Below are positions 1-64,000 of a DNA stretch of 64,000 nt, piece by piece. Source of the stretch: a bacterium (lineage in GTDB: Bacteria; Patescibacteriota; Dojkabacteria; GCA-016699595). The notes under the pieces are model-generated. The model was not told the DNA's origin and did no database searches. It saw nothing but the letters and a program-made list of their open reading frames with translations. The position numbers and the translations under genes were made by a program. The DNA lies in the NCBI GenBank assembly GCA_016699595.1, contig CP064982.1, positions 379,829-443,828 on the forward strand, written 5' to 3'. Numbering within the stretch: the stretch's first letter is position 1; the number at the start of each line of letters is the position of its first letter.

Positions 1-3000
1 AAAGATACGCTAAGTTAATCTCAACGACCACAGATCCCAAAGAAAGACAAAAATTAAGTCAACAACTAAAGAAAACTAAAGAGAAATTAAATAGCGATGT
101 TGCGAATGCGAAAGTAGATATTGAAAATCATTATAATGAAGAGAGAAAGATTGTTGCAGAAAACAAAAGAGCTATTGAAATTCTAGTAGCGAGAAACATA
201 GACTATGCAAGTTTGCCTCCAATGGAATTACTGGCAATTACTTGGCTTATCGAAGAAGAAATAAACTTTGGAGCAAATAGTGAAATTTTGAAATCAGCTC
301 AAAATTTGGCAAAGTATTATACAGTAACTAGGCAAGCAGATAGACAATTCAATGACCTTCAAGGACGACTCGGCATAAGGGATGTACATAAATTAGGAAA
401 TATACCCCCATGGGTCAATTTGACAAGAAGGGAAGTCGTTGATGATCAAATCAAAACATTCAGAGATTGGGAATTTTCAAATGGACATGACAAAGCAGAG
501 AGAGTAGCGCAATTGATTTCACCAACTAGCTTCGACAAAAATTATGCAACTGTTTTAACTATTAGGGAGAATGAAATTGCAAAAATGAAGGATTTGAAAA
601 TAATTGATGATGATGGATATTACTCTTTGCAAAGAATTGCAGATCTTAATGAGTTGAAAAAGAAGGATGCAAAATCATTAACTGCAGAGGAACTGGCTAC
701 TTTGCAAGTATTTGCAGACATAGAAGACGAATTGACAGCAAATGTCATTACAACTGAAGCAAGAGCTAGACTTACACCGTCAGCTAAAGCAAATTTACTT
801 GAAGAACTAGGTAGAAACGATTTGAAATGGTTACTTACTAGAAAAGGCGAACAAGGGTTAGACCCAAATGAAGATATAGCAGAAAGAATGATTCGCGAAA
901 TGATCGCGCAAGGTTCAAGAGATGTAGGACTCTATATGGCAAAAGTACAAAGAGAAATCACTGGACCGGATGATTCTGGCAAATATATTGAAGATATAGT
1001 TGCACAAACAAAGGAAAGTTTCTTACCTACATACCTAAAGACTCAAGACCTCGCTAGTAGGGCTCATGCAGTTGCCAAGGAAAATGTTGCGTTGCTTATG
1101 CAACAAAATTCTTTCAAAAAATCATACCCCGAACTGCAAGCAAATGACTTGGTTCGTGACATTGCAGAAGCATTGGAAGTTTCGTACAGATGCATTTTGG
1201 AAAGTGAAATGATAGTTCCATCATCAGTTACACAAATCAAACTTACTGGTGATGGACAGATAGCAACTATGATTGAAAGAATTTTGAAAGAAGGTCAAGG
1301 AGCTACTCAACAGATAGAAGATATAGTACATGATGCTTCAAATACACAGAGCATGAGTCCTGATCCTGATGACACTGAATCTCCAACTGCAATCAAAGCC
1401 AAAAAAAGTGTTCCTCAAAAACATGCGGAAGTATTGGTACGATCTTTCCATCAAGCTCCAAGTCCTGACATGATGAGACTTGCATTCCCGGAGTACAATA
1501 GCTCTATAGTTTCAGGTATTAGATTGGATACTGAAGAAGCAAGGAAGCATTATGCAGAGAAATTCGATGTTAGCAGTAATGTGGAAATGGCAACCACCAT
1601 TGCTAGCTACACTTCCGCAAATAACTTAACAAATTACCTAGTATCTACTTTCAAAGGTGGAGGTGCTTGGTTAATTTACAAAAAAAACAAACAGGAACAA
1701 AAAAAAGCTGAAAAGAAACTTAAGTTTTGGGCAGCAATAAACTCTATCCCGATTTTAGGCAATATCAGTGAGATTCATGATGCTATAACGGAACTTGGGA
1801 TCATTTTACCACAACAATGGCAATCCGAACTGAGATCTTATGGCTCAAAGATGTACAAGGATGGAAAAGTCAATCCGTTGTTGCCAACATTGCTTTCAGT
1901 GAGAAATGGCAGGAATGAACCTATTCTAACGAAATATGCATATACCTTGGGTGTACTATCAGAAAATAGTAACGATCATTTTTCCAAAGTACTTGGTAAC
2001 TTCCTTGGAACCAGAGATGAAAGAGCCAAATACAAAGGAGGATTTGCAGACATTCCTTTTCTTACAAAGAGTGTCGTTTGGATCAAGCCAAAAATGCAAA
2101 TCAAGGATGGAAGTGGAAATTTACTCAAAGATGAATTTGGGAAGCCTTTGAAGTTCAAGAAAGCCTACAAAGAAACTGTTGATGGACCATTGAAGAGATC
2201 ATGGTCTGTAAATCAAAGATTTACAGATCCTTTGTTACAAAGCCTACGGTTGGTTGACTACAGAGCTGTAAATATTGGAGGAGAAAATGTCATTATGAGG
2301 GTCAATGTCCCTATGAATGCTCTCAGCAATGCATATCATAGATCTTTTGATGCAGTACTTACTAGGATCTTCGATCCTGGGACGAATTTACCTTATAGTC
2401 AAAACAGCGTTATAGGAACTATCAACAATGGAAGGGTGCAAGTAAACAAAAGGCTGAAACTCGGAGACATTGACAACAAGACAAAAGTTACAAAACTACA
2501 AGGGATAATAATTGATACAAAAACAAATAAAAGAAGATCTACTGTAGATATTATTTTTAGAATAGCTATTCATATTGTAAAAGAAGTCATAGTCGAAACG
2601 GTGAAAGAAGTTGGTCAATTTGTAGACCATAGGTTTGATAATGTAAAGCAATACAGGAGGTTGAAATCTTACTTCAGAGAAGCCTCAACTTCATCAGTTG
2701 AACTTTCAAGATTTGCACTAAATAGATTGAAAACAAGCATGAACCTTTTGCGCGTAACTGCTGGTGGAATTGCAAAGTCTCTACCTGCAGGTGCTGTTGG
2801 TAGTGTAGCTGGTGGATATTTAGGAAGCTATCTAAATCCTATCCTTTCACCTATTTTAGGTAACAATGCAGGTACTATAGTTGGAGCAACAATCGGAGGT
2901 ACATTGTCAGCATCTGCCAAGTTTTCTGAATATATGTTTTCTCCACAGTATAAACTGGGTGGATATAGTAGGTTTCAAAAGGCAGTAATGGAGTTCAATG

Positions 3001-5993
3001 GTGCAGAATGGAAGATGATAGATGGGAAAATGCAGTTTGTTGGCAAAGATAAGTTATTGAATATATACAGGTCTCTTCCTGATAATTATTTTTCAATACT
3101 ATCTTCATCAGGCAAAGTCATCAATTCTACAAGTGTAATTCATACAATAAGAGAAGGAATTGATTCAGGGACTATGAGATTGAATGCTCTTGGTGAGATT
3201 GAAAGCATTGATAGAGCTACTGGTAAGTGGATACTGCACGAATTTTCCTCAGGTGAATCTTTGAAGTTAGTAACAAATGCTGAAGGCATTCGGTCTCTTG
3301 CAAACAGGTCACTCGAATTTGTTGATGGAAAGATTGTATCAAAGGGATTCGTGAATTTGTTTGACAATATGAGTGGTAAATGGGGACTTGTACCTCTAGG
3401 TGCTGGACTTGGAGCTGCTGCCGGTACTGGAGTGGCATACTTGATAAACAAGGGTTTTGATGCAGTAGGATTAGGATTTATAAATTTACCTTATGCTCAA
3501 TTTGCTATTGTAGGAACTATTATTGGCGGTACCGCCCCGATAATTATAAACTGGGGATTGCCAAACATAGCAAATGCATTAAGTCCAGAAAGCTCTTTCG
3601 GTAAGTATATGGGTAGGCTTTCTAGGTTCACTCAAGATCCAGCATCTCTATTGATACAAAACAAAGCAAACTCATTTTACCGGTGGCAAAGTGCTTTATC
3701 TTCAGCCAAAAGTGGCATGTATGTATGGTCATCTGCGACATTGCTTGCTGAAATATTCAATTGGGGAAATCCCTTAGTCACAGGACTTGTTGTTGGAGCT
3801 GGAGCATTCGCTCTTGATTATGGAGTCAGAACATTGGTAGTTCCAAGACTTACTGCATTTCGTGCTATGCTCGCAGAAACTGCGCTTGGTAAATTTGGAT
3901 CTGCACTTGTACACTTGCCTGTTATGGATTCTATTGGACTAGGTTGGGAATACATTAAGTTTAATGATATGTTTGTCCAACCATATCTAACTAGTGGATT
4001 GAATCTAAAAACCTACCTTTTTGGTGGAGATTATACACAAGTTAAATTGTTACATTTACAAGATGGTATAAACATGGGTGGTTTGGTCGATGTGAATGGA
4101 CAGTTACTTACTTTAGATGAAGCCAGAGCACAAGGAATAAACCTAAATGGTGCACGAGTAGAGTATAGAGAAACTAGATCCTTTCAAGGTATACTCAGGA
4201 TGCCTTGGGTCAATCTCATATTTCTTGGAAGTGCATGGACTATACTTGGATATCAATATGCCATAGCAAAGAGTTCTTTTGTTTTTTTCAGAACATTGGC
4301 AGAGAAGTTTCCAAATTTAAGAAGGTTGCAACCTTTGGTTGGACAACAAGGATCTTCGATTTGGGGACGATTTGTACAAAGTAGAGCTGGACAAATATTT
4401 GTAGAAAGTAGACCTGTGACATTTTTCACAAGAATTCCTGCCGGACTATCTTCATGGGGAGCAGAGGCAACTGCAAATATGGGAAATTTCGGAAGATTTG
4501 CGCGATTTGCAACTGGAAGTGTTTGGAAATTTATCAAAGGAGTTGTAAATGCTATTAATCCTCTTACTTGGAGCCTTAATAGTCTGACTATGGGTAACCT
4601 TACAGGTGGATTCATAGGAGCTGCAATTGGAACGGCTATACTAACTGCATTGGGAGTACCTATGGTGCCTGCAGTCATAATTGGGGCAGCAATTGGTGGC
4701 ACTATTTTTAGTTATATAGGAGCTGGCATCGCCTTGTCAATAGTTTCAGCAACAGGGCCAATAGGTTTTCTTCTCAGCACATTAATTGTATCTGTTACTA
4801 CTTCCATAGGTCATGTGCTTGGTGGTTTAGTGGGAAATTTTATAGACAAAACATTTTTTGCTGCAGCTCGGGCTGCACAAGCTTCTATGCATGCATTGAC
4901 AAGTTTAGTCAGCATATTCTCGCTTGCCAAAGCGATCCTTGATGGAGATTGGAGCAAAACTATCATAAATATCATGCAGATGGCTATGGGAGCAGTTGTA
5001 GTTGCTCCTGTAGTTGTTGTTGGAGTAGTGATAATCCCTCAGTTGATAACTCCAACTACCCTTCCTCTTAGCCAATTATTATTACTACCCCCATCTCTAT
5101 ATGTAACAAAAAATGTCAATGTAGGAAGCTATGATCCGTCTGTGCCATCTATAAAATATACTATAACTATCAATCCAACTGATGGCCCAATGCTAGTAAA
5201 TTTAATTGATGATCCAGCAAGCACTGTTTTGATACATCCTATAAGTGGCAGTGGCTGGGATTTTGCAACTATTGATGCCTTAACAAATAATATAGTTGTA
5301 GCCGGACTTCTGAATGAAAGCGTATCTTTAACTTATGAACTGATGCTTGCTGATACTTTAGAAAATTTAAGTGGTATATGTAATAATTTAACTGGGACCA
5401 CACGAACATTAAACGACCAAAATGCAACTGATCAAAGTGTAGTATCCAGTGTATGTGTAGATAAATATGGCAACCCTATTGCAGATCCTACTCACCCAAA
5501 TGTGATTCTTGCCGGACTTCCTATGAATCCGTCTTCTGTCACAAATATGGCTTCATGTTTTGGAGGATCAGCTGGACATCATGGGATAGATCTCTCTACT
5601 CAAGCTGCTGCAACTGAACCGATTTATGCTGTAGCTGATGGTACTATAGTGTACTCAGGTTCTGCTTATGATCCCAATTATTGTACATTTATGAATGGTC
5701 ATGTATATTGCGGAGGTTATGGCAGACTTATCAAGCTAAGGTTAAATAGTGGAGAGTATGTTTACTATGGTCATATAAACGAGGAGTATGTCTCAGTCGG
5801 TGATACAGTTGCAAAGGGAGACATCCTTGGATTGTCAAACAACCGAGGCACTTCCACTGGATCTCATTTACACTTGGAAGTTAGAGGGTCTGATGATAAT
5901 GTATCAAACCAACTAGACCCTTGTGAAATTTTCACCACAGATGGTGGACAGAGTATATGTAGTTCATATGCAGGCGGAGATCGTTGCATATAA
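1..5993 (+). CDS. Giant membrane-associated protein (5' end outside window; >1,990 aa) with Gly/Ala-rich hydrophobic central region and C-terminal M23/LytM metallopeptidase domain
   Basis: The frame of ORF 213..5993 stays open back to position 3, so the TTG at 213 is not the real start and the CDS is 5'-partial. The C-terminus has the M23 motifs HHGID (HxxxD) and SHLHLE (HxH). Residues ~850-1650 are long Gly/Ala/Ile-rich predicted TM/glycine-zipper segments. Confidence 0.8.
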   Translation, partial: RYAKLISTTTDPKERQKLSQQLKKTKEKLNSDVANAKVDIENHYNEERKIVAENKRAIEILVARNIDYASLPPMELLAITWLIEEEINFGANSEILKSAQNLAKYYTVTRQADRQFNDLQGRLGIRDVHKLGNIPPWVNLTRREVVDDQIKTFRDWEFSNGHDKAERVAQLISPTSFDKNYATVLTIRENEIAKMKDLKIIDDDGYYSLQRIADLNELKKKDAKSLTAEELATLQVFADIEDELTANVITTEARARLTPSAKANLLEELGRNDLKWLLTRKGEQGLDPNEDIAERMIREMIAQGSRDVGLYMAKVQREITGPDDSGKYIEDIVAQTKESFLPTYLKTQDLASRAHAVAKENVALLMQQNSFKKSYPELQANDLVRDIAEALEVSYRCILESEMIVPSSVTQIKLTGDGQIATMIERILKEGQGATQQIEDIVHDASNTQSMSPDPDDTESPTAIKAKKSVPQKHAEVLVRSFHQAPSPDMMRLAFPEYNSSIVSGIRLDTEEARKHYAEKFDVSSNVEMATTIASYTSANNLTNYLVSTFKGGGAWLIYKKNKQEQKKAEKKLKFWAAINSIPILGNISEIHDAITELGIILPQQWQSELRSYGSKMYKDGKVNPLLPTLLSVRNGRNEPILTKYAYTLGVLSENSNDHFSKVLGNFLGTRDERAKYKGGFADIPFLTKSVVWIKPKMQIKDGSGNLLKDEFGKPLKFKKAYKETVDGPLKRSWSVNQRFTDPLLQSLRLVDYRAVNIGGENVIMRVNVPMNALSNAYHRSFDAVLTRIFDPGTNLPYSQNSVIGTINNGRVQVNKRLKLGDIDNKTKVTKLQGIIIDTKTNKRRSTVDIIFRIAIHIVKEVIVETVKEVGQFVDHRFDNVKQYRRLKSYFREASTSSVELSRFALNRLKTSMNLLRVTAGGIAKSLPAGAVGSVAGGYLGSYLNPILSPILGNNAGTIVGATIGGTLSASAKFSEYMFSPQYKLGGYSRFQKAVMEFNGAEWKMIDGKMQFVGKDKLLNIYRSLPDNYFSILSSSGKVINSTSVIHTIREGIDSGTMRLNALGEIESIDRATGKWILHEFSSGESLKLVTNAEGIRSLANRSLEFVDGKIVSKGFVNLFDNMSGKWGLVPLGAGLGAAAGTGVAYLINKGFDAVGLGFINLPYAQFAIVGTIIGGTAPIIINWGLPNIANALSPESSFGKYMGRLSRFTQDPASLLIQNKANSFYRWQSALSSAKSGMYVWSSATLLAEIFNWGNPLVTGLVVGAGAFALDYGVRTLVVPRLTAFRAMLAETALGKFGSALVHLPVMDSIGLGWEYIKFNDMFVQPYLTSGLNLKTYLFGGDYTQVKLLHLQDGINMGGLVDVNGQLLTLDEARAQGINLNGARVEYRETRSFQGILRMPWVNLIFLGSAWTILGYQYAIAKSSFVFFRTLAEKFPNLRRLQPLVGQQGSSIWGRFVQSRAGQIFVESRPVTFFTRIPAGLSSWGAEATANMGNFGRFARFATGSVWKFIKGVVNAINPLTWSLNSLTMGNLTGGFIGAAIGTAILTALGVPMVPAVIIGAAIGGTIFSYIGAGIALSIVSATGPIGFLLSTLIVSVTTSIGHVLGGLVGNFIDKTFFAAARAAQASMHALTSLVSIFSLAKAILDGDWSKTIINIMQMAMGAVVVAPVVVVGVVIIPQLITPTTLPLSQLLLLPPSLYVTKNVNVGSYDPSVPSIKYTITINPTDGPMLVNLIDDPASTVLIHPISGSGWDFATIDALTNNIVVAGLLNESVSLTYELMLADTLENLSGICNNLTGTTRTLNDQNATDQSVVSSVCVDKYGNPIADPTHPNVILAGLPMNPSSVTNMASCFGGSAGHHGIDLSTQAAATEPIYAVADGTIVYSGSAYDPNYCTFMNGHVYCGGYGRLIKLRLNSGEYVYYGHINEEYVSVGDTVAKGDILGLSNNRGTSTGSHLHLEVRGSDDNVSNQLDPCEIFTTDGGQSICSSYAGGDRCI

Positions 5994-6014
5994 GTTTCGA
6001 AACAACCAAACGTT

Positions 6015-7007
6015 ATGAAAAATAGTTATTCATCACCAAAATATTATATTGCACTTTTAGTCATTCTTGTTGCGATTGCTACGATACTTGGTTTGTACTT
6101 GTACATTACTATAAATCCAAATAACAACGGTCAAAAAACTTACGTTGTGACATCAACAACCCAATCATTTTTCAATCAAAAATCAGTAAAAAAAGTTCCA
6201 GATAGCTATAAATTTTCTAGTTCAAAGTTAGAAGACACTATAAGTATACCTCTAGATTTGAAAAATATTGAAGTTAGCAAGAAATGCGACATAAATATTT
6301 ATGATTATTTCAATGACAAATATCACACACCTAAGCAAGCGTTTTCAAATGGTCAATTTATTCGAATTACAAATGAATATGAGTTGAATATGCAAGATGA
6401 GTCCAAAATTAAAACTATTTCAATGAAAAATCTGAAAGTGCAAGATAATCTTGCTAATGTAAATAAGGTTAAAGATATTGATATCTATATAAGAGAAATC
6501 GAAAAGAAGGCATTTGCAAGATATAAGGAAATATTTGAAATCGAAAATCCGGAATGCGCAAGCAGTTTTTCTGAAACAAACTTTGACTACTCTTTTAGCT
6601 TTGGCAAAGGAATAGGGATGGAGATTGGACTAGGCACTAAAGACAATTGGAATATACTAAGTATTACTTTGTATCAAAAGTATGATTCATATAAGTTTCT
6701 TGATGAATTTACTGTTCTGGGTTTGTACACATTTGATAGTTATGGTAATTTATACAATGAGTATTATCCATATTTTTCAAAAAATGTTTATGAATTTCAA
6801 CCTACAACTAACTTTGAATCAAACAATTCTACTTTTGTTTTGAAAGATATAATTCGAGATTCCATTACAGCTTCAGATAACTCAAGTATTCCAAACGAAA
6901 TGAATATAAGTAGCTATGAATTTATCTACATGATGTCGAATGGCAAAATAAAACCTTTTTTGAAAATTGATGCTGACTACACTAGCTTATTTTACGAATT
7001 GAAATGA
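6015..7007 (+). CDS. Hypothetical protein with N-terminal membrane anchor
   Basis: ORF with N-terminal hydrophobic helix (YYIALLVILVAIATILGLYLYI). No recognisable motif. Its last 4 bp overlap the downstream PBP gene. Confidence 0.5.
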   Translation: MKNSYSSPKYYIALLVILVAIATILGLYLYITINPNNNGQKTYVVTSTTQSFFNQKSVKKVPDSYKFSSSKLEDTISIPLDLKNIEVSKKCDINIYDYFNDKYHTPKQAFSNGQFIRITNEYELNMQDESKIKTISMKNLKVQDNLANVNKVKDIDIYIREIEKKAFARYKEIFEIENPECASSFSETNFDYSFSFGKGIGMEIGLGTKDNWNILSITLYQKYDSYKFLDEFTVLGLYTFDSYGNLYNEYYPYFSKNVYEFQPTTNFESNNSTFVLKDIIRDSITASDNSSIPNEMNISSYEFIYMMSNGKIKPFLKIDADYTSLFYELK

Positions 7008-8773
7008 AGTTAAAACTACTTTTCCTAAAAACTTTTTTCATTGTTTTTACATTCCTGATTTTAGCTTTTCTTTTTCGTTGGCAAATAATTGATCACAATT
7101 ATTTTTCAAAGTTAGCCGAACAAAGATTTGTAGAATATGTAACTTCAGGAGAAAGAGGAAAAATTATTGCACATGATGGGACAGTCCTTGTATACAATGA
7201 AAATGTATGGGATGTATATGTTTATAAACCAGAACTAGAAATTGCTGAAAAGATACAGAAAGTCAAAGTGAATAATGAATCTTTTGAGGTGCAAAAACAA
7301 ACGAGGAAAGAGTTTGTAGAAAAAGTTGCAGCAATATTGAATGTATTTCCACAAGAGATTGAAGAAAAAATAAATAGTGACGGAAATTACATAAAAATTG
7401 CTAGCCAAATAGACTTGAGCACAAAAAATGCTTTGGAGTTTCTACCTGGCAACTCCCAATCTGGTTACTACCTAAAGGGAATCAACTTCGAAGAGACATT
7501 TAAGCGAGGATACCCAAATGGCACTTTAGCATCAAATATACTAGGTTACTTAGGCTATAGTGACAAACAATCTTTAGTTGGAACTCATGGGATAGAACAA
7601 GCATGGAACGGAGATCTATCACCTCAATCTGGTTATCAAAAAATAGAAATTGACATTGATGGAAATCCAATCATTGCTGGTGAAAGTGAAACATTAAATT
7701 ATAAAAACGGAAGTGATATCAAACTAAGTATTGACCCCACAATTCAAAGTATTTTGGAGAAGAAGTTGAAAGAAGGTAAGGAAAAGTATCAAGCTGAAAA
7801 TGCTATAGGTATAATAATGGAGCCAAAAACTGGAGACATAAAAGGCATGGCTGTGTATCCTTCCTATGACCCAGCTAAATACAGTGAAGTAACTGACTTG
7901 AAACAGCTGAATAATCTAGCAGTATCAGAATCTTATGAACCAGGTTCAATTGGCAAAGTTTTTACAACTGCCGTAGCTTATGATTTAGGAGTAGCAGATG
8001 AAGATACTGTAGTTGTCGAATCACATCCTGGATGTATAAACATAAACGAATGGAAGATTTGTAATGCGTTGAAAGTGCCTGCCAAAAATTTGACAGTGAA
8101 AACAACATTGATGACTTCAGATAATATTGGTGCATATGGTATAGCAAAGTTAGTTGGAGAAGAAAACTTGAAAAACTATCTCAGAAAGTTTGGTCTTGCC
8201 CAGAGTTTGAATGTAGGATTAGCAGAAGAACAAACAGAATTTTATAATTTTGATAGGAAGTGGCCAGAAGTTGAACTTGCAACATCGTCATTCGGCCAAT
8301 CTTATACACTCACTGCATTACAAATCGTAGATGCATATGCTGCTATAGCAAATGATGGATTGAGAATGAAACCGAAGATTGTAAGTGAAGTTGTATCCGA
8401 AGAAGGTGTGAAGGTAATTGAAAATAAACTTATTGAAACTGTCATAAGTCCAGAAGCTTCACAAAAGACAAATGCTACATTGACCAAAGTATTTGCTGAT
8501 AACTTGAAAAATACTGCAACCAGAGCTCAATACGATATACTTTCCAAGTATAGCTTAGCTGGCAAATCTGGAACAGCACAAATACCAAAAAAAGATGGGA
8601 CTGGTTATGAAGACAATGCAGTAAATTCAACCTATATTGGTTATGATACTTCCTCAGAGAAAAGTTTTGTTATGTTGATCAAACTAACTAAGCCGAAAAT
8701 TGGTAGATTTGCCAATAATAATGTAATGCCACTTTGGTATGATACTTTCATTGAATTGAAAGACCTACTCTAA
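7004..8773 (+). CDS. Penicillin-binding protein, class B transpeptidase (FtsI/PBP2 family)
   Basis: N-terminal TM helix and an SxxK active-site motif (GSIGKVF). Overall PBP dimerisation plus transpeptidase architecture, 589 aa. Confidence 0.8.
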   Translation: MKLKLLFLKTFFIVFTFLILAFLFRWQIIDHNYFSKLAEQRFVEYVTSGERGKIIAHDGTVLVYNENVWDVYVYKPELEIAEKIQKVKVNNESFEVQKQTRKEFVEKVAAILNVFPQEIEEKINSDGNYIKIASQIDLSTKNALEFLPGNSQSGYYLKGINFEETFKRGYPNGTLASNILGYLGYSDKQSLVGTHGIEQAWNGDLSPQSGYQKIEIDIDGNPIIAGESETLNYKNGSDIKLSIDPTIQSILEKKLKEGKEKYQAENAIGIIMEPKTGDIKGMAVYPSYDPAKYSEVTDLKQLNNLAVSESYEPGSIGKVFTTAVAYDLGVADEDTVVVESHPGCININEWKICNALKVPAKNLTVKTTLMTSDNIGAYGIAKLVGEENLKNYLRKFGLAQSLNVGLAEEQTEFYNFDRKWPEVELATSSFGQSYTLTALQIVDAYAAIANDGLRMKPKIVSEVVSEEGVKVIENKLIETVISPEASQKTNATLTKVFADNLKNTATRAQYDILSKYSLAGKSGTAQIPKKDGTGYEDNAVNSTYIGYDTSSEKSFVMLIKLTKPKIGRFANNNVMPLWYDTFIELKDLL

Positions 8774-8809
8774 CTCAAAAAACCTTAAATTTCTTATTTC
8801 TATACAAAA

Positions 8810-9472
8810 ATGACATACTTAATCATCTCTGACTTTCACCTAAATCACAAAGTTTCAACAAAGGAACTAAAATTCTATAAACAATTGTTTTTATCAGTAG
8901 ATAAAATAATTATTAATGGAGATTTTTGGGAAGGGATGAGACCTATTGCAAATATTGATAAGTTTATAAAAAGCCAATGGAATGAATTACTACAGATATT
9001 GAAAGATAAGAGTGCTATTTATATTTTCGGCAATCATGATTTTTATGAAATTGATGAACAAGAAAAAGCACTTTGGTTAACTGAAGCACAAAAAGTATTT
9101 TCCAGTATCAGCCATGAATACAGGCTAAATCTTGGAAACAAAGTTTACAAAATTATACATGGTTCACAATTTAGGCATCCTTTTATGATAAATTCTGCTT
9201 TGTTTGAATATTTGTATTACAAAGTTAGCAAATTGGTTTCAAAAACATTTTTGGGTAGTCGAATTTACAACTTCATTGGTGGCAAGTGGAATAGAAGAAT
9301 CATAGAAACAGTCATACCGACTTTGCAAAGTAATGAAATTTTGATTTGCGGAGATACACATGCTCCAATGAAGTCAGATAGATATATCAACACAGGATTT
9401 AATTTTTCAGGAAATTATGGATACTTAATCCTAACTGATAATTTTGAGAAGTTATACTTTGGCAGAATGTAA
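8810..9472 (+). CDS. Calcineurin-like metallophosphoesterase (LpxH-like)
   Basis: Motifs ISDFHLN, INGDFWEG, IFGNHDF, GDTHAP. Confidence 0.65.
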   Translation: MTYLIISDFHLNHKVSTKELKFYKQLFLSVDKIIINGDFWEGMRPIANIDKFIKSQWNELLQILKDKSAIYIFGNHDFYEIDEQEKALWLTEAQKVFSSISHEYRLNLGNKVYKIIHGSQFRHPFMINSALFEYLYYKVSKLVSKTFLGSRIYNFIGGKWNRRIIETVIPTLQSNEILICGDTHAPMKSDRYINTGFNFSGNYGYLILTDNFEKLYFGRM

Positions 9473-9476
9473 CTTT

Positions 9477-10136
9477 TCAGAATTTGTAAATCAAAATTCC
9501 AATTATAGTTGAGATCAACATAGTTAGCACAAGCATCCACGTCCTCCATCTAAGCCAGCCTTTTGAAGTAATATTTTTACCAACAATTGTAAAGAATATA
9601 GTTGTACTTGCAAAACATGAACTCAAGCAATATGGACAAACTGAGCCAATTACAAAAATTGAGTTATACAATAACCATAAACTAAACATTAGAGCTAAAG
9701 TAACTGGTAGTAGAGCTAAGTTCCATAGTTTTTTGCTTAACTCACGATTGAAAAACTGTATAAATCCAAAAACAAATATCCCAGTATAGTAAATAAACCC
9801 TAAAACTGTATTGTTGAAACCAAATATTTCAGATTGCCACGATTTCATAGTTGGTAAGCAATTGATCACGCTATTTACGGAGCATGGAGGAATGTAATTA
9901 GCATCTTTCAGAAGTTTGATTTCTTCACCAAACAGCATGAAAGAAGCAAATAATCCGAGTATAGCCATAAAGCTCAATATTAGAGGGAAAAAGTACTTAT
10001 CAAATGAAATGAACTTCTTGTTATCTCGAACTTTTGAAAATCGCGAAACTGATTTAGCATACTTTATATCTCCTACTGTTTGTATATTTAGTTTCTTTTT
10101 TAATTTTGACTTTTTTGACATACAGGATTTTAGCAT
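9477..10136 (-). CDS. Vitamin K epoxide reductase (VKOR)-family membrane protein
   Basis: Polytopic membrane protein with a loop Cys pair (CSVNSVINC) and a CxxC in a TM segment (CPYC), as in VKOR homologues. Confidence 0.55.
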   Translation of the reverse strand: MLKSCMSKKSKLKKKLNIQTVGDIKYAKSVSRFSKVRDNKKFISFDKYFFPLILSFMAILGLFASFMLFGEEIKLLKDANYIPPCSVNSVINCLPTMKSWQSEIFGFNNTVLGFIYYTGIFVFGFIQFFNRELSKKLWNLALLPVTLALMFSLWLLYNSIFVIGSVCPYCLSSCFASTTIFFTIVGKNITSKGWLRWRTWMLVLTMLISTIIGILIYKF

Positions 10137-10200
10137 TTACCATTACCATTTCAAAAGACATTTATATTTAGATTCAATGTGTTAAAATTCACATTACTTT

Positions 10201-10278
<78 letters not shown>

Positions 10279-10307
10279 TTCTTCTTTATTTTGCGAAAAG
10301 TATATCT

Positions 10308-11039
10308 ATGAGATATAGAGCCTTGATCCTAAATACTCAGCAGTTCAAAGATAATGATTTACTGATAAAAGTTCTTTTAGATACCGGTGAAAAGATAAAT
10401 GTAAAATCCAAAGCAATAAAGAAGATTACATCTCGTAATTTGACGAAAATTGAAGTTGGCAATTATGTTGAAGTAAATTTAATACAAGGCAAGACTATGC
10501 AAATTCTTACAGAGATAAGAGTTTTGAATAATTTCAATGAGTTGAAAACCTCAGTTGTATCAACTGCTACATGGCTGATTCTAGAAGCTATCCAATTTCT
10601 TCCTGATCTACAAGATATCAGAACTTTTGATATAGCAATTGAAATTTTGACTAAATGTAACGAGCATTCAAAAAATAATCTTGAGTTGATCAGTTATACT
10701 CTTTGCATTTTCTTTGCTGAACTTTTGAAGATCATAGGGGTAACTATAAATTTTGACAATTTTGCAAACAACAATCAAAAAATAAAGAAGACAGATAATA
10801 TTTTTGTAGATTCAAGCTTAGGATTTTGCAGTTACAATTCAGGCATCCAGATAGATGCAACTACATTCAAAGTTATTCGCTTTGTTTCTGATGGTGATTT
10901 TGAACAACTTATTAAAACTAATTTTTCTGCTGACAAAATTTATTTATCTTCAGCTCTAAGTACATTTATATTTTGGTTTGAATCTTTGGTAGCAAGGAAA
11001 CTAAACTCTTATAGACTTTTTGCAACTCGTAGTTTATAA
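10308..11039 (+). CDS. recO: DNA repair protein RecO
   Basis: N-terminal OB-fold-like sequence (MRYRALILNTQQFKDNDLLIKVLLDTGEKINVKSKAIKK) and RecO-like C-terminal region. The ORF-track start at 10221 translates the tRNA, so the start was moved to the ATG at 10308. Confidence 0.5.
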   Translation: MRYRALILNTQQFKDNDLLIKVLLDTGEKINVKSKAIKKITSRNLTKIEVGNYVEVNLIQGKTMQILTEIRVLNNFNELKTSVVSTATWLILEAIQFLPDLQDIRTFDIAIEILTKCNEHSKNNLELISYTLCIFFAELLKIIGVTINFDNFANNNQKIKKTDNIFVDSSLGFCSYNSGIQIDATTFKVIRFVSDGDFEQLIKTNFSADKIYLSSALSTFIFWFESLVARKLNSYRLFATRSL

Positions 11040-11058
11040 TTTCTTGACAAATTCTTAT

Positions 11059-11142
11059 GGAGGGGTCGCATAGTTGGTCTAGTGCACAGTCCTGGAAAGA
11101 CTGCGTTCCAAAAGAACCGGAAGTTCGAATCTTCTCCCCTCC
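11059..11142 (+). tRNA. tRNA-Ser (anticodon GGA)
   Basis: Acceptor GGAGGGG/CCCCTCC, anticodon stem CAGTC/GACTG with loop CTGGAAA, long variable arm (GTTC..GAAC), T-loop TTCGAAT. Confidence 0.85.
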
Positions 11143-11268
11143 GAATTGGAAATATCTAGATAAAATAAAAAATTATCAAAAGGACTTTTCACTTTTAGTT
11201 TTCGAATATCTGTAATATGTGTCTATATTTGAGTTGTTTTGATATTTTTGTGGCTCAATAGTTCTTAC

Positions 11269-11348
11269 ACTATACCAAATAATAATAGTGTATAATATTT
11301 GTATAGATGATATAGGGAATTTAGTCGAACTTCGTATGTCCGAGAGTT
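11269..11348. repeat. Copy A (3' part only) of the ~170-bp AT-rich promoter-like repeat (family F1)
   Basis: CCAAATAATAATAGTGTATAATATTTGTATAGATGATATAGGGAATTTAGTCGAACTTCGTATGTCCGAGAGTT closely matches the copies at 19276, 20890, 21500 and 22213. Confidence 0.8.
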
Positions 11349-11396
11349 ATAATCAATTGACAGGCTAGCTAGAAAGATCTTCAAAGAAAGAGTAAT

Positions 11397-11705
11397 ATGA
11401 ATAATACAATGACAAAACAAAAAAATACCTTACTTATGTCTGTTATCTTAGTTTTGTTGATCCTTACAGTAATTGTAGTTGTCGCCAAAATTTCGCCTTA
11501 TAGATGTTGTGCTTGCCATCCAGATAGATATACTTTGTACCCAATTTCCTTTACGCTTTTTGAAAATCATTGGGCTCAATACATAGATTGTCATTGTCTG
11601 CCCGAAATGGGATGTGTTTTGTCTTTTTGGGTAATTCCGATTGATTTAATAGGATTAGTTGCACTTTTATCTGCAATCTTGTTTCACAAATTGAAAAAGA
11701 AGTGA
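11397..11705 (+). CDS. Small Cys-rich membrane protein (hypothetical)
   Basis: ORF with N-terminal TM helix and several Cys (CCACHPDRY, CHC). No known motif. Confidence 0.4.
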   Translation: MNNTMTKQKNTLLMSVILVLLILTVIVVVAKISPYRCCACHPDRYTLYPISFTLFENHWAQYIDCHCLPEMGCVLSFWVIPIDLIGLVALLSAILFHKLKKK

Positions 11706-11714
11706 TGGAAAAGA

Positions 11715-11885
11715 ACGCTCGCCTGTCAACTCTGAACTTTTTATTTGCTTCGCTACAGAACGTTGCACTAAAATTCAGCCCTTCAGGGAATATAACATGT
11801 GATAAAAGACTACAAAACCTTGCAGGATTCTCCATCCAAATTGGGCTATGCCCAACTTCTTTTATCCCTAAACGTTATGTGTAAT
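11715..11885. repeat. GC-richer intergenic element related to the F2/F3/F4 families (degenerate)
   Basis: Shares CGCTTCGCT, ACGTTGCACT and a terminal AACGTTATG (GTTATGT core at 11874-11880) with the other elements. Confidence 0.4.
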
Positions 11886-11922
11886 TGAGATAAAGCTGTT
11901 TTAATAACCACAATTTTCAAAT

Positions 11923-12621
11923 ATGACAATAAATGATGAAGTTCAAAAAATAATCGAAGAAGTAAATCGCCTCAATCACAAGATTGAGATGGTTTCTAAT
12001 GTAAAATCTGGCAAAGAAGCAACAGTCTATAAAGTTCTTTTAGACGATAAACTTGTGGCAATGAAGGTCTATAAAAAACCAGAAGAGAGATCCTTTAAAA
12101 ATACGGGACAATACTTAATGGGAAAATATTACAAGAAACCATCTGAAAGGAAAGCTGTGGCAAAAGGAAATAAATTTGCTAAAAAATTAAAACACCAAAA
12201 TTGGATTAGAAGAGAATATTTTATGCTTGAAAAGTTATATGAACATGGAGCCAAAATTCCAAAACCCATATTACATATTGAAGATGCTATATTTATGGAG
12301 TTATTAGGAAATCAAGATTTTGTGGCTCCTAGATTGTGCGATGTAATTCTGACAAAAGATGAAGCAGAAAGTGCTTATAAAAAGGTACTTGATACAATGA
12401 TTGTGTTTTGGAATTTTGGCATAGTGCATGCGGATTTATCTGAATACAACATTTTATGGTGGAATAATGAACCTTATATTATTGACTTTCCTCAGGCACT
12501 AGATAAAAAGACTAACCCAAATGTAAATGAAGTTTTGGATAGAGATTTGAGAAATATCACAAACTTTTTTGGCAAATTTATCAAAACTGATTTTGATGAA
12601 ATTAGAAAAGACTTTTCTTAA
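11923..12621 (+). CDS. RIO-type serine protein kinase
   Basis: RIO signature motifs: SGKEATVY (ATP-binding loop), IVHADLSEYNIL (catalytic loop), IIDFPQAL (metal-binding loop). Confidence 0.75.
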   Translation: MTINDEVQKIIEEVNRLNHKIEMVSNVKSGKEATVYKVLLDDKLVAMKVYKKPEERSFKNTGQYLMGKYYKKPSERKAVAKGNKFAKKLKHQNWIRREYFMLEKLYEHGAKIPKPILHIEDAIFMELLGNQDFVAPRLCDVILTKDEAESAYKKVLDTMIVFWNFGIVHADLSEYNILWWNNEPYIIDFPQALDKKTNPNVNEVLDRDLRNITNFFGKFIKTDFDEIRKDFS

Positions 12622-12677
12622 CTTGCTCACTATCGGTCGCACCAGATTGTACTCTCTCACTCCCACTGGTCGTTCGG

Positions 12678-12796
12678 GTCTGACAACACAATATATGCGC
12701 TTCGAGCCTTGCAGGCTCACACCCATATTGCGCTACAACTTATAATTTGATAAAATATAGATGTAACACAACATCGCATATACTGGAACGTTAGAT
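12678..12796. repeat. attC-like imperfect palindrome (family F2, long form)
   Basis: GTCTGAC - 7 nt - TATATGCG ... central perfect hairpin GAGCCT-tgc-AGGCTC ... CGCATATA - 7 nt - GTTAGAT (12790-12796). The 8-bp L boxes are perfectly complementary. The next ORF starts 24 bp after the GTT core. Confidence 0.55.
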
Positions 12797-12819
12797 GAAA
12801 TAATACTCAACTATTTTAC

Positions 12820-13218
12820 TTGTTTAATCACGTTAATATGACAAATCAAAGAAACACACTTTCGATAAGAGAAATGATGGAACTCTCAAACGAACTCTTT
12901 GAGCTGAATAAAGAAAAATGGACTCCTAAAACCCCAGAGTCAAATATCTACTGGGTTGGTTGGCTAGTCGCTGAGATCGGAGAAGTTATTGATATCGTTA
13001 AGAAAAAAGGAGTAGATAAAATAATGAATGACAAAGAGATTCGTATTGAAATGCTAGAGGAAATAACAGATTGCTACATGTATTTGGCGGATATTTTAAA
13101 TAGATATCAATATTCTCCAGAAGAGTTTTCGAAAGTGTACAAAGAAAAGATGGAATATAATATGAAAAGAGATTACTCGCAAGGAAAAACAAGTAAGGAT
13201 AAGAAAATCACGAAATAG
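12820..13218 (+). CDS. MazG-like nucleoside triphosphate pyrophosphohydrolase
   Basis: All-alpha NTP-PPase pattern with acidic motifs (VAEIGEV ... EEITDCYMYLADI). Confidence 0.5.
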   Translation: MFNHVNMTNQRNTLSIREMMELSNELFELNKEKWTPKTPESNIYWVGWLVAEIGEVIDIVKKKGVDKIMNDKEIRIEMLEEITDCYMYLADILNRYQYSPEEFSKVYKEKMEYNMKRDYSQGKTSKDKKITK

Positions 13219-13255
13219 TTGAGTATTACTCTCACTCCTAAGGTCGCTCGCCCTC

Positions 13256-13339
13256 GCCTAACAGCGGATATGAGGTTCAGCTCTTACAGAGCCTCAACCC
13301 AAACTGCTACGCAACTTTTCATATCCGCAAACGTTAGCC
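13256..13339. repeat. attC-like site (family F3): GCCTAAC-a-GCGGATATGA ... TCATATCCGC-aaac-GTTAGCC
   Basis: 84 bp. Inverse core GCCTAAC matches RYYYAAC. The 10-bp L boxes are perfectly complementary. CTAAC/GTTAG pair, with asymmetric 1- and 4-nt bulges. The right core GTTAGCC approximates GTTRRRY. Confidence 0.6.
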
Positions 13340-13386
13340 GACATATTTTTGAAAAATTTATATAATCTTATTTAATAATCTAAAAA

Positions 13387-13785
13387 ATGTTAAAAAAACA
13401 CAAAAAAATTATCGTTCTAATTGGTATCGCCTCCATATATTTTATATTAGTTTTTAGTCTGTTCAAATTTCATATCGTTGAGTATGTGTTCCAAAGGGTT
13501 GTTATGGCAAATAATCCTACGGTCTTCTTCTCATGCGGTACATTTGGAGATGAAGATCATTTAAACAAAATAATCGATGAAAAAAGAGACGAGAAGATTA
13601 CAACATTAAGAAAGTACCTATCTGAAAACAATGGTGATTTATATATAGAAGCTGTTGGAAGTAGATGCCCAAACAAATTCCAATTTGTAGCTGCTTTTGG
13701 AGGTGATACTCAAAGAGTTGAAATTGAACAGATACTAAAAGATCAAACAATAAATGGAACACCCGTTTTTTTACTTAATAGATAA
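13387..13785 (+). CDS. Hypothetical membrane-anchored protein
   Basis: ORF with an N-terminal TM helix. No motif recognised. Confidence 0.4.
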   Translation: MLKKHKKIIVLIGIASIYFILVFSLFKFHIVEYVFQRVVMANNPTVFFSCGTFGDEDHLNKIIDEKRDEKITTLRKYLSENNGDLYIEAVGSRCPNKFQFVAAFGGDTQRVEIEQILKDQTINGTPVFLLNR

Positions 13786-13839
13786 TATTATGGATAAATT
13801 TTTCAAAAATACGCAAGGCACGTTGCACTCTCACCCCGC

Positions 13840-13960
13840 TATCGCTCCGTTCGGGTCTGACAACACAATATATGCGCTTCGAGCCTTGCAGTTTCTCACC
13901 CATATTCCGCCGAAGTTTGATAAAATAAACTAAGGTATCGGCGTAACATCGCATATACTA
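13840..13960. repeat. F2-family GC-rich element (copy b; right core degenerate)
   Basis: CCGTTCGGGTCTGACAACACAATATATGCGCTTCGAGCCTTGCAG..CTCACCCATATT is near-identical to 12670-12730. Right arm CGCATATA is present but no GTTAGAT follows. Confidence 0.6.
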
Positions 13961-14088
13961 AAAACAGTATATTATATTTAAAAAATATATAATATATATA
14001 CTCATATTTGCTATATAGTCAAACATTCGCAAAGATGAGAGTTATCGGAAATTTCAAGCAATATTTTTTATACAATTAGCAAAGTTTA

Positions 14089-14505
14089 GTGAAAAATATG
14101 ACAAAGAAAGTTGTTATTGCCGGGAGCGCATCACTTCAAGAAAAAGTTTTGTTCTGGAAAAAGTTTTGGGAAGATAAAGGGTGTCTTGTGACAAATTGTC
14201 CTTTGCCAATAAAAAAGGAGAACTTTTTAGAAGAATATCCTAAGGTTCATACGGATTTTTTCAAAAATATCACAGAGGCGGATATTCTTTTTGTTATGAA
14301 TGAGGATAAAAATGGTATTACTGGATATCTCGGTGTGGAATCTTTTGCAGAAATGTGTTTTGGGGTTGCTCAAAACCTCATTCACAACAAAAATCTTGAG
14401 GTGATGCTTTTGCAAGAACCAAGTGAGCGTGTGCAATCATACGAAGAAGTAGTTTTGTGGTTAAAATTAGGCTGGATAAAATTGCACGACAAAAACATTG
14501 CTTGA
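14089..14505 (+). CDS. Hypothetical Rossmann-like protein (possibly nucleoside 2-deoxyribosyltransferase-like)
   Basis: VVIAGSAS ... ADILFVMNEDKNGITGYLGVESFAEMCFGVAQ pattern. Weak resemblance only. Confidence 0.25.
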   Translation: MKNMTKKVVIAGSASLQEKVLFWKKFWEDKGCLVTNCPLPIKKENFLEEYPKVHTDFFKNITEADILFVMNEDKNGITGYLGVESFAEMCFGVAQNLIHNKNLEVMLLQEPSERVQSYEEVVLWLKLGWIKLHDKNIA

Positions 14506-14751
14506 AAAATCAGATAACAAAACATATACGGTTCGCTCACAGATATTTTGCGTCCTTATTTTGCAAAAATATAAACACAACTGATTTATTATGTTGCTCA
14601 AAAATTAGAGAAATTCAGTAAGACTATCAAAACATTCCTAAATGCTAGGATTGTAGTACAAGTTCTTTTTCATTGTTTCCACACTCCAACTGAAAGATAT
14701 AATACTACATTCCATTCTTCATCGAGAAACATCATAAAGTCTCAGATTCTT

Positions 14752-15738
14752 TTACTTCTCCAATCTCCCTACTTCATTTGCACTTATCATACTGTCTCTA
14801 ATCTGACTTGCGATATCATTCATTCCGGACGGTGAATGTGGAAGCATGATTGTATTTGTTTTGCTACTCATGGAAATCTCTTTCAATGTGTCAAAGTATT
14901 GTGTCATTAGAACCAAATTCATCACATCTTTCGCAGTTGAACCGTGAACTGAACTTTGAAATTCCTCAACAGAATCTTTCAATCCTTGAATTATAGCTCT
15001 TCTTTGATCAGCAATACCTTTACCTTGCAATGCTTTCGATTGTGCTTCAGCTTCAGCTCTTTTGACTAGCAATATTCTTTCTGCTTCACCTTTCTCTGCA
15101 GCCGCAATTCGAAGTCTTTGTGCTGAATTTATCTCGTTCATTGATTCTTTGACCTTTGCATCTGGTTCAATATCGGTAACTAGTGCATTCACTATTCCAA
15201 AACCAAATTGTGTCATAGTTTCTTCCAACTCTTTTTTTACTGCAAGTGCTATTTCATCTTTGTTATCAAAAAGCTGGTCTAGTGTCATTTTGGGGACTTT
15301 CGCTCTAATGACATCATAAACATAAGAATTTATCTGTCTTGCAGGATCATTCAATTTATAAAATGCATCTGCAGCTTTTTGAGGTATGACAAAAAACTGA
15401 ACTGAAGTTGTCAAATGAACAAATACATTGTCCAGTGTCTTCGTTTCAGCCTTTACATTTAATTCTTGAACTCGAAAAGATAACTTTCCTGCCTTTTTTT
15501 CAACAAGAGGAATTTTCCAATTTAGACCAGCTGTTGCAATTCTGACAAATTTGCCAAATCTTTCAATCACTGCAGCAGTTTGCTGTTCAACCGTAAAAAG
15601 AATCGATGGGATAAAAATAAAAACTAATATCAATATGATGATGGGGATAATTATAAGTTCCATAGTAGTTAAGTTAGGATTTGTAAGTATTACATTATTT
15701 AAATTATTAAGAAACATTATACTGCTTTTGTACTGCAT
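14752..15738 (-). CDS. SPFH/band-7 (stomatin/flotillin-like) membrane protein
   Basis: N-terminal TM segment followed by an SPFH domain and a coiled-coil Ala/Glu-rich tail (QRLRIAAAEKGEAERILLVKRAEAEAQSKALQGK). The true start is probably an internal Met. Confidence 0.7.
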   Translation of the reverse strand: MQYKSSIMFLNNLNNVILTNPNLTTMELIIIPIIILILVFIFIPSILFTVEQQTAAVIERFGKFVRIATAGLNWKIPLVEKKAGKLSFRVQELNVKAETKTLDNVFVHLTTSVQFFVIPQKAADAFYKLNDPARQINSYVYDVIRAKVPKMTLDQLFDNKDEIALAVKKELEETMTQFGFGIVNALVTDIEPDAKVKESMNEINSAQRLRIAAAEKGEAERILLVKRAEAEAQSKALQGKGIADQRRAIIQGLKDSVEEFQSSVHGSTAKDVMNLVLMTQYFDTLKEISMSSKTNTIMLPHSPSGMNDIASQIRDSMISANEVGRLEK

Positions 15739-15881
15739 TTTTCAAGTAAAGTTACTAGTTGGAATTTCAAATGCGTTATCACAATTTATCTATAAAATCA
15801 TTTATAATTGTATAATTATCTGATATCATACTCAGGCTATAATGCTGAACTAATAATAAGTAACAGAACTTAAATAAATTT

Positions 15882-17357
15882 ATGTCAAATATCGGACAAT
15901 CACTACAACAAGTAAGAGAATTTAGAGTTCAAAAATTAAACAAGCTGAAGGAATTGGGATTTGACCCATATCCTGCTCGAGTTCAAAAAGACAAAAACAA
16001 TGCAGAACTTATAAATAACTTTGACGAATTGCAAGGGAAAGATTTTTTCATAACCGGAAGAATTGTCTCTATCCGAAGTTATGGTAAATTGTTGTTCCTT
16101 GATGTGCAAGATGAATCAGGCAAAATTCAATGCATTGGTATGCCACAAAATGTGATTGGACTAGAAACAAAATATTTAGAATTTGGACAGTTAGATCTTA
16201 TTGACAATGGAGATTTTGTAGAAGTCTTTGGGACTCTAGGCAAATCAAAAACTGGTGAAATCTCTATATTAGTCAAAAGCATCCGAATTATCACAAAGTC
16301 CCTTAGACCAATTCCAGATGAACTCAATGATGTAGAAGAAAGACAAAGAAAAAGATATCTGGATATAAATGTGAATGGATCAAAAGACAAACTTGACTTA
16401 CAAGCAAGATTTGAGAGAAGATCCAAGTTCTGGCAAGCAAACAGGGACTTCTTAAACTCCAAAGGTTTCATTGAGATGAATATGCCTGTTTTGGAACTCA
16501 CTACAGGAGGAGCTGATGCAAATCCATTTGTAACTCATATGGATGCTATAGACCAAGACTTTTACTTGCGTATTTCTCACGAATTACCACTCAAAAGGCT
16601 AATTGGAGCTGGCTACGAGAAAGTTTATGACATTGGTCCAAGATTCAGAAATGAAGGTTTTTCTGATGAACATTTGCCTGAGCATATTGCTATGGAATGG
16701 TACTGGGCATATGCTGATTTTCAAAAGGGAATGGAATTTATGGAAGAAATGTTTAAGTTTATCTCATATGAAGTTTGGGGCACGACAAAATTTGAAAACA
16801 TGAAAGGCTTTGAAGAAATAGATCTTGAAAAAAAATGGGAAGTTATAACTTATGAGCAAATTTTGCAAGATAGATTTGGAATTGATATTTGGAATGTTGA
16901 TTTGGACAAAGTGAATGTAGAACTTGCCAAGTTTGATGATAAAGCAGAAAATATTAATCGAGGTATTGACAAGCTTTGGAAGAAAATTCGAGCAACTATC
17001 GGAGGTCCAGTTTGGATGATTTATGAGCCTGCATTTCTTTCCCCACTTGCAAAGCCAAGTGATACTGACAAAAGAATAACAGAACGATTTCATCCCATAA
17101 TTGCTGGATCAGAACTTGGAAATGGATTTAGTGAATTGAATGACCCTCAACTTCAACTCCAGAATTTTTTGGAACAAGAAAAACTTAGAGAAGAAGGAGA
17201 TGCTGAGGCGCAAATGTTGGATGATGACTTTGTAGAAATGCTTGAGTACGGTATGCCTCCAACTTGTGGATGGGGACATGCAGAAAGAAATTTTTGGTTC
17301 TTTGAAAATGTTTCAGCAAGAGAAGGAGTGATTTTTCCACCTATGAGAAGAAAGTAA
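15882..17357 (+). CDS. lysS: Lysyl-tRNA synthetase (class II)
   Basis: OB anticodon-binding domain followed by the class II core (FRNEGFSDEHLPEHIAMEWYWAY, GGxxERxxM-like C-terminus). 491 aa. Confidence 0.9.
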   Translation: MSNIGQSLQQVREFRVQKLNKLKELGFDPYPARVQKDKNNAELINNFDELQGKDFFITGRIVSIRSYGKLLFLDVQDESGKIQCIGMPQNVIGLETKYLEFGQLDLIDNGDFVEVFGTLGKSKTGEISILVKSIRIITKSLRPIPDELNDVEERQRKRYLDINVNGSKDKLDLQARFERRSKFWQANRDFLNSKGFIEMNMPVLELTTGGADANPFVTHMDAIDQDFYLRISHELPLKRLIGAGYEKVYDIGPRFRNEGFSDEHLPEHIAMEWYWAYADFQKGMEFMEEMFKFISYEVWGTTKFENMKGFEEIDLEKKWEVITYEQILQDRFGIDIWNVDLDKVNVELAKFDDKAENINRGIDKLWKKIRATIGGPVWMIYEPAFLSPLAKPSDTDKRITERFHPIIAGSELGNGFSELNDPQLQLQNFLEQEKLREEGDAEAQMLDDDFVEMLEYGMPPTCGWGHAERNFWFFENVSAREGVIFPPMRRK

Positions 17358-18649
17358 TGTATTTTACCTCATTTTCTCAAAACACAAACTTCAAAAAATA
17401 CAAATTAGAAATATTAAATAAAGCTTGGTTTCAAGACATTGTTACAAACTTTGAAGATATCACAGCTTTGTCAAAAGAAGAAAGAGAGTTTTGCAAAACT
17501 CAATTTGACAATGAACTTCAAGAATTGAAAAATATCAAGTCAAATAGCCCAACAAAAACCGGCTCTGGAAGAATTATTTCAAAAAAGGCACAATCATTGG
17601 TCCAAACAGAGGAAAATTCCACATTGAAGTTTTCTCAGATTTTCAATGCCGAAGCTAGAGAAGAGTTCAAAAGTTCCAAATTAGAATTTGCAAAAATAAT
17701 AGATTTATCAGCTACTTTACATTTTGAACTAATTAAACTTCTATTTGACAAAGAATCAAATACTTGGAAATCTCTTTTCAAGCTTTATGATGGCAAGAAA
17801 ATTGAATCAGTTTTGATGAGATTTGAAGATGGTCGCAACTCAGTTTGCGTTAGTTCTCAAGTTGGTTGCCCTGTTGGTTGTATTTTTTGTGCTTCTGGTC
17901 AAATGGGATTTATGAGGAATCTAACCTCACAAGAGATTGTCGATCAAGTTTTATTTTGGGCTAGACTTATGAAGCTTATGCCCAAAAACTTGGAAAATGA
18001 TTTGCCTAACCAACAACCTACTTCCACTTCCAATCACTTTTTGAAGGAAAAAGATAATTTTGAAAAAGTTACAAACATAGTTTATATGGGAATGGGCGAA
18101 CCTATGTTGAATTATGAAAATGTAGTTGAAAGTTTGAAAATACTTACAAATCCAAATGAATTTGGTTTAGGAGACAGGCATATAACTTTGTCTAGTTCAG
18201 GTTATATACCACAACTTGAAAAGTATATGACCGAGGGAATGAAAACAAAGCTTGCAATTTCGCTTCACGCACCTAGTCAGGAACTTAGAGAAAAATTAAT
18301 GCCAGTTGCAAAAATTTATTCGCTTGATAAGTTGATGGAATTCATAAAGAAGTATGAGAAATATACCGGGAAAAGAATTAGTTATGAATATACCTTGATA
18401 GATCAGGTAAACGACACTCAAGAATGTGCAAGAAATTTGGCTAAGTTACTCAAAAATCGAGAGGCACATGTAAATTTGATACCTATGAATCCAATTGCTG
18501 AAGCAAAAGATTTGAGAAAATCAGATCTACGAAATGTTTATGCGTTTTATGAAACTTTGAAACATTTCAAAATTCCTACAACAATTAGAATCACCATGGG
18601 TGACAAAATACAAGCAGCTTGTGGTCAACTTGCAAACAAAAATGGTTAG
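17357..18649 (+). CDS. rlmN: 23S rRNA (adenine2503-C2)-methyltransferase RlmN (radical SAM)
   Basis: CVSSQVGCPVGCIFCASG radical-SAM Cys cluster, MGMGEPMLN motif. Start overlaps the lysS stop (TAATG). Confidence 0.85.
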   Translation: MYFTSFSQNTNFKKYKLEILNKAWFQDIVTNFEDITALSKEEREFCKTQFDNELQELKNIKSNSPTKTGSGRIISKKAQSLVQTEENSTLKFSQIFNAEAREEFKSSKLEFAKIIDLSATLHFELIKLLFDKESNTWKSLFKLYDGKKIESVLMRFEDGRNSVCVSSQVGCPVGCIFCASGQMGFMRNLTSQEIVDQVLFWARLMKLMPKNLENDLPNQQPTSTSNHFLKEKDNFEKVTNIVYMGMGEPMLNYENVVESLKILTNPNEFGLGDRHITLSSSGYIPQLEKYMTEGMKTKLAISLHAPSQELREKLMPVAKIYSLDKLMEFIKKYEKYTGKRISYEYTLIDQVNDTQECARNLAKLLKNREAHVNLIPMNPIAEAKDLRKSDLRNVYAFYETLKHFKIPTTIRITMGDKIQAACGQLANKNG

Positions 18650-18652
18650 TAT

Positions 18653-18737
18653 GGAGGGGTGACCGAGTGGTTGAAGGTACCGCTCTCGAAAAGCGGCATG
18701 GGGCAACTCATCGCGAGTTCGAATCTCGCCTCCTCCG
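18653..18737 (+). tRNA. tRNA-Ser (anticodon CGA)
   Basis: Acceptor GGAGGGG/CTCCTCC (one G.T), anticodon stem CCGCT/AGCGG with loop CTCGAAA, long variable arm, T-loop TTCGAAT. Confidence 0.85.
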
Positions 18738-18882
18738 TCGAGTTTTACTTTTTTCACAATTGGCTCTTGATATTATGGAAGATAACTGATTTATTGATTT
18801 GACATATTAAACTAAATACAGTACAATTAATGGTAAATTTGTAGTTTATTAATCTATAAAGCAAAAACATTCTTAAAGAAAT

Positions 18883-19218
18883 ATGGGGAAGAGACGTTAT
18901 CCAAAAGATCAGAAAAGTTTTGATAATGTATATTATGAGACATATGGTGATTATCGTGATAATGTCCTTTATCCAAAAGGGGCTTGGTCTTATCAAAAAA
19001 TCTTCCAGACAGCTTGTGTGGTCAAGAGTCAACAAGAACAATATAAAAAAGCTGGACAGCCTGTCAATCTAATGCTTAGAGAATGTTTGTTATTTCAAAT
19101 AATTCAAAAAGGTGGTATTAACGCAATAGACGCATGGTTAAAAAAGAATGATCCAGGACACTATCGACTTCGGGATATTGCAAACATGGATTGGAGTTGG
19201 TTGGATGAGTCAAGGTAA
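18883..19218 (+). CDS. Hypothetical protein
   Basis: ORF only. No motif. Confidence 0.35.
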   Translation: MGKRRYPKDQKSFDNVYYETYGDYRDNVLYPKGAWSYQKIFQTACVVKSQQEQYKKAGQPVNLMLRECLLFQIIQKGGINAIDAWLKKNDPGHYRLRDIANMDWSWLDESR

Positions 19219-19275
19219 TATAAGGTATAATAATATTACAGTTCTTCACGCAAATAATAAAATTAAGCGAACAGG

Positions 19276-19440
19276 GAAAACTTCTCATACAAGCAAAGGT
19301 TTAACTTCCAGTACTTTCAAAAACTTCGTAATTAGTTCTTTATGCATAACTTATATCACTGTTATACTACCCAATAATAGTGTATAATATTAGTATAGAT
19401 AATATACGCAATCTAGTCGGACTTCGTATATCCGAGAGTT
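19276..19440. repeat. Full-length copy B of the ~170-bp AT-rich promoter-like repeat F1
   Basis: AAACTTCTCATA.AAGCAAAGGTTTAACTTCCAGTACTTTCAAAAACTTC ... CCCAATAATAGTGTATAATATT ... TAGTCG.ACTTCGTATATCCGAGAGTT. About 88 % identical to copy E. Contains a TATAAT box. The next ATG is 42 bp downstream. Confidence 0.85.
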
Positions 19441-19482
19441 AGATGAAATCAAAAACAATTATATTTTTAAAAGCAAAAAGTT

Positions 19483-20295
19483 ATGAAAATCGCATTAACA
19501 AATCTGTGTAAATTAGAAGATTTTGCAAAACACAAGACTTATCAAGATGCAATAGGTTTTTTACATGAAGAAAATATTGAGTATCTTGATTTTTGTTCTG
19601 GTGAAAGTGATTTGGATAATTTAGTGGCAAAGTTTAATAAGTCATTGGATTCTGAGGCGGATATAATATGGATTGTTTGTGGAGGATGGTCATGTATTAA
19701 AACGTTAGAAAAAATTGATTGGGGAAAGGTGGTTGCAAGTAATAAAAAGTTTTATGGATTATCAGATTTTACTCACTTTTCCTCTAAGGCAGTTTCCTTG
19801 GGAATTACTTGTTACTATGGGCAAGGACTTGTGTACATTAAACAGTTTTTCCCAACAAATAATAGCCGTGAATTTATCGTAAATTTCTTAAAAACAGGGG
19901 ATGCTGGTTCTAGTATGGCAAAATCATTGTCTTCAAATACGGAAGATTTAGATATAAATAAGGTAAAAATAACAGGTGGACATATGCTCATATTCGCATT
20001 TATGCAAAATCAGATCAATATAAACTTACAAGAAAGATATCTATTTTTGGAATATCATCATGGGGCTAATGGTATAGAGTTAAAAGAGCTTGAATATTAT
20101 CTAGATCAAGTACTTTATGTAATAAAAAACAATTTACCGAAAGGATTTATTTTAGGAAGAAGTTTACTAAAAAATTTTGATGGAACAGAAATAAAAATAG
20201 AAGAAATAAATGAGTTTCTTGTTTCTAAATTAGAAAAGCTTAACTTACCAATCTATTATGTTGATCATTTTAATAACATTATAACTTTTTGCTAA
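19483..20295 (+). CDS. Possible LD-carboxypeptidase (peptidase S66 family)
   Basis: GLSDFTHF resembles the S66 nucleophile motif (GxSDxT). Weak overall. Confidence 0.35.
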   Translation: MKIALTNLCKLEDFAKHKTYQDAIGFLHEENIEYLDFCSGESDLDNLVAKFNKSLDSEADIIWIVCGGWSCIKTLEKIDWGKVVASNKKFYGLSDFTHFSSKAVSLGITCYYGQGLVYIKQFFPTNNSREFIVNFLKTGDAGSSMAKSLSSNTEDLDINKVKITGGHMLIFAFMQNQININLQERYLFLEYHHGANGIELKELEYYLDQVLYVIKNNLPKGFILGRSLLKNFDGTEIKIEEINEFLVSKLEKLNLPIYYVDHFNNIITFC

Positions 20296-20358
20296 ATATG
20301 GAAAATGTTTTTGACTCTCGCTCCTAAGGTCGCTCGCCCTAACGGGTCATCTAACAGT

Positions 20359-20454
20359 TGATATCTGTTCGCTTCGCACATCCAGACCGATGAGTTAAAT
20401 TTTAATTGAATGGTCGGGACGTCAGATATCAGCGAACGTTATGCGAATAAGGCT
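20359..20454. repeat. attC-like site (family F3, copy b): ATCTAAC-ag-TTGATATCTG ... CAGATATCA-gcgaac-GTTATGC
   Basis: Same architecture as 13256-13339 with different L-box sequence. The 9-bp boxes are perfectly complementary. The preceding CTCGCTCCTAAGGTCGCTCGCCCT is shared with 13231-13255. Confidence 0.55.
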
Positions 20455-20506
20455 CGGGTCAAAGTGAATAGAAAGATTTATATTAGTCAAGAATCAAGAT
20501 AATAAG

Positions 20507-20746
20507 ATGAAGTGGAAGAAATTTTTTAAATTCACAAAAACTCAGATTATTTCTATAATAATTTTAATGATATTGTCATTTCCTTTTTGGTTTCATTTAT
20601 CCTGTATTAATATGTATATTGAACCCAAATTATTTTATAGTCCTTCCAGTTGTGGATTACAATTCTCAGAATTCGTTATTTTGCTTTTAGGTTCATATTT
20701 TATTTCAATTATTATAGATTTTATAATCAGAAAATTCAAAGAATAA
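20507..20746 (+). CDS. Small membrane protein (hypothetical)
   Basis: 79-aa ORF with two hydrophobic helices. Confidence 0.35.
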   Translation: MKWKKFFKFTKTQIISIIILMILSFPFWFHLSCINMYIEPKLFYSPSSCGLQFSEFVILLLGSYFISIIIDFIIRKFKE

Positions 20747-20773
20747 AAATGCTTTTCTTAATTCATTTCTTTG

Positions 20774-20870
20774 AAGTCGCGCTTACTCAAGGGGACGCTT
20801 CGCTTTCGTCGCTATCGCTCCTTACCCTCGTATAACAAGGAAATTGCTCGGCTCGCAACTTTCCCAAGTT
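20774..20870. repeat. GC-rich element family F4 (copy a)
   Basis: CTCAAGGGGACGCTTCGCTTTCGTCGCTATCGCTCC..CCCTCGTATAACAAGG is related to 23960-24040 (CTCAAGGGGCGACTACGCTTTTCACTC..CTCGTACAACAGG). It shares CGCTATCGCTCC with 13840-13850. Confidence 0.55.
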
Positions 20871-20889
20871 TTTCTTCCACTTCGTTTCA

Positions 20890-21050
20890 GAAAAACTTCT
20901 CATATAAGCAAAGGTTTAACTTCCAGTACTTTCAAAAACTTCACAACTAGTGCTTCATACATAGTTTAGATACATTTGTATACTAACTAATGATAGTGTA
21001 TACTATTTGCATGGGATATTTTACAAAATTTAATTGAACTTCGTACATCC
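20890..21050. repeat. Copy C of AT-rich repeat F1 (variant middle module)
   Basis: Shares the 5' AAACTTCTCATATAAGCAAAGGTTTAACTTCCAGTACTTTCAAAAACTTC and 3' GAACTTCGTACATCC modules. The middle ACAACTAGTGCTTCATACATAGTTTAGATACATTTGTATACTAACTAAT is shared only with copy D. Confidence 0.8.
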
Positions 21051-21101
21051 TTAAATGCTAGACGAAATTTTCTTAACTTAATTACTACTACAATCAAAGT
21101 T

Positions 21102-21422
21102 ATGTCAAGGAACAATGGATTCATTATTATCTATATTACCCATCCTGATTTAGAAACTGCAAAGAAAATCGTGTCGTCTTTAATGAAGAGTCGTTTGATT
21201 GCTTGTGGCAACTTCTTTCCAATTCAAAATACATATTGGTGGAAAGGAAAAATTGAGCATTCTACAGAAGTTGTTTCTATTGTAAAGACTAACATGAAGA
21301 ATTGGGAACAAGTTAAGGCGGCGGTAATCAAACTTCATCCCTATGAAACGCCTTGTATTATTAAAATATCTGCATCTGCTAACAGTGATTATGTATCGTG
21401 GATAAATCAAGAAGTGCTATAA
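21102..21422 (+). CDS. cutA: Divalent-cation tolerance protein CutA
   Basis: CutA1 fold signature (IACGNFFP..NTYWWKG..KLHPYETPCII). Confidence 0.75.
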   Translation: MSRNNGFIIIYITHPDLETAKKIVSSLMKSRLIACGNFFPIQNTYWWKGKIEHSTEVVSIVKTNMKNWEQVKAAVIKLHPYETPCIIKISASANSDYVSWINQEVL

Positions 21423-21498
21423 AAGTCGGAGTCAATATTGTCTAACATAGCATATCTGACTTTGCTAATGCTTCTTCATACTCAAGATGATGCCGAAA

Positions 21499-21632
21499 CG
21501 TGTGACTTCCAGTACTTTCAAAAACTTCACAACTAGTGCTTCATACATAATTTAGATACATTTGTATACTAACTAATAATAGTGTATAATGTTTGCATAG
21601 ATAATATACGAAATCTAGTCGAACTTAGTATC
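21499..21632. repeat. Copy D of AT-rich repeat F1 (5'-truncated)
   Basis: Begins at ACTTCCAGTACTTTCAAAAACTTCACAACTAGTGCTTCATACATAATTTAGATACATTTGTATACTAAC ... AGTGTATAATGTTTGCATAGATAATATACGAAATCTAGTCGAACTT. Confidence 0.8.
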
Positions 21633-21650
21633 AACTAGTGTTTTTTATTT

Positions 21651-22100
21651 ATGCACATTAACCTTACTTGGTTCCACTTAAAGAAAGTTTGGAAATTAAC
21701 AATTCCGTTACAAACACTCCTAATTATATTTCTGTTTGTATTCAGATCGGTACAAGCATTCAACATTCAAACAGGATTAGTAAGTGAGCTTCCAAAATTT
21801 GTAACAATTTTCGCACCAATTTATGAAGAAGTTATTTTTCGTGGTCTATGCCTTGCAATGTTTCTTAAATATTTCAATCGTAACAAAGCAATTATTCTGT
21901 CATCACTAATTTTCGGTTTGTGGCATTTGAAAAATTCCACCCATCTTAGTAACTTCGCGTTGTTATATCAAGTCAGTTATGCGATGTTTTTAATAGGTCC
22001 AATATTGGCTTATATCACCATAAAAACAAAAACTATTTGGCCTGGGATCATTCTTCACTATGTAAATAACATTATCTCCTCACTTATCCCTATTATCTAA
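21651..22100 (+). CDS. CPBP-family (CAAX/Abi) intramembrane metalloprotease
   Basis: EEVIFRG (EExxxR), FGLWH and HYVNN motifs in consecutive TM helices. Confidence 0.75.
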   Translation: MHINLTWFHLKKVWKLTIPLQTLLIIFLFVFRSVQAFNIQTGLVSELPKFVTIFAPIYEEVIFRGLCLAMFLKYFNRNKAIILSSLIFGLWHLKNSTHLSNFALLYQVSYAMFLIGPILAYITIKTKTIWPGIILHYVNNIISSLIPII

Positions 22101-22123
22101 GAAACAAGTTTACTATTCCAGGA

Positions 22124-22192
22124 CGTTTCGTTGCTGCTTCGCTTTCACTCCGTTCGGGTCGGACAATACAATAAATACTGGAACGTTATATG
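22124..22192. repeat. F2-family element, short form (hairpin core absent)
   Basis: CCGTTCGGGTCGGACAATACAATA|AATACTGGAACGTTATATG corresponds to the two ends of 12670-12796 with the central ~95 bp missing. Confidence 0.6.
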
Positions 22193-22212
22193 ATAAAATA
22201 ACAAGGAAATGA

Positions 22213-22379
22213 GCGAAACTTCTCATATAAGCAAAGGTTTAACTTTCAGTACTTTCAAAAACTTCGTAATTAATTCTTTATACATAACTTACATACACTG
22301 TTATACTACCCAATAATAGTGTATAATATTTGCATGGATAATATACGAAGTTTAGTCGAACTTCGCATATCTGATAGTT
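22213..22379. repeat. Full-length copy E of AT-rich repeat F1
   Basis: See copy B. The next ATG is 56 bp downstream. Confidence 0.85.
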
Positions 22380-22435
22380 GGCTGGAATAGTATGAACCTG
22401 CCCCTGAAATAATAGAAACATTTAAAAATAACACC

Positions 22436-23206
22436 ATGACATTAATAATACCAATTTTAGGACTAATAACACTTCTTTTTCTTTCGGGTTTGAGAATAGC
22501 ACAAGAATATCAACGAGCTATTGTATTCAGACTTGGACGCTTTAAATCAGTAAAAGGACCAGGACTTTATTGGATAATTCCATTTATTGAAAGACAGCAA
22601 AAAATTGACATAAGAACAAAGACTGTTGATTTAGAACAACAAGAAACCATTACCAAAGACAGTGTAACCATAAAAGTTAATGCTGTACTTTGGTTTAAAA
22701 TTATCAACCCTGAAAGCTCAATTATTAAAGTTGCTGATTACAATAAAGCTGTTTATCAATTTTCAGTTTCAGCATTAAGAAATATAATTGGGCAACATAG
22801 CTTGGACGAAGTTTTGAGGGACCGAGAACAGATAAATTCTAACTTACAAAAAATTGTTGACCAAACGACAGAACCCTGGGGCGTTAAAATTGAAATGGTA
22901 GAAATGAAAGATGTTGAAATTCCAGAAGGAATGCAAAGAGCAATGGCACGGGAAGCAGAAGCAATTAGAGAAAAAAGGGCAAGAATTGTAAAAGCAGAAG
23001 CAGAATTAGATGCTTCCATAAAATTGACACAAGGTGCTAAAGAAATGGAAGGAAGCCCAATTGCATTAGAGTTAAGAAGGATGCAAATGCTTTCTGAAAT
23101 TGGAATTGACAATAACACAACGACTATTGTTTTAGTGCCATCAGACTTTACAAATGCAGCCAAAAGTTTTACAGAATTAGTTACAAACAAGAAATCAAGT
23201 CAATAA
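22436..23206 (+). CDS. SPFH/band-7 family protein (stomatin/HflKC-like)
   Basis: N-terminal TM helix, then QEYQRAIVFRLGRFKSVKGPGLYWIIPFIE, typical of SPFH domain proteins, and a C-terminal coiled coil. Confidence 0.8.
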   Translation: MTLIIPILGLITLLFLSGLRIAQEYQRAIVFRLGRFKSVKGPGLYWIIPFIERQQKIDIRTKTVDLEQQETITKDSVTIKVNAVLWFKIINPESSIIKVADYNKAVYQFSVSALRNIIGQHSLDEVLRDREQINSNLQKIVDQTTEPWGVKIEMVEMKDVEIPEGMQRAMAREAEAIREKRARIVKAEAELDASIKLTQGAKEMEGSPIALELRRMQMLSEIGIDNNTTTIVLVPSDFTNAAKSFTELVTNKKSSQ

Positions 23207-23416
23207 AGCCACTACAGCCAACATCAGTTTGGCAAAAGCAGGGCAGACGGAAGTAATTGAGCATTTGTACTTCTATCAATATTTGCATTATATTTAGGCT
23301 GACGGCTTTCAAAGATCTGCCTTGGCCAAAATGTAACAGTATATGAAATTGAAAATTGGCTAGAATAAGATAAAAACAGTCAAATTTATAATGTTTTACC
23401 TACTCTCTTAAATATT

Positions 23417-23941
23417 ATGATCGAAATAGAAAAAACTTACTTAGCAAAAAAGCTTCCTAAAGATTTGACAAGTTGCAAATTCAATGAGATTATTGATCTG
23501 TATATTCCCAAATCTAGCGAGCAACCAAAATTGAGGCTTAGAAAACATGGTGATAAGTTTGATTTGACCAAAAAAGAGCATGTAAATAGTGGAGACGCTT
23601 CACATCAAGAAGAGCAAACAATAATTCTTACCGAAACTGAATTTAATATCTTAAATCAACAACTCGAAGGAAAGAGAGTTCACAAAATAAGATATTTTTA
23701 TGATTATAAAGATAGAACTGCTGAATTTGATATTTTTCAAGATAGTTTAGCAGGTCTTGTAGTTGTTGATTTTGAATTTGCAACTTTAGAAGAAAAAGAC
23801 AATTTTCAAATGCCTGATTTTTGTCTTGCAGATATAACTCAAGAGGTTTTTATTGCAGGTAGAATGATTTGCGGGAAATCATATGAAGATATTGAAAGTA
23901 ATCTAAGCAAGTTTCAATATAGTAAGTTATTTCTCGAATAA
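23417..23941 (+). CDS. CYTH-domain (triphosphate tunnel metalloenzyme) protein
   Basis: N-terminal ExExK motif (MIEIEKTYL), length and beta-barrel-like pattern typical of CYTH. Confidence 0.6.
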   Translation: MIEIEKTYLAKKLPKDLTSCKFNEIIDLYIPKSSEQPKLRLRKHGDKFDLTKKEHVNSGDASHQEEQTIILTETEFNILNQQLEGKRVHKIRYFYDYKDRTAEFDIFQDSLAGLVVVDFEFATLEEKDNFQMPDFCLADITQEVFIAGRMICGKSYEDIESNLSKFQYSKLFLE

Positions 23942-23959
23942 ATTTTTCTTTTGAATCAA

Positions 23960-24040
23960 TAGTGACGCTAGTTTTCAACTCAAGGGGCGACTACGCTTTT
24001 CACTCTACTTTGCTACATTCACTCTCGTACAACAGGCATT
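23960..24040. repeat. GC-rich element family F4 (copy b)
   Basis: See 20774-20870. Confidence 0.5.
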
Positions 24041-24215
24041 AAGAGAAAATTAGTTAGTATCATATACTTGATTTATGATAAAATTATTTATCCTATCAAT
24101 TCATCAGTAACTATCAGTACAATACTTTCAAAATTTGACTAAACATACTAACTAAATTCTGGCTAGATTCCAAAACCACTTGTTTGCAAAAAATGGAAAC
24201 AAATTATAAGTTTTT

Positions 24216-24983
24216 ATGACAAATAAAGGTGAAGCATGCACAACAAGCATAGTTCCTGAAATAAGAGAAATAGATCTTAAAGTAAAAGAAACAAGAGCTC
24301 CAAAAGATCTAAAAGAGCTATATTTGCTTGAAAAGACCATTCAGCGTGGCTGTAAGCATTTAGTAATAGAAGGACCTTCAGGTGAATACACTGAAATTAG
24401 ATTGTTAAATGTGCCAGTAAGTGGAGAGTATTTTTTTGGACGCGAAAGTGAAATTGCAGAAATATTTGAGGCTTTAGAGCAGTATCAATTTGTATTCTTA
24501 TGTGGGGATAAAAGAGTTGGCAAAAGTTCGATAATGAATGAATTGCATTTTAGGTCCGCTAACAACCCTCAAAGTGAATTTTATTTCGCACCAGTAATAG
24601 AGGGGATACACTTCCGAGATTTGAATATTGAGAACATGCTAAAAGAATTATCGAAGGAAGTAAATAATGCTTCTTCTTCTAGAGTATATGTATGTCAACT
24701 AGATGAAATAGTTAGCATCTTGGAGAAGTTTGGTGATAAATATGAGTTATCTCTATTGCAGTTCATTGAGATTGCAAAACAAAACCTTCCAAATGCCCAA
24801 TTTATACTATCAATGCCAGGAATACACATAAAAAGCTCTCCTAATCTCATGGCTATAGAAATAAAACCAATTGTAAATCCACAAATATTTAGCAATGTAA
24901 TAGATGAAACAAAGATAGGTTTGTTTACTTATATAGTGCACGATGATGGTATAGAAGAAACCGTATATTTACCGAATATATAA
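24216..24983 (+). CDS. Arch_ATPase-like P-loop ATPase (short/truncated)
   Basis: FFGRESEIAEIFEALEQYQFVFLCGDKRVGKSSIMNEL matches the FxxRExE...GxRRxGKT/S start of the archaeal/bacterial ATPase (PF01637-type) family. Only 255 aa. Confidence 0.5.
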   Translation: MTNKGEACTTSIVPEIREIDLKVKETRAPKDLKELYLLEKTIQRGCKHLVIEGPSGEYTEIRLLNVPVSGEYFFGRESEIAEIFEALEQYQFVFLCGDKRVGKSSIMNELHFRSANNPQSEFYFAPVIEGIHFRDLNIENMLKELSKEVNNASSSRVYVCQLDEIVSILEKFGDKYELSLLQFIEIAKQNLPNAQFILSMPGIHIKSSPNLMAIEIKPIVNPQIFSNVIDETKIGLFTYIVHDDGIEETVYLPNI

Positions 24984-25006
24984 AAATCTTTTGCTATAAT
25001 CTTCTA

Positions 25007-25522
25007 ATGAATTCTGCATTATCAAAAATTATTGAGGCTATTTGGTCTCCAGCGGCTTTATTACTTACGCTTAGAGTAATTACACTTATAGGATTATCTG
25101 AAATTTTGAATGTGAATTACACCATTTTTCATGATACAGAACAGTTCAAGATATTCTCAGCTGGATTTTCTTTTCCTACATTACCTGACCTTGTACAAGT
25201 AAATACCTTTTCTTTGTTGATTATTTTGATTGTATTCTCAGGAATAATTGGAATTAGATTCTTTCAAGCACTCAAATTCAATTCCGAACAAATTTCTCCT
25301 AAATCAGCAACAAAACTTATGAACTCAAAGTTTGTTGGACTTATCAAAACACCATTTGAGAACTTTTGGAAAATTTTCACTTGGATGATATTTTTTTATT
25401 TTATAGTTGTATATTCTTTGATAAATATAAGAATGAATTTGACTTCTACATATCTGATAGGAGCATTGATACTTTTGGGAACCATTATAACTATTTTCTT
25501 TTTCAAAGTAATAAATGAATAG
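25007..25522 (+). CDS. Hypothetical polytopic membrane protein
   Basis: Four predicted TM helices. No motif. Confidence 0.4.
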   Translation: MNSALSKIIEAIWSPAALLLTLRVITLIGLSEILNVNYTIFHDTEQFKIFSAGFSFPTLPDLVQVNTFSLLIILIVFSGIIGIRFFQALKFNSEQISPKSATKLMNSKFVGLIKTPFENFWKIFTWMIFFYFIVVYSLINIRMNLTSTYLIGALILLGTIITIFFFKVINE

Positions 25523-26342
25523 TCCTAGTCAATCAAATATTTTGAATGAAATTAAATACTTAAAGGTAAATATTGGATATTTCCCTAGGTTGAATAATTT
25601 TGTTAAACATGGATTTTCATGGGGAAATCAAGCAAATATGTCTTCAAAAAATAAGAATAGCAATGCAAAGAAGAATATCCAATATTTCTTTGATTCAATT
25701 GAACTTACAGAACTTGAAGATTCTTTAGTGTTATTGCCTGATGGACATAAGGATAATATTGTATTTGTCAATGAGGGAAATCTTGATTTATTTCCAAAAG
25801 GTAAAATCGGTATTCCAATTTCTTGTGACGCACTTTTTACAAATATACAAGCTTTACCAATTTCAATTCGTGTTGCTGATTGTACTACTGCTATTTTATA
25901 TGCAAAAACTTTTGATAATATAGAAATTACTGGAATTGTTCATACTGGTCGTAGAAGTGCTGAACTTTTACTTGCAAAGAAGTCAATTGATTGTTTGGTA
26001 AAGCAACAAAATGTAAATCTTGAAACTATAAAAATTGGAATTGTTCCAAGTATAAGTAAAGTTAATTATAAATCTCAAAATTTAGAAAATATTCAAGCTG
26101 AAGTTTGGGGCAGTTTTATTTCAAAAGAGGGGGATTACTTTGAAGTCGATATATTGAATTTTGTTATTAATCAATATTTAGATGCTGGTATAAGTCCAGA
26201 TAATATTGAAGTATATGAGGTTGATACTTACGAATCTGCAAAAAACAAACTTACATTTTCACATAGATACTATTCAGAAAATAAAGATATTGATAAAAAT
26301 TTAGTCGATGGAAGATTTATAGTAGCAACAAGTTTATATTAA
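25515..26342 (+). CDS. pgeF: Peptidoglycan editing factor PgeF (YfiH/DUF152 family)
   Basis: RVADCTTAILY and GIVHTGRRS motifs (Cys/His zinc site of YfiH). Confidence 0.65.
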   Translation: MNSPSQSNILNEIKYLKVNIGYFPRLNNFVKHGFSWGNQANMSSKNKNSNAKKNIQYFFDSIELTELEDSLVLLPDGHKDNIVFVNEGNLDLFPKGKIGIPISCDALFTNIQALPISIRVADCTTAILYAKTFDNIEITGIVHTGRRSAELLLAKKSIDCLVKQQNVNLETIKIGIVPSISKVNYKSQNLENIQAEVWGSFISKEGDYFEVDILNFVINQYLDAGISPDNIEVYEVDTYESAKNKLTFSHRYYSENKDIDKNLVDGRFIVATSLY

Positions 26343-26352
26343 TTTTAAATTT

Positions 26353-27780
26353 ATGAAAATTCACTTTATCGGTATTTGTGGAAAACTCAACGCAGGACTT
26401 GCAATAGAATTGAAGAATTTAGGTCATGAAGTTACAGGTTCTGACAAAGCATTTTATCCACCAATGTCAACTTTGCTTGAAAAGAATAATTTGCCAATCT
26501 TGGTTGGCTATAAAGAAGAACATTTAGATGAAAATAATTTGCCAGATTTAGTTACTTATGGTGCTGCAATCGGTGAAGATAATATTGAAGTTATAAAAGC
26601 AAAAAAGTTGAATATTGAGACTTGTTCTCCAACTGAATTACTTGAAAAGTTTGTGATCAAAAAAAATTCGATTGTTATAACCGGAAATTATGGAAAAACT
26701 ACTATAACGGGTTTATTGGTTAAAATATTTACTGACCTAGGTTTAAATCCAAGTTATATGATTGGTGGTGAAGTTCCAGAACTTGAGTCAGTGAAAATTA
26801 CAAGCTCAGATTGGAGTATCATTGAAGGTGATGAATATCCAGCTGAAAAAAATGGTAAATCAAAGTTTTTTTATTATCATCCGAAGTATCTGATTGTAAC
26901 TTCAGTGAAATGGGATCATACAGATATTTTCAAAACTGAAGAAGATTATAAAGTCAATTTTTTGAATTTGATGCAATCAGTTCCAGAAGGTGGAATTATT
27001 ATAGTCAACGCCGAGGATGAATTGTTTTTAAAAAATTCTAAATTTTCTAAGTTGCAAGAAGATCAAAGTATAAAATCAGAAATTATTTATTCAAATTTAA
27101 GTAATTACTTAGAAACACACACTAATAGTTTAATATTTCTAGATAAACCTATAAACCCTAAAATATTTGGTAAACATAATCTCGAAAATATAAGTTTAGC
27201 TTTAGAACTTTTGAAACAATGTTTTGATAATGATTTTTTGAAAGCTAATATCGACTCAATTATAAATTCAATAAATACTTACCCTGGACCTACTCGCAGA
27301 CTTCAAATAAAATTTGATAATGTAATCAAATCTCAAACTAGTTTAGACAATCATTTAGTTATAATTGATGATTTTGCACATAATCCTGAAAAATTCAAAG
27401 CAAGTATTTCAGCAGTTGCTGATAAATTCAAAGATCATAAAATTACTTGCATAATATTGCCAAATCTAGGAAATATTACAAAAGTTAGTTTAAGTCAATA
27501 TCAAGGAGTATTTGATAATGTAGTTATTGACGAAGTTATAATTCCTCGTTGGAGTACAAAAATTGCAGAAGATAGTGAAACTTATGCAAGTGAAAATTAT
27601 TTTGCACAGTTTCTCAATCTAAACAAGGTGAAAGTCGAAAAGGAAGATGACAAATTCATTGAATGTTTATTGAGTAAAATAGAAACTATAAGTGAAAATC
27701 ACGTAGTTTTATTTATGGGTTCGGAACCATTTCGAGGAATGATTGATATTTTGATTAAAAAGTTAAATAATGCTAATTAA
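26353..27780 (+). CDS. mpl: UDP-N-acetylmuramate:L-alanyl-gamma-D-glutamyl-meso-diaminopimelate ligase (Mpl), Mur ligase family
   Basis: N-terminus MKIHFIGICGKLNAGLAIELKNLGHEVTGSDKAFYPPMSTLLE follows the Mpl pattern. P-loop ITGNYGKTT. Confidence 0.8.
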   Translation: MKIHFIGICGKLNAGLAIELKNLGHEVTGSDKAFYPPMSTLLEKNNLPILVGYKEEHLDENNLPDLVTYGAAIGEDNIEVIKAKKLNIETCSPTELLEKFVIKKNSIVITGNYGKTTITGLLVKIFTDLGLNPSYMIGGEVPELESVKITSSDWSIIEGDEYPAEKNGKSKFFYYHPKYLIVTSVKWDHTDIFKTEEDYKVNFLNLMQSVPEGGIIIVNAEDELFLKNSKFSKLQEDQSIKSEIIYSNLSNYLETHTNSLIFLDKPINPKIFGKHNLENISLALELLKQCFDNDFLKANIDSIINSINTYPGPTRRLQIKFDNVIKSQTSLDNHLVIIDDFAHNPEKFKASISAVADKFKDHKITCIILPNLGNITKVSLSQYQGVFDNVVIDEVIIPRWSTKIAEDSETYASENYFAQFLNLNKVKVEKEDDKFIECLLSKIETISENHVVLFMGSEPFRGMIDILIKKLNNAN

Positions 27781-28582
27781 TAAATTTGCTAAAATAATTT
27801 TGAAAGCACTTGGAGTATTATTTGTACTAGTTTTGATCATTATATTTTACTCAGTTTATATTGAAAGGTTCAATACCCAAATTCAATATACAAAAATAAA
27901 CTTAGGTTTTGAGAAGAGGTTTATTTTGATTTCTGACTTACATTTAGGTAAATTCAAAGATGCAAGTTACTTGGCTTTGGTAGTAAAGAAAATAAATAGC
28001 GTAGAAAATGTTGATGCTGTGCTTATAGCTGGTGACTTTGTTTATAAACAAGACAATACTAAGCTGTCAGAATACTTCAAGCCGTTATCCGAGATAAGAT
28101 ATCCAACTTTTGCGGTTGTGGGAAATCATGATGTACTTGGAAGTGCAGCAGACATGAAAAATCAGATTGTCGAGGTTTTGGAAAGTAATAAAGTGAATGT
28201 TTTGACTAATGAAACTCTTGACTTTGAAAACATCCAAATTGTTGGACTTGGGGATAGATATGTAGGAAATAATCATTCTACTATTTTGAATACTTTGACT
28301 ATTGAAGATAAAGTTTTAGTTTTAGCTCATAACCCAGATTCAGTGAGAGATTATCTAAGTTTGGATAATGTTGATCTTACACTTGCAGGCCACACACATT
28401 GCGGACAAATCAGGTTACCAATTTTATATAAGATGATTTTGCACGTAGAAAATAATGATGGGATTCAGTTTGATAAAGGTTATTATAAATCTCACAAGTT
28501 ATTTATAACTTGTGGTTTAGGTGAATTTGGAATTCCTGCAAGACTTTTCAACCCTCCAACTATTGATGTACTTGATTTATGA
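27770..28582 (+). CDS. Membrane-anchored metallophosphoesterase
   Basis: N-terminal TM helix. Motifs ISDLHLG, IAGDFV, VVGNHD, GHTHCGQIRLP. Confidence 0.75.
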   Translation: MLINKFAKIILKALGVLFVLVLIIIFYSVYIERFNTQIQYTKINLGFEKRFILISDLHLGKFKDASYLALVVKKINSVENVDAVLIAGDFVYKQDNTKLSEYFKPLSEIRYPTFAVVGNHDVLGSAADMKNQIVEVLESNKVNVLTNETLDFENIQIVGLGDRYVGNNHSTILNTLTIEDKVLVLAHNPDSVRDYLSLDNVDLTLAGHTHCGQIRLPILYKMILHVENNDGIQFDKGYYKSHKLFITCGLGEFGIPARLFNPPTIDVLDL

Positions 28583-28650
28583 CGATACTCTAATTCAAAA
28601 CTTTATTCCTTCTACTATGATTAATTTTTTTATGAAAGTAGCACTTGTCT

Positions 28651-29436
28651 TTACAACATATACATCATCACTGCCAAACTTGGTATTATCCCCATCGAAT
28701 TTATTTTGCCCTTCATCGGAATTTTGACTATACGATCCGCACCATCAATCAGAACTCGACTCAATCCTTGATATTCAGAACCAACCATTACAGCAAGTGG
28801 CCTTGGATATTGAATGTCATTATAATACTCTGAAGCATTTGGTGAAGTTGCGACTGTCAAGACATTTTGTTTTCTAGCCCAGTCAATAAAATTCACGCTT
28901 GAATCAATGTAGAAATTTACTGTGAAAAATGCACCCAGGCTACTTCGGATAACAACTGGAGAAAAAATATCTGTTCTTATATCAGTTACTATCACACCAT
29001 CTGCACCAACATTATCAGCGAGCCTCAAAATACCTCCTAGATTTGAACTTTCTTCAATTGATTCTGCAACAATGAAAATTGAGTTGTCTGTAACTTGAAT
29101 ATCATCAATATCACTCACTTCTTTGCTAGCAAGTGCCATAAGTCCTTCCATACTGCTTTGGATTGTACTTAGCTTTTGGAACACTTGCGTACTTATTTCC
29201 TGAACTTCGACATTTTGATTGATGACAAGTTTTATCAAACTTTCATTATCAAACTTTTTATGAAATAACTCTTTGCAGATATAAAGTTTAGAAATTGGAA
29301 AATTTGATTCTATAGCCAATTTAACTAGCCAATACCCTTCTATCAAAAACTGCTTCTTACTATCTCTATATTCTTTTTGTTTAAGTTTTGCTAAATCCTT
29401 TATCTCTGAGTTTTGTGTACTCGTAATTACTTGCAT
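28651..29436 (-). CDS. RNA 2'-O-methyltransferase, TrmH/SpoU (RlmB-like) family
   Basis: SPOUT motifs NLGGILRLADNVGADGVIV, VMVGSEYQGLS, IVKIPMKGKINSMGII. Confidence 0.7.
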   Translation of the reverse strand: MQVITSTQNSEIKDLAKLKQKEYRDSKKQFLIEGYWLVKLAIESNFPISKLYICKELFHKKFDNESLIKLVINQNVEVQEISTQVFQKLSTIQSSMEGLMALASKEVSDIDDIQVTDNSIFIVAESIEESSNLGGILRLADNVGADGVIVTDIRTDIFSPVVIRSSLGAFFTVNFYIDSSVNFIDWARKQNVLTVATSPNASEYYNDIQYPRPLAVMVGSEYQGLSRVLIDGADRIVKIPMKGKINSMGIIPSLAVMMYML

Positions 29437-29441
29437 AACTT

Positions 29442-30527
29442 TTACATTCTGACTAATGCTTCCACAAACAAATCCAATTCTCCATCAAGCACAGATTCTG
29501 CATCACTAGTTTCTACATCAGTTCTCAAATCTTTGACCAATTTATAAGGATGTAGAACATAATTTCTTATTTGATTGCCCCAACCAGCTATCTTATGCTC
29601 ACCCTTGATTCCTGATAGTTCCTCCTGCCTTTTTTGCTCTTCCAGTAGGAATAACTTTGCTTTCAACATTGCCATTGCTGATTTTTTGTTTGCTAGTTGT
29701 GATCTACCTGTTGAACATGTGACAACTATACCACTTGGCTTGTGAATCAATCTCACTGTAGTAGCAACCTTGTTTACATTCTGACCACCTGCTCCACCGG
29801 AACGAACAGCACTAAATTCTATGTCTGACTCTGGAATATCTATATCATTTTCTGTAGAGTTATCCTCGTCGAACAATGGGGCGACTTCCACTCCAGCAAA
29901 ACTCGTTTGTCTAAGTCCCTGTGCATTGAATGGTGATACGCGAACTAACCTATGAGTACCAAGCTCATTTTTGAGTAATCCATAAGCAAACTTTCCATAA
30001 ACTTCAAAATATACTGAACTAATTCCTGCTTCAGTTCCATAGACCTTATCAACAATTTCATATTTAAAACCTTTTTTTTCAAAATACTTTATATACATTC
30101 GCTCAAGCATTGCAGACCAATCGCATGCTTCGGTTCCTCCCTGACCTGCATGGATAGAAAATAATGCTGGAAGATTGTCAAATTTACCTGATAAGTAAGT
30201 CTCAATTTCAAGATTACTTACTAAACTTACATAATGTTGATAATCTTCAAGAATTTGTTCCCGGAGCAAAGAGTCATCTACATCTTTATTCAGATCTTCC
30301 AACTCTTGCAAACTATTTAGCTCATTCAAAATCCCCTGTGTCTTAAGTTCAGAGTTGATCTCCGCAATTCGTTGATTTACTTTTCTAGCTTTAGATTGGT
30401 CTGACCAAAAGTTTGACTCCAAGGTTTGCTTTTCAAGACTTAGCAGCTCAATATTTAACTTATCAAAATCTTTTTTTTTGATAATTTCTTCAATTTTGGA
30501 GATCAGTTCTTTAAACATTAAATACAC
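29442..30527 (-). CDS. prfB: Peptide chain release factor 2
   Basis: GGQ motif ([13 protein letters not shown]) and RF2-specific SPF tripeptide (RVSPFNAQG). Single uninterrupted ORF, so no +1 frameshift site. Confidence 0.9.
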
Positions 30528-30566
30528 AAAACAATTATAATGAAAAACGAAGAATTAAGTTGAAAA

Positions 30567-31358
30567 TCAGATACAAGCAGAATCAAACCACCTCAAATGC
30601 CATGGTTCATACTGGTATCCTTTATTATTATTTTCCGGATAACTTATGTAAAAGCCAAACTTATTGGCATTTTTTTCAAGGTACCTAAATAACTCTTTAT
30701 TTTCTGCATCAACTAAATCAAAAGGATTTGTAGAATAAGTATTAGCAAGATCAACTACTGTTCCTAATTGATGTTCGCTATGTCCAGCCTTTGCAGAGTA
30801 AATGTTGGCTACATTGATAGCTTCTTTATAACTTAAACCTTTAGATTGTTCTTGTTGAACATAACTTGAAAATAGCTCTAATTGTGTTTCATAGGACCTA
30901 TAGCCTGATATTACTTGAAGTTCAAGACCTTGCTTTTTTGCATCTGCAAACAAAGCAATTAGATCAGAAATTAGCTCTTTTTTGATAAGTATAGCTTTGT
31001 TTGTTTTCACTTCGACTAATTCTACTAAATTTGAAGGTACAAACTTTGGATCTAATCCAATTTCTTTGTCAACATTGAGATTTATCAATGCACAATCTAT
31101 ATCAAGCCCTAGTACCTCATTTGTGGAACTGGCAGATGTGTCATAAGCTGAGATAGAATTGACATTGTTTTGATAAGTAGTTGAAGATAGTGATGTACTT
31201 ATTGAGTAAAACAAGCTTTCATCGGCATTTGTGTTAGAAAGATGAAAAAATGAAGTTAAAAAGAAGCTCAGAATCACAAACGATAGTAATATGGGGATAA
31301 AGATAAATATATATCTAATTTTAATTTTTCTAAATTGCTGTGTACTATTAACTTTCAT
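30567..31358 (-). CDS. D-alanyl-D-alanine carboxypeptidase, peptidase M15B (VanY-like), membrane-anchored
   Basis: SGYRSYETQ and AGHSEHQLGTVVDL zinc-binding motifs. N-terminal TM helix. Confidence 0.8.
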   Translation of the reverse strand: MKVNSTQQFRKIKIRYIFIFIPILLSFVILSFFLTSFFHLSNTNADESLFYSISTSLSSTTYQNNVNSISAYDTSASSTNEVLGLDIDCALINLNVDKEIGLDPKFVPSNLVELVEVKTNKAILIKKELISDLIALFADAKKQGLELQVISGYRSYETQLELFSSYVQQEQSKGLSYKEAINVANIYSAKAGHSEHQLGTVVDLANTYSTNPFDLVDAENKELFRYLEKNANKFGFYISYPENNNKGYQYEPWHLRWFDSACI

Positions 31359-31394
31359 AAGTAAAAGTAATCTTATCTAATATAGAAAGTAATT

Positions 31395-32225
31395 TCAATA
31401 CCCAGCAACATTCGTCCATACATTCTGAACATCATCTTGTTCGTCCAGATTTCCCAAAAGATTTTCTAGTTTATTAATTCTCTCCCCACCAATCTCTATT
31501 TGATTTTTTGGCAGTTGAACAAGCTCAGAGCTTTCGATTTTATAACCCAAAGACTCAACTGATTTTGTAGCTTGAGAAAGTGCCGCAGGATCCGTATATA
31601 TCTCAAGACCCTTGTACTCTGAGCTACCATCATTTTTCAAATCATCTTGACCATCAAACTCAAACTCTGTCTCTTTTACATCATGCACTCCTTGAATATC
31701 TAGAATCTGCAGAATGATATCGTCTAAATTTTCATTGTCTCTTTTCAAAGTATCAATACCACCATACTTTTCAGATTTCTCAGTTTTGGCTAAAAAAATA
31801 TTGACTCTACCATATTGATCAAATTGCCATAGAACAGAACCTACTGCACCCAATGTACCTCCAGATGATTCAATGATTTTCTTCAATTCAGCTACTGTTC
31901 TATTCTTGCTATCAGTCAAAGTATCTATAACAAACATAACATCTCCGCCCATCATCCCTTCATAACTAGCATTTTCAAAGACTATATTTTCACCTCCTTT
32001 CCCAGTACCTCTATCAATTGCCTTTTGAATATTGTCCTTTGGCATATTTTCAACTTTTGCCTTGTCAATTGCCAGCCTCAATATGAAATTCATCGACGGA
32101 TCTCCACCACCTTGCTTTGCCGCTATAGTTATTTGATTGCCTATCTTTGTGAAAGTTGCACCACGTTTAGCATCTGCTAGTCCCTTTGATCGTTTAATTT
32201 TTGCCCATTTACTGTGTCCTGACAT
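31395..32225 (-). CDS. yebC: YebC/PmpR-family transcriptional regulator
   Basis: Typical N-terminus MSGHSKWAKIKRSKGLADAKRGATFTKI. Confidence 0.9.
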   Translation of the reverse strand: MSGHSKWAKIKRSKGLADAKRGATFTKIGNQITIAAKQGGGDPSMNFILRLAIDKAKVENMPKDNIQKAIDRGTGKGGENIVFENASYEGMMGGDVMFVIDTLTDSKNRTVAELKKIIESSGGTLGAVGSVLWQFDQYGRVNIFLAKTEKSEKYGGIDTLKRDNENLDDIILQILDIQGVHDVKETEFEFDGQDDLKNDGSSEYKGLEIYTDPAALSQATKSVESLGYKIESSELVQLPKNQIEIGGERINKLENLLGNLDEQDDVQNVWTNVAGY

Positions 32226-32307
32226 TTTTTTGAAATATCATTCTGAATTATCCAAAATTTGGATAAATTGCCAGAATCAATTTATCATCAATAAAAATAT
32301 TTTAAAG

Positions 32308-32568
32308 TTATGAAACTTGCGATTTCAAGTTTTTTGAAGTTTTAGATTTCATTCTATTAGCAGTGTTTTTATGCAAGAAACCTTTTTTCACAGCCTTGTC
32401 TAATTCCTTTTGAAGTTTTGAATTCAAGACTAAGCTCTCAGTTTTTGTACCTTCAAAATTTCTGACATCTTTTATAGCTGCCTTGACTTTTTTTGCTCTT
32501 GCTAGATTTATGTTTCTTTTTCTAGCAGAAACTCTTATTGCTTTTTTCGCTGATTTTGTATTTGCCAT
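32308..32568 (-). CDS. rpsT: 30S ribosomal protein S20
   Basis: MANTKSAKKAIRVSARKRNINLARAKKVKAAIK, basic 86-aa protein. Confidence 0.9.
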   Translation of the reverse strand: MANTKSAKKAIRVSARKRNINLARAKKVKAAIKDVRNFEGTKTESLVLNSKLQKELDKAVKKGFLHKNTANRMKSKTSKNLKSQVS

Positions 32569-32683
32569 AGTGTTGATCTTTGTAAATTTACTTTAAGTAG
32601 ATTGAATACTTTTGATTTAACCGAGTTATTATAGCAAAGATAGATATATAATAACAAGCTCAAATATTGTATATTTTGTAAAT

Positions 32684-33427
32684 TTAATCTGTCATTTTTA
32701 AAGCGTTTATATCAGATTCCCAAGCATCATGGTTTGGGTTCCACCATTCCAAACCCTTAAATTGCAATTTATAATTATCTTTTTTCGAGCTATAACTCCC
32801 CAAATAAAAGTACTTTCTTTTTGTTTGATGTGCCAACTTTATGGAACTTGTCATCATAAACATTCCAAAAGATGTATTTACTAACCCTTGCTCATAGAAA
32901 GGGTATGCATAGTGTAATATTTCCGTGTTTTCAAAACATAGACACATTCCAGCAATTTTATTGGCATTTGTAAACAGAATAAGTGAATTCATATTTAATT
33001 GCCCTTGAAATAACTTTTTTATAACCTGAACTGAGAATAAATTCTCTCCAAACTTTGTCAAATAGAAATCTTTCATCCATTTTCCGAGACTATAATCATA
33101 GCTTTGGTAAGGTAATTTTATTAGATTCATTTCCGTATCAGGAAACTTTGCCAAAATTCTTCGATTTTCAGAAGTGAAAGTAAACTTAGATAAATCAATT
33201 CGTAAAAGTTTCGTAGATTGCATCAGACCATGAGCTTTTCTAGTATATTTGAAGCCTTTGTCATACATATCTGTTGCATCATGCTGATAAGTAACAACTA
33301 TCTCTTTGTAAAATTTATAATCAAACATACAAAAATTATAATACTTTTGTAATAACTTTTTCAAAATAACAGTAATTTGTAATAAAAAAAGCAATTTATC
33401 CAACACTTCCTTCCATACTAAGTTCAA
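32684..33427 (-). CDS. Aminoacyl-tRNA--protein transferase-like protein (ATE1/Bpt family C-terminal domain)
   Basis: C-terminal [26 protein letters not shown] fits the ATE_C YyYLGY...KM.YK...P.E motif. The track start overlaps the sufB end by 32 nt, so the true start is probably the internal ATG at 33328. Confidence 0.45.
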
Positions 33428-34817
33428 TTAACCTATTTAGTTCAACAGCGTATTCCATAGGGAGAGTTTTTGTAATTGGTTCAAGAAATCCTGCAACTAT
33501 CAGATTTTGCGCATCTTTTTCAGATAATCCTCGTGACATCAGGTAATAAATCTGACTTTCGTTTACCTTTCCAGTTGTTGCTTCATGAGCAATAGTTGCA
33601 GTATCATTATCGATTTTCATACTTGGATAAGTATCAGTTTCTGAAATATTGTCAAGTATAAGTGCGTCACAATTTACTTTAACTTTAGCATTTTCTGCAT
33701 TTTTATTTATTCTAACAAGTCCTCGGTAGCTTGTTTTACCTCCAAGCAAACAAACTGATTTTGAATTTATGATTGAGCTAGTATTTCGAGCAGCATGAAT
33801 CATCTTTGCACCATTATCTAAAATCTGTCTATTTATTATATTATTATTTTTTATTTCACCTCTTGCAATTGCCAAACTCAAAACCTCACCATGAGCCTTT
33901 TCTCCAAGGAGTACACAACTTGGATATTTCATCGTAACTTTACTACCTAGATTTCCATCTATCCATTCCATCTTCGCATTCTCGTAAACAAAAGCCCTTT
34001 TTGTTACTAGATTATATACATTTTTACTTCAATTTTGGATTGTAGTATATCGAACTTTACTATTTGGTAGACAAATTATTTCTACTACAGCTGCGTGCAA
34101 AGAATCTGAACTATAAACTGGTGCACTGCATCCCTCTATATAATGCAATTCCGAACCTTCATCAGCAATTATCAAAGTTCTTTCAAATTGTCCCATATTC
34201 TTTGCATTAATTCTGAAATATGCTTGAAGTGGCAATTCAACTTTAACGCCTTTTGGTATATAGATGAAACTTCCTCCTGACCAAACTGCACTATTCAAAC
34301 TTGCGAATTTATTATCTGAGTAAGGAATTACAGTTCCAAAATACTTTTTGAACAATTCTTCATGTTCTCTCAACCCTGAATCAGTGTCTAAAAAAACAAC
34401 ACCAATATCTTTCAGTTTTTTCATTAAACTTCCATAAATAACCTCAGATTCATACTGAGCTTTGACTCCGGCTAGCATTTCTCTTTCAACTTGAGGAATT
34501 TTCAACTTTTCGTAAGTTTCTTTTATTTCATCTGGAAGTAAATCCCAATTGCCAACCTGTGCATCAGTTGGCTTGATATAGTAATAAATATCTTCAAAAT
34601 CAATTGCAGATAGATCAGCACCCCAGCTTGGAATTTGGCGAGCTGTGAAATGTTCAAAAGCTTTCAATCTATATTCAAGCATCCAAGATGGTTCTTGTTT
34701 CATTCCAGAAATCTTTCTAACTATATCTTCAGACAAACCTTTTTCAGGTTTATAGACATAATTTTCAGGCATAGAAAAGCCTTCTTTATATTCTGTTTGG
34801 AAATTTAAGTCTTGCAA
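33396..34817 (-). CDS. sufB: Fe-S cluster assembly protein SufB, interrupted by an in-frame TGA at 34029-34031 (minus strand)
   Basis: ORFs 34029..34817 (SufB N-terminal 262 aa) and 33396..33971 (SufB C-terminal 191 aa, ending ...[22 protein letters not shown]) are in the same frame. Only a TGA stop separates them and there are no other stops. The joined length of 474 codons fits full-length SufB. Confidence 0.85.
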
Positions 34818-34868
34818 AGTTTTTATAATAAAACACTAAACTATACAGCATGTTTTAATACCTAAAGC

Positions 34869-35291
34869 TTATAGCTGCGCAGACAACATCACCCAAGCTG
34901 CGAAATTATCATCTTTCGTATCAAACTTTTTGACTTTCTTATTCTTACCTCTTTTCTGCACTATAAATTGACTCCCAATCCTACTTGTCATAATTTCATC
35001 AACAAAATCTACTTGTAATGTAATTGCATATTGTTGCTTGATAAAGTTTGCAAAATCTTTTGCAAACTTACGAACCTCGTGAGTGAATGCAGTTTCACTT
35101 CCATTATTATAAGGAAGTCCAACTAACAATTTATCAATTCTTTTTTCAATTACAATTTCCTTCAAGTTTGCAAATAAATTATTATCATTCACTATATGCA
35201 AATCTTTGTCAACAAAAGCAATGCTTTCACCCTCGTCTGAAAATGCAACTCCAATTTTTCTTTTTCCATAATCAATCGATAATATAGCCAT
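34869..35291 (-). CDS. ruvX: Putative pre-16S rRNA nuclease / Holliday junction resolvase-like YqgF (RuvX)
   Basis: N-terminus ILSIDYGKRKIGVAFSD matches the YqgF (GxDxGxKxIGVA) motif. Confidence 0.75.
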   Translation of the reverse strand: MAILSIDYGKRKIGVAFSDEGESIAFVDKDLHIVNDNNLFANLKEIVIEKRIDKLLVGLPYNNGSETAFTHEVRKFAKDFANFIKQQYAITLQVDFVDEIMTSRIGSQFIVQKRGKNKKVKKFDTKDDNFAAWVMLSAQL

Positions 35292-35336
35292 TCTTGTGAT
35301 CTGTGTTTGAAATATTTTGAGAATTTAGCACTCCAA

Positions 35337-35798
35337 CTATCTATAATCTTCCTTTTTTATCAAAACTGTTGCCAATTCATTCCCATTCTCATCTTCATAC
35401 CTATATTCAACATTCATATCTTTGTCGCGTATTGAAACTAGATTTGTATCTAATTTCACTGTTTTTGCAAGTAGCTCTTTATTTGATTCCAAAGTTTCCC
35501 TTTTTATATCTACACCATTTGATTGGATCACTGTCACTATTTGCAATGTATCTTGTTTAATCAGCTTTGCTTCTTTTACAGTAACAGTAACCCCGTTATT
35601 ATCAGTCGATTTCGGCAAATCAGCATTCATAGAAGATATAGCATTATTTACCAAAATCATAGAGTCAGATTTTTTATTACCAAAAAAAAACATCAAAAAC
35701 ATCATCACCACTATGATAGCAAAAAGAACTATCCAACCTCTATCGTTACGAAAGATAGATTCATCAAAGTTTGTTTTTTCTTGCTGTTTAGTTTCCAT
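35337..35798 (-). CDS. Hypothetical membrane-anchored protein
   Basis: ORF with one TM helix. No motif. Confidence 0.4.
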   Translation of the reverse strand: METKQQEKTNFDESIFRNDRGWIVLFAIIVVMMFLMFFFGNKKSDSMILVNNAISSMNADLPKSTDNNGVTVTVKEAKLIKQDTLQIVTVIQSNGVDIKRETLESNKELLAKTVKLDTNLVSIRDKDMNVEYRYEDENGNELATVLIKKEDYR

Positions 35799-35886
35799 TT
35801 CTTAGAATTGTCAAATTAGATGATTATATTCATCTACTAATGTATTGACTAATTATATCAAATCAACAAAAGCTAATTTTTGACAA

Positions 35887-36798
35887 TTACATTTCTTTCA
35901 AGACATCTCTAAGTATGGCTGCTTTTTCAAAATACATTTGATCAGCAAAAAGCTCCATCTGCAACTTCAATTCGGTTTTCAAAAGCCTCTTTTCCTTGTT
36001 ATTCATAACCTTGTACTTAGCTATAATTTCATTCGGATCGATGTTCATCACTTTTGCTTCAATGTCTACAGGATTTTCCGATCGAGTCAAAATCGCAGTG
36101 GAATTTATTTCCTTCATAACTGACTTTGGAACAATATGATGCTGAATATTGTAATTCTCTTGAATTTCTCTTCTTCTATAAGTTTCATTAATCGCAAAGA
36201 TCATCGAATCTGTCAAATGATCTGCATACATCAAAACTTTGCCCGACTCATGTCTTGCAGCACGACCTATAGTTTGAATCAGACTTGTTTTTGACCTAAG
36301 GAACCCTTCCTTGTCTGCATCCAAAATTGCAACTAATGAAACTTCAGGTACATCCAGCCCTTCTCTGAGCAAATTTATCCCAACAACCACATCATATACT
36401 CCCAACCTAAGATCTCGTAAAATTTCAACTCTCTCTATTGCATCTAGATCAGAATGGAGATACTGAACCTTGATATTCTTCTCCTTCAAATATTCTGTCA
36501 ATTCTTCTGACATTCTTTTGGTCAAAGTAGTTACAAACACCCTTTGTTTCTTTTCTACAACTAAAGTAATTTCAGATATTAAGTCAATGATTTGTGAAAA
36601 CAAGTCTCTTTGAGGTTTAATAATTCTATGTTTTACATTTTCTATCAAAGTAGAATTTTCTATTTCAAATCTCAAAGTGGAAAAGTTTTGAGAATCAATT
36701 GGCCTAATCTCAATCTCGGGATCAAGAAGACCGGTAGGTCGAATTATCTGTTCAACTATTCCTTCATAATTTTTATCTAAATGATTTTTTTTATCCAT
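35887..36798 (-). pseudogene. uvrB: uvrB 3' fragment (C-terminal half of excinuclease ABC subunit B only)
   Basis: Protein aligns to UvrB from about residue 395 onward ([12 protein letters not shown] ... [18 protein letters not shown] ... [30 protein letters not shown] ... C-terminal UVR motif [11 protein letters not shown]). The N-terminal ~390 aa (ATP-binding, beta-hairpin) are absent. Only 117 bp separate it from the next, unrelated gene. Confidence 0.7.
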
Positions 36799-36915
36799 TC
36801 TTCAATTATTTTCTCCTTGAAGTGAATTGCAATTTCTTCTAAAATTTTCATCTAATAAAACATTAACATCATTAATTTTATACTAGTTAAGTATAAAATA
36901 CCCAAATATATTACC

Positions 36916-39327
36916 ATGAGAACGATAAAAAAATCATCAGATATTATTATGACATTGATACTTTTGTTTGTTTTTTTTAATGTTAATGCCTCTGCTGCAA
37001 TAAATTACTTTATTTCAGGAGAAGTTGGAGGAAATAGCACTACATCTAGATTGGAAACTCAAAACCTGATGAATTCATGGAGCAGTGAAGCAGATAGGCT
37101 AGGATGCGATATTGGGCCAGCTAGTATTTCAAGTCCATTTATAGGAAATACTATGAATATAAGTTCAAATGGTATTCCCATGACTATTACGACAAGAAAT
37201 CAAAATGATAATTTTTATGGCACTTTAGGAAATAATGTAGATATTTTCACTAGCGCTACTTTACAGTCAAATTCACCACGACCCGCCAATTTTTATAATA
37301 CATCATCTCAACCACCTTACTGGGCAGATACAGCAGGTAATGCAACTACTAGAAATGCAGTATTATTTGAATTCACTTCACCTATCAGAGGATTTGGTGC
37401 TTGGTTTGGCGATCTTGAGACTAGTAACTTAGGTACTGAGGCTATTATCAGAGTATTTGACAATGCGGGAAATCAAATTGGACCTGACCATGCTATTCCA
37501 GCAGATACATCTATATCTGGTGTACCTGGTAGCTGTGGAGGATCATTTGTAGGTTGTGGTAATTCTACAACTAGATTTGTAGGATTTTGGAGCTTACCTT
37601 CTGATAATGTTTACAAAGTATTAGTTGTAGTTGGTGACGATGATGTAGGTGGAAATGGCTACTCAGAGAGGCTTTCTTTTATAGGTCCAATGATTCCGAA
37701 TAATTGTGGATATAGTGTAGGTAATCAGGTATGGAATGATACAAACAATAATGGCATTTATGAATCAGGTGAACTAGGAATACCTGGAGTTACTTTAAAT
37801 TTATATAATGATTTGGACAATTCAAACTCCATAAGCTCAGCAGACATGATCGCAAGTGATTTAAATGGAAACTTAGTGAGTTCAATACAAACTGATTCAA
37901 ACGGGAAGTATTTGTTTGAAAATTTATTGAGTGGAAACTACATAGTAAGCATAGATAAATCGACCGTACCTATGCAATATGGCATTAGCTCAATTTTCAC
38001 TGATTCAGATAATGATATAAACAATGATAACAACGGACTATTTGGAACCACATTTATGCCAAATTATTCATCAAATGCAATTAATCTTTCTCTTAGAAAT
38101 GAGCCTGTAAACGATCAAGATACTTTGCTTAATGGAGTCCCTATATTGTTAGGTCATGATAATGATAGTACATCAAACCTTACTGTTGATTTTGGTTTTT
38201 TCAATCAGCCAAAAATCACGATAAATAAAATTGTTGAAAATGGTAGCCTTGGAACTTTGGATGTAACTAATTTTCCATTGAAACTAGTGAACAATATAAC
38301 TTCTGAAGAAGTCAATATAATCAGCGGACAACTCTATTACTTGCCAGTTGGTGAATGGAAATTAGTAGAAACCACAAATTCAAATTATACTGGTTCTATT
38401 TATTGTTCGAACTCAAGTGAGTATGAAGCTTGGTCAAGTGAAGAAGATATATTTGGCGTAAATACTTTTGAGTCAACTTACGATCTGCCTATCTTAGAGG
38501 CCAATAGCACAACTAGCTGTGATCTAACAAATACATTTAACCCAGCACACATAATTTTTACTAAACAAGTTGTTGGGGGATCAAATTTACCAAATGACTT
38601 TAGTTTCAATCTAACAAATTCTATAGATACTCAAACAATTGTTAATCCGAAAAACATACATATTGATGAGCAAATCGAAATCGTTGGTGGAAATTATACG
38701 ATTGATGAAAATAATGCAGTAAACTACAATCCAACTTATGTATGTACAATTGGCAATTATATTGATCAAGATGAAGAGTTAGTCTTCACAACTAGAATAA
38801 CTACTTATGGAAATGAATTTGAAATTTTGCCAGGTGAAATTGCAAAATGTAATGTCACCAATACTTACATATCAAATAATTTGAAGATCGAAAAGACTAG
38901 TAACCAATCTTACTTCACAAAATCAGGTGATAAACTGGACTATCTATACAAGGTTACAAATTTAGGAAATTATGATATTTCTGATTTGAAAGTCTTTGAT
39001 AACAAAATCTTAGATATAAAATGTCCAAAAGTTGCGTTGATTGTAAACGAATCCGTAGTGTGCAATGGTGAATATTTTGTGACACAAGATGATGTAAAAA
39101 ACAAAAGCATTACTAATGTTGCCTATGCAACAGCTAAGTCTATAAATGGCATTTCCATTAGTTCAGTCGAAGTAAATTTAAAATTGAATCTAAAAAACGG
39201 AAATATCTTGGCAGTTACAGGAAATAACATTAGTAATACATATATTGGTATAAACTTATTTGTAATTGCGATATTATTGCTATTACTAAATCGTCTATTC
39301 AAAACAAGAGTGTTAGTGGTTGAGTAA
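36916..39327 (+). CDS. Secreted cell-surface protein with SdrD-B/Cna-B-type domain and LPXTG-like (LAVTG) sortase sorting signal
   Basis: Signal peptide (MRTIKKSSDIIMTLILLFVFFNVNASA). SD-repeat B-domain motif GNQVWNDTNNNGIYESGELGIPGVTLNLYND ... DSNGKYLFENLLSGNYIV. C-terminus LAVTG + hydrophobic stretch IGINLFVIAILLLLL + basic tail NRLFKTR. Confidence 0.65.
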   Translation: MRTIKKSSDIIMTLILLFVFFNVNASAAINYFISGEVGGNSTTSRLETQNLMNSWSSEADRLGCDIGPASISSPFIGNTMNISSNGIPMTITTRNQNDNFYGTLGNNVDIFTSATLQSNSPRPANFYNTSSQPPYWADTAGNATTRNAVLFEFTSPIRGFGAWFGDLETSNLGTEAIIRVFDNAGNQIGPDHAIPADTSISGVPGSCGGSFVGCGNSTTRFVGFWSLPSDNVYKVLVVVGDDDVGGNGYSERLSFIGPMIPNNCGYSVGNQVWNDTNNNGIYESGELGIPGVTLNLYNDLDNSNSISSADMIASDLNGNLVSSIQTDSNGKYLFENLLSGNYIVSIDKSTVPMQYGISSIFTDSDNDINNDNNGLFGTTFMPNYSSNAINLSLRNEPVNDQDTLLNGVPILLGHDNDSTSNLTVDFGFFNQPKITINKIVENGSLGTLDVTNFPLKLVNNITSEEVNIISGQLYYLPVGEWKLVETTNSNYTGSIYCSNSSEYEAWSSEEDIFGVNTFESTYDLPILEANSTTSCDLTNTFNPAHIIFTKQVVGGSNLPNDFSFNLTNSIDTQTIVNPKNIHIDEQIEIVGGNYTIDENNAVNYNPTYVCTIGNYIDQDEELVFTTRITTYGNEFEILPGEIAKCNVTNTYISNNLKIEKTSNQSYFTKSGDKLDYLYKVTNLGNYDISDLKVFDNKILDIKCPKVALIVNESVVCNGEYFVTQDDVKNKSITNVAYATAKSINGISISSVEVNLKLNLKNGNILAVTGNNISNTYIGINLFVIAILLLLLNRLFKTRVLVVE

Positions 39328-39401
39328 GTTGAGTAATAATTGAAATAACTGAGTAATAAAAGGATATCTTCATAATTTAAATTGTAGGCTCTAGTAGTTA
39401 A

Positions 39402-40487
39402 TTAGGTCAGATAATCCATCAAAGCAGCCTCTATTTCAGGTGATTTCAACCTTCTGATAGCTTTGGCTTCAATCTGCCTAATTCTTTCTCTAGTCACCTT
39501 GAATTCAGCACCAACTTCTTCCAGCGTTCTTGCAACGCCATCTTTAAGCCCAAATCTAAGTTCAACCACTTTTCTTTCGCGATCTGTAAGTCCAGACAAA
39601 ATTTCATCTAACTGCTTTTTTAAGTAGTTTAAGTTTGCCATTTCAGCTGGGTTTTCTGCATATTCATCAGCAACAAGTTCACCTAGTGTAGTATCACTGT
39701 TTCCATCCTTTCCACCTCCAATTTTCATATCCAAGCTTTGTGGTCTTTGAGCTATCTGAACGATTTCATTTACTTTATCAATGCTTAGTTTCATAGCTCT
39801 TGCGATTTCTTTTGTTGTAGGTCTTCTACCATGCTTTATTGCAAGTTCGCTAGTTACTTTTGATAACTTATTTATAGTCTCAATCATATGAACAGGAACT
39901 CTCACCGTTCTTGCTTGATCCGCTATAGCCCTTGTAACTGCTTGTCTTATCCACCAAGTTGCATAAGTGGAAAATTTGAACCCTTTGTCATATTCAAACT
40001 TTTCAACAGCCTTCATCAATCCGATATTCCCTTCTTGAATCAAATCCAGAAAATCTAGACCTCTATGAGCATACTTTCTAGCAATAGCAACAACCAATCT
40101 TAGATTGGCTATGGCAAGTAGATCATATGCCTTTTTATCATCTTTCTTTATCCTCTTGGCTAGAATTACCTCTTCTTCATTGTTTAGCAGAGGGATTTTG
40201 CCAATTTCGTGCAAATATGAACGCAATGGATCAGTAGAAGAGTGAGACCGTATTTGTTCAAGAATTTTAAATTTTTCTCTAGTAGTCAAGTCTTTGTCTT
40301 TGTAATCTGTAAAATCTCGTTCTGGATCGTCGATTATTTCAAACGCAGATTTATTTAATTGACTAATCAAACTGTCCAACTCTTCTAAATTTTCTTCTGG
40401 ATATGGGATTACATCTAGAAATTGGCTAAAAGTTATATATCCCTGATTTTTTGCAATTTGAGAAATTTTTTGATACATTATATTCAT
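39402..40487 (-). CDS. rpoD: RNA polymerase sigma-70 factor (primary sigma)
   Basis: Regions 2-4 present: [31 protein letters not shown] (2.4/-10 recognition), [23 protein letters not shown] (4.2). Confidence 0.85.
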
Positions 40488-40579
40488 AGTTTTCGAAAAG
40501 CAATTCTATTGAAGAAACAGCTTTGCATATACCATATCTTTTTGAGAAATTCAATCATTTTATGACTACACCAAAATAA

Positions 40580-41377
40580 ATGTCCAAGTTACTTATTCCA
40601 ATACTTACTACACCTATTGTCGTTTTAACTATACTTTTACCATACTTTCATAATTATTTAGCACTTTACTCTCTATTCCTCATAGTATTGACTATATTGA
40701 TCTATCACTTTGTGTCAGTTATTGGAAAAAAGAATGTAGATATGAGGTCTTTGCTTTTGTTTGATAAAAAGGGATATATAATTCAAATGACAAAGCATTA
40801 TTTGTATCCAATTATCATTGTTCTCGTTCAAATTTCCTTTGTTGCGATTGATTATGATCGACCTTTTGAATTGATCATTCTTACTATTACCTCTGCTTTA
40901 CATTATCTTTTACTAACAAATATTTTTGCTTATTATGACAACAAATTTCAACTAGAAGCGAAGACTCATGTTGTCTATGATTTAGTAAAGTCAATAATTT
41001 ACTTTTTGCTGATATACAATCTTTTGCATTTTTATACTTTGGGTTTTGTAAATATAATCGTGTTTATTGCTAGTGTATTCACAGTTTCAACACTAGCTCT
41101 ATTATCATCAATCCAAAGAAGTTCAAAAGAGTCAAATAAGTATACGGATCTGAAACTAGTTTCAATACTTGCAGGATTGTTAATTGGAATTATTTCATTA
41201 CTACTTATAAGCTTTAACTTAAATATGCTTGCGATTAGTATATTGATATTTAGTACTTTCTACCTCATGATATCAATATTACGGCACAAATTGGACGAAA
41301 GTCTGACTAAAAGAGTAATCGTTGAATATATTAGCTTTGAATTATTACTTTGGGGAATGATTTTCCTTGCTAGATAA
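40580..41377 (+). CDS. Hypothetical polytopic membrane protein
   Basis: Seven or more hydrophobic helices. No motif. Confidence 0.4.
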   Translation: MSKLLIPILTTPIVVLTILLPYFHNYLALYSLFLIVLTILIYHFVSVIGKKNVDMRSLLLFDKKGYIIQMTKHYLYPIIIVLVQISFVAIDYDRPFELIILTITSALHYLLLTNIFAYYDNKFQLEAKTHVVYDLVKSIIYFLLIYNLLHFYTLGFVNIIVFIASVFTVSTLALLSSIQRSSKESNKYTDLKLVSILAGLLIGIISLLLISFNLNMLAISILIFSTFYLMISILRHKLDESLTKRVIVEYISFELLLWGMIFLAR

Positions 41378-41454
41378 AAATACTTTTACAGTTTGGATTG
41401 TTTTTCATCCAAAAGTTGGAAGCAAAGCTATACTCGCCTCCAACTAGAAATACT

Positions 41455-44445
41455 TTAGTCAACCTTGGAAATAGCGAACCAAAGCTCTTCACTTCCAAAA
41501 GTTTTCCTTTGCAATAACTCTCTCGAGGAGCTTCTCTTCATACTTTGTGCTTTAATCTTAGATGAAAGTTGCTCCAAATTTGCTTCAATTGAGTCTAAAA
41601 CAAGATTGGAACCATTGTAAAGTATATTGACCTCATCTTCCAAGTTAAGTCCAATTTGTTTCCTTTCAAGCTGAAAGAAAGATGTAATCTCCCTAACCAA
41701 ACCCAATAATCTGAGTTCATTTGTGATATTTAAATCAAGTTTAATTTTCAAATCATCATTTAATTTGTCATTCACTAATTCAAACACATTTAATTCTTGC
41801 TTAATTAGCTCAATTTGTTCTTTAGTTAGTTTTTTGCTTACTTCAACACTTGACAATACCTGTTTAACAGGGATTTTGTTTTCATCTCGAATCTTCAAAC
41901 CAGCTGAAATTATATCTCTAACCTCTTCCATTTTAGAAAAAACATCTGGGAATTGCTCCACTGTTGAAGTTGCCTGCAAGGTTGTAGTCGTTTCAATATT
42001 CTCCCATTCAACCATATGAACTGATTCAAAGTTAAATTTATCTTGGTAATCTTTCAAAACTTGCCAACTATACTCAGTTACAAAAGGAATCAATGGCGAC
42101 ATACTGAAAGTCAGATTCAACAGCACTCTGTAGAGCGTTTGCAAAGCTGAATTATCTTTCGATACAAATCTATCCCTGTTTGTTTTGATGTACCAACTGG
42201 ACAGTTCATTTATAAATGTCTGCAAATCTTTTGCTACATTTGGTATGTTGTAATTTGACAAGTTTGTATCAGTACCTACAATTAACTGTGATAGTTTTGT
42301 CAAAATCCACGTGTCCGAAAAGTTATCTGAAACAAAGTTCCCATCATATTTGAAATCTTCCGCGTATAAAACAAAGTATTTTAAACTATTCAAAAGTGGC
42401 AAGAGAATGATCTTGACTTGATCTTTAATTGTTTCCTCTTTACATTCTGCATCTCCACCAAGAAGTAAAGGTGAATTCATGAGAAATAGTCTAACAGCTT
42501 CGCCACCTACTTCATTTAAAACTTTTGTACTATCTGGATAATTCCCGTAGCTTTTACTCATCTTCCTTCCATCATTTCCAGCAACTACACCTGTACAAAT
42601 CACATTATCAAAAGCAATATCATCAAAAACTCCAACTGACATCCTATATAAAACATTGAACCACGCTCGAACTTGACCAACATACTCAACTATAAAGTCA
42701 GCTGATGGCTTCGATTTGAAAACCTCTGTGTTTTCAAACGGATAATGGTACTCAGCGAATGGAACTGACCCGGCATCCATCCAATTATCTAGTACTTGAG
42801 AGATTCTTTTGTAATGTTTTCCATCTCTATGTAGAATGATATCGTCACATATGTCCCGGTGCATAGTTACCTCGTTGTCATTTACTTGAAGGTAATATTT
42901 ATCATCCTTTTTGTATATTTGATCATTTGAATTGTCCATCATTTCTTGAATTGAACCTATTACCCACATATCATTTTCATCTTCTAGGTTCACCCAAATT
43001 GGCATAATCGTATTCCAGTATCTTTCACGAGAAATACACCAATCCGGGGAAGATTCTATGGTATTTTTCCATCTACCATCCCTTATGGATTCTGGAATCC
43101 AATTCGTTTGATCTATAAGTTCAAGCATTCTTGGTTTGATTTTTTGTACATCTATAAACCAAGCATCTTGAGTTTTGTAAATAAGTGGATTTACACCTCT
43201 ATAATAAGGAAGTCTATGTTTGTAACTTTTGATTTTCAAGACTTTTTCATCTCGAAGTAATTCTTTTGCTATTTCCAAATTTGCATCCCGAAGGTATTTA
43301 CCTTTATAACTTCCCACTAGTAAATGTCCTGTATTATCTATAGATCCATAGTCACTTAGTTCAAACTTTTTGCCCATTTCGAAGTCTTCTGCACCATATG
43401 CTGGTGCTATATGAACTATACCGGTCCCATCCTCCATTGACACATGATCTCCATGATAGATTTTGAAATCATTAGAATTCTGAGTTGGAATATCAGGCAA
43501 GTATTGCTCATAATTTAAATTCAGCAGTTCTTTTCCTTTGAATTTATCTATAACTTGAGGATTTACGAATTCTTTTGATAAACTTTGTTTTAATTGATCA
43601 AATAATTTGTCTGCAAGTACCAAGTGTTCTTCCTTATTCTCATCATATTTGACTAAAAGATAATCTTCAGCTTCATTCACAGCCAAAGCAAAGTTGGCAT
43701 AAAGTGTCCAAGGAGTTGTAGTCCAAGCCAAAACAAAAACATTACTTCTTTCGAAAACTTTACTAGATAACTCAAATGGATTGATCAATCTAAATTTCAT
43801 ATAAACTGACACATCTTCAGTTTCTTGATAATTATCAGGGTCCATATTTACTTCAAATTCTGAAACTGGGGTACCTGAATCCGTAGAATATAATGAAGTT
43901 CGTTTGCCTTTATAAATTAATCCTTTATCCCAAAGTTGTTTGAATGCCCAAACTACAGATTCTCCAAACTTTTGATCCATAGTTTTGTATGCATGATCCA
44001 TATCAGACCATCGACCTAGTTTGTCCATATACCACCTCCATGCATCAATGTTCGTACCTACAAAGTCACGACACATTTGTATGTAGTTTTTGATACCTAT
44101 TTCATTTTCGATTTTGTCTTTTGACTCTTCTCCCTTGATGCCAAGTTTAGAATTTAGCTTTTCTTCAACAGCAAGTCCATGACAATCCCAACCAAAAACA
44201 CGTCGAACTGATTTACCTTTCATAGTTTGGTAGCGAGGTATCACATCTTTTGCAACCGAACAAAGCATATGACCATAATGTGGAACATCGTTAGGAAAAG
44301 GCGGCCCATCTACAAACCTGTATTTCGGAGCATTTTCTCGCAGTTTTGTAACTTTCTCAAAAATTTGATTTTCTTTCCAGAATTTAGTAACTTCAGCTTC
44401 TATTTCCGGTAATGTTTTGTTTGGTAATTGTATTTGTTTTGACAT
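41455..44445 (-). CDS. ileS: Isoleucyl-tRNA synthetase (type 2, long form)
   Basis: HIGH-region PHYGHML, KMSKS, editing-domain and WCISRERYWN motifs. 996 aa. Confidence 0.8.
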   Translation of the reverse strand: MSKQIQLPNKTLPEIEAEVTKFWKENQIFEKVTKLRENAPKYRFVDGPPFPNDVPHYGHMLCSVAKDVIPRYQTMKGKSVRRVFGWDCHGLAVEEKLNSKLGIKGEESKDKIENEIGIKNYIQMCRDFVGTNIDAWRWYMDKLGRWSDMDHAYKTMDQKFGESVVWAFKQLWDKGLIYKGKRTSLYSTDSGTPVSEFEVNMDPDNYQETEDVSVYMKFRLINPFELSSKVFERSNVFVLAWTTTPWTLYANFALAVNEAEDYLLVKYDENKEEHLVLADKLFDQLKQSLSKEFVNPQVIDKFKGKELLNLNYEQYLPDIPTQNSNDFKIYHGDHVSMEDGTGIVHIAPAYGAEDFEMGKKFELSDYGSIDNTGHLLVGSYKGKYLRDANLEIAKELLRDEKVLKIKSYKHRLPYYRGVNPLIYKTQDAWFIDVQKIKPRMLELIDQTNWIPESIRDGRWKNTIESSPDWCISRERYWNTIMPIWVNLEDENDMWVIGSIQEMMDNSNDQIYKKDDKYYLQVNDNEVTMHRDICDDIILHRDGKHYKRISQVLDNWMDAGSVPFAEYHYPFENTEVFKSKPSADFIVEYVGQVRAWFNVLYRMSVGVFDDIAFDNVICTGVVAGNDGRKMSKSYGNYPDSTKVLNEVGGEAVRLFLMNSPLLLGGDAECKEETIKDQVKIILLPLLNSLKYFVLYAEDFKYDGNFVSDNFSDTWILTKLSQLIVGTDTNLSNYNIPNVAKDLQTFINELSSWYIKTNRDRFVSKDNSALQTLYRVLLNLTFSMSPLIPFVTEYSWQVLKDYQDKFNFESVHMVEWENIETTTTLQATSTVEQFPDVFSKMEEVRDIISAGLKIRDENKIPVKQVLSSVEVSKKLTKEQIELIKQELNVFELVNDKLNDDLKIKLDLNITNELRLLGLVREITSFFQLERKQIGLNLEDEVNILYNGSNLVLDSIEANLEQLSSKIKAQSMKRSSSRELLQRKTFGSEELWFAISKVD

Positions 44446-44446
44446 T

Positions 44447-45523
44447 TTAAAATTTGTGTGATATTTTATCTAAGTAAAGCAAAAACTCTATTTGCTTTAA
44501 GAAATCATCTTTTGCAGTTGATTTGTGCTTAAATTCTTTTGCACTATCAAACAAGAACCGTAAAAACTCGAATATTTCATCTCTATCAATATCAATAAAT
44601 AATTTTGCAGTATCAAAATAGCTTTTTGCAATGTTCTCCAATACTTTAGGTCCATATACATAATTTACATCATAATTTTGTTGTTGCGGCATTTTTACAT
44701 ATTTGTTTAACTGTTCCAAAGATAAATTATAGCTAAGTTTAATTTTATTGGCGGTTGAGTCGAAAACTTTCGACAAGCATTCATCAATAAAGGACGTATA
44801 ATTATAATCCTTACTTTTTTGAAAATCTTCAACTCCTCCATTTATATATATTTTTAATTCCCAAGATAGTAGATCATCTATAGCATCATGCAATCCTTCA
44901 TGATTTACTTTTGAATTCATTAAAGTATTTACTGAATTAAAATGACCAGAACTTACTAAGCACTTTGCATAAGAAAAATAGTCATGTCCTCTTCTAACTC
45001 CGTCAATTATTGGATCCCAATATTCTTTTCCGTCTTTGTCTGTTTCAATATACTTTAAACTTCTAAATTTATCTGAAGCCAAAATCCTACCTTCACTTGA
45101 AATTTTTACATACTTCATTTGTTCTATATACTCAGTAAAATCAATTGGAAAACTTTGCCATAGCCCATCATTATCAAAGTGAGTAGGCAAAGCTACCAAA
45201 GTATGTAGCAACTCTAGACTGTTTGTCTTGATATTTAGAAATGTTTCACTGTCTATATCCAACCTTTCACATATATCAAATGCCTTAAGCCGTACTTTCA
45301 ACAAATCTGTTTGATATTGAATTAGTATATCTCTAACTTTATCTCTCACTTGACCATGAGGACACTCAAATATTTCAGAGTGATTTTCTTGAATATGGTA
45401 GAAATCTTCATGGATGCAAATTCTACTTTTTTGCTCTCCAATATTGACTTTCACAATTTCGAAACCTAAGCTCTGATAGAATTCATCTGTTTGCGTTTTG
45501 AAAAAATTTGCCCAAGATATCAT
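44447..45523 (-). CDS. Hypothetical protein (co-oriented, 1 nt upstream of ileS)
   Basis: 358-aa ORF, no motif. Its start overlaps the stop of the upstream gene by 4 nt. Confidence 0.4.
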   Translation of the reverse strand: MISWANFFKTQTDEFYQSLGFEIVKVNIGEQKSRICIHEDFYHIQENHSEIFECPHGQVRDKVRDILIQYQTDLLKVRLKAFDICERLDIDSETFLNIKTNSLELLHTLVALPTHFDNDGLWQSFPIDFTEYIEQMKYVKISSEGRILASDKFRSLKYIETDKDGKEYWDPIIDGVRRGHDYFSYAKCLVSSGHFNSVNTLMNSKVNHEGLHDAIDDLLSWELKIYINGGVEDFQKSKDYNYTSFIDECLSKVFDSTANKIKLSYNLSLEQLNKYVKMPQQQNYDVNYVYGPKVLENIAKSYFDTAKLFIDIDRDEIFEFLRFLFDSAKEFKHKSTAKDDFLKQIEFLLYLDKISHKF

Positions 45524-46347
45524 TTCTCAAAATAACCTTGATAATTATCTCTTGTAACCCCATACTTTTCTTCAAGTTCCCTAACTACATTATCTGAAAT
45601 CCAATCTGGATCAAAAAACTGATCATTACTTTTTAGCTTTTGTAATATCACCTCTCCTGCAACTTTTGCATTTTCCGCATTTTCACCATATAAACTATGA
45701 ATCCAATCCAATCTTTCTTTTTCTTCTGCAGTAAGTTCATAATTCAAGTATTTAAATATAACTTCTAAAGTACTTTTAACTGAAATATCACTATTGTTTA
45801 TCGGTATATCTACATACCTACTCCAATCTCGAAACTCATACGGTTCAAAATTATAATTTGTCAAGTAATGAGAATTATCTGATACCATTCGCTCCTTTTG
45901 CTTAAGTAAATCTTTAGTTCTCCCATTTATCTCAGCCCTTTTTTGTATAACTTTCCAATTTGCGAAAAGAAATATTGCAGTTGAACTTTCTCCAAAATCT
46001 AAATTAAGATTTTGTTCATTATTTAGATCTGACTTATATTTTCTAAATCTTGCTCCGGGTTTTGATTCAATAACTGCATTTTTATACTTTTCTTGACTTA
46101 ATTTCGCAGCTTCAATCAAGTACTTATCATTTATTGGGTCAATTAGTTCAGCTAACTTCGAACCCATTAATTTGTCGAATTCTTCACCATGATCTTCTAA
46201 TTCAAGCTTTCTTGCAACTGGTCGAAGTGATCCACTGACAATTCCAGCTTGTTTGATGTAAGCTAAACTTAACATAATAGTTGTATTTCCAGTCATTGGA
46301 CATCCACAAAGTATGAAAATACTTTTCATAACATTTATTTGTTTCAT
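45520..46347 (-). CDS. Hypothetical protein
   Basis: 275-aa ORF. N-terminal ILCGCPMTGNTT is only loosely P-loop-like. Confidence 0.35.
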   Translation of the reverse strand: MKQINVMKSIFILCGCPMTGNTTIMLSLAYIKQAGIVSGSLRPVARKLELEDHGEEFDKLMGSKLAELIDPINDKYLIEAAKLSQEKYKNAVIESKPGARFRKYKSDLNNEQNLNLDFGESSTAIFLFANWKVIQKRAEINGRTKDLLKQKERMVSDNSHYLTNYNFEPYEFRDWSRYVDIPINNSDISVKSTLEVIFKYLNYELTAEEKERLDWIHSLYGENAENAKVAGEVILQKLKSNDQFFDPDWISDNVVRELEEKYGVTRDNYQGYFEK

Positions 46348-46636
46348 ATCTGAATCTTGTTTTAATTCTTAATTTTAACCAAATTATTAAAAAACTCCCC
46401 ACACTAGAAATTATCTAATGCAGGGAGTCAAAATTTTAACTCGTACCGTCCTGATTCTCTGAATGTTTCAGACTTTTTCATTTTTACAACTTGTTTGTTG
46501 TCAGGTTCTAATAAGTGTTTAAACTTTTCTTCCCAAATTCTTGCCTTTGATAGAGACTTAAAACGAATTTTGTGAATTATATACTATATGATCCATTAAT
46601 TCAAATTGAATATCTTGTTTTAACTTAAAAATATAT

Positions 46637-48199
46637 TTATAATCCAGTCAATATACTTCCTCCAAACCCAGAAAAGGTTATTACAATAAGCACCAAGAAT
46701 AACTTGGTGAAATGTACCCCTGATTTGCTTCGACCAGTCTTCAAACCTCCAGAATAAACTATCGTCCCGTCAAGAAGAAAAATTACTACCAAAAACATTC
46801 CTACTAAAAGATTTACTCTGTTTTGAAAAGTGATATCTTGAACTCGCATTATTAAGTCCCTAAGATCCAATCCTATGCTTGACAAAATACCGGTAATATT
46901 TGTTTCATCTTCTAATTCAATCGAATTAATCATATTTAGCATTTTCTTTTCATACTCAAGGATTTTTGATTTCAAAACACTGTTTTCAAGTACGACTGTA
47001 TTTTGATTGCCAGCTGCATCAGAAAGTTTGATTTCCACATCGAATCCATTTTCCAGATCGTATGAGAACTGAAAATTATTGTCTAGCAATTCACCCAAAG
47101 GGTCATTATTTAGGGTAGCTGCAATCTTTTCAAGCTTCATATTATCACCAACTGGTACACGAATTGAATATATTGAGCAACTTTCACATCCATCTTTTGC
47201 GAAAACTTCAAGTTTAGCTAATTCTACAAATGGAATTGTTTTATCAAGTGAAAATGAAACTATATCTGATTTCTCTGATAGATTTCCTGCCTTATCAATT
47301 GCATCTGCAGAAATATTTACAACGCCTTCAACAAACTCCTCATGGAGATCATATATCCAAGTGCCATTTTCCGCTATAGATTCACCTAATTTTCTTTCAT
47401 CTTGATAAACTTGAACTTTTGATAATGCCTCAGCTGTGCCAATAATTGGGATATTTTCATTGTTTGTATATGTTCCTGGTATCGGAGAATTGATTCTCGG
47501 TTTATCAGGGGGAGTTGTATCTTTCACAATAACTGGTGCAATACTTGCAGTAGATTTCGTAGTTACATTTGTTTTGGATGTATTTTGAGATAATGGTTGA
47601 GGTTGTGTTACTACCACAGCATTTGCACTTGTGACTTGCGAACTTACAGTAGCAGATGTCACCGTTGTCTGAGAACCTGGTAATGCTCCAAACATTTGGA
47701 CAACCAAAGTAGTCTCTTCCCCAAGCAAAATGCCATCTTTTGCACAAATGCCTATATCTCTAAATTCGGGTTTCATTATATTTGCTTTATGTGAACTACT
47801 TCCCATCCAAGCATTAAATAATGCAGAATCCGAAGAAAAACCTTTGCCGAGATTTTCACCTGCATACAAATAATTATATCCAGCACCTCTTATAAACTGC
47901 CATGGGGTTTCTCCGTTTGGTCCGAAATGCGCCCAGTAATCTTTTGCAAACATATCATCAGCCTTTGCACAAGCTGCATTTGTCAAAGCTGAATTGTATG
48001 ACAGTGTAGCAAGTCCAGCATTACTTCTTGCTTGATTAGTCAATGAAATCAAGCCGTTTGGAGAAATATTTCCAGCATTTACACTAGGCAAACCTACCAA
48101 AGGAAATAGTAAGTTAAACAATACCAAAGATACTGTAATAGTATTTATAAACTTGTGTGAACTTATGAAAGATAATTTATGAGAAATCTTATTTAGCAT
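46637..48199 (-). CDS. Secreted/membrane-anchored CAP (SCP/PR1-like, YkwD-type) domain protein
   Basis: Signal/anchor then CAP domain (LTNQARSNAGLATLSYNSALTNAACAKADDMFAKDYWAHFGPNGE ... GENLGKGFSS ... SSSHKANIM), Ig-like middle region, C-terminal TM helices. Confidence 0.7.
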   Translation of the reverse strand: MLNKISHKLSFISSHKFINTITVSLVLFNLLFPLVGLPSVNAGNISPNGLISLTNQARSNAGLATLSYNSALTNAACAKADDMFAKDYWAHFGPNGETPWQFIRGAGYNYLYAGENLGKGFSSDSALFNAWMGSSSHKANIMKPEFRDIGICAKDGILLGEETTLVVQMFGALPGSQTTVTSATVSSQVTSANAVVVTQPQPLSQNTSKTNVTTKSTASIAPVIVKDTTPPDKPRINSPIPGTYTNNENIPIIGTAEALSKVQVYQDERKLGESIAENGTWIYDLHEEFVEGVVNISADAIDKAGNLSEKSDIVSFSLDKTIPFVELAKLEVFAKDGCESCSIYSIRVPVGDNMKLEKIAATLNNDPLGELLDNNFQFSYDLENGFDVEIKLSDAAGNQNTVVLENSVLKSKILEYEKKMLNMINSIELEDETNITGILSSIGLDLRDLIMRVQDITFQNRVNLLVGMFLVVIFLLDGTIVYSGGLKTGRSKSGVHFTKLFLVLIVITFSGFGGSILTGL

Positions 48200-48306
48200 A
48201 ATATATCAGTCTGATACTATATTTGACATTGATAATGTTGATTTATCTATATTAACAAATAATCTAGTTCATATCAATCTCTTGCAAATCCAGCTATAGA
48301 ACCTAT

Positions 48307-49020
48307 CTAGTTAGAAGCCTTTGCACTATCGAAGTTCCTCCATTTCTCGATTTCTTTATGATTTCCAGATAGTAGAATTTTTGGTACACTGAGGGTCTTC
48401 TTGTCCTTTGTTATGAATTTTTGTGGCCTTGTATATTGCGAATATTCATGGATACCCTTCTGTTGATCAGTTTCGTGCATTAGACTATTCGGATTTCCAA
48501 GTGATCCTGGTAACAATCTTGTTATACTATCAACTATCACAATGGTCGCAGCTTCTCCACCTGAAAGAATAAAATCACCTATAGAAACCTCCTCATCAAC
48601 AAAATTTTCTGATACTCTACTATCAACACCTTCATAATGACCACAAATTATGGTCAAAGTATCTAGTTTTGAATAGTCCATAGCTATAGTTTGGTGATAT
48701 TTCCGACCTTTAGGTGAAGTTAAAACGATCTTGTTTCTATCTCTATTTCGAAACTTCTTGACATCATTAACTGCATCAGGGTAAATACTGAGCAGAGCTT
48801 TATAGATTGGCTCTACCATGAGTATCATTCCTGGCCCGCCACCAAAAGGTCTCATGTCTATTGTTTGATGATTATCGTAAGTGAAGTCCCTTAGGTTCAA
48901 TATATTTATACTTAGTAATTCTTTTTTTTGAGCTCTACTAATAATTGATTCAGAAAAAAAAGAATCAAAGATCTTTGGAAATGCTGTGATTATATTAATC
49001 CTCATGTTTTCGTTTATCAT
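48307..49020 (-). CDS. trmD: tRNA (guanine37-N1)-methyltransferase
   Basis: RINIITAFPKIF and GGGPGMILMVEPI SPOUT/TrmD motifs. Confidence 0.85.
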   Translation of the reverse strand: MINENMRINIITAFPKIFDSFFSESIISRAQKKELLSINILNLRDFTYDNHQTIDMRPFGGGPGMILMVEPIYKALLSIYPDAVNDVKKFRNRDRNKIVLTSPKGRKYHQTIAMDYSKLDTLTIICGHYEGVDSRVSENFVDEEVSIGDFILSGGEAATIVIVDSITRLLPGSLGNPNSLMHETDQQKGIHEYSQYTRPQKFITKDKKTLSVPKILLSGNHKEIEKWRNFDSAKASN

Positions 49021-49630
49021 TCAACCACTTCCTATAATCACTTGGAGTTGAAAGTAATCCACTTAAGTATATCTTGATCGAGCGAGCGAATCTGCTTCTG
49101 AAAAATAAATATATAAACAAAATTATGGTCATAACTATTATTAAGTAAATTATCCTACTTTCTGTGAAAACATGGCCAAAAACTTTGAAAGAGTAAACAA
49201 GCAGCAAACCAAGCAAGGTAAAAAGGATAATGAATAAAGCAAGATTTGACATAAATTTCGTAGTAATTGCTTTCACTTCTTCTTGAGTAAGGCTTTTCAC
49301 TTTTTGAGCTACTTCCCTTTTTTGTTTTCTTTCCTGAGCAACATTTTGTTGATTGAATTGTGGTACCTGTTGAGAGGCATTTGAACTATTTGCTTGGATG
49401 TTTTGCAAAAACTGGGCTTGTTGTTTCAAGGCACCCCTATACTGTACAGGATTTTTTATATCAAAAATTGCAACATTCTCACCTTGTATTTCAAGATAAT
49501 ATTCATAAGTTCCATCAGTTGCGGTATACCCTACGCCCAAACATTCGTTACAAATTCCAGATCCAACTTTCCCAGTAGCATTACATGTTTGGCATTGTAA
49601 AATTTGTGGTTGTTGGCTTTGTGATGGCAT
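48995..49630 (-). CDS. Hypothetical protein with N-terminal CxxC zinc-ribbon and C-terminal TM helices
   Basis: CQTCNATGKVGSGICNECLGVGY (DnaJ-like CxxCxG repeats). Two C-terminal hydrophobic helices. Confidence 0.4.
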   Translation of the reverse strand: MPSQSQQPQILQCQTCNATGKVGSGICNECLGVGYTATDGTYEYYLEIQGENVAIFDIKNPVQYRGALKQQAQFLQNIQANSSNASQQVPQFNQQNVAQERKQKREVAQKVKSLTQEEVKAITTKFMSNLALFIILFTLLGLLLVYSFKVFGHVFTESRIIYLIIVMTIILFIYLFFRSRFARSIKIYLSGLLSTPSDYRKWLNDKRKHED

Positions 49631-49708
49631 GCTATATATATAACTTTTGCAACATTCCTAATAAAGTCATCAAGACAAGAATAATTATAATGTTAGCTAA
49701 ATATGAAA

Positions 49709-50275
49709 TTATGGTTTCCAAACTATATCTTCAAGACCTCCCAATAAATTTAGATATCTTGCGAGCGAGAAAAAGTAATCACTTAATCTATTTAAGAAAA
49801 TATTAAACTCTTCAATCTCAAAAGTATCTCCGTGTGCTATGAAGAAAATTTCAATTTCTCTTACTATAGTTCTTGTCAAATGTGCAAAACTTGCTATTTT
49901 GGTTCCACCTGGAAGGATAAAGTTTTTCAATTCAGAAGTTGATAAACTCATGTCATCTATCTGAATTTCCATATCAGTTGTAGTATATGAAATATTATCT
50001 ACTATGTTAGAATTAATAGCTTCTGAATTAGATCTAGCAATCTCTGTCCCAACTTCAAAAAGTAAGTTTTGAATCTGTCTTAACAATTTCACTTGCTTCA
50101 ACAAATTTTCTTTTGCAATATCAATCTCATCAAAGTTTGCGATATTCATACCAACATAAGCGTTTAGTTTATCAATTTGTCCAAGTAACCTTATCCTGAC
50201 ATCTAACTTGTCTACCCTTACTCCATTCAAAAGTGATGTTTGCCCTTTATCTCCAGTTTTTGTATATATTTTCAT
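49709..50275 (-). CDS. ATP:cob(I)alamin adenosyltransferase, PduO/MMAB type
   Basis: MKIYTKTGDKGQTSLLNGVRVDKLDVRIRLLGQIDKLNAYVG N-terminal signature. Confidence 0.75.
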   Translation of the reverse strand: MKIYTKTGDKGQTSLLNGVRVDKLDVRIRLLGQIDKLNAYVGMNIANFDEIDIAKENLLKQVKLLRQIQNLLFEVGTEIARSNSEAINSNIVDNISYTTTDMEIQIDDMSLSTSELKNFILPGGTKIASFAHLTRTIVREIEIFFIAHGDTFEIEEFNIFLNRLSDYFFSLARYLNLLGGLEDIVWKP

Positions 50276-50489
50276 GTAAGCATTAGATGATTTTAATATT
50301 CATATTTATTCAAAATCTAGCAAGTTTAACAAATATTGCTCTAGACTAAAAAATAATATAATTACTTATCGCTTTATTACATTTCAAGTAACAACAAAAA
50401 TAGTAACAAAGTGAAATGTATGTTTCAAGAGGTTTATTGGATTTAAATTCGTATCTAATCAACAATTTTAGATTTAATGGATCTTCTGT

Positions 50490-51461
50490 CTACTGTCTAA
50501 CAATATTTTTATTAGTCAATCCTTCGTGATCAGCTCTAATTCTTTTCATTTCAAAAACTCCATCTTTTTTTTCATACAAACCTGCTCTCGTAGTAACTGC
50601 ATACTTATAACCAGTTATGGGTAACAGTCTCAGAGTTGTCTCATTATACTTACCAGATGGATAACAAAATGATACAACTTCTATCCCTAGATTAGTTTCT
50701 ATTTCAGATTTACTTTTCAATAATTGTTCTTTTTGCAAACTCTCTGAAGTTTTTGATAAATCAGGATGAGAGATACTATGAGATCCTATTTCGACTAATC
50801 CTGATTCTGAAAGTTCACTTAAGTCTTCCCAAGTCATATAGCCATTTTGTCCAACCTTGTCAGTAATAATAAATATAGTGCTTTTGAACTTATACTTTTT
50901 CAATATAGGAAAAGCGTTTGTATAAAAGTCTTTGTATCCATCATCAAACGTCAAGACTACAGGATTATCTTCATTTGAAAAGGAATTCAACTCTTTCAAA
51001 AAGTATGATTTATAGTTACTGTTCACCAAATTTGATATATCGTTTTCAAAAGCAGATGTAGGAGTTGTCAGGTTATAACCAACTGGATCTGTTTTATAGT
51101 CATTTTTCTCATCATTTATGTAATGGTACATCACTATCGGAAACTTCAATTGTTCATCGGATCTTGAAGTGAATGTAATAGAACTACTTGTAACTTGAGT
51201 CAGACTGCTAGTTGAATTGTTTGACTGTACCTCAGGAGTATTGCTCACTTTCGTTGCGGCAGTTTTCGTTAGCGATAATGATAATGTAGAGACAAAATCC
51301 GATTGATGCGCATAGAAATCTTGATCCCAATTTAGTAACTGGATATTTTGAATCATAAAAAAGAGAAGCAAGAGAAATATCACTAAGTCAACAAACAGCA
51401 AGTAATAAATCATGTTCTTTGTGCTGAAATATCTTTTGAAATATTCAATAGCTTTGTTCAT
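50490..51461 (-). CDS. Polysaccharide deacetylase (NodB-homology/CE4), membrane-anchored
   Basis: N-terminal TM helix. VLTFDDGYKD (TFDDG), EIGSHSISHPDL His motif. Confidence 0.75.
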   Translation of the reverse strand: MNKAIEYFKRYFSTKNMIYYLLFVDLVIFLLLLFFMIQNIQLLNWDQDFYAHQSDFVSTLSLSLTKTAATKVSNTPEVQSNNSTSSLTQVTSSSITFTSRSDEQLKFPIVMYHYINDEKNDYKTDPVGYNLTTPTSAFENDISNLVNSNYKSYFLKELNSFSNEDNPVVLTFDDGYKDFYTNAFPILKKYKFKSTIFIITDKVGQNGYMTWEDLSELSESGLVEIGSHSISHPDLSKTSESLQKEQLLKSKSEIETNLGIEVVSFCYPSGKYNETTLRLLPITGYKYAVTTRAGLYEKKDGVFEMKRIRADHEGLTNKNIVRQ

Positions 51462-52069
51462 AGTATTAGACCTAGCAAAAAACCACCTATCAAACCACCT
51501 ATATGAGCAGAATTATCAATATTTGATATTGAAAAACCTATCACTAGATTCACAAGAATTATTACGATCAAATTATTATAGTCAATGTTTACATATCTTT
51601 TGAGCTTTCCTTTCATAATATTTCTTTTCTCAATGAATTTTTGAGAAAGAAGTAAACCCAGTAATCCAAATATGGCACCACTTGCACCAACAGAGAGACT
51701 ATTTGCATTCATAATTGTATTGACAAGATAACTTGCCGCCGAACCTGTGATACCTGAAAACAAGTAGACAATCATAAAGTTCCGTCTTCCAAATATTTTC
51801 TCTACAGTGCTACCAAGTATCTTCAATGAATACATATTTACCAAAAGATGTATGATATTTGCATGCAAAAACATTGAAGTAAAAAATCTCCAATACTCAT
51901 GCCCATACTTCATATATGAAGTAGCATTCCCACCAAAATCAACAAGAGCTTGAGTATTTGGCTGCAATCCTCGCGAGTACAAAAGCGTTAGTGCAAACAT
52001 CAAAATATTTATTGCGACAAGAACATCCGTCGCATCTAGAAGTTTGAGTTTATACTTGATATTATTCAT
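51458..52069 (-). CDS. Rhomboid-family intramembrane serine protease
   Basis: FLHANIIHLLVNM, GASGAIFGLLG (GxSG) and a downstream AHIGG His in TM helices. Confidence 0.8.
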   Translation of the reverse strand: MNNIKYKLKLLDATDVLVAINILMFALTLLYSRGLQPNTQALVDFGGNATSYMKYGHEYWRFFTSMFLHANIIHLLVNMYSLKILGSTVEKIFGRRNFMIVYLFSGITGSAASYLVNTIMNANSLSVGASGAIFGLLGLLLSQKFIEKRNIMKGKLKRYVNIDYNNLIVIILVNLVIGFSISNIDNSAHIGGLIGGFLLGLIL

Positions 52070-52159
52070 GATAAGTTCTGTTAAATATTTTGAAATGTAA
52101 CTTCACTTTCGTAATTTTATACTTGCACTGAATATAGTTGTATTATACTAAATCTTAGA

Positions 52160-52942
52160 ATGTATTTGTTGACAAAAATCTACAATACTTACAAACTACT
52201 AGCATTTGACTTCTTTGACTTCTTATTTCCTCCCGTTTGTGTCATTTGCAATAAAGTCGGATCCAAGATTTGTCCAGAGTGTAAGCAAAGTTTATTGAAC
52301 AAACAACAAAAGCACGAATGCCATGTATGCAAAAAGCTTTGTTTTGACATAATGCACAAAGATTGTAAGCATTTCTCACATCTTGACGGTTTGTTTGTAG
52401 GATATAAATACTCAAAAGCAATAGAACTTATTGTGCAGGATTTGAAGTATCACGGACATACACAAACTGCAAACACTATAGCTACTTTGATAAAAGAATC
52501 CGAACAAGGAAAGATTTTCGTTGATATTGTCAAAAACAACATCCCCAACGCCTTGTTTATACCGGTACCTTTGCATAAAAGAAAATTAAATTCCCGCGGA
52601 TTCAATCAAGCAAAACTTATTGTAGATGAATTGAGGAATCAAATTTTATCTCCATTTGACACACAAAAAGATTTGCAAAACATAGATCTAATTATCCGTA
52701 CCAAGAATACCAAAACCCAAGTTGGTATGAATAAATTAGAAAGGATAAAAAATCTTCAAGATGTTTTTGACCTTACATCAAATCAGAAAATTTGGAATTT
52801 TGTAATACTAATTGAAAACCCTACTTTTATCCTAGTTGATGATATATATACAACTGGAACAACTATGGAAGAATGTAGCAAAGTTATTAAGAAACATTTC
52901 AAGAATTCAAAAGTTTATGGACTTGTACTGGCTAGAGGATAA
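52160..52942 (+). CDS. comFC: ComF-family phosphoribosyltransferase (ComFC-like)
   Basis: N-terminal zinc finger CVICNKVGSKICPECKQ and PRTase motif ILVDDIYTTGTTMEE. Confidence 0.7.
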   Translation: MYLLTKIYNTYKLLAFDFFDFLFPPVCVICNKVGSKICPECKQSLLNKQQKHECHVCKKLCFDIMHKDCKHFSHLDGLFVGYKYSKAIELIVQDLKYHGHTQTANTIATLIKESEQGKIFVDIVKNNIPNALFIPVPLHKRKLNSRGFNQAKLIVDELRNQILSPFDTQKDLQNIDLIIRTKNTKTQVGMNKLERIKNLQDVFDLTSNQKIWNFVILIENPTFILVDDIYTTGTTMEECSKVIKKHFKNSKVYGLVLARG

Positions 52943-52945
52943 TAA

Positions 52946-53185
52946 CTATTCCTTGTTGAAAATCGAATTTAGTGGATTTGAATTATTTATTGCATCCAAA
53001 ATATCATTTGTATAATTCTGTAAAAAGATTGCACCGACATAAAATATTACAGACCAAGCCACAAGTGTTCCAATAATAGTAAGTACAGCTTTGATAAATG
53101 CATCTAACATTGACCTCTTGATAGAAGTTAGCTTGGATAATTTTTTATCTATACTTTGCAGAAGTTGAAATTGTTCGTCTGACAT
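52946..53185 (-). CDS. Small hypothetical membrane protein
   Basis: 79-aa ORF with one TM helix. Weak. Confidence 0.3.
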   Translation of the reverse strand: MSDEQFQLLQSIDKKLSKLTSIKRSMLDAFIKAVLTIIGTLVAWSVIFYVGAIFLQNYTNDILDAINNSNPLNSIFNKE

Positions 53186-53260
53186 AATGAATTATAAACT
53201 ATTTTCAATGAAAGTGTAATTTGTTATGCCAGTTTTTTAAGGATAAACAGTAAAAGAATG

Positions 53261-54523
53261 TTATTTTGCTTCTCTTCTTGTTAATGAATTAAGTCCAACA
53301 AGATTGACATATACTGATTCGCCTATTAACTTTGCGTTATTTGTTACTGAGTTTACTTCGTTTGGATTTGAAGAAATTACTTTCACTTTCTGACCAATTT
53401 GAATATCAAATTCCTTATAAACTTTTGTAATATCTACAGTCATTATATTCATTGAAATGTTACCAACAATAGGACATGCTTCACCTTGAACAAAAACAAA
53501 CCCTTTATTTGACAATCTTCTATCAATACCGTCATTATACCCAATTGGCAATGTTGCAATTACTGTATTCTTATCAGCTTTGTATTGAGAGTTGTAACCT
53601 ATTGGTTCGTCTTGCCAAACAAATTTGATTTGGGTTATACACGAATACAAGTCAAGAATAGGTGAAGTTATCTTTGAAACTAAGTTTATTGGTGAATAGC
53701 CATATAACAATAAGCCGACTCTATACGAATTCGAGATATCATAAGCTAGCTTCTTCTCAATTGCTGCACTTGCACCTATATGAAAGTACTTTATATCAAG
53801 ACACTCTTTCACAAATAAATCTTTTGCAAATGCGTAGTTTTTTATTTGCAAGTCAGTTGATTTGTCATTATTTTCATCTGCAGAGGAAAAGTGAGACATC
53901 AAGCCTACAATTTTTTGTTTTTCTGATTTTGTCAATGAATCCAAAAAGCTTTGCACCTCAAACATCTTGAGACCTTCTCTGTTCATACCAGTATCTACGA
54001 AAGCATGAAACTTGGCAGTTGGTTGAAATTTTGAAATTAGCTTTACTTGCGATTTACTCCAAACAGCATAATCAAATGGTAACTTTTTTATGTTGAGATT
54101 ATTTGGATCTACATAACCCATTATCAAGACTTTTTGCTGATTATTTATTTTGTATATTTCAAAAGCCTCCGCCAAACTATCTACACAAACATAGGTGTTT
54201 ATGACATAGGCTTGTAATTTTTTATAAGTATGAGTAATCCCATGACCATAGGCATTTGATTTCAAAACCGGGAAAACGATCTTTCCATCTAAATGATTTT
54301 GAATGTTTTTAAAGTTAGTTATTAGTTGCTCTGAGTTCAATTCTATTATATTTAATGACTTATAGTTATTTAAGTTAGGCAAAAAATCCAAGAGCTCATC
54401 AACAGACTTTCCAAATACTCTAGCAATTTTTGAAATAGTATCGTGAGGATTTGCAACTTGATTGTTTTCAAGTTTTATATTTATTTCTCGTAGAAGCTTC
54501 GTTATTTTTTGATCTTGAGGCAT
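53261..54523 (-). CDS. alr: Alanine racemase (with ~60-aa N-terminal extension)
   Basis: PLP-Lys motif FPVLKSNAYGHG. Fold-type III PLP enzyme length. Adjacent to ddl. Confidence 0.8.
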   Translation of the reverse strand: MPQDQKITKLLREINIKLENNQVANPHDTISKIARVFGKSVDELLDFLPNLNNYKSLNIIELNSEQLITNFKNIQNHLDGKIVFPVLKSNAYGHGITHTYKKLQAYVINTYVCVDSLAEAFEIYKINNQQKVLIMGYVDPNNLNIKKLPFDYAVWSKSQVKLISKFQPTAKFHAFVDTGMNREGLKMFEVQSFLDSLTKSEKQKIVGLMSHFSSADENNDKSTDLQIKNYAFAKDLFVKECLDIKYFHIGASAAIEKKLAYDISNSYRVGLLLYGYSPINLVSKITSPILDLYSCITQIKFVWQDEPIGYNSQYKADKNTVIATLPIGYNDGIDRRLSNKGFVFVQGEACPIVGNISMNIMTVDITKVYKEFDIQIGQKVKVISSNPNEVNSVTNNAKLIGESVYVNLVGLNSLTRREAK

Positions 54524-54531
54524 AAAGTTGG

Positions 54532-55560
54532 TTATAAACTATTCTCGATTAAAAAGGATATCAATTCCTTATAGGGCAATCCTATCACATCAGCTTCCTT
54601 AGGCAATAATGAGGTCACAGTAAGTCCTGGTAAAGTATTCGTTTCTAAATAATATAATTTGTTATTTTTGAGTATAAAATCTGATCTTGAGTACAACTTA
54701 CAATTTAGCTTCTTGTGTATTTGAGCTGATATGTTTGCGATTTCGTCTGACATCTCTTTTAAGATAGATACTGGAGGACAAAGTTCATCTGATCCGTCTG
54801 CTTTGTACTTTGAATTATAGTTAAAGAATTTTCCTAACTTCGGTCTAATTTCAACTGGTGGTAACTTAATAAATCTAGACTCTCTAGTCTCTAAAACTCC
54901 ACAAGTAAGTTCAATACCATTTATAAATTCTTCAATCAAAATTTTCTTTTCTAATCCATTTTGGAAATAATTTTCAACATCACGAATATTGTTGCATATT
55001 TTTACTCCAACCGAAGAGCCAGAATCATTTGGTTTTATAACAACAGGAAAACTTAAATTAGCTAACTGCAAAAAATCTTCAATTTCGTATATGTTTTCGC
55101 ACAATGCGGATTTGGGTATTTTCAAATTTGAAATAGAATTTTGGATGTCAGAATTTAAAATTACCCTTGATGATTGAAACTTGTTCATACAACGCTGTGA
55201 AGAAATTGAGTTTGAACCATTATATGCAATATTGTGCATTTCAAATAGTTTCTGAATCTGACCATCTTCGCCAAAACTTCCATGCAAGCATCCAATGAAA
55301 GCTAAATTGTAAGTTTTTATGACCTTAAGTAATTGCTCAAAACCGGTTCTTATCTCAGTACCAAATATCTCATCTGAAAAAATATTAAATAGCTTTGCTT
55401 TTAAGTCTCTTGTAATATATAAATAAGCTACATCAAACTTATCAGAATCTATTTCTTTGGAAATTGCTTTAGCAGACGAGATAGAAACATCGTGTTCATC
55501 TGATGGACCTCCAAATAAAATCAGAATTTTAGGTTTAGTTTGGTAATTTACATTATTCAT
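54532..55560 (-). CDS. ddl: D-alanine--D-alanine ligase
   Basis: ILILFGGPSDEHDVSISSA N-terminus and ATP-grasp C-terminal half. Confidence 0.85.
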   Translation of the reverse strand: MNNVNYQTKPKILILFGGPSDEHDVSISSAKAISKEIDSDKFDVAYLYITRDLKAKLFNIFSDEIFGTEIRTGFEQLLKVIKTYNLAFIGCLHGSFGEDGQIQKLFEMHNIAYNGSNSISSQRCMNKFQSSRVILNSDIQNSISNLKIPKSALCENIYEIEDFLQLANLSFPVVIKPNDSGSSVGVKICNNIRDVENYFQNGLEKKILIEEFINGIELTCGVLETRESRFIKLPPVEIRPKLGKFFNYNSKYKADGSDELCPPVSILKEMSDEIANISAQIHKKLNCKLYSRSDFILKNNKLYYLETNTLPGLTVTSLLPKEADVIGLPYKELISFLIENSL

Positions 55561-55594
55561 AAATTATATTTTGTAATCTATACTTTTAATACTT

Positions 55595-57340
55595 TTAGCA
55601 GGAACCTTTCACGTTTGAATTAATAATTCCTTGCTTTACAATTTTCAAACTAAGTTTTAAGTTTCCATTCCAAGTATCAATATCTAAATTAAATTTCAGG
55701 TCTATTTTATCACCTTGTTTAAATTTTGAATAATTACTATTTGCAAGATTGAATCCAATTGCAGAAAACTTATCAAAATATAGTTTCAAATGTTTACCAG
55801 AAATTGTTTCAATACTGTTAATCTTCAAATTTTTACAACTGAACTTCGGCTTTGAATTTCCCATTCCAAATGGTTCAAACAATTCCAATTCTTTTGCAAA
55901 TTCAAGAGTAATTTCATCTGCTTCAAGTTCTAGATCTATATTTTCTGGTTTAATTATAAGTTCATCACTTAGTTTTTCATTTACAAGTTTCAAAATTGCA
56001 TTTTGAAACTCATCTAGTTTATCATTTTCAATAGAAAGTCCCGCAGCTTGAGCATGACCTCCATAGCGAGTTAAAAAGGAACTAACTTCATTCAAAGTCT
56101 CAGTAATATTTAGGTGCTTCGTTGATCTACAACTTCCAACTGAGTCCAACTCTGACTTCGATAAAACTATAGTTGGTCTGAAATATTCCTCACAAAGTTT
56201 TCCCGCAACCAAACCTATAATTCCTTCTTCCCAATCTTCCCCAATTATAATCAAAATCTTATTATTATTTTTAACTTGAGGAGTTACTTGAGCTTTTGCT
56301 TCTTGAAGTCTAGTTTCAGTTATTTGCTGACGAGTTGAATTCAATGAGTTTAGATCAATTGCGATTTGTTTAGCAACTTTTAGGTCTAGCGTGGTGAAAA
56401 GTCTAACTGCATCAATTGCTGCAGTCAATCTTCCAGCAGCATTTATCCTTGGACCTAACTTGAAACCTAAATCATATGAACTAATGCTCTTCGTTTCAAC
56501 TCCAGAAACTTTGCAAAGCTCAAACAAACCTAAAAGCCCGCCTTGATAAGGAGGGATGCCGTAGGCAGGGAGGTTTAAAACATTCATATTTCTAATCTCC
56601 TCTAATCCAAATTTAACAATTTTTCTATTTTCATCAATCAATGGCATTATGTCGCAATTTGTCGCAAGCGCAACAAGTGGAAGATACTTTTGCCCGCCTT
56701 GGTAAGGAGGGACGCCGTAGGCAGGGAGGTTTAATCTTTCACCCATCGCTCTCACTAAGTACCAAACTACAGTAGTTCCAGAAATTTCTTGAAACTCTAG
56801 TTTTGAATCTTTCAATTTTGGATGAACTACAATTGCCTGTTTTGGTAATATTTCAGGAATTGTATGATGATCTGTAATTATAAACTCAAAGTAATCGTGC
56901 CATTTCTCATCAATCAATTTTGCATCTTTGATTCCACAATCCACGCTAATCAAAAGTGGTTTTTGGTTATTATTTAAATCTACATTTTGAACTTTAATTT
57001 TGTAAATATCATAAATATTTGTTAAGGAATTTTCAGAAAGACCATAACCTTCATCAAACCTTGAAGGAATATATGGATAAATCTGTTTGTAATTCAAGTC
57101 ATAATATATGAAATTGAATAGTGTTGAAGTTGCACAAACTCCATCTACATCAAAATCTCCATGTATGAAAATCCAACCTCCGGTTTGTATTTGAGATTGA
57201 ATTTTCTCAACTGCTTTTTCCATATTTGGAATTTTGAAAGGATTTTGGAATTCAAACTTTGGATTTACAAATTCTTCAACTTGAGATTCTGAAATATTTC
57301 GAACTTGAAGTAATTTTTTGAAAGTTGAGGTAAATTGCAT
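55595..57340 (-). CDS. recJ: Single-stranded-DNA-specific exonuclease RecJ (carries two in-frame 14-aa LNLPAYG(V/I)PPYQGG repeats)
   Basis: DHH motifs (HGDFDVDGVCATS, ITDHH) and DHHA1 region (GGHAQAAG). Confidence 0.85.
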   Translation of the reverse strand: MQFTSTFKKLLQVRNISESQVEEFVNPKFEFQNPFKIPNMEKAVEKIQSQIQTGGWIFIHGDFDVDGVCATSTLFNFIYYDLNYKQIYPYIPSRFDEGYGLSENSLTNIYDIYKIKVQNVDLNNNQKPLLISVDCGIKDAKLIDEKWHDYFEFIITDHHTIPEILPKQAIVVHPKLKDSKLEFQEISGTTVVWYLVRAMGERLNLPAYGVPPYQGGQKYLPLVALATNCDIMPLIDENRKIVKFGLEEIRNMNVLNLPAYGIPPYQGGLLGLFELCKVSGVETKSISSYDLGFKLGPRINAAGRLTAAIDAVRLFTTLDLKVAKQIAIDLNSLNSTRQQITETRLQEAKAQVTPQVKNNNKILIIIGEDWEEGIIGLVAGKLCEEYFRPTIVLSKSELDSVGSCRSTKHLNITETLNEVSSFLTRYGGHAQAAGLSIENDKLDEFQNAILKLVNEKLSDELIIKPENIDLELEADEITLEFAKELELFEPFGMGNSKPKFSCKNLKINSIETISGKHLKLYFDKFSAIGFNLANSNYSKFKQGDKIDLKFNLDIDTWNGNLKLSLKIVKQGIINSNVKGSC

Positions 57341-57395
57341 AACAAATTTTACTATATATCAAAACACAATTCTTTGTTTTTTAACTAAAAAATAC

Positions 57396-57424
57396 TTGAC
57401 ATGATAGATAGATAGATAGATAAT
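57396..57424 (+). promoter_or_regulatory. Sigma-70-type promoter TTGACA-N17-GATAAT whose 17-bp spacer is built from a (GATA)5 microsatellite (57403-57422)
   Basis: Consensus -35 at 57396-57401, exactly 17 bp of spacer, and -10 GATAAT at 57419-57424, 38-56 bp upstream of the 57462/57480 start. Confidence 0.55.
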
Positions 57425-57461
57425 TGTATTATTATTTAAATTAGACGCAAAATATTGCGTT

Positions 57462-57791
57462 TTGCGTGAGAAAAATATCATGCCAGATTCGCCTGATCGA
57501 TATAAACCTAATGTAGCCTTGCCTAATTCAGATCATTACACTGATGCTACTGAAGTGTCTACAAATGGCAGACACTTGTTATTCGGAGCAAATCGCAGTT
57601 ATACAGATCTACTTAGAGAAATTAGAATAGATCAAGTGTTGATTGCTGTATACGACGGAGGATATGGCAAACAAGCAGTGCATCTTGACTCGGAAAAAGA
57701 GTTTCAAGTATTTTACTCACAACATGCACAGGGTTTCTTCGTAAGTTTTGAATTATATGTTTGTCCGAAAAGTATACTCGTAAGAGAATGA
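57462..57791 (+). CDS. Hypothetical protein
   Basis: 109-aa ORF, no motif. Probable ATG at 57480. Confidence 0.4.
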   Translation: MREKNIMPDSPDRYKPNVALPNSDHYTDATEVSTNGRHLLFGANRSYTDLLREIRIDQVLIAVYDGGYGKQAVHLDSEKEFQVFYSQHAQGFFVSFELYVCPKSILVRE

Positions 57792-57795
57792 CCTT

Positions 57796-58908
57796 TTAGA
57801 TACCGTGTATTACAAGTATATTAGACCTTTTCTTAAACTCATCTGAATATTCTATCCCACTTGCCGCTGTCAAGATTGCTTGCGAAGTTAAGTTATTTAG
57901 AAGGAAATCTTCTACATTTCTCAAATGCTTTTCATCAAGTTCTGAAGGCAAATCGTCCAGTAATAATATTGAGCTATACCCAGCTTCTTGAAATAACTCA
58001 TAAAATGCAACCTTGATTATAAAACTTGCAAGTCGCATTTGTCCTCTTGACCCAAAACTTCGCAGATCTTGAGAATTAAGTAAAACTTGCACATCATCTT
58101 TTTGCGGACCATACATAGTTTGTCCAAGTACTTTCTCTTTTTCTGTTGAAGTATTTAATAATTTTTTAAGTTCAAGTTTGTCGGCTTTGTATCTTGAAAT
58201 ATAATTTAATTCAAAAATGTTATTTTCAAAATGATAAATTTGTTTTGCAATTTCACCAACTTTTGGTTTAATGAGGTCCAAAACTTGCAACCTAGTTTTG
58301 ATAACTTCTTCACTAATCTCAAGAAATTGTTCTGTCCAAAATTTTATATCGTTACTGAAATTTTCTGGCACATCTGACTTTGAAGCAAGTTTCAAAACTT
58401 TATTTCTATTTCTCAGAGTTAGATTAAACTTTATCAACTTTTCTTCGTAATCTGGATAATACAATTTTGCAAAATCATCAATTTCCGATCTTCGAACTTC
58501 AGCTGAATCTGATATGAGATCAATTGATTCTGGAGAAAATATAGTCGCTACAATTTTTGATCTAAATTCGGATTTAGTTTTATGCTTTTCATTTATTCTG
58601 GTTAGTTTCTTGATTCTTTCTCCCTTTTCAAAATAAACTTGTTTCTGAATTACTTCATTGTGTGAAGAATATTCTCCAGTTACATTGAAAAACTTATGTG
58701 TATAAATTGAACTGTCAAAGTCCAAGTTTATACTTACTTCATCTGAAACTTTTCGAAATGCAAACCCATTTGTGAGGTAGTAAATCGCTTCAAGTAAATT
58801 TGTTTTGCCATAACCATTTTCAGCAACAAAAAGATTCAATCTATCTCCTAATTCAAGATTAGATATTTGAAGATTTTTGTAATTTTGGATTGAAACACTT
58901 TTGAGCAA
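57796..58908 (-). CDS. recF: DNA replication and repair protein RecF
   Basis: N-terminus MLKSVSIQNYKNLQ..FVAENGYGKTNLLEAIY (Walker A) and SMC-like signature region. Confidence 0.85.
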   Translation of the reverse strand: MLKSVSIQNYKNLQISNLELGDRLNLFVAENGYGKTNLLEAIYYLTNGFAFRKVSDEVSINLDFDSSIYTHKFFNVTGEYSSHNEVIQKQVYFEKGERIKKLTRINEKHKTKSEFRSKIVATIFSPESIDLISDSAEVRRSEIDDFAKLYYPDYEEKLIKFNLTLRNRNKVLKLASKSDVPENFSNDIKFWTEQFLEISEEVIKTRLQVLDLIKPKVGEIAKQIYHFENNIFELNYISRYKADKLELKKLLNTSTEKEKVLGQTMYGPQKDDVQVLLNSQDLRSFGSRGQMRLASFIIKVAFYELFQEAGYSSILLLDDLPSELDEKHLRNVEDFLLNNLTSQAILTAASGIEYSDEFKKRSNILVIHGI

Positions 58909-58923
58909 ATTTTACTTTGGTAC

Positions 58924-59292
58924 TTAGTTTGTGGCCTCCAACTTTTTCAATGATTCAGCACTAAGCATTGCACATTTCATTCTACTCGGATTTGGTTCAA
59001 ACTGAAGTAGATTCTTTATATATACTTCATCAATTTTCTCAATTTCTGAAATATTTTTACCAACTAATTCTTCACAAAGCAGTGAAGTTGCAGCTATTGA
59101 AACTGAACAACCACTACCTTGGAAACCAATATTTGTAATAATACCATTTTCAACATTCAGCCAAAGCTCAATTTCATCACCACATGAGTAGTTTGTAAGT
59201 TTTGAATGATGTGTGTATTTATGTAATTTATTGAAGTACCTTGGGTTTTTATAATGGTCAATTATGTTTTGTTGGATGAAAGTATTATTCAT
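58924..59292 (-). CDS. sufU: Fe-S cluster assembly scaffold SufU/IscU (NifU N-terminal-like)
   Basis: Three conserved Cys (SCGDEIELW, GSGCSVSIA, LLCEEL) in a 122-aa protein. Confidence 0.75.
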   Translation of the reverse strand: MNNTFIQQNIIDHYKNPRYFNKLHKYTHHSKLTNYSCGDEIELWLNVENGIITNIGFQGSGCSVSIAATSLLCEELVGKNISEIEKIDEVYIKNLLQFEPNPSRMKCAMLSAESLKKLEATN

Positions 59293-59300
59293 GAAAGTTT

Positions 59301-59320
59301 AGTCCCGCTGAAGCGGGACT
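59301..59320. terminator. GC-rich perfect hairpin (AGTCCCGC-tgaa-GCGGGACT) between groEL and sufU
   Basis: 8-bp GC-rich stem in an AT-rich spacer immediately 3' of groEL. Palindromic, so it could terminate either strand. Weak T-run. Confidence 0.45.
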
Positions 59321-59378
59321 ATTTCAATTACTTTTATCGCCTAGTGCAAATTTATATGGTTTTTGACCATATAAATTT

Positions 59379-61016
59379 TTAATAATCCATATCATCCATG
59401 CCTCCCATACCACCACCTCGTACTGGAGTATCTTCTTTCTTTTCGGGAAGATCGACGACTATTGCCTCTGTTGTGACAGCGACTTCTACAACTGAAATCG
59501 CATTTTGCAAAGCTAGTCTAGTTACTTTGACTGGATCTATGATACCCTCTTCCATCATATTTACATATTTATCAGCTTTTGCATCATAGCCGATTCCATT
59601 ACCTTTTGACATTTTCTCCATAACAACAACTGCGCCATCTTTCCCTGCATTTTCTGCGATTTGTCTTGTTGGCTCTTCCAAAGCTCTATAGAGAATTTCA
59701 GATGCAACTTTCTCATCACCAATCAGTTCTAAAGTCTTCAAAACTTCCCTTGCTTCAAGCAGTGCGACCCCACCTCCAGCAACGATACCTTCAGCAATTG
59801 CAGCAACAACTGCAGATTTTGCATCATCCACAGCATCTTTCATAGCCTTTTGTTCGACTTCAGTAGCTGCTCCAACTTGAAGAACTGCAACTCCACCTGA
59901 TAATTTTGCAAGTCTTTCAAACAATTTTTCTTTATCATAATCTGATTTAGTATTTTCAATTTCCTGCTTGATAAGTTGTATTCTCTCTTCCAAAGCTGAT
60001 TTCTCACCTTGTCCATCAACTATAACTGTTTCATCTTTTTTAGCTATAACTTTCTTAGCTCGACCTAAATCATTTAGTTCAGCATTTTCGAGCTTTTTGC
60101 CAATATCCGGAGTTATCACTTGCCCTCCAGTAAGTGTCGCGATATCTTGCAACATAGCTTTTCTTCTATCTCCAAACGCAGGAGCCTTCACAGCAACTAC
60201 ATTCAAAATTCCTTTCAATTTGTTTACAATCAATGTAGCCAATGCTTCGCCATCTATATCTTCAGCGATTATTACTATATTTTTACTACCAGCTTGAACT
60301 ATTTTCTCCATTACCGGTAATAATTCTTTGATATTACTAATTTTTTGATCAGTAATAATGATATATGCATCTTCTGCAACAGCTTCCATTTTGTCAGTAT
60401 TTGTCATGAAGTATGGTGAGATATAGCCTTTGTCAAACACCATACCATCTACATATTTAGTAGTAATTCCAAATGTATTGCCATCTTCTACTGTCAAAAC
60501 TCCATCTTTGCCAATCTTGTCAAATATCTCGGCCAATGCATCAGCAATTGCTGTATCTCCGTTTGAAGAAATCAAAGCGACTCTTCTGATATCTTCCTTT
60601 CCTTCAATTTTTGTACTCATATTGTTCAATTCATCCACCAATACATTTACAGCTTTATGCAATCCATTTCGAATTGCGATTGGATTTGCACCAGCTTCTA
60701 CAACTCTAAGACCTTCAGTTAAAATTGATTGAGCCAAAACTGTTGCAGTAGTTGTACCATCTCCAACATTATCTACAGTCTTGGTAGCAACTTCTTTGAT
60801 AAGCTGCGCTCCAGCATTCATTGCTTTGTCTTCAAGTTCGATTTCTTTTGCAATGGTAACACCATCGTTTGTAATATGAGGAGCCCCATAAGATTTGACT
60901 AAAACAACTCCTCGACCTTTTGGTCCGAGAGTCTTTTTGACAGCATTCGCAGCAGCATCAACTCCTGCTTTCAATGCTTTTCTTGCTTGTGTTGAGTATA
61001 TAATTTGTTTTGCCAT
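59379..61016 (-). CDS. groL: Chaperonin GroEL (Hsp60)
   Basis: [25 protein letters not shown]..., GGM-repeat C-terminus ([11 protein letters not shown]). 545 aa. Confidence 0.95.
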
Positions 61017-61103
61017 AAGAATTTTAGAATTAAAAATATTAAATATTAGTTTGAATGCCTAACCGAATATGCATTCTGCCATTTAAATAGTGCGTTGCTA
61101 ATT

Positions 61104-61394
61104 TTATAAGACCATCAAAACATCAGTTTCCTCTATAAGTACATATTTTTCTTTTTCGATTTCAATTTCTTCACTTCCATATTCACTATGTTTGTACATT
61201 ACTTTATCACCTACTTTCACTTCAAGTTCCAACCTTTTCCCTTCATCATTCATTCTTCCAGGACCAACTGCAACAACTTCAGCAACTCGTTTTCTATCTT
61301 TACTTGCAGTATCTGGAAGATAAAAAGAACCAGCCTTGCTTTCTTGTTCCACTGGTTTGACCAAGATATGATTATTCAAAAGTTTTATATTCAT
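61104..61394 (-). CDS. groS: Co-chaperonin GroES (Hsp10)
   Basis: MNIKLLNNHILVKPVE...GDKVMYKHSEYGSEEIEIEKEKYVLIEETDVLMVL. Confidence 0.9.
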   Translation of the reverse strand: MNIKLLNNHILVKPVEQESKAGSFYLPDTASKDRKRVAEVVAVGPGRMNDEGKRLELEVKVGDKVMYKHSEYGSEEIEIEKEKYVLIEETDVLMVL

Positions 61395-61466
61395 AGATTA
61401 AAGATCCTTCATTAAGTTATAAACTTAATGAAGCAAAAAGAATTTTAGTAAGATTCAGCCCAAACT

Positions 61467-61493
61467 TTAGCAGTTAAGTTTGAGTTTTGCTAA
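61467..61493. promoter_or_regulatory. Degenerate CIRCE-like inverted repeat (TTAGCAGTT-N9-TTTTGCTAA) upstream of groES
   Basis: TTAGCA and TGCTAA are separated by exactly 15 nt, as in CIRCE (TTAGCACTC-N9-GAGTGCTAA). 13/18 positions match. Located ~73 bp upstream of the groES start on the minus strand. Confidence 0.35.
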
Positions 61494-61514
61494 TTATATT
61501 TATTGCAGAAATTT

Positions 61515-61543
61515 TTGTCAAGTATTTTTTGAAGTGGTATAAT
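61515..61543 (+). promoter_or_regulatory. Near-consensus sigma-70 promoter TTGTCA-N17-TATAAT (extended -10 TGgTATAAT)
   Basis: Read directly from the sequence. Oriented toward the 61634 and miaA genes. Confidence 0.55.
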
Positions 61544-61633
61544 TTTTCGTGTTAGCTATTATGGCTACAAATATATTTAAATATTTGATTTTTCAAACTT
61601 CACCTCAAGAAGGTTGGAAAATGATTTTATACC

Positions 61634-61861
61634 ATGGATCAACCACAACAAACTCCAATTGCTGAAATCAATGAAAATCAAATTATCACAACTGGACACA
61701 AATTCACTTGCACTGAGTGCAAAAATGAAGTTGATTTATCAGAAAAAGTATATGTCACAGGTGATGTAGTAGAATGTCCATTTTGTGGAATTGAATATAA
61801 AATTGTCAGAGTAACGGATGATGGTGAATATGTACTAGACACAATTGAAGCAGAAAAGTAA
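61634..61861 (+). CDS. Small zinc-ribbon protein (LysW-like fold?)
   Basis: CTECKN ... CPFCG Cys pairs in a 75-aa acidic protein. Weak. Confidence 0.3.
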   Translation: MDQPQQTPIAEINENQIITTGHKFTCTECKNEVDLSEKVYVTGDVVECPFCGIEYKIVRVTDDGEYVLDTIEAEK

Positions 61862-61876
61862 ATTCTGTACTTGTAG

Positions 61877-62680
61877 ATGAAAACTATAATAATATTTGGT
61901 CCGACAAGTTCAGGAAAAACGAAACTAGCTTTTGAAGTTGCAAAGCATTTGAATAATAATGTTGAAGCGATTTCAGCAGATTCTAGGCAAGTTTACAAAA
62001 GTTGTCAAATAGGAACTGGAAGTATTGATAATAAAATATTTGAAGAATTTGGCATAAAATTGCATTTGACTGAGTTTTTAGAACCAAATGAGGATTATTC
62101 AGTTTCAATGTGGCAAAAGTCAGCTTATGAATTAGTCGAACGAATCAAATGCCAAGGTAAAGTTTGTATAATAATTGGTGGAACTGGACTTTATATAGAT
62201 TCTTTGCTTTATAATAGAGAATATGGAAATGACTTACAACCGTTTTGTAAAGATAATATTTTGTTTTTGACTCCAGATATTGAAAGAAATCAAGTTTATG
62301 AAAATATAAACAATAGAGTTGAAGAAATGTTTGAAATGGGTTTTGTAGATGAAGTAAGGCATTTAATAAATTTGTTTGACTCTTCTACTTTAGAAGGTGT
62401 CAAGCAAAACTTATTTGACAATAAACGAGACCGAAGAGGTTTACCAGCAATTTTGCAAGGTGCTGGATATAAACAAATTCTTGAATATCTAGACACTCAA
62501 GAAATATTAAATTCAGGAAGAAAAGTTGAAATAGTTCCAAGATTTAGGCAAAAATATATTTTGGATCTTGAAACTTGCAAAGAAAAAGTGAAAGTTAGCT
62601 ATAGAAATTATGCTAAAAGGCAATATACTTGGTTTAGAAAATATTTTGAAGAGTTCGAAGTTGAGAAAATTAAAATATAA
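61877..62680 (+). CDS. miaA: tRNA dimethylallyltransferase (isopentenyltransferase)
   Basis: IIIFGPTSSGKTKLAFEVAK P-loop, SADSRQVYKSCQIGTG (DSxQVY), IIGGTGLYIDSLL. Confidence 0.8.
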   Translation: MKTIIIFGPTSSGKTKLAFEVAKHLNNNVEAISADSRQVYKSCQIGTGSIDNKIFEEFGIKLHLTEFLEPNEDYSVSMWQKSAYELVERIKCQGKVCIIIGGTGLYIDSLLYNREYGNDLQPFCKDNILFLTPDIERNQVYENINNRVEEMFEMGFVDEVRHLINLFDSSTLEGVKQNLFDNKRDRRGLPAILQGAGYKQILEYLDTQEILNSGRKVEIVPRFRQKYILDLETCKEKVKVSYRNYAKRQYTWFRKYFEEFEVEKIKI

Positions 62681-62685
62681 ATTTT

Positions 62686-63180
62686 ATGAAAACTTATACA
62701 AGAAATTGGTTTCAAAGTTCCCAGGTTAATAATGAACATAGAAACCTAAAAACTCATCAAGTATGGTCGTGGATTATTTCAAATGATTCAAAAGTTTTAA
62801 TTGTAGATGATAAAACTAAATTTAATTTTCCTGGTGGTACAGTAGACAACACTGAAACAAATTTGCAAACATTAGAACGAGAACTGTATGAAGAAATTGG
62901 AATGGAAAAAGAAATGTTTAATCTTACAGAAAAGTATCAATTCGGATATTATGTAATTGAACAATTTGACGAAAATAAACTAGTTGATGAATATTTGCAA
63001 GTTAGATTTTTACTGAGATTAGATAAATCATCATTAGATTATGACTTTAAGCCTACAGAAACTGGTGCATTAGCAATTTTGTCTTGTAAATTTGTAGGTT
63101 TTGAAGAACTTACTAACTATTTTTCCTGGCTTCAAGATTCAGGGGAATATAAATTTATCAAAAATCACTTTTTTAATTAA
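62686..63180 (+). CDS. NUDIX hydrolase
   Basis: Nudix box FPGGTVDNTETNLQTLERELYEEIGM. Confidence 0.75.
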   Translation: MKTYTRNWFQSSQVNNEHRNLKTHQVWSWIISNDSKVLIVDDKTKFNFPGGTVDNTETNLQTLERELYEEIGMEKEMFNLTEKYQFGYYVIEQFDENKLVDEYLQVRFLLRLDKSSLDYDFKPTETGALAILSCKFVGFEELTNYFSWLQDSGEYKFIKNHFFN

Positions 63181-63185
63181 ACAGC

Positions 63186-64000
63186 ATGCAAAAACTTATT
63201 ATCAAAGGAGGAATTCCTCTAACTGGCAAAATTAAACCAGTTGCAAACAAAAACTCAATTTTGAAATTGATTCCTGCTTCTGTATTGATTCAAGGTCAAG
63301 TTACATTGAAAAATGTACCCCATTCAAGCAGCGTCAAAGTTATGCTTGATATATTCAAAGATTTAGGAGGACAAGTCCAATATTTAGAAAACAATGTAGT
63401 TAAACTTGATTCAACAAACCTCAATAAGTTCTCAATCGATGATGAACTTGCCAGTAAAGAAAGAGCTGGTCTAATGTTTCTTGGACCACTAGTTTCTAGG
63501 TTTCATAAAGCTGAAATTCGAGATTCTGGAGGTTGCAAACTTGGAGTACGACCACTTGATGCTATGTTCAAAGGGCTTCAAGGTTTAGGAGTTAAAATTG
63601 AAGGAACAAAGAAGTACTCACTTTCAACTGAAAAGTTAGTTGGACAAAAAGTATGGATGATAGAAGCAAGTGTTACAGGAACTGAAAATTTGATTTTAGC
63701 AGCAGTTAAAGCAGTCGGAGAAACTGAGATTTACAATGCAGCTTGTGAACCTCATACTCAAGACTTGTGCAATTTTTTAGTTGCTTGTGGTGCAAAGATT
63801 GCTGGTATTGGTTCAAATAAGCTTATGATACATGGTGTAGAAGAACTTATAGCGCCAGAAAACTTTGAATGGAGTATCATTTCAGATCATATGGATATTG
63901 GAGGACTTATAATTGCAGCTGCAATTACAGGTGGAGAAATTGAAATAACTGACGCAATCCCTGAACATATGATCGGAATTTTGCAATATTTTGAAAAAAT
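63186..64000 (+). CDS. murA: UDP-N-acetylglucosamine 1-carboxyvinyltransferase (3' end outside window)
   Basis: Starts MQKLIIKGGIPLTGKIKPVANKNSILKLIPASVL (MurA N-terminal pattern). Open to the window end. Not in the ORF track because no stop falls inside the window. Confidence 0.75.
   Translation, partial: MQKLIIKGGIPLTGKIKPVANKNSILKLIPASVLIQGQVTLKNVPHSSSVKVMLDIFKDLGGQVQYLENNVVKLDSTNLNKFSIDDELASKERAGLMFLGPLVSRFHKAEIRDSGGCKLGVRPLDAMFKGLQGLGVKIEGTKKYSLSTEKLVGQKVWMIEASVTGTENLILAAVKAVGETEIYNAACEPHTQDLCNFLVACGAKIAGIGSNKLMIHGVEELIAPENFEWSIISDHMDIGGLIIAAAITGGEIEITDAIPEHMIGILQYFEK

Follow-up and report, generated by a model that had tools for sequence, protein, structure and literature searches.

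A giant protein with a predicted multi-pass membrane region and a C-terminal M23 peptidase domain, encoded next to a penicillin-binding protein in a Patescibacteria chromosome

The window analysed here is a stretch of 64,000 nucleotides from a Patescibacteria (CPR) bacterium, whose 762-kb MAG carries locus tags of the form IPJ91_. It begins inside a giant open reading frame on the plus strand (1..5993, +) that is open from base 3, ends with a TAA codon at 5991-5993 and has its 5' end beyond the window. The window holds 1,996 codons of it, so the protein is at least 1,996 amino acids long. The other two plus-strand frames over the same region have 7-9% stop codons. The probability of 1,996 codons staying open by chance is about 2e-73, and that of the first 70 codons is about 0.003. 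The codon-usage log-odds per codon is 0.293 for codons 1-70 and 0.301 for the whole gene, compared to about -0.95 for the off-frames, and a coding signal was found in each of the seven 300-codon segments of the frame. Because codons 1-70 score like the whole gene and an open frame is unlikely by chance, the start of the gene almost certainly lies upstream of the window. The earlier note on this DNA had stated that the protein is cut by the window edge and is longer than 1,926 amino acids. This is borne out by the frame being coding from codon 1, and the 1,926-aa ORF with a TTG start in the ORF track is an under-call.

The giant gene has a raised GC content, which suggested a foreign origin. 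The excess stems from codon positions 1 and 2, where it reflects Gly and Ala codons, and hence a foreign origin is not supported. GC3 of the giant gene is 0.265 (0.245+/-0.038 in other genes) and its synonymous-codon score is 0.174 (0.195+/-0.052 in other genes). The synonymous codon use of the giant gene is native to the host. No internal repeats were found in the gene at either the DNA or the protein level. The giant protein is missing from protein databases whereas the products of the neighboring genes are deposited, and Logan fragments of the giant gene show frameshifts.

The N-terminal hydrophilic region (amino acids 1-925; 3..2777, +) is charged, with 23-36% KRDE, and contains one Cys. 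It is predicted to be largely helical up to about residue 560 by a single-sequence AF2 model of low confidence. Because the 30 residues that precede the first membrane segment contain five K+R against one D+E, this region is probably cytoplasmic. It is followed by a polytopic membrane region rich in glycine zippers (amino acids 926-1680; 2778..5042, +). About 11 hydrophobic segments are found here, and uncharged hydrophobic stretches lie at amino acids 926-972, 1127-1149, 1154-1195, 1251-1271, 1400-1422, 1513-1614, 1624-1642 and 1653-1680. The last uncharged run, which starts at 1653, extends to amino acid 1702, inside the linker that comes next. The loops that separate the hydrophobic stretches are hydrophilic and 55-154 amino acids long. 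The G+A content is 22% in amino acids 926-1680 versus 12% in amino acids 1-925, and seven GxxxGxxxG motifs are present in the membrane region versus 1.3+/-1.2 in shuffled sequences. The Gly/Ala-rich glycine-zipper region had been placed earlier at about 850-1650; this is the same region shifted by 70 codons, and it contains many membrane segments.

The membrane region leads into a Pro-rich linker and then a stretch without an assigned fold (amino acids 1681-1857; 5043..5573, +), which is acidic, contains three Cys and is of low confidence in the AF2 model of the C-terminus. By eye, amino acids ~1700-1800 appeared DUF11/DUF7507-like, but this was rejected: BLASTP against the DUF7507 protein of the window gave E=0.46 and there was no Pfam match. 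The protein ends in a Peptidase_M23 domain (amino acids 1858-1967; 5574..5903, +) that matches Pfam PF01551 with 68 bits (cut-off 28.7) and E=8.4e-19 over profile positions 2-94 of 96. The HHGID sequence is the HxxxD motif and HLHLE is the HxH motif, both of which the earlier note had read as those of a LytM/M23 domain. The catalytic set is complete, and its codons, all on the plus strand, lie at 5577-5579 (H1859), 5589-5591 (D1863), 5772-5774 (H1924), 5865-5867 (H1955) and 5871-5873 (H1957). These residues align with LytM, Csd1 and zoocin A in columns that are invariant in a 48-sequence alignment. We take their LytM counterparts to be H210/D214/H260/H291/H293. The best sequence match of the domain is Csd1 (deposited as TagE, PDB 5j1l) with E=4e-14 and 33% identity. 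In the AF2 model, the domain has a pLDDT of 80-97. In a Foldseek search against the PDB, Csd1, LytM, lysostaphin and StM23 were matched at E of about 2e-10 with target TM-scores of 0.67-0.78, and Csd1 and LytM share the lowest E-value. The model of amino acids 1-930 (pLDDT 36.7) was too low in confidence for a fold search. Sequence and model comparisons thus confirm the prediction of a complete M23 zinc endopeptidase with a LytM-like fold at the C-terminus, and the domain would be expected to have peptidoglycan endopeptidase activity. Within the domain, an insert of 13-15 residues that contains Cys (DPNYCTFMNGHVYC) has no counterpart in the aligned solved M23 structures.

Eight of the nine Cys residues of the giant protein are within its last 204 amino acids, and the net charge of the last 316 amino acids is -19. 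The Cys count is even in nine of the ten anchor-bearing proteins of the window. A gene for a VKOR-family protein, involved in disulfide-bond formation, lies nearby on the minus strand (9477..10136, -); it provides context for the Cys-rich module and is not claimed as a member of the system. Because of the Cys clustering, the negative charge, the VKOR gene and the even Cys counts, an external C-terminus is favored, and the acidic Cys-rich module is probably located outside the cell. The K/R-rich loops at amino acids 896-925, 1196-1250 and 1423-1512 are consistent with an N-in, C-out arrangement. From these features, we infer the membrane topology of the giant protein as a cytoplasmic N-terminal region, a multi-pass core and an external C-terminus.

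Downstream of the giant gene, the order is a single-pass membrane protein, a class-B penicillin-binding protein (PBP), a phosphoesterase, VKOR, a tRNA and RecO. The first of these (IPJ91_01870 / QQR93190.1, hypothetical; 6015..7007, +) is 330 amino acids long, has two Cys and starts 21 nt past the stop of the giant gene. Its stop overlaps the PBP start by 4 nt (ATGA). Profile and database searches found neither a homolog nor a known family for it. The earlier note had regarded it as a membrane protein that could be a partner or an immunity protein. It is indeed membrane-anchored, though by a single N-terminal anchor and not as a multi-pass protein, and a role as partner or immunity protein is unsupported, as no homolog or family is found and the ATGA overlap links it to the PBP no less strongly. 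The class-B PBP (7004..8773, +) has PBP_dimer and Transpeptidase domains and is named penicillin-binding protein 2 by NCBI. A metallophosphoesterase gene (8810..9472, +) is the last of the same-strand run that the giant gene opens; a match to it was seen on one 2.7-kb Logan contig. No terminator-like site was found between 5000 and 11500 by a scan that may not suit the host organism. From the spacing and the absence of a terminator-like site only, the giant gene is probably co-transcribed with the genes for the 330-aa membrane protein and the class-B PBP.

The remaining 58 kb of the window, 3' of the giant gene, is housekeeping chromosome, in which all other annotated genes are housekeeping genes. 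Peptidoglycan genes are frequent in the window and include PBP, Mur ligase, Ddl, Alr, VanY and LD-carboxypeptidase. The 58 kb downstream of the giant gene contain no phage gene and no Type 4 Secretion System (T4SS) gene (VirB4, T4CP, pilin). Some 23-28 kb from the giant gene, gene strand and GC skew both change in a terminus-like switch. SufB of the window has an in-frame stop where a conserved Trp is expected. UGA recoding was considered for this position, but in-frame TGA codons are nearly absent from the other real genes, and the idea was dropped.

Homolog searches of the part of the protein outside the M23 domain returned very little. For amino acids 1-1816, nothing was found in a word-indexed protein database search, by tblastn against 50,697 phage records or in an IMG/VR scan, and tblastn of the non-M23 part against plasmids was empty. 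An exhaustive phmmer search of amino acids 1-1200 against 1.84 billion cluster representatives recovered only three fragments from the same species; such short, near-identical fragments are the sole matches to the non-M23 part. PDB sequence matches were restricted to the M23 domain. Pfam, PHROG and NCBIfam scans of five sub-segments at E<=10 produced nothing above noise, the best match being phrog_34863 (function unknown) at E=0.001 to the glycine-zipper hairpin of amino acids 918-969, which is treated as compositional. No related locus was found for the PBP in GTDB genomes or for amino acids 1-700 in JGI metagenomes, and an exact 48-mer of the window start was absent from genome and metagenome contig collections. 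By the measure of these searches, the first ~1,680 residues resemble nothing known and the protein is lineage-restricted. The polyvalent proteins of phages and conjugative elements were also considered; the paper that describes them names neither M23 nor transmembrane segments (PMC5512222), and no such domains are found in the giant protein.

The build of the protein recalls that of a phage tape-measure protein (TMP): it is long, has a charged helical N-terminal part and hydrophobic glycine-rich segments, and ends in an M23 domain. It could then be a TMP, or some other ejection protein carried in the virion, that belongs to a prophage or to what remains of one, with the rest of the phage genes located upstream of the window. 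Siphophages have their Dit, Tal and baseplate genes after that for the TMP. Here, an operon with a PBP lies 21 nt downstream and housekeeping genes come after it, in place of a tail module. TMPs with an M23 domain and about four predicted membrane segments are on record, for example gp47 of a Basilisk-like phage (PMC6145125), but the giant protein, with about 11 hydrophobic segments and globular loops of 90-150 amino acids between them, is far above the usual two to four. The M23 domain of phrog_10030 (TMP, 2,105 positions) lies at 1911-2014, collinear with amino acids 1856-1969, and phage internal M23 proteins (9k2v, 9m7n) are among the PDB matches to the domain. However, the PHROG, Pfam, NCBIfam and PDB matches that bear on this reading are confined to M23, with only phrog_167 (E=0.54) elsewhere at E<=10. 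TMPs are frequently sequence orphans, which would suit the empty searches, but the emptiness extends to the phage records and the IMG/VR scan. The eight Cys of the acidic C-terminal module fit an exported, oxidized domain and not a virion protein folded in the cytoplasm, and the native codon use also counts against a phage gene. We therefore consider a TMP very unlikely. The earlier note leaned toward a cellular protein, as no phage structural genes follow. That observation holds across the 58 kb downstream, and the preference gains from the downstream context, the native codons, the lack of a TMP profile outside M23 and the linkage to the PBP, while the upstream side of the gene is outside the window.

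The build also suits the T4SS, as a polytopic membrane region precedes an external peptidoglycan hydrolase. In monoderm T4SSs, VirB6-like and hydrolase genes adjoin, as in conG-cwlT of ICEBs1 and orf15-orf14 of Tn916, and this counts in favor of the giant protein being a diverged VirB6-like channel fused to a VirB1-like wall hydrolase, as part of a chromosomal Patescibacteria T4SS-like system or another integrated mobile element. Patescibacteria VirB1-like proteins often have Peptidase_M23 domains, and in Microgenomatia and Gracilibacteria VirB6 is rare or missing, 'suggesting extreme sequence divergence' (PMC12102498). A peptidase beside virB4 is essential in S. epibionticum (PMC12102498), and the giant VirB6 paralogs of Anaplasma reach 4,322 amino acids (PMC7648143). 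Missing homologs would fit a fast-evolving component of this kind. On the other hand, no TrbL/VirB6, PrgH or other T4SS profile matched any of the five sub-segments in Pfam or NCBIfam at E<=10, and the lone match, conj_memb_RcgA (E=0.042, 12 bits), is noise. VirB4, T4CP and pilin genes are all absent from the 58 kb downstream, and codon use is native. Patescibacteria T4SSs are often located near the origin (PMC12102498), whereas the giant gene is near the terminus-like switch. A T4SS or other mobile-element component appears unlikely.

Another question is whether the target of the peptidase is the wall of another cell. The gene comes from a Patescibacteria genome of 762 kb, cultivated members of the group are episymbionts, and the giant protein could be a weapon or attachment device with its M23 domain exposed or released at the contact site, where it would cut host peptidoglycan for access or nutrients. 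About half of the Absconditicoccaceae proteins above 1,500 amino acids have membrane or signal segments, and a host-interaction role has been proposed for them (PMC13059738); we count these large proteins in favor of a host-directed role. The likeness to giant episymbiont surface proteins that the earlier note drew is a fair analogy and not a homology. The complete lysostaphin/LytM-like catalytic center is compatible with host attack, and extreme sequence isolation would be expected under an arms race. With only about 170 residues, the tether that joins the enzyme to the producer's membrane is short for an attack on the wall of another cell, unless the domain is cleaved off. In addition, Pfam scans detected no adhesion domains, the operon partner is a PBP with a self-wall function, and no effector-immunity pair is recognizable, the 330-aa neighbor being without a known family. 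We regard host attack as doubtful.

The reading that we prefer, tentatively and at somewhat less than an even chance, is that of a native chromosomal gene whose product, a polytopic membrane protein, bears an active M23 endopeptidase outside the cell membrane and cuts the cell's own wall. The hydrophilic, largely helical N-terminal part of at least 925 amino acids would sit in the cytoplasm. About 11 glycine-zipper-rich segments would cross the membrane, most of the loops lying in the cytoplasm and one, of about 128 amino acids, outside. An external acidic module of 316 amino acids, presumably stabilized by disulfides, would end in the peptidase. Tethered in this way, the peptidase might cut peptide stems or cross-links in the peptidoglycan beside the producer's own membrane. 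As the giant gene is probably co-transcribed with the class-B PBP gene, cutting would most likely be coordinated with wall synthesis, either by a hydrolase that makes space or by one that clears a way through the wall for structures spanning the envelope, and the cytoplasmic and membrane parts may serve as scaffold or regulator. We infer that the substrate is the cell's own wall. A wall-growth role is weakened because a core factor should have recognizable orthologs, and relatives of the host are present in databases (IleRS at 60-73% identity), yet none was found. Isolation of this degree is seen more typically in interface or mobile-element proteins that evolve fast. The cellular reading also gives no reason for ~1,680 extra residues on an autolysin.

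A quite unlikely variant is a single-polypeptide trans-envelope device of an episymbiotic CPR cell, in which a cytoplasmic domain, a glycine-zipper channel of about 11 helices and an external M23 cutter would breach the cell's own wall, the host wall or both as an intercellular conduit. It would be a cellular counterpart of TMPs and of VirB6 plus VirB1, without sequence kinship to either. Own-wall growth and host-wall breaching are both poorly understood in Patescibacteria. Because a complete wall hydrolase is built into a multi-pass protein and encoded next to a transpeptidase, the giant protein is a concrete candidate, open to test, for coupling hydrolysis to synthesis or for piercing the wall with a trans-envelope machine. 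Should the upstream genes turn out to form a T4SS locus or a module for phage tails, it would be an ordinary but highly diverged member of that class. The 1.8 billion protein clusters contain no detectable relative of about 1,700 residues whose coding sequence is intact and constrained, and such isolation marks how much lineage-specific envelope biology of the group stays unsampled.

The giant protein can be compared with several known systems. The T4SS also combines a polytopic protein, such as the VirB6-like PrgH and ConG, with an anchored wall hydrolase, such as the VirB1-like PrgK, TraG of pIP501 and CwlT, and PrgK contains an M23 domain. Fusion into a single polypeptide and a soluble N-terminal region of at least 925 amino acids are features of the giant protein that are not described for the VirB6 and VirB1 families of the T4SS. 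Among TMPs, pb2 of T5 is of comparable build, with an M23 domain and hydrophobic segments. M23-bearing TMPs such as gp47 of the Basilisk-like phage resemble the giant protein in length, a charged helical part, glycine-rich segments and a muralytic M23 domain (PMC6145125). Sequence similarity is seen only in M23, however, and the giant protein differs in its larger number of hydrophobic segments, its Cys-rich acidic end, its housekeeping neighbors and the lack of tail genes after it. The giant surface proteins of Absconditicoccaceae are likewise from CPR bacteria, exceed 1,500 amino acids and have membrane segments, but they carry adhesion domains (FN3, integrin-like, concanavalin-like), whereas none can be detected in the giant protein, which has a hydrolase and a multi-pass core in their place (PMC13059738). 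Housekeeping M23 enzymes such as LytM of S. aureus, Csd1 of H. pylori, MepM of E. coli and ShyA of V. cholerae share its catalytic domain, fold and complete HxxxD...H...HxH set, and, like them, the giant gene is genomically associated with wall-synthesis genes. Those enzymes are 130-450 amino acids long and are secreted or held by a single-segment anchor, whereas the giant protein adds ~1,680 residues and about 11 membrane segments, together with an orphan N-terminal region and the Cys insert in its peptidase domain.

The giant gene (window bases 1-5993, + strand) is open for 1,996 codons from base 3 and its translation ends at a TAA at 5991-5993. Stop codons account for 7-9% of the other two + frames of this DNA, and the chance probability of an open run of such length is therefore about 2e-73. 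Ahead of the first candidate start (TTG at 213) lie 70 codons that would be open by chance with a probability of about 0.003; their codon-usage log-odds per codon is 0.293, compared with 0.301 for the whole gene and about -0.95 for the off-frames. A native coding signal is present in 7 of 7 segments of 300 codons. The open run and this signal confirm the earlier note's claim of a giant ORF running past the window edge. The true start almost certainly lies beyond the window edge, and the protein is therefore longer than 1,996 aa.

The isoleucyl-tRNA synthetase (IleRS), penicillin-binding protein (PBP), 330-aa protein and phosphoesterase of the window are identical to deposited IPJ91_ proteins (QQR93190-93192, QQR93225) of a MAG that consists of one 761,814-bp contig. 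The best named relatives of the IleRS belong to Nomurabacteria and Dojkabacteria (42-45% identity), and other relatives reach 60-73%. These affinities, the size of the genome, its 32% GC and its genes point to Patescibacteria. The neighboring proteins are present under NCBI accessions, but neither protein search returned the giant protein itself, which may carry a pseudogene annotation in the deposited record or be missing from protein collections. Beyond the M23 domain, no search recovered relatives other than short, near-identical fragments from Logan assemblies. A word-indexed search of 5.8 billion sequences gave no match to aa 1-1816, and exhaustive phmmer with aa 1-1200 against 1.84 billion cluster representatives gave three, all short (87-225 aa), 94-99% identical and from Logan assemblies. 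Residues 1680-1996 retrieved, via the M23 domain, nothing but generic M23 proteins of small size (174-478 aa, 29-42% identity). Neither 50,697 phage records nor 72,556 plasmid records gave a tblastn match, scans of IMG/VR and JGI metagenomes were likewise empty, and five sub-segments had no credible match in Pfam, PHROG or NCBIfam at E<=10. Parts of the giant gene (window 1209-2148 and 3297-3635; P0001-P0003) occur at 94-100% identity on short Logan contigs from a sister strain. Compared with the window, they show several frameshifts, some in A-rich runs, that may stem from assembly errors or mark a disrupted allele. Window 7637-10310 is matched without gaps at 99.25% identity by another Logan contig (L001, SRR30164251).

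The protein begins with a hydrophilic region (aa 1-925; 23-36% charged residues, one Cys). Single-sequence AlphaFold models it mostly as helices, to about aa 560, with a mean pLDDT of 36.7, and therefore only the long helix of the first ~40 residues is trustworthy. Uncharged hydrophobic stretches follow at aa 926-972, 1127-1149, 1154-1195, 1251-1271, 1400-1422, 1513-1614 (102 residues), 1624-1642 and 1653-1680, with uncharged sequence continuing from the last of these to aa 1702, inside the linker. They bear out the membrane region that had been described from the sequence. Gly and Ala make up 22% of aa 926-1680 vs. 12% of the N-terminal part. Seven GxxxGxxxG motifs occur there, compared with 1.3+/-1.2 in composition-preserving shuffles, of which 2 in 1,000 reached seven. 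No internal repeats were found in the DNA or the protein. The C-terminal module (aa 1681-1996) runs from a proline-rich linker through an intervening stretch to Peptidase_M23 (aa 1858-1967; Pfam score 68 bits, cut-off 28.7, E=8.4e-19). Its catalytic set is complete, with H1859 and D1863 (HHGID), H1924 (GHINE), and H1955 and H1957 (HLHLE); with the Pfam match, this upholds the M23 assignment made earlier. LytM, Csd1 and zoocin A have matching motifs at the aligned positions, and an alignment of 48 homologues shows no variation in these columns. The AlphaFold model of the domain from that alignment has a pLDDT of 80-97 and retrieves Csd1, LytM, lysostaphin and StM23 with Foldseek at E~2e-10. The domain carries an insert of 13-15 residues (DPNYCTFMNGHVYC) that is missing from the solved M23 structures that align.

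The last 204 residues hold eight of the nine cysteines of the protein, and the last 316 contain 30 D+E vs. 11 K+R. A VKOR-family gene (9477-10136, - strand) lies 3.5 kb downstream, and cysteines are even in number in 9 of the 10 window proteins that have a hydrophobic anchor at the N-terminus. Taken together, these features suggest that the C-terminal module lies on the cell exterior and is probably disulfide-bonded. K and R are abundant in loops 896-925, 1196-1250 and 1423-1512, and loop 1272-1399 is neutral, which fits an N-in, C-out topology with about 11 segments. The N-terminal region and most large loops would then be cytoplasmic. Only about 170 residues separate the last membrane segment from the M23 domain, a tether that would hold the enzyme close to the wall of the cell that makes it. 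A host-directed lytic or attachment factor would fit the large surface proteins typical of episymbiotic CPR bacteria (PMC13059738); the short tether, the lack of adhesion domains and the PBP operon make it unlikely.

Two probable surface proteins are encoded elsewhere in the window: an 803-aa SdrD_B/DUF7507 protein with 10 Cys (36916-39327) and a 520-aa protein with CAP (cysteine-rich secretory protein) and Ig-like domains (46637-48199). The former, an unrelated + strand gene, starts beside a UvrB ORF (35887-36798, - strand) of only 303 aa that retains Helicase_C and the UvrB C-terminal domain and is missing its N-terminal half. A single stop (34029-34031) divides SufB (33396-34817, - strand) into two ORFs in the same frame. 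In-frame TGA occurs in almost no other real gene of the window, so UGA recoding was rejected and the stop looks like a nonsense mutation or an assembly base error. It falls at the position of a Trp conserved in E. coli SufB. The mechanical RecO ORF (TTG at 10221) overlaps tRNA-Thr (10205-10279), and ATG at 10308 is the more likely start. A RIO1-type atypical protein kinase is present in this bacterial genome at 11923-12621 (Pfam RIO1, E=9e-42).

All annotated genes in the window are chromosomal housekeeping genes, many of them for peptidoglycan (class-B PBP, Mur ligase, Ddl, Alr, VanY, LD-carboxypeptidase), and the 64 kb contain no phage or type IV secretion system (T4SS) genes. The next gene, 21 nt beyond the giant one, encodes the 330-aa protein (6015-7007, + strand), which has a single N-terminal anchor and for which the suggested role of partner or immunity protein found no support. 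Its stop overlaps the start of the PBP gene (ATGA; 7004-8773), the phosphoesterase gene (8810-9472) comes 36 nt later, and no terminator-like sites occur between 5000 and 11500. All four genes are probably transcribed as a unit. The GC content of the giant gene is 37-39.5% vs. about 32%, with the excess from codon positions 1 and 2; its GC3 (0.265 vs. 0.245+/-0.038 in other genes) and synonymous-codon score (0.174 vs. 0.195+/-0.052) are native. A phage tape-measure or ejection protein would share its general build, and tape-measure proteins with M23 and about four membrane segments exist (PMC6145125; phrog_10030). That origin is nonetheless very improbable given the native codon use, the lack of downstream tail genes and of any match beyond M23, the number of hydrophobic segments (~11), the globular loops between them, and the Cys-rich, acidic C-terminal end.

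Up to 28582 the genes are on the + strand; from 28651 to about 61000 nearly all are on the - strand, and GC skew turns from positive to negative at this switch. The convergent pattern resembles a replication terminus, and the giant gene would then lie about 23-28 kb away. Chromosomal T4SS are reported across Patescibacteria, where VirB1-like proteins carry M23 domains and VirB6 is scarce or absent in some classes, read by the authors as extreme divergence (PMC12102498); giant VirB6 paralogues are also known (PMC7648143). A T4SS-associated fusion of VirB6-like and VirB1-like proteins would fit the polytopic region and the hydrolase domain. We consider it doubtful, however, since the protein has no profile match, no T4SS gene follows within the window, and the gene sits near the terminus-like switch rather than the origin.

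Our tentative preference is for a cellular, membrane-tethered putative peptidoglycan endopeptidase within a lineage-specific giant polytopic protein. Because its gene is linked to a transpeptidase gene, cutting may be coordinated with synthesis, or the wall opened locally for envelope-spanning structures. The most serious objection to the endopeptidase reading is that the protein entirely lacks orthologues; this is surprising for a core role in growth and sits better with an interface or mobile-element protein that evolves fast. The interpretation in the earlier note thus stands in part: its M23 domain and membrane region hold and its lean toward a cellular rather than a tape-measure protein agrees with all that could be tested, while the partner or immunity idea has no support. 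A membrane-anchored M23 hydrolase is a known arrangement; the orphan cytoplasmic and polytopic part of ~1,680 residues to which it is joined here is unprecedented.

Follow-up and report, generated by a model that had tools for sequence, protein, structure and literature searches.

Among described systems, the closest to the locus reported here are the sedentary chromosomal integrons and the CALINs, which are clusters of attC sites without an integrase (Cury et al. 2016, Néron et al. 2022). Like the arrays of CPR bacteria analysed below, integrons and CALINs form unidirectional series of single-ORF cassettes, each measuring about 0.5-1 kb, with unrelated functions. Every cassette is closed by an imperfect palindrome whose AAC…GTT is invariant and whose structure is conserved more than its sequence; in both, crossover occurs at the right-core GTT, the recombinase, transcribed divergently, is found beside an attI-like site, sites of one lineage are homogeneous in sequence, and integrase decay leaves an orphan array. 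The CPR arrays differ by R-L box spacers of 1 and 4 nt (RAAC) instead of about 5 and 6, by extra bases placed on the other arm, by a conserved 40-75-nt extension outside the palindrome, by the promoter-like leader that several cassettes possess, and by their hosts, CPR bacteria of which some use genetic code 25. Comparison can also be made with CTX-phage-type IMEX, in which a single-stranded hairpin is integrated by XerCD at dif: in CPR, an Xer-family recombinase without insertion would likewise act on a folded, duplex-mimicking single-stranded hairpin and exchange one strand into a fixed chromosomal site. However, single-gene cassettes in long arrays stand here in place of phage genomes, phage genes are absent, and the target adjoins the recombinase gene. 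The XerS/difSL, XerH/difH and archaeal XerA/dif systems resemble the CPR one by a recombination site near the recombinase gene and by the XerA size and domain layout of the protein, whereas their sites are duplex 11-6-11 dif for dimer resolution and are not followed by hairpin-bearing cassette arrays. In the same way, pdif modules of Acinetobacter plasmids are small gene modules bounded by Xer-type recombinase sites, but pdif sites alternate in orientation and are short XerC/XerD duplexes, not long hairpins in a single orientation. Finally, REP/BIME, ERIC and MITE-like palindromes are also imperfect, about 100 nt long and located in intergenic transcribed DNA, yet they are dispersed genome-wide in either orientation, lack a link with a tyrosine recombinase and do not bound mobile gene units.

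The window, that is the whole 64-kb stretch of DNA analysed, comes from an ultra-small genome of a CPR (Patescibacteria) bacterium and harbors a region at 11.1-24.2 kb which we interpret, with a probability of roughly 80%, as what is left of two cassette arrays belonging to an integron-like gene-capture system that is specific to CPR and devoid of a classical integron integrase. The system looks integron-like without such an integrase because related sites adjoin an Xer-like recombinase and mark the points at which cassettes are swapped; our literature search returned no description of such a system in CPR. As proposed in the earlier note, the ORFs of this region are mostly short, encoded on the plus strand and mutually unrelated in function, with the exception of a minus-strand SPFH gene that lies in the middle of the region with lysS and a radical-SAM gene, called rlmN in the earlier note. 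Pfam matches include RIO kinase, S66-like, CutA, CPBP/Rce1-like, SPFH and STAND-like NTPase proteins, together with a weak dATP/dGTP pyrophosphohydrolase-like match; several ORFs have no Pfam match, among them the one at 23417-23941 formerly called CYTH. Thirteen spacers of 143-357 nt, 12 of them of at least 168 nt, separate the genes between 11.0 and 24.2 kb, and nine of them (the two tRNA-Ser-bearing spacers being excluded) reach 50% GC or more over a 40-nt stretch. The rest of the window has just three internal spacers exceeding 200 nt, none of which contains a 40-nt stretch above 47% GC, so that within these 64 kb long spacers with GC-rich stretches are confined to 11.1-24.2 kb (Table 1).

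Table 1. Features of the two arrays, in order along the window (R2, covariance model of the site family).
Feature	Position	Strand	Evidence
tRNA-Ser(GGA), left boundary of array 1	11058..11144	+	ARAGORN, Rfam
Xer/XerA-like recombinase pseudogene remnant, beside tRNA-Ser at head of array 1	11178..11281	-	tblastn, blastn
Leader copy P1: promoter-like -35/-10 boxes, hairpin, then GAGAGTTATAA	11265..11357	+	repeat family D2; alignment
ORF of 102 aa, array 1 cassette	11397..11705	+	no Pfam match
attC-like site 1, ATATAAC…AAAC-GTTATGT	11790..11880	+	R2 41.2 bits, E=7e-7
RIO-type kinase cassette ORF	11923..12621	+	Pfam RIO1, 8.7e-42
attC-like site 2, TGACAAC…GAAC-GTTAGAT	12681..12796	+	R2 49.6 bits, E=1e-8
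MazG-like cassette ORF, weakly dATP/dGTP pyrophosphohydrolase-like	12838..13218	+	PF04447, 2.8e-4, below family cutoff
attC-like site 3 (13256-13339) with conserved C-rich 5' extension ACTCTCACTCCTAAGGTCGCTCGCCCT	13226..13339	+	R2 59.9 bits, E=4e-11
ORF of 132 aa, array 1 cassette	13387..13785	+	no Pfam match
attC-like site 4 (13858-13972) with 5' extension	13784..13972	+	R2 23.5 bits, E=0.007
ORF of 138 aa, last of array 1, no site downstream	14089..14505	+	sequence
tRNA-Ser(CGA), left boundary of array 2	18652..18739	+	ARAGORN, Rfam
Leader copy P2, after right core (GTTTAAC) of decayed site; ends GAGAGTTAGATGAAAT	19278..19449	+	repeat family, alignment
S66 (LD-carboxypeptidase)-like cassette ORF	19483..20295	+	Pfam 5.2e-9
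attC-like site 5 (20349-20444) with 5' extension	20312..20444	+	R2 70.9 bits, E=1.5e-13
Decayed site, L027 subfamily, GTATAAC…GTTTAAC	20826..20924	+	81% identical to L027 sites; weak fold
Leader copy P3	20893..21060	+	repeat family, alignment
Decayed site, GTCTAAC…AAAC-GTGTGAC	21440..21506	+	R2 11.9 bits, sub-threshold; sequence
Leader copy P4	21479..21651	+	repeat family, alignment
Collapsed site 2/4 copy, palindrome centre deleted, right end GGAACGTTATAT retained	22140..22191	+	repeat families D4, D20; R2 11.6 bits
Leader copy P5	22216..22388	+	repeat family, alignment
Degenerate palindrome, variant right core AACAGTATATGAAAT as in site 4	23220..23350	+	sequence reading only
Left half-site only, …CTCTCGTACAAC, end of array 2	23985..24035	+	alignment A1

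Five of these spacers hold imperfect palindromes of 84-116 nt with the layout xxxxAAC-A-[11 bp]…[11 bp]-RAAC-GTTRnnn, in all five of which 1 nt separates the left AAC from the stem and RAAC separates the stem from GTT. Sites 1, 2, 3 and 5 fit the palindrome architecture described previously exactly; site 4 has a degenerate right core (AACAGTAT instead of AACGTTAT) and is therefore probably inactive. Since AAC…7-bp stem…GTT by itself occurs at least as often as expected by chance (66 matches versus 47±11 in shuffles), the significance of the site family comes from the full geometry and the sequence profile. Nine AT-rich metagenome contigs carry a 20-mer that flanks two window sites on their 5' side, and a covariance model (R2) trained on 15 metagenome sites only, the window sites being left out, finds all five window sites on the plus strand (23.5-70.9 bits) and nothing significant elsewhere in the window (next best 16 bits, E=0.37). 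Run on class 1 integrons and on some 100 kb of other CPR loci, this model gives no match at E<0.1. The window sites therefore belong to the metagenome-contig family, with which they share site modules at 75-93% nucleotide identity; no cassette protein is common to the window and the related contigs. Site 1 is 75% identical over 147 nt to L023. Site 3 shares 79.5% identity with the site at 6245-6331 of L022, the L-box changes between them being compensatory, and site 4 is 86% identical over 124 nt to L019 1147-1270 and, across 63 nt, 94% identical to site 2 (repeat family D5). Site 5, the best preserved, has 92.6% identity over 135 nt to L017 and carries the 20-mer common to the nine contigs. 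Over 28 sites, 13 of which were not in the R2 training set, the L-box is 93% paired, changes on both sides occur in 10 of 11 pairs, and double-change cells number 100 against 34±4 in shuffles (0/500 reach 100) with 27-38% pairing in slid controls, statistics that are inflated both by the choice of training sites through a scan demanding a perfect 6-bp stem and by the fitting of alignment A5 to the model. Compensatory changes keep the stem conserved.

The earlier note expected a full palindrome at each junction, which does not hold: array 2 keeps a single intact site, and its other sites are collapsed, truncated or degenerate, the palindrome at 23220-23350 folding no better than shuffles. The remaining spacers of the region contain truncated site copies and five copies (P1-P5) of a second repeat that had been overlooked, a leader module some 170 bp long, which begins at the right end of the decayed site 20826-20924 in one case and which, judging from its sequence, would have a promoter function.

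In the related contigs, arrays begin 60-150 bp upstream of the gene of an Xer/XerA-like tyrosine recombinase of 270-284 aa, transcribed divergently from the array, and start with an attI-like site (…nnGTTRnnnGAAAT). Such divergent arrays with R2 matches adjoin the recombinase in at least five independent contigs (L022, L024, L027, L030 and L031), with L029 as a sixth, weaker case, and the attI-like motif is present in L026 even though this contig is cut 97 nt upstream of the recombinase. The window was previously said to encode no tyrosine recombinase, and this is accurate for intact genes; no attI-like motif occurs in the 64 kb either. Nevertheless, a minus-strand pseudogene remnant at the head of array 1 retains the last 29-35 codons of such a gene, the codons of the catalytic Tyr and of a Gln being now stops, and ends abruptly where leader P1 starts. 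By tblastn, the remnant ELLSHKNIKTTQI*THITDIRKLKVKSPF aligns with the L022 C-terminus KLLGHSNIRTTQLYTQVTNTMLRNIRSPF (E=0.002), and by blastn it matches the 3' end of the L027 recombinase gene with 73% identity across 111 nt.

Cassette turnover exactly at GTT cores, the decisive test set earlier, is observed in relatives. Indeed, a gene + site unit of 979 bp is 99.9% identical between L024 and L019/L025, its identity beginning at the GTT of the preceding site and stopping at the GTTA of its own site, while the preceding site itself is the attI-like one beside the recombinase in L024 and another attC-like site in L019. This is the one clean example found, and in it a gene was exchanged together with its site, with boundaries at GTT cores. 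Taken with the membership of the window sites in the R2 family, the adjacency of the recombinase in relatives and the remnant in the window, this turnover supports the initial proposal of ORF-then-site cassettes in integrase-less arrays.

It is very unlikely that these arrays are classical CALINs, in which ordinary attC sites would be served by a canonical IntI with its additional domain encoded elsewhere, the Xer-like neighbour being incidental. This reading would fit the general R''-L''…L'-R' arrangement with its invariant AAC and GTT, the crossover at GTT and the full-length alignment of one window site to the class 1 model, but the canonical attC check suggested beforehand essentially failed with our proxy, a model (R1) built from 16 class 1 attC sites: its best window match is site 1, aligned full-length (15.9 bits, E=0.11), all other window sites are missed, and 0 of about 25 related sites are found at E<1 in 79 kb of related arrays, and the class 1 and CPR models do not cross-detect sites. 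DNA folding gave z=-3.6 (bottom strand), -2.7 and -7.3 for sites 1-3. The bulge lies on the arm opposite the canonical extrahelical bases, none being present on the L'' arm, and the spacer geometry is 1×4 nt versus about 5×6. Furthermore, the recombinase that directly adjoins the arrays, of which the window remnant is a representative, lacks the IntI-specific insertion (around patch III) and scores 192.8 bits against the integron-integrase profile, below the cutoff of 265; PMC9668308, citing Messier & Roy (2001), reports the IntI-specific domain as necessary for integron recombination. Failure of the class 1 model and absence of this domain indicate that the system is integron-like and does not belong to the integron/attC family as currently defined. 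Least probable of all is that the palindromes function at the RNA level, with no gene mobility, as structured intergenic repeats specific to the lineage, be they REP/BIME-, ERIC- or MITE-like elements or terminator/stabiliser hairpins of 3' UTRs; the REP/BIME variant had been put forward in the earlier note. In favor of this view, the palindromes always share the orientation of the gene before them and sit in 3' UTRs, the C-rich extension outside them is conserved, and an RNA hairpin would also predict compensatory changes. However, the moving unit includes the gene and ends at GTT cores, a recombinase gene with an attI-like GTT site serves as anchor for the arrays, sites occupy just two blocks within 64 kb, the stem sequence varies between copies unlike in MITEs, and the hairpins, which match no Rfam family, are not followed by a T-run.

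Another explanation, which we regard as possible albeit rather unlikely, refines the mechanism without denying cassette capture: the recombinase would be the ordinary single Xer of the cell, involved in chromosome-dimer resolution, and the "attI" its adjacent dif, as in XerS/difSL and XerH/difH, cassettes exploiting Xer by folding into a dif-mimicking hairpin like CTX phage and accumulating at dif. XerA is the best family match of the recombinase (NF040815, 235.9 bits for a cutoff of 220) and XerA structures are its closest solved relatives (1e-44), the IntI insertion is missing, and all 8 contexts examined have a site adjoining the recombinase gene. The family is very large, with more than 5,000 proteins at E<1e-40 and thousands of members of about 270 aa across CPR, and some copies reside among core genes, near def/ftsZ in L026 and about 3.5 kb from dnaA in L028, where no array was detected; given this family size and the array-less L028 copy, the array-linked recombinase may be a housekeeping Xer. 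On the other hand, it is about as near to IntI1 (2.7e-39) and VchIntIA (8e-41) as to XerA and much nearer to them than to XerD (~1e-24 to 1e-27), the attI-like cores resemble the integron simple site (xxxAAC-nn-GTTxxxx), and an 11-6-11 dif layout is not evident by eye at these cores.

According to the integron-like reading that we favor, a cassette would comprise a short leader, one ORF, a C-rich extension of 40-75 nt and an imperfect palindrome of 84-116 nt, several cassettes bringing their own repeated promoter-like leader. In intact relatives, cassettes would be exchanged by crossing over at the right-core GTT; if integrons and CTX phage are taken as models, the site would work as a folded single strand, the recombinase would exchange one strand, and the junction would be resolved by replication. 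The window would correspond to a decayed state of such a system, in which about 30 codons of the recombinase gene survive as a pseudogene stub, the GTT of one site is gone and most array 2 sites have collapsed. This loss of recombinase, core and sites suggests that the arrays of the window are probably frozen, unless an intact recombinase acts on them from elsewhere in the 762-kb genome.

The GC-richer spacers noticed on first inspection are indeed confined to 11–24 kb of the window, as our survey of spacer length and GC content bears out. This AT-rich stretch (GC content about 32%) from an uncultured CPR bacterium has 13 spacers of 143–357 nt within 11.0–24.2 kb, 12 of which measure at least 168 nt. 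Leaving aside the two spacers that hold a tRNA-Ser gene, nine of them contain 40 consecutive nt with 50% GC or more; over the remainder of the window, internal spacers longer than 200 nt number just three, and the GC content of 40 consecutive nt does not rise past 47% in any of them. The genes of the two arrays and of their surroundings are listed in the table. One ORF of array 2 had been called CYTH, an assignment for which the Pfam search of this ORF returned no match, and PADLOC gave no convincing defence match for ten cassette proteins. The closest relatives of LysS are 57–65% identical, Ca. Dojkabacteria among them, and synteny around lysS is not kept in these nearest relatives. Exact-protein look-ups of window genes matched the same organism alone, in short contigs with unchanged gene order, and no exact-protein record was found for CutA. 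On the scale of the whole window, gene orientation and GC skew switch jointly at about 28.6 kb and about 61.6 kb, with plus-strand genes and positive skew up to the first switch, minus-strand genes and negative skew up to the second, and plus-strand genes again thereafter. The 28.6-kb switch was considered as a terminus marker and ruled out because the second switch is only 33 kb off, which is too near for the two to be origin and terminus of a 762-kb genome. A GC-rich direct repeat, with copies 95% identical and 156 nt apart, sits within a long minus-strand ORF whose surroundings are AT-rich.

Complete imperfect palindromes occupy four of the array spacers, and a fifth palindrome duplicates the second but has a degenerate right core. 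In array 1, four sites lie inside 2.2 kb; array 2 retains a single intact site beside remnants, its remaining junctions holding only collapsed, truncated or degenerate copies. In the common geometry, xxxxAAC and one A precede an 11-bp stem, which a variable centre separates from the complementary stem, and after this come RAAC and GTTRnnn. All 28 sites compared keep AAC and GTT without exception, and the window palindromes, when folded as single-stranded DNA, form extended hairpins that AAC/GTT closes (z-scores between -1.3 and -7.3). A scan of the window with the bare AAC…7-bp stem…GTT pattern found it not above chance, and a generic inverted-repeat search was swamped by chance pairs in this AT-rich DNA. 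Since the bare pattern is no rarer than chance, a profile test of the family was needed.

A 20-mer (CTCCTAAGGTCGCTCGCCCT) taken as query from the 5' flank conserved at two window sites has exact matches in nine AT-rich JGI/NCBI metagenome contigs, in each of which homology begins at ACTCTCG…, spans the palindrome and ends just after AACGTT(A), with divergence beyond. The covariance model R2, trained on 15 sites from this nine-contig set and on no window sequence, detects exactly five sites in the window, all on the plus strand (70.9, 59.9, 49.6, 41.2, and 23.5 bits), the next best window match being at 16 bits (E = 0.37 over 64 kb), and it gave nothing at E < 0.1 either on about 100 kb of other CPR loci or on class 1 integrons. 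Window and contigs have only the site modules in common, at 75–93% nucleotide identity, and share no cassette protein. Over the 28 sites, the L-box/stem is 93% paired, 10 of the 11 pairs display both-side (compensatory) changes, and 100 double-change cells are observed versus 34 ± 4 in shuffles, with 27–38% pairing in slid controls, all figures being subject to the facts that the R2 training sites were chosen by a scan demanding a perfect 6-bp stem and that the alignment itself was fitted to the model. A scan of IMG/VR with two motifs gave no match, and Rfam 15, searched at gathering and at permissive thresholds (E up to 5), returned tRNAs only and matched neither palindromes nor leader modules.

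Outside the palindrome, a conserved C-rich extension of 40–75 nt is present in the window as in L017–L025, a set of the related metagenome loci; it carries ACTCTCGCTCCTAAGGTCGCTCGCCCT… and at times begins with GGATAAATTTTTCAAAAA straight after the stop codon. Our guesses would be a tract resembling Rho-utilisation sites, or else an accessory binding site. A hidden minus-strand or small ORF running through this 5' extension was rejected, the similarity being at the DNA and not at the protein level.

Features of the window and of the related loci, with positions
Feature	Sequence	Position	Remark
Single ORF	window	213-5993	~1,926 codons, at window start
Upstream of array 1	window		recO, then tRNA-Ser(GGA)
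Recombinase remnant	window	11264-11178	minus strand
Array 1 genes	window		five, short, plus strand: 102-aa ORF, RIO kinase, weakly MazG-like ORF, 132-aa ORF, 138-aa ORF
Palindromes, array 1	window	11790-11880; 12681-12796; 13256-13339; 13858-13972	last is the copy of the second
Between arrays	window		SPFH gene (minus strand), lysS, radical-SAM gene, tRNA-Ser(CGA)
Array 2 genes	window		seven, short, plus strand: 111-aa ORF, S66-like, 79-aa ORF, CutA, CPBP, SPFH, ORF formerly called CYTH
Palindrome, array 2	window	20349-20444	
After array 2	window		STAND-like gene
Leader modules (~170 bp)	window	11265-11357; 19278-19449; 20893-21060; 21479-21651; 22216-22388	five copies
C-rich extension	window	13226-13255; 20312-20348	
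43-nt direct repeat	window	56536-56578; 56692-56734	
attI-like region, type 1	L022	1985-2101	
attI-like region, type 1	L026	1-97	
attI-like region, type 1	L027	3557-3649	
attI-like region, type 2	L024	2137-2288	
attI-like region, type 2	L031	773-886	
Y1 transposase gene	L029	1197-1820	IS200/IS605 type (Pfam Y1_Tnp)

Among the relatives, the locus L022 encodes a 277-aa tyrosine recombinase on the minus strand, divergent from plus-strand cassettes that carry five R2 sites and include a GNAT acetyltransferase, an α/β-hydrolase and a DUF4440 protein; array-linked recombinases in the relatives span 270–284 aa. The L022 enzyme matches IntI1 at 2.7e-39 and XerD at 1e-27 and, among solved structures, XerA at 1e-44, VchIntIA at 8e-41 and XerD at 3.5e-24. 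Within NCBIfam, it passes the XerA equivalog NF040815 (235.9 bits, cutoff 220) and reaches 192.8 bits, in two stretches and below the cutoff of 265, with the integron integrase model TIGR02249. Its alignment to IntI1 shows a gap of about 45 aa, where the IntI-specific insertion is missing. This domain, located near patch III, is described as defining for IntI and necessary for recombination (archaeal-integron paper, PMC9668308), and the array-linked recombinases of the relatives do not have it. Six more homologues found by exact sequence (L026–L031) were examined: R2 sites of 35–46 bits occur in the divergent arrays of L027 and L030, L031 has an R2 site of 34–39 bits at the contig end, L029 a weak one of 21 bits, the L026 contig extends only 97 nt upstream of its recombinase gene, and the L028 recombinase lies about 3.5 kb from dnaA with no array detected. 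In L029, a transposase gene stands directly downstream of the recombinase gene. The family counts more than 5,000 CPR proteins at E < 1e-40, and the array-linked recombinase may be the ordinary Xer of its CPR hosts.

In all eight loci examined, nnGTTRnnn(G/A)AAAT is found 60–150 nt upstream of the recombinase gene. Two conserved types of attI-like sequence were seen, CCTGCRACnnGTT (L022, L026, and L027) and CGGATAGAAGnGAGTT (L024 and L031), and the 11-6-11 layout of dif is not evident by eye in these regions. RnnnGAAAT follows both types, and many cassettes start likewise. The L024 homologue, 43% identical, is intact only with TGA read as Gly: its gene has five in-frame TGA in 277 codons, two of them at Gly positions of the KGxKGxKDR box, and one of these two aligns with Gly in AKGRKDR of L022 and in GKGSKDR of IntI1. 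The host of L024 therefore uses genetic code 25. Long ORFs in L017, L020, L023, L024 and L025 likewise appear only with TGA as sense, and the site modules of these loci are near-identical to those of code-11 genomes, the window included; the possession of common modules by code-11 and code-25 hosts points to gene flow across a genetic-code boundary.

Movement of a whole unit is visible among these relatives. A 979-bp stretch is common to L024 and L019/L025, from different samples, with 99.9% identity. The identity starts at GTTGGGAG, upstream of which stand an attI-like sequence beside the recombinase gene in L024 and another attC-like site in L019, and it ends at …AAACGTTA, beyond which the contexts differ. 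In integron terms, this unit is a gene cassette: it comprises a leader, a 244-codon ORF with zero in-frame TGA in L024, and its own site, and the crossover falls at the GTT cores. The cassette turnover exactly at GTT cores that the earlier note had asked for is thus observed in relatives only, and in this one clean example.

The same note's statement that the window has no tyrosine recombinase is right for an intact gene in 64 kb and wrong for a C-terminal stub. Directly after tRNA-Ser(GGA), the minus strand encodes ELLSHKNIKTTQI*THITDIRKLKVKSPF, which the C-terminus of the L022 recombinase (KLLGHSNIRTTQLYTQVTNTMLRNIRSPF) matches in tblastn at E = 0.002 and in which the catalytic Tyr codon has become a stop. 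The stub also aligns with the 3' end of the L027 recombinase gene, at 73% identity across 111 nt, and ends abruptly at the start of the first leader module. From this stub and from the absence of an attI-like motif in the window, we infer that array 1 is an integron-like element minus its recombinase and attI-like site. No recombinase remnant accompanies array 2 and its sole intact site.

Leader modules, which had escaped notice before, lie upstream of five cassettes and are 74–94% identical. Each is preceded by GTTTAAC, the right core of a decayed L027-subfamily site, contains a -35/-10-like pair, TTGTAT/TGTTAT-N17-TGTATAAT, within an inverted repeat, and has at its 3' end a small hairpin plus GAGAGTTAGATGAAAT, resembling the right end of a short site. 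The module was not found in 15 related loci nor in IMG/VR. Judging from these motifs, the modules may be cassette leaders that bear a promoter, or else promoter cassettes without an ORF, a promoter role that we only infer since a consensus scan for promoters and terminators (66 matches versus 57 ± 8) is uninformative in this AT-rich DNA. The start of leader copy P4 was also considered as a clean recombination junction and discarded, the alignment showing homology that extends upstream.

Several readings of these elements were weighed. The most direct, canonical attC sites, was examined with R1, a covariance model of 16 aligned attC sites from class 1 integrons of nine plasmid loci that stood in for IntegronFinder's attC model. 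R1 gives 28–72 bits to its own training sites and 36 bits to an untrained attC (orfF); its best window match, the first palindrome of array 1, on the correct strand and at full length, obtains 15.9 bits (E = 0.11), the other window sites remain below 9 bits, and none of the sites of the related arrays appears at E < 1. By this class 1 proxy, the window sites are not canonical attC. The L''-arm extrahelical bases and the unpaired central spacer of about 5×6 nt expected of integron attC sites are not seen: the spacers of CPR sites are 1 nt and 4 nt (RAAC), the bottom strands of window sites fold with a perfect stem, the bulge of 3–4 nt falling on the 5' arm, and an extra base, when present in CPR sites, falls in L' and not in L'', whereas folded bottom strands of real attC sites have an internal loop that is nearly symmetric, and their single-base bulges lie on the 3' arm. 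Wobble pairs (16 favouring the bottom strand versus 8 the top) are not decisive for the folding strand. The proposed CALIN status, with sites less than 4 kb apart and no intact integrase in 64 kb, stands only if CPR sites count as attC-like.

Structured repeats of REP/BIME type, the alternative put forward originally, or of MITE type would be dispersed in both orientations as near-identical copies and would not be linked to gene mobility, yet the sites occupy only two blocks of the window, all on the plus strand and with stems that differ in sequence, and the mobile unit contains a gene. That both arrays follow a tRNA-Ser gene might suggest tRNA-derived att sites, a possibility rejected as the elements gave no tRNA-like match and the tRNA linkage is inconsistent in relatives. 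We favour, with a probability of about 80%, reading the region as a pair of arrays, decayed and without an integrase, that belong to an integron-like system specific to CPR. Like integrons, this system has a structured 3' site on each cassette with crossover at GTT, a recombinase and attI-like site that head the array in relatives, the array being divergent from the recombinase, and an imperfect palindrome R''-L''…L'-R' with conserved AAC/GTT in which structure is kept over sequence. Unlike integrons, it combines a recombinase without the IntI domain, sites barely scored by a canonical-type model (the class 1 proxy R1) and R-L spacers of 1×4 nt instead of about 5×6 nt. A Xer/dif system of XerA type would call, besides the XerA equivalog match seen for the L022 enzyme, for a duplex 11-6-11 dif site and for a single copy per genome at the terminus.

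What defines an integron is an integrase that carries a special extra domain; integrons are reported from many bacterial phyla and some Archaea, and present integron tools require the IntI domain and a canonical attC model. In the full-text literature library searched, no integron-like cassette arrays or integron integrase are described in CPR. We would give even odds to a wider proposal, namely a widespread and undescribed CPR "proto-integron" made of a Xer/XerA-like enzyme, hairpin cassettes with a 1×4-nt spacer/AACGTT core, and modules crossing codes 11 and 25. An insertion-less recombinase, possibly the cell's own Xer, would then capture single-gene cassettes beside its own gene. If so, Xer/dif recombination and classical integrons would be bridged by a living intermediate that current integron finders overlook, and chromosome-dimer resolution and integrons would have in it a candidate for their evolutionary link. 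Such an insertion-less Xer-like cassette system would show how accessory genes are gained and shuffled in tiny symbiotic genomes, with the region in the window as a decayed remnant and a record of past gene capture.

Follow-up and report, generated by a model that had tools for sequence, protein, structure and literature searches.

What is the imperfect palindrome that follows a small MazG-like gene in this low-GC bacterial DNA, and which enzyme would act on it? The preliminary description of the window (the whole stretch of 64,000 nucleotides analyzed here) had taken positions 13256–13339 for an attC site of the integron type. Our comparative analysis suggests that the element, which we call site C (13227–13347, core 13256–13339), is likely a recombination site of mobile cassettes in an integron-like array of a CPR/Patescibacteria-like bacterium, and we propose a single-stranded DNA mechanism for it. 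Judged from its sequence, site C is predicted to be attC-like in function without being a canonical attC. Of the original identification, we retain the structured site for recombination, placed at a cassette's 3′ end, but not the canonical integron attC. The system is probably an undescribed integron variant, and its array at this locus is decayed.

The window has a GC content of about 32% and a CPR/Patescibacteria-like gene content. The nearest LysRS among species-representative genomes belongs to Candidatus Dojkabacteria, with just 57% identity, and the loci found through LysRS (distant Dojkabacteria or Saccharibacteria, 57% identity) shared neither synteny nor sites with it.

Read letter by letter, site C is laid out exactly as had been described: R″ GCCTAAC (13256–13262), a single A (13263), GCGGATATGA (13264–13273), 45 nt (13274–13318), TCATATCCGC (13319–13328), AAAC (13329–13332) and R′ GTTAGCC (13333–13339). 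Each 10-bp box is the perfect reverse complement of the other, and the CTAAC of R″ pairs with the GTTAG of R′. The whole element exceeds the core first reported, with a 5′ extension from 13227 and an R′ arm reaching to about 13347. Folded as single-stranded DNA, both strands form the anticipated stable hairpin, at −15.5 kcal/mol for the top strand (z −5.1 relative to dinucleotide shuffles) and −20.2 kcal/mol for the bottom strand (z −5.7); for either strand, 0 of 200 shuffles was as stable. A relaxed pattern scan (RYYYAAC ... stem ... GTT) gave 14 matches in the window versus 4–14 in shuffled sequences, with site C as the sole + strand match that had a perfect 10-bp stem. The bare motif is in itself not uncommon and, therefore, the case for site C is built on homology and context. 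This hand-written scanner, which required R″/R′ and a stem of at least 9 bp, failed to tell signal from shuffles and was dropped in favor of covariance models.

Homology was found through a 19-mer, CTCCTAAGGTCGCTCGCCC, located just 5′ of site C, which has two copies in the window and is present in nine low-GC metagenomic contigs. In all nine it is followed by ATCTAAC, 1–2 bases, a box of 10–12 nt and a variable loop and then, on the 3′ side, by the complementary box, 4–6 bases and GTTAnnn. The boxes vary in sequence between loci while their complementarity is kept. A first covariance model (R1), made from 15 hand-picked sites, was used to gather 27 sites from loci outside the window (designated below by L numbers), and a second one (R2) was rebuilt from those 27 non-window sites only. 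On the window, R2 gave seven matches between 11.8 and 22.2 kb, all on the + strand and after small + strand ORFs (Table 1), with no other match below E 0.4 (E-values are rough, the model calibration having been shortened) and none on the − strand. The same model had no matches in the unrelated loci L002–L005. The two further sites reported together with site C, our sites B and E, are both real by their R2 scores, but their description needs correction: the coordinates 20359–20454 were about 10 nt off, ATCTAAC lying at 20349–20355 and GTTATGC at 20438–20444, and at site B, reported as starting at 12678, the model places the AAC of R″ at 12685–12687, outside the GTCTGAC first taken for it.

Table 1. 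Features of the cassette array in the window (R2 E-values are rough).
Feature	Position	Strand	Evidence or remark
tRNA-Ser(GGA)	11058–11144	+	borders recombinase remnant
Recombinase remnant, last ~32 codons (ELLSHKNIKTTQI, stop, THI..SPF)	11169–11264	−	tblastn with IntI1 / L011 protein
Repeat adjoining recombinase remnant (partial copy)	11265–11357	+	promoter-like TGTATAAT box
Site A, after ORF 11397–11705	11783–11888	+	R2 58.3 bits; intact
Site B, after RIO-kinase ORF 11923–12621	12674–12804	+	R2 65.9 bits; intact
Putative cassette with site C	12791–13333	+	TT of preceding core to G of own core
Site C 5′ extension, CT-rich, conserved (ACTCTCACTCCTAAGGTCGCTCGCCCTC)	13227–13255	+	present on a subset of family sites
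Site C core	13256–13339	+	R2 match 13249–13347, 63.2 bits, E 4e-11; folding; intact
Site C arm L″	13264–13275		followed by branched loop
Site C arm L′	13317–13328		followed by spacer AAAC
Site D, close copy of site B, R′ destroyed	13851–13980	+	R2 32.3 bits, E 1.6e-4; degenerate
tRNA-Ser(CGA)	18652–18739		borders second cassette group
Weak degenerate site ending GTTTAAC	19201–19314	+	R2 24.3 bits, E 0.008
Longer repeat copies	19278–19449, 20893–21060, 21479–21651, 22216–22388		
Site E, after LD-carboxypeptidase-like ORF 19483–20295	20342–20452	+	R2 64.2 bits; intact
Site G, relative of site B with loop deleted	22154–22199	+	R2 20.1 bits, E 0.07

In the family defined in this way, the parts follow each other in a fixed order, from R″ (..TAAC) through a single A, a 12-bp L stem, a loop forming a three-way junction, L′ and a spacer of 3–5 nt (AAAC or GAAC) to R′ (GTTAnnnGAAAT). 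Its consensus reads TCGGGTC ..YTAAC A nnnnTATnnGG TT (hairpin) CACCCAAATT (hairpin) in the 5′ half and AACTTC nnATAnnnn AAAC GTTAnnnGAAAT in the 3′ half. Across the 27 sites, AAC/GTT is invariant and the 5′ spacer is always 1 nt (27/27 in both cases), and standard pairs fill 85.6% of cells versus 27–32% when the partners are slid by 1–3 columns. Pairing in the L stem is 90.8%, both sides having changed in 10 of its 12 pairs, and the outer R-stem pairs are weak. These pair counts are somewhat inflated, because the alignment of the 27 sites (A3) had been adjusted to the model. When 13 bottom strands were aligned afresh with MAFFT, RNAalifold independently recovered both stems, R and L, together with two loop hairpins, with compensatory changes in 17 of 28 pairs. 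The central region has no internal loop but a 3-nt bulge (TTN on the bottom strand), and the four pairs adjoining it covary; a single bulged base occurs in L′ at 10 of the 27 sites and in L″ at one. The geometry is conserved while the sequence covaries, as the preliminary description had proposed from three sites, although sequence conservation is far stronger than in attC.

Some sites also carry CT-rich or CGCT-rich structured 5′ extensions of 30–45 nt. Besides that of site C, they were observed at 20313–20348, 12628–12673, 13820–13857 and 11757–11790, and in many related loci; some of them start with an R′-like ACGTTGCAC. The extension of site E, beginning at 20313, is the same as that of site C. 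At other sites, the CGCT-rich motif of these extensions takes up the loop of the second loop hairpin.

In predicted folding, the two strands of these sites are not equivalent. At 29 of 29 sites, the bottom strand is calculated to be the more stable one (mean difference 2.8 kcal/mol), and two pairs are standard on the bottom strand only, in 13 of 13 sequences each: a G.T in a loop hairpin, and a G.T or A-T beside the R box. Counts of G.T versus A.C in the L stem showed no strand bias (3 versus 4), the bias coming from the loop hairpin and the R-box-adjacent pair. Both the predicted stability of the bottom strand and the pairs restricted to it disfavor a function in sense-strand mRNA.

The surroundings of site C are those of a cassette array. 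From 11.1 to 24.1 kb, small + strand ORFs are interspersed with repeated intergenic elements. The ORFs encode a RIO kinase and MazG-like, LD-carboxypeptidase-like, CutA1, Rce1-like and Band-7 proteins, and several are domain-less; they form two groups, each after a tRNA-Ser gene, with LysRS, a radical-SAM gene and a − strand Band-7 gene between the groups. The ORF preceding site C encodes a MazG-like dATP/dGTP pyrophosphohydrolase (12820/12838–13218). The limits of its putative cassette are set by analogy with junctions mapped in related loci (L013 versus L008/L014, see below), with a predicted crossover between G13333 and T13334.

Domain scans found no integrase domain in any large ORF of the window. 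What can be recognized is a recombinase remnant, with tRNA-Ser immediately on one side of it and the first repeat on the other; TAG has replaced the codon of its catalytic Tyr, and no part of the gene N-terminal to the segment is left. The window thus holds four intact and three degenerate sites, with the recombinase present as a remnant only. This stub and the several broken sites indicate a decaying relic, barring a copy of the enzyme elsewhere in the genome, and activity within the window is doubtful as it has no intact recombinase. With at least two sites and no functional integrase, the array resembles a CALIN, if its sites count as attC.

The repeat that adjoins the remnant has a 3′ end (TTCGTATGTCCGAGA GTTATAAT) like the attI sites of related loci. 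Such ORF-less units, of about 140–170 nt, recur five times in the window with 67–94% identity, each just 5′ of a cassette ORF and bounded by GTTTAAC↓TTCC.. and ..GAGA↓GTTAGATGAAAT (arrows mark the unit limits). They contain a promoter-like box, TTATAC-15 nt-TGTATAAT, and their ends resemble the attI of related loci. Our conjecture is that each unit may be a cassette that has an attI/promoter copy in place of an ORF.

An intact version of the missing enzyme is found in related loci. Searching with IntI1 by tblastn (the query scored 799 bits against NF011946 and was 100% identical to plasmid intI1 genes) detected, in addition to the window remnant, 30%-identical genes adjoining arrays in L011 and L013; together with the L011 protein as query, recombinase genes were detected beside the arrays of L011/L017 and L013. 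The array-heading recombinase has ~270 aa with domains PF13495 and PF00589, and has more than 6000 relatives at E ≤ 1e-30 in CPR metagenomes, most of them about 53–55% identical. The genomic contexts of eight such relatives were examined. All nine independent contexts that have an upstream flank carry R2 sites upstream of the recombinase on the opposite strand (L013, L016, L017, L018, L019, L020, L021/22, L024/25 and L026), while downstream flanks of equal length in the same contexts carry none. The surroundings of the recombinase are stable chromosomal ones, and the arrays carry defense and accessory genes as cargo: acetyltransferases, a hydrolase, a KNTase-type nucleotidyltransferase, Fic, DNA methyltransferases, other methyltransferases and a Shedu-type SduA gene.

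This recombinase is not a canonical IntI. Aligned to VchIntIA (2a3v), its residues 11–181 correspond to 5–178 and 203–276 to 243–316, leaving 21 aa where VchIntIA (IntI4) has 64, so that the IntI-specific domain is absent. All eight CPR recombinases share a gap of about 41 residues relative to IntI1 while conserving the R-K-H-R-H-Y catalytic residues. They score 193–233 bits with TIGR02249, under its cutoff of 265, and 215–242 bits with the XerA-type model NF040815, whose cutoff is 220. Among solved structures, the best match is archaeal XerA (E 1e-44), followed by VchIntIA (8e-41) and E. coli XerD (3.5e-24). Genetic code 25 is that of Gracilibacteria or Absconditabacteria. The recombinase gene of L013 (1312–2130, −) is intact only with UGA read as Gly, i.e., under code 25, with five in-frame TGA at Gly positions. 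Another locus, L009 (GC 27.5%), shows four model matches, yet very few ORFs longer than 70 aa under table 11; an alternative genetic code, or a mostly non-coding sequence, may be the reason.

Comparison of related loci delimits the mobile unit. One cassette (a 244-aa ORF and its site) heads the array of L013, next to the recombinase, and lies behind another site in L008/L014. Its homology begins at GTTGGGAGAAAT, the preceding base differing with the context, and stops at ..AAACGTTA, after which the flanks diverge. L019 and L020 have identical recombinases and identical sequence up to ..AAAACCAGTTA, followed by different cassettes, those of L019 encoding Fic and DUF5680, each with its own site. 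The same pattern is found in L026/L027, where recombinases and attI left halves are identical and divergence sets in after GTTA. These junctions, resolved to GTT(A) itself, indicate a mobile unit that, like an integron cassette, has the TT of one core at its start and the G of the following core at its end. The shared cassette is almost identical in L013 (2212–3201) and L008 (1312–2301), despite code 25 in L013, and this sequence comparison hints at cassette sharing within or across genetic-code boundaries.

The sequence of attI (..TTCGTATAGAAACGA GTTAAATGAAAT) is collinear with the 3′ half of the cassette sites (..AACTTCnnATATnnnnAAAC GTTAnnnGAAAT), and both consist of two partly inverted arms around a center of 7–9 nt, the crossover falling at the right arm's edge. 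Written as two arms, attI is a partial inverted repeat, ACTTCnnATAT / TTAnnnGAAAT. In L024 and L026/L027, a second TTCGTATA-type box lies 100–130 nt upstream of the attI core, which recalls the direct-repeat integrase-binding sites of class 1 attI1.

We hypothesize that the bottom strand folds while single-stranded, giving a duplex that would resemble attI, with a left arm ACTTCnnATAT and a right arm TTAnnnGAAAT around a center with the 3-nt bulge. A recombinase dimer would bind this fold and exchange one strand at TAA↓CG of the bottom strand (G↓TT of the top strand), with attI or another site as partner. The distorted center, i.e., four covarying pairs and the 3-nt bulge, would allow the exchange of one strand only, and replication would resolve the product, the same course as in integrons and when XerCD integrates CTX phage. 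Since the 3′ halves by themselves look like a full double-stranded site, a double-stranded reaction is possible as far as chemistry is concerned; however, it would leave the covariation of the L stem unexplained. One point counts against the single-stranded reading, namely that the recombinase lacks I2, as the I2 helix, or additional domain, of IntI is held to be necessary for recombining folded single-stranded attC, and the change in integrons from substrates of double-stranded DNA to folded single strands is attributed to this helix (PMC7790495, PMC4792948).

Integrons, above all sedentary chromosomal integrons and CALINs, are among the nearest known counterparts. In both systems a divergent tyrosine recombinase heads the array, with attI adjoining its gene (in related loci), and unidirectional ORFs are each followed by an imperfect palindrome R″-L″...L′-R′ with AAC/GTT. 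Both have a variable loop, often a branched one, with G↓TT as the crossover point and a bottom strand predicted to fold better than the top one; the cargo of both is accessory (here acetyltransferases, Fic, methyltransferases, a Shedu-type SduA gene and nucleotidyltransferases). The array in the window, for its part, looks like a CALIN or like a decayed integron array with a pseudo-integrase.

The recombinase could alternatively be a housekeeping dimer resolvase, the single Xer of CPR bacteria, with attI as its dif and the cassettes as IMEX-like hitch-hikers that integrate as folded single-stranded DNA. We regard this as possible, though on balance unlikely. In the single-recombinase systems XerS and XerH, the site adjoins the recombinase gene, and attI here is placed as difSL is to XerS and difH to XerH; an 11 / 7–9 / 11 inverted repeat with the crossover at the arm boundary can also be read in attI and in the 3′ halves of the sites. 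The size and even divergence of the recombinase family in CPR, its stable chromosomal contexts, and archaeal XerA proteins as its closest solved relatives are what would be expected of such a resolvase, and the ‘Cand’ subgroup of Xer-related recombinases from candidate phyla has been suggested to replace Xer (Smyshlyaev et al. 2021, PMC8138268). The systems of XerCD and CTX phage share with ours a Xer-type recombinase without an extra domain and, by inference, a folded single strand (attP in CTX phage) that mimics a double-stranded site with a mismatched center, as well as a one-strand exchange finished by replication. On the other hand, CTX phage and other IMEX are phage or plasmid genomes, whereas here promoter-poor single-gene cassettes, each with its own hairpin, form long arrays. 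Arrays of up to ten or more cassettes with their own sites, together with the repeated TTCGTATA-type boxes of attI, look like an integron platform. An essential resolvase would not be expected to be destroyed, as it is in the window, unless a second copy exists, and attI shows no sign so far of a dif role.

‘Cand’ (PMC8138268), NCBIfam NF040815 (‘site-specific tyrosine recombinase/integron integrase’) and the family heading our arrays are the same group; in the literature on ‘Cand’, its members are presumed substitutes of Xer, and cassette arrays or hairpin sites were found nowhere described there. We put forward as an evenly balanced proposition that, in Patescibacteria, the ‘Cand’ Xer-like recombinases are not, or not only, dimer resolvases but serve a widespread integron-like system, in which an enzyme lacking I2 recombines single-gene cassettes by folded single-stranded sites with an asymmetry that mirrors that of attC.

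Ordinary attC sites, with a canonical IntI encoded elsewhere, the window as a CALIN and the neighboring Xer-like genes as incidental, would account for the R″/R′ consensus and palindromic L boxes, for the size range of the sites and their location behind ORFs, and for the G↓TT junctions, the bottom-strand bias and the lack of an integrase in the window. We find this improbable, since the arrays abut an I2-less recombinase in 9 of 9 contexts, cassette polymorphism falls exactly at the attI of that recombinase, and about 300 kb of related loci yielded no canonical IntI. The sites themselves differ as well. In canonical attC, extrahelical bases lie by definition on the R″-L″ arm and direct the choice of strand (PMC2727003). 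The asymmetry of 1 nt versus 4 nt, noticed at the outset as a source of such bases, is conserved across our family, but its unpaired bases are on the L′-R′ arm. Our spacers are 1 versus 3–5 nt, whereas in class 1 attC (about six clean sites from three plasmids) they are 5 versus 5–6 nt, with 2–3 extra bases on the R″-L″ arm. Further differences from attC are a central region that is mostly paired with a 3-nt bulge, strong sequence conservation (TAT in the L box, CACCCAAATT, AACTTC, GTTAnnnGAAAT), the 5′ extension of many sites, CPR bacteria as hosts (one on genetic code 25) and a recombinase without the IntI-specific domain. In the three plasmid arrays (L028–L030), not one class 1 attC site was detected by R2.

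Hairpins acting at the RNA level or as generic repeats (3′ UTR stabilizers, terminators, or REP/MITE-like palindromes of another enzyme) are very improbable even though our sites are intergenic, at gene 3′ ends, repeated and stably folded, because the strand antisense to mRNA folds better in 29 of 29 sites and some pairs would be A.C mismatches in mRNA, sites are strictly linked to a tyrosine recombinase with cassette junctions at GTT, and no HUH/RAYT-type gene was found among the scanned ORFs of the window. The preliminary description had itself raised the possibility of another structured RNA, such as a riboswitch or sRNA family; site C has no Rfam match even at E ≤ 1, no terminator call and no T-run, and the terminator and known-RNA readings were rejected.

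Returning to the preferred reading, that of an integron-like system with an I2-less recombinase, we found no such arrays described in the literature on integrons, attC, cassettes and tyrosine recombinases in CPR groups, although our coverage of it is incomplete and an earlier description is possible. Integron detection tools require the IntI-specific domain and a canonical attC model; if our reading is confirmed, it would suggest that present surveys systematically miss such arrays. The proposition on ‘Cand’ could also explain many of the metagenomic ‘integron-type recombinases without attC’: in a 2026 study, 97% of the contigs with ‘integron-type’ recombinases had no detectable attC, and attC types not yet known were raised as a possibility (PMC13323075). 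If that proposition is true, recombination at hairpin sites either predates the IntI insertion, which would make this system a living relative of the integron ancestor, or arose twice. If the preferred reading is confirmed, the system would be a tractable one for defining the minimal requirements of DNA-hairpin recombination, and would represent a way for ultra-small, host-dependent bacteria to exchange genes, also across a code boundary (UGA = Gly).

Other features of the window were recorded outside the array. GC skew and gene orientation flip from + to − at ~28.6 kb and reverse at ~61.5 kb, with no dnaA nearby. The flip at ~28.6 kb was considered and rejected as a sign of a replication terminus, the skew tracking gene orientation and reverting beside groES/groEL (GroEL 59379–61016). 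UvrB at 35887–36798 (−) is represented by a C-terminal 303-aa ORF only, and SufB/D is split over two ORFs (34029–34817 and 33396–33971, −). Finally, a RecJ-like ORF (55595–57340, −) holds a 43-nt GC-rich direct repeat, with copies at 56536–56578 and 56692–56734 that are 95% identical and 156 nt apart.

Follow-up and report, generated by a model that had tools for sequence, protein, structure and literature searches.

An ORF-less repeat is a candidate cassette-derived promoter module in two attC-like cassette arrays of a CPR chromosome

Two arrays of small gene cassettes in a bacterium of the candidate phyla radiation (CPR) harbour five mosaic copies of an AT-rich repeat of ~139 bp, hereafter called P, which spans from one GTT junction to the next. 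Judging from its organization in the sequence, P is probably an ORF-less, cassette-derived promoter module that would drive the expression of the cassettes located downstream of it. ORF-less promoter cassettes are a known kind of element; the new features of P are its crippled recombination site, its occurrence in five mosaic copies, its location in arrays without a nearby integrase gene and its CPR host. The whole stretch of DNA that we analysed, called the window below, is 64 kb long (64,000 nucleotides) and belongs to a bacterial chromosome with ~32% GC, which codes notably for RpoD, a class I release factor, Ddl, Alr, RecF, LysRS and RlmN. The named relatives of this RlmN protein are found in Dojkabacteria/WS6 and in other Patescibacteria, with 64% identity for the best one.

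The copies of P, named c1 to c5, were identified by direct reading of two regions (18.8-23.0 kb and 10.1-14.8 kb), with a repeat finder and by MAFFT alignment, and then with a profile. Using nhmmer, we searched the 64-kb window with the profile of the copies and retrieved all five on the + strand, with E values from 5e-54 to 2e-21 and no other match (Table 1), in agreement with the five copies listed by the initial annotation. The 19-mer CAGTACTTTCAAAAACTTC occurs 4 times in place of the 0.10 occurrences expected. Two additional 'degenerate copies' picked out by eye (~13950-14045 and ~24100-24200) had no statistical support, with E values of 0.27 and 0.91 in a search of 2.9 kb only. The Logan contigs of SRR11674035, which are independent of the assembly, are 100% identical to the window and have their ends within the parts shared between copies (13862-19320, 19362-20935 and 22301-28799), indicating that the repeats are not an assembly artefact.

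The mosaic organization and the two alternative middle modules proposed initially were confirmed by sequence comparisons. The first 21 nt of P are 95-100% identical among the four full copies (c2 to c5). Next to them, the 46-nt middle part exists in two versions, A in c2 and c5 (91% identity) and B in c3 and c4 (98% identity), with 67-72% identity between the two groups. In the -10 region, c4 is nearer to c1, c2 and c5 (87-91%) than to c3 (77%).

All copies lie in two runs of small, co-directional and functionally unrelated genes, each of which starts just after a tRNA-Ser gene (Table 1). Three tRNAs in total are the only Rfam matches in the window; Rfam has no attC family. We considered and rejected a tRNA-derived att site as the origin of P, which has no significant similarity to either tRNA-Ser. 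A TATAAT motif is also present 18 nt upstream of tRNA-Ser(GGA). The cassettes follow a common plan, in which a small ORF is preceded by a short 5' UTR and followed by an attC-like site rich in GC. These GC-rich sites share a terminal box, AAC(T/A)TC..ATAT followed by 6-8 nt and by GTTAKRYG.AAT. The AACGTTAKRYG motif occurs 4 times, each time at a cassette end, against 0.09 expected occurrences, and the 13 box sites are all on the + strand and within the two arrays.

Several properties of these sites point to the attC type. Their box consensus, GTTAKRY, corresponds to the R' core of integrons (GTTRRRY), with a loose fit to the RRR positions. A hairpin rule of the form AAC-N1-5-X7...rc(X7)-N4-9-GTT is obeyed by 11 of 19 box-defined sites, as compared with 1.6% of all GTTs. 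These sites are 58-108 nt in size, and the imperfect hairpins of attC sites span ~57-141 nt. When relaxed to one mismatch, the same rule is uninformative, with 56 matches for 42 expected. The X7 segments differ from site to site (TATATGCG, CGGATATG, TGATATCT, GATAAAAG, CAGTATAT, GCGTATAT, CTGGCTAT and others) while their pairing is maintained, and they thus covary. Such paired, variable L''/L' segments are the signature of a putative folded recombination site of the attC type. In the box sites, R''/R' pairing beyond AAC/GTT is only partial. In canonical attC sites the asymmetry of the spacers is opposite to that seen here, where the spacer is longer on the L'-R' side. Generic local-alignment hairpin tests of whole elements were mostly non-significant, attC_d being the only one to stand out (z 4.4), and the layout emerged with the rule anchored on the box.

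The 40 larger ORFs scanned within the 64-kb window contain neither a Phage_integrase domain nor that of any other recombinase. Because no integrase gene is nearby and the assignment was made from the box and the hairpin layout, we call these sites attC-like and the arrays CALIN-like; the arrays would at most be of the CALIN type. They have the R' core, the hairpin formed by R'' and L''/L', and mobile units cut at G/TT, all of which characterize integrons, and no intI gene with an adjacent attI was found in the window. Like CALINs and sedentary chromosomal arrays (PMC4889954, PMC9024848), they consist of co-directional, unrelated small genes with palindromic sites of 58-108 nt and AAC/GTT cores, and the same cassettes are present in different genomes with different neighbours. 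In contrast with those arrays, they are found in a CPR host, and the genomes are AT-rich although the sites themselves are rich in GC. Past the AAC/GTT cores, R'' and R' pair weakly, and the spacers are asymmetric, with 1-5 nt on the left and 4-9 nt on the right.

Xer-mediated recombination was considered as well. The core sites of the Xer/dif type, as in IMEX elements and in the pdif modules of Acinetobacter, are composed of two dif arms, GGTGCGCATAA and TTATGTTAAAT, separated by a spacer of 6-8 nt. The box described here similarly consists of two arms of ~11 nt, ACATCGCATAT and TTAGATGAAAT, around a short spacer, and the junction is at the edge between spacer and arm. The arms resemble those of dif, but the spacer is 7 nt long in P and 9 nt long in the GC-rich sites, and the sites are direct repeats that each face an inverted partner, as in a hairpin. 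Neither a Xer gene nor a dif site was identified in the window, and a candidate dif site at the switch in gene orientation (~28.6 kb) was not convincing.

Table 1. Positions of the tRNA genes, cassette arrays, copies of P and attC-like sites in the window, with the profile matches of the copies
Feature	Position	Strand	Profile match	E value	Details
tRNA-Ser(GGA)	11058..11144	+			array 1 begins just downstream
array 1	11.3-14.5 kb				small membrane protein, RIO kinase, MazG-like protein, two unknowns
c1 of P	11262..11357	+	11268-11349	2.2e-21	3' part only (last ~90 nt, -35 region up to junction); heads array 1, 118 nt past tRNA-Ser(GGA); TATAAT 11291-11296; right box 11326-11356; junction G/TT 11346
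attC_b	11790..11880	+			R'' ATATAAC, L'' GATAAAAG / L' CTTTTATC, R' GTTATGT; RIO-kinase cassette begins at its GTT
attC_c (RIO-kinase cassette)	12681..12796	+			L'' TATATGCG / L' CGCATATA, R' GTTAGAT
attC_d	13256..13339	+			R'' GCCTAAC, L'' CGGATATG / L' CATATCCG, R' GTTAGCC
tRNA-Ser(CGA)	18652..18739	+			array 2 begins just downstream
array 2	18.9-24.2 kb				unknown, LD-carboxypeptidase-like, small membrane protein, CutA, CPBP protease, SPFH protein, another unknown
attC_M-type right arm (L'-spacer-R' GTTTAAC)	19278..19305	+			adjoins c2 upstream
c2 of P, middle version A	19300..19449	+	19272-19446	1.5e-53	P proper, junction to junction, 19300-19438; TATAAT 19383-19388; right box 19418-19449
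attC_i (LD-carboxypeptidase cassette)	20349..20444	+			R'' ATCTAAC, L'' TGATATCT / L' AGATATCA, R' GTTATGC
attC_j (attC_M type; small membrane-protein cassette)	20830..20920	+			R'' GTATAAC ... L' CTTCTCATAT-AAGCAAAG-R' GTTTAAC
c3 of P, middle version B	20915..21068	+	20887-21060	3.5e-49	P proper, junction to junction, 20915-21057; right box 21036-21068, R' GCTAGAC; most decayed copy
attC_k (short, CutA cassette)	21440..21506	+			GTCTAAC-ATA-GCATATCT...AGATGATGC-CGAAAC-GTGTGAC; c4 begins at its R'
c4 of P, middle version B	21501..21651	+	21490-21642	3e-46	P proper, junction to junction, 21501-21640; TATAAT 21585-21590; right box degenerate
attC_l, behind CPBP gene	22140..22191	+			resembles attC_c with the loop deleted; R' GTTATAT
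c5 of P, middle version A	22237..22388	+	22210-22385	5e-54	P proper, junction to junction, 22238-22377; TATAAT 22322-22327; right box 22357-22388; junction 22377

Comparisons with other CPR genomes showed where the cassettes begin and end. Homologues of the RIO kinase have 80-93% identity in other CPR genomes, and those of the LD-carboxypeptidase-like protein 71-83%, including one in an SR1 genome. The RIO gene is found in co-directional runs of small genes, with different neighbours each time, at three other loci, L058 (GCA_018823045.1), L061 (a groundwater assembly) and L062 (a JGI metagenome). With the box profile of the window we found the same box in these three CPR cassette arrays and in a fourth, L066; in 436 kb of other loci, the best match scored 9.1 bits apart from contigs of the same genome. 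No integrase or recombinase is present among the Pfam matches listed for L058, L061 and L062. The LD-carboxypeptidase cassette and its counterpart in L066 are 83-93% identical from position 19439 (TTAGATGAAAT) to position 20441 (...AACGTTA) and unrelated on either side; accordingly, attC_i resembles the L066 site at this level up to GTTA, and the sequences are unrelated beyond. For the RIO cassette, homology with L058 likewise begins and ends at GTT boxes, and attC_c is homologous to the site behind the RIO gene of L058, with two compensatory changes between them. These sequence comparisons show that the RIO-kinase and LD-carboxypeptidase cassettes are mobile among CPR genomes. Exchange is indicated by the identities of their products (80-93% and 71-83%, respectively), when set against the 64% of the best RlmN homologue. 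Synteny analyses based on RlmN showed that its nearest relatives are 61-64% identical and lack a conserved locus. Searches for identical CutA, SPFH and LD-carboxypeptidase proteins yielded nothing, or contigs of the same sample only, and hence no strain variants.

P itself was detected in this genome only. Searches for the exact 19-mer in GTDB representatives, JGI metagenomes and IMG/VR gave chance matches only, in agreement with profile checks, as did a search of IMG/VR with a two-part pattern of P, and the related arrays from other CPR genomes had no match to the P profile. The attC-like sites remain GC-rich in hosts of 27-42% GC and P is AT-rich like its host, and this difference suggests that P may have evolved in this lineage.

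We redrew the boundaries of the repeat with a right-arm profile built solely from the right arms of six GC-rich sites. Its best non-training matches in the window are the right ends of c3 and c2, followed by the left ends of c5, c3 and c2, all on the + strand, with 11.7, 11.1 and 8.8 bits among the scores. In 436 kb of other loci nothing scored above 6.7 bits, except in L001, which is an overlapping contig from this genome. The ~170-bp repeat as drawn initially is thus flanked by two direct copies of an attC right arm. The first 28 nt of the '5' module' assigned to it (AAACTTCTCATATAAGCAAAGGTTTAAC) do not belong to the promoter element; they form the right arm of an attC-like site located upstream, also found in another CPR genome. 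This left arm, AAACTTCTCATATAAGCAAAG-GTTTAAC, serves as right arm in an attC family with a member in L058, where it is complete and has the same GC-rich leader and loop as attC_j. In c3, the '5' module' is the right arm of attC_j itself. Similarly, the end of the '3' module', AACTTCGTATAT-CCGAGA-GTTAGAT, is an attC-type right arm plus a cassette junction, and a transcribed leader at most secondarily.

On its left side, P starts at the R' box of two different sites. When c3 is compared with c4, the identity rises from 44% upstream of the boundary between GT(T/G)T(A/G)AC and TTCCAG to 98-100% beyond it. In c2, c3 and c5, homology extends to the left of the junction into the attC_M arm (97-100% identity), and c5 adjoins a short attC_M-type site upstream (~22194-22243). 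This leftward homology fits duplication or gene conversion as well as site-specific movement. At the right end of P, the next cassette is joined at G/TT. We verified this for the LD-carboxypeptidase cassette by comparison with L066; it starts at the c2 junction G/TTAGATG (19438/19439). P fills exactly one cassette slot. It sits behind two different attC-like sites and before five different cassettes, and in this respect it behaves like a cassette. No ORF with a conserved start was found in P on either strand.

The 3' end of P is organized as an attC-type right arm, with L'' ATATACGAAGTT, TAGTCG, L' AACTTCGTATAT, the 6-nt spacer CCGAGA and R' GTTAGAT. It has no R'' AAC before L'', with TAG or TGG in its place, and therefore P does not qualify as a canonical self-mobile cassette. 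The rule for complete sites (AAC...L''/L'...GTT) fails at the right ends of c1, c2 and c5, and c3 has no GTT. As counted by eye from the alignment, the L''/L' palindrome has 11 of 12 matches in c5 (22341-22370), where it is best kept, 10 of 12 in c2 (19402-19431) and fewer in c1, c3 and c4. The palindrome arms, AACTTCGTATA, are equal to the core of the loxP arms with the order swapped, which we took as a coincidence.

These boundaries also bear on the nature of the repeat. The initial annotation had named the terminal repeat of an IS or a MITE as the identity that would overturn its interpretation. P is indeed short, AT-rich and repeated, with loosely self-complementary ends. Nevertheless, the complementarity of its arms is non-significant (z -1.0 to 2.2), an ungapped search for inverted repeats yielded internal palindromes only, and no target-site duplications flank the copies. 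Moreover, the copies have a single orientation, are confined to the two arrays and are bounded by cassette junctions, and no transposase gene is present in the window. We thus consider it highly improbable that P is such an element.

Regarding promoter features, all five copies of P are oriented toward the downstream gene, whose start codon lies 11-59 nt past the junction. The initial indication that the repeat ends 40-60 bp before an ATG applies to four copies; in c4 the distance from the end of the repeat to the ATG at 21651, which starts the CPBP-protease gene, is only ~11-19 nt, and the GTT at 21640 is 11 nt upstream of that codon. The TATAAT motif noted in the 3' module is present in four of the five copies, ~55 nt upstream of the junction and ~65-115 nt before the start codon; c3 has a mutated -10 motif, TATACT (20999-21004). 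The variable middle part covers the -35 and the region upstream of it. Version B reads TTGTAT-17-TATAAT, with TTG at -35 and a 17-nt spacer, and version A harbours a 12-bp inverted repeat across the -35/-10 spacer. The -35 is weak, with 1-3 matches out of 6, and a TG directly abuts TATAAT, which differs from a canonical extended -10. A generic promoter scan was uninformative (75 matches for 67 expected), and so was a terminator scan.

P might alternatively have no function in expression, and be a decayed ORF-less cassette or a recombination scar, duplicated by unequal crossing-over and carrying TATAAT by chance. This motif is indeed common by chance in AT-rich DNA, as here at 32% GC, c3 has lost it, and the palindrome and the boxes are decaying. 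In addition, the L058 array harbours a repeated, ORF-less and GC-rich cassette without an obvious promoter. Against this reading, the stretch around the -10 is the best conserved one across the five copies, and c1, which heads array 1, retains only this part. Moreover, P shares the AT-rich composition of the host, unlike the imported GC-rich sites, and every copy faces a downstream gene at short distance. We therefore regard a scar without function as improbable.

P could also be the 5' end of a structured leader or of a small RNA shared by several genes, as the initial annotation had suggested as an alternative. The 45 nt past the putative transcription start are conserved, and the palindrome ATATACGAAGTT-TAGTCG-AACTTCGTATAT could form a 5' stem-loop. 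However, the minimum free energy folds differ between copies (z -0.7 to +1.2), the consensus fold of the + strand is weak (-6.5 kcal/mol) with zero compensatory pairs, there is no match in Rfam even at E<=5, and the homology with attC right arms accounts for the conserved end. For the - strand, the consensus fold includes three compensatory pairs, all of them isolated, and its covariation term is positive. With inconsistent folds and no covariation on the + strand, a leader or small RNA appears very unlikely.

A serious rival is that P represents an attI-like half-site with a Pc-like promoter, i.e. an integrase-less mini-platform multiplied in the arrays. Cassettes would then be captured at a double-stranded half-site at the right end of P and expressed at once from the adjacent promoter. 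The half-site character of P is compatible with attI, as its right end has L' and R' without R'' and hence no hairpin site. In addition, c1 and c2 head the two arrays just past the tRNA-Ser genes, and each P is directly followed by a cassette junction, as we confirmed for the LD-carboxypeptidase cassette. In class 1 integrons, cassettes that have attI-derived sites as their boundaries are functional (PMC12901181). As in the Pc and attI platform or in ΔattI-type cassettes (PMC12901181), the putative promoter is tens of nt before a non-hairpin half-site that ends with GTTRRRY, the cassettes are joined at that half-site and two copies are at the heads of arrays. Unlike such a platform, P has no intI next to it or within the window, it is present in several copies in one array, its left boundary lies at an attC R' box behind two different attC sites, as expected of a cassette and not of a platform, and it keeps a decaying attC-type L''/L' palindrome. 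Rather than a single copy at the head of an array beside intI, there are five copies, three of which are internal to array 2. On balance, we consider the attI-like interpretation rather unlikely, although less so than the other alternatives.

Our preferred reading thus remains that of an ORF-less, cassette-derived promoter module. The initial proposal of a mobile or recombining promoter element holds for its structure, with the same junctions as gene cassettes, two attC-like sites and five cassettes, and the promoter activity is a prediction. P would bear an outward sigma-70-type promoter, and each copy would restart transcription for the cassette or cassettes behind it, while cassettes preceded only by a GC-rich site would rely on read-through. 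P may have begun as a cassette. With its crippled site, it now probably spreads and is homogenized by two routes. Recombination at the attC sites on either side would carry it along with the downstream gene, and the copies would also undergo homologous exchange with one another. Together, these two routes would result in the mosaic observed. Versions A and B may differ in strength or in regulation.

The closest known elements are the ORF-less cassettes with measured promoter activity in the Treponema-type integrons of the oral cavity (Tansirichaiya et al. 2019, PMC6557892). Like them, P is short, devoid of ORFs, located between cassette junctions and equipped with a putative outward promoter toward the next cassette. 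The Treponema-type cassettes have a complete attC and belong to intI-bearing integrons (PMC6557892), whereas P has no R'' and hence no complete attC of its own at its 3' end, is present in five mosaic copies with no integrase nearby, and has a promoter activity that is inferred. Group IIC-attC introns (PMC3001079) similarly have an outward promoter beside attC that supplies deep cassettes, but they are ~2 kb long and encode a reverse transcriptase, unlike the 139-bp, non-coding P.

Mobile elements are usually said to be scarce in CPR genomes. By full-text search, we found no published report of integron-type or cassette arrays in Patescibacteria/CPR, an absence that concerns the texts searched and does not constitute proof. 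As a tentative and rather doubtful proposal, CPR bacteria might share an undescribed pool of cassettes with attC-like sites, without a link to an integron integrase and perhaps served by the Xer system of the host, together with, in this lineage, a host-evolved AT-rich promoter and capture module whose copies would act as integrase-less mini-platforms able to activate silent cassettes. Should P prove active as a promoter, it would illustrate how arrays that have no platform promoter keep their cargo expressed, by means of a small promoter unit that takes up cassette slots and multiplies inside the array. The context of the arrays may matter more than the repeat, with cassettes carrying attC-like sites exchanged between distant CPR lineages, and horizontal gene flow in CPR episymbionts thereby becomes directly testable.

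The arms of the palindrome in P, the ~139-bp AT-rich, ORF-less repeat with a TATAAT motif found in five copies (c1-c5) in the two cassette arrays, match the loxP arm core exactly (AACTTCGTATA, window 22341-22370 and the matching position in the other P copies). Compared with loxP, however, the order of the arms is swapped around a 6-nt spacer, and the likeness is probably coincidental. Sequences located 5' of genes 14089 and 24216 (TAGTCAAACATTCGCAAAGATGAGAGTTATCGG and CAGTACAATACTTTCAAAA…CATACTAACTAA, respectively) resemble relics of P by eye, but neither reaches statistical significance (E 0.27 and 0.91, respectively), and both were rejected.

Gene-less repeated cassettes are not confined to the window genome, since a ~185-nt GC-rich cassette devoid of ORFs (AAAATCACTCCCTGCGG…CGCGCCACATT) is present twice within one array of L058 (GCA_018823045.1), a CPR locus with a RIO-kinase cassette. 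Both copies lie directly 3' of a GTTATGC junction. Within 7862-8860 of L062, a RIO-kinase cassette locus from a JGI metagenome, a T2SSE ATPase gene has its 3' end repeated further downstream, as a 36-aa ORF plus the roughly 150 nt that follow it. The duplicated stretch also includes an attC-like hairpin, at which the cassette array seems to have been inserted.

Coordinates of attC-like sites, ORF-less cassettes and rejected P relics
Locus	Feature	Positions
Window	GC-rich attC-like sites	11790-11880, 12681-12796, 13256-13339, 20349-20444
L058	GC-rich attC-like sites	697-940, 1508-1601, 2494-2599, 3335-3513, 5687-5857
L061	GC-rich attC-like sites	1270-1356, 3647-3735
L066	GC-rich attC-like site	882-1030
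L058	ORF-less cassette copies	about 1596-1783, about 4590-4780
Window	By-eye P relics, rejected	13950-14045, 24100-24200

Elsewhere in the window, two SPFH/Band 7 paralogues were found, one (22436-23206, +) being the cassette behind P copy c5 and the other (14752-15738, -) lying between the two arrays in the opposite orientation. The uvrB ORF (35887-36798, -) encodes only the C-terminal half (Helicase_C and UvrB domains) and the sufB/D ORF (34029-34817, -) breaks off within its core domain; a split, an interruption or a frameshift may affect these genes. Inside a 581-aa ORF (55595-57340, -), a 43-nt sequence is directly repeated (56536-56578 and 56692-56734), with 95% identity between the copies. 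GC skew changes sign and gene orientation switches between convergent genes at about 28580-28650, where no convincing dif site was recognised; this could represent a replication terminus or a mere change of coding strand.

The window site attC_l (22140-22191) resembles attC_c/attC_e (12660-12796) minus the entire L''-L' loop. It appears to be a collapsed site and is presumably dead.

In several CPR genomes, with GC contents of 27 to 42%, small genes are followed by GC-rich attC-like sites. Those of the window, L058, L061 (from a groundwater assembly) and L066 (an LD-carboxypeptidase cassette locus) have a common right-arm box, and L''/L' covariation is present. No integrase gene was found within about 10 kb of the CPR sites. 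These attC-like sites represent a cassette pool common to CPR lineages.
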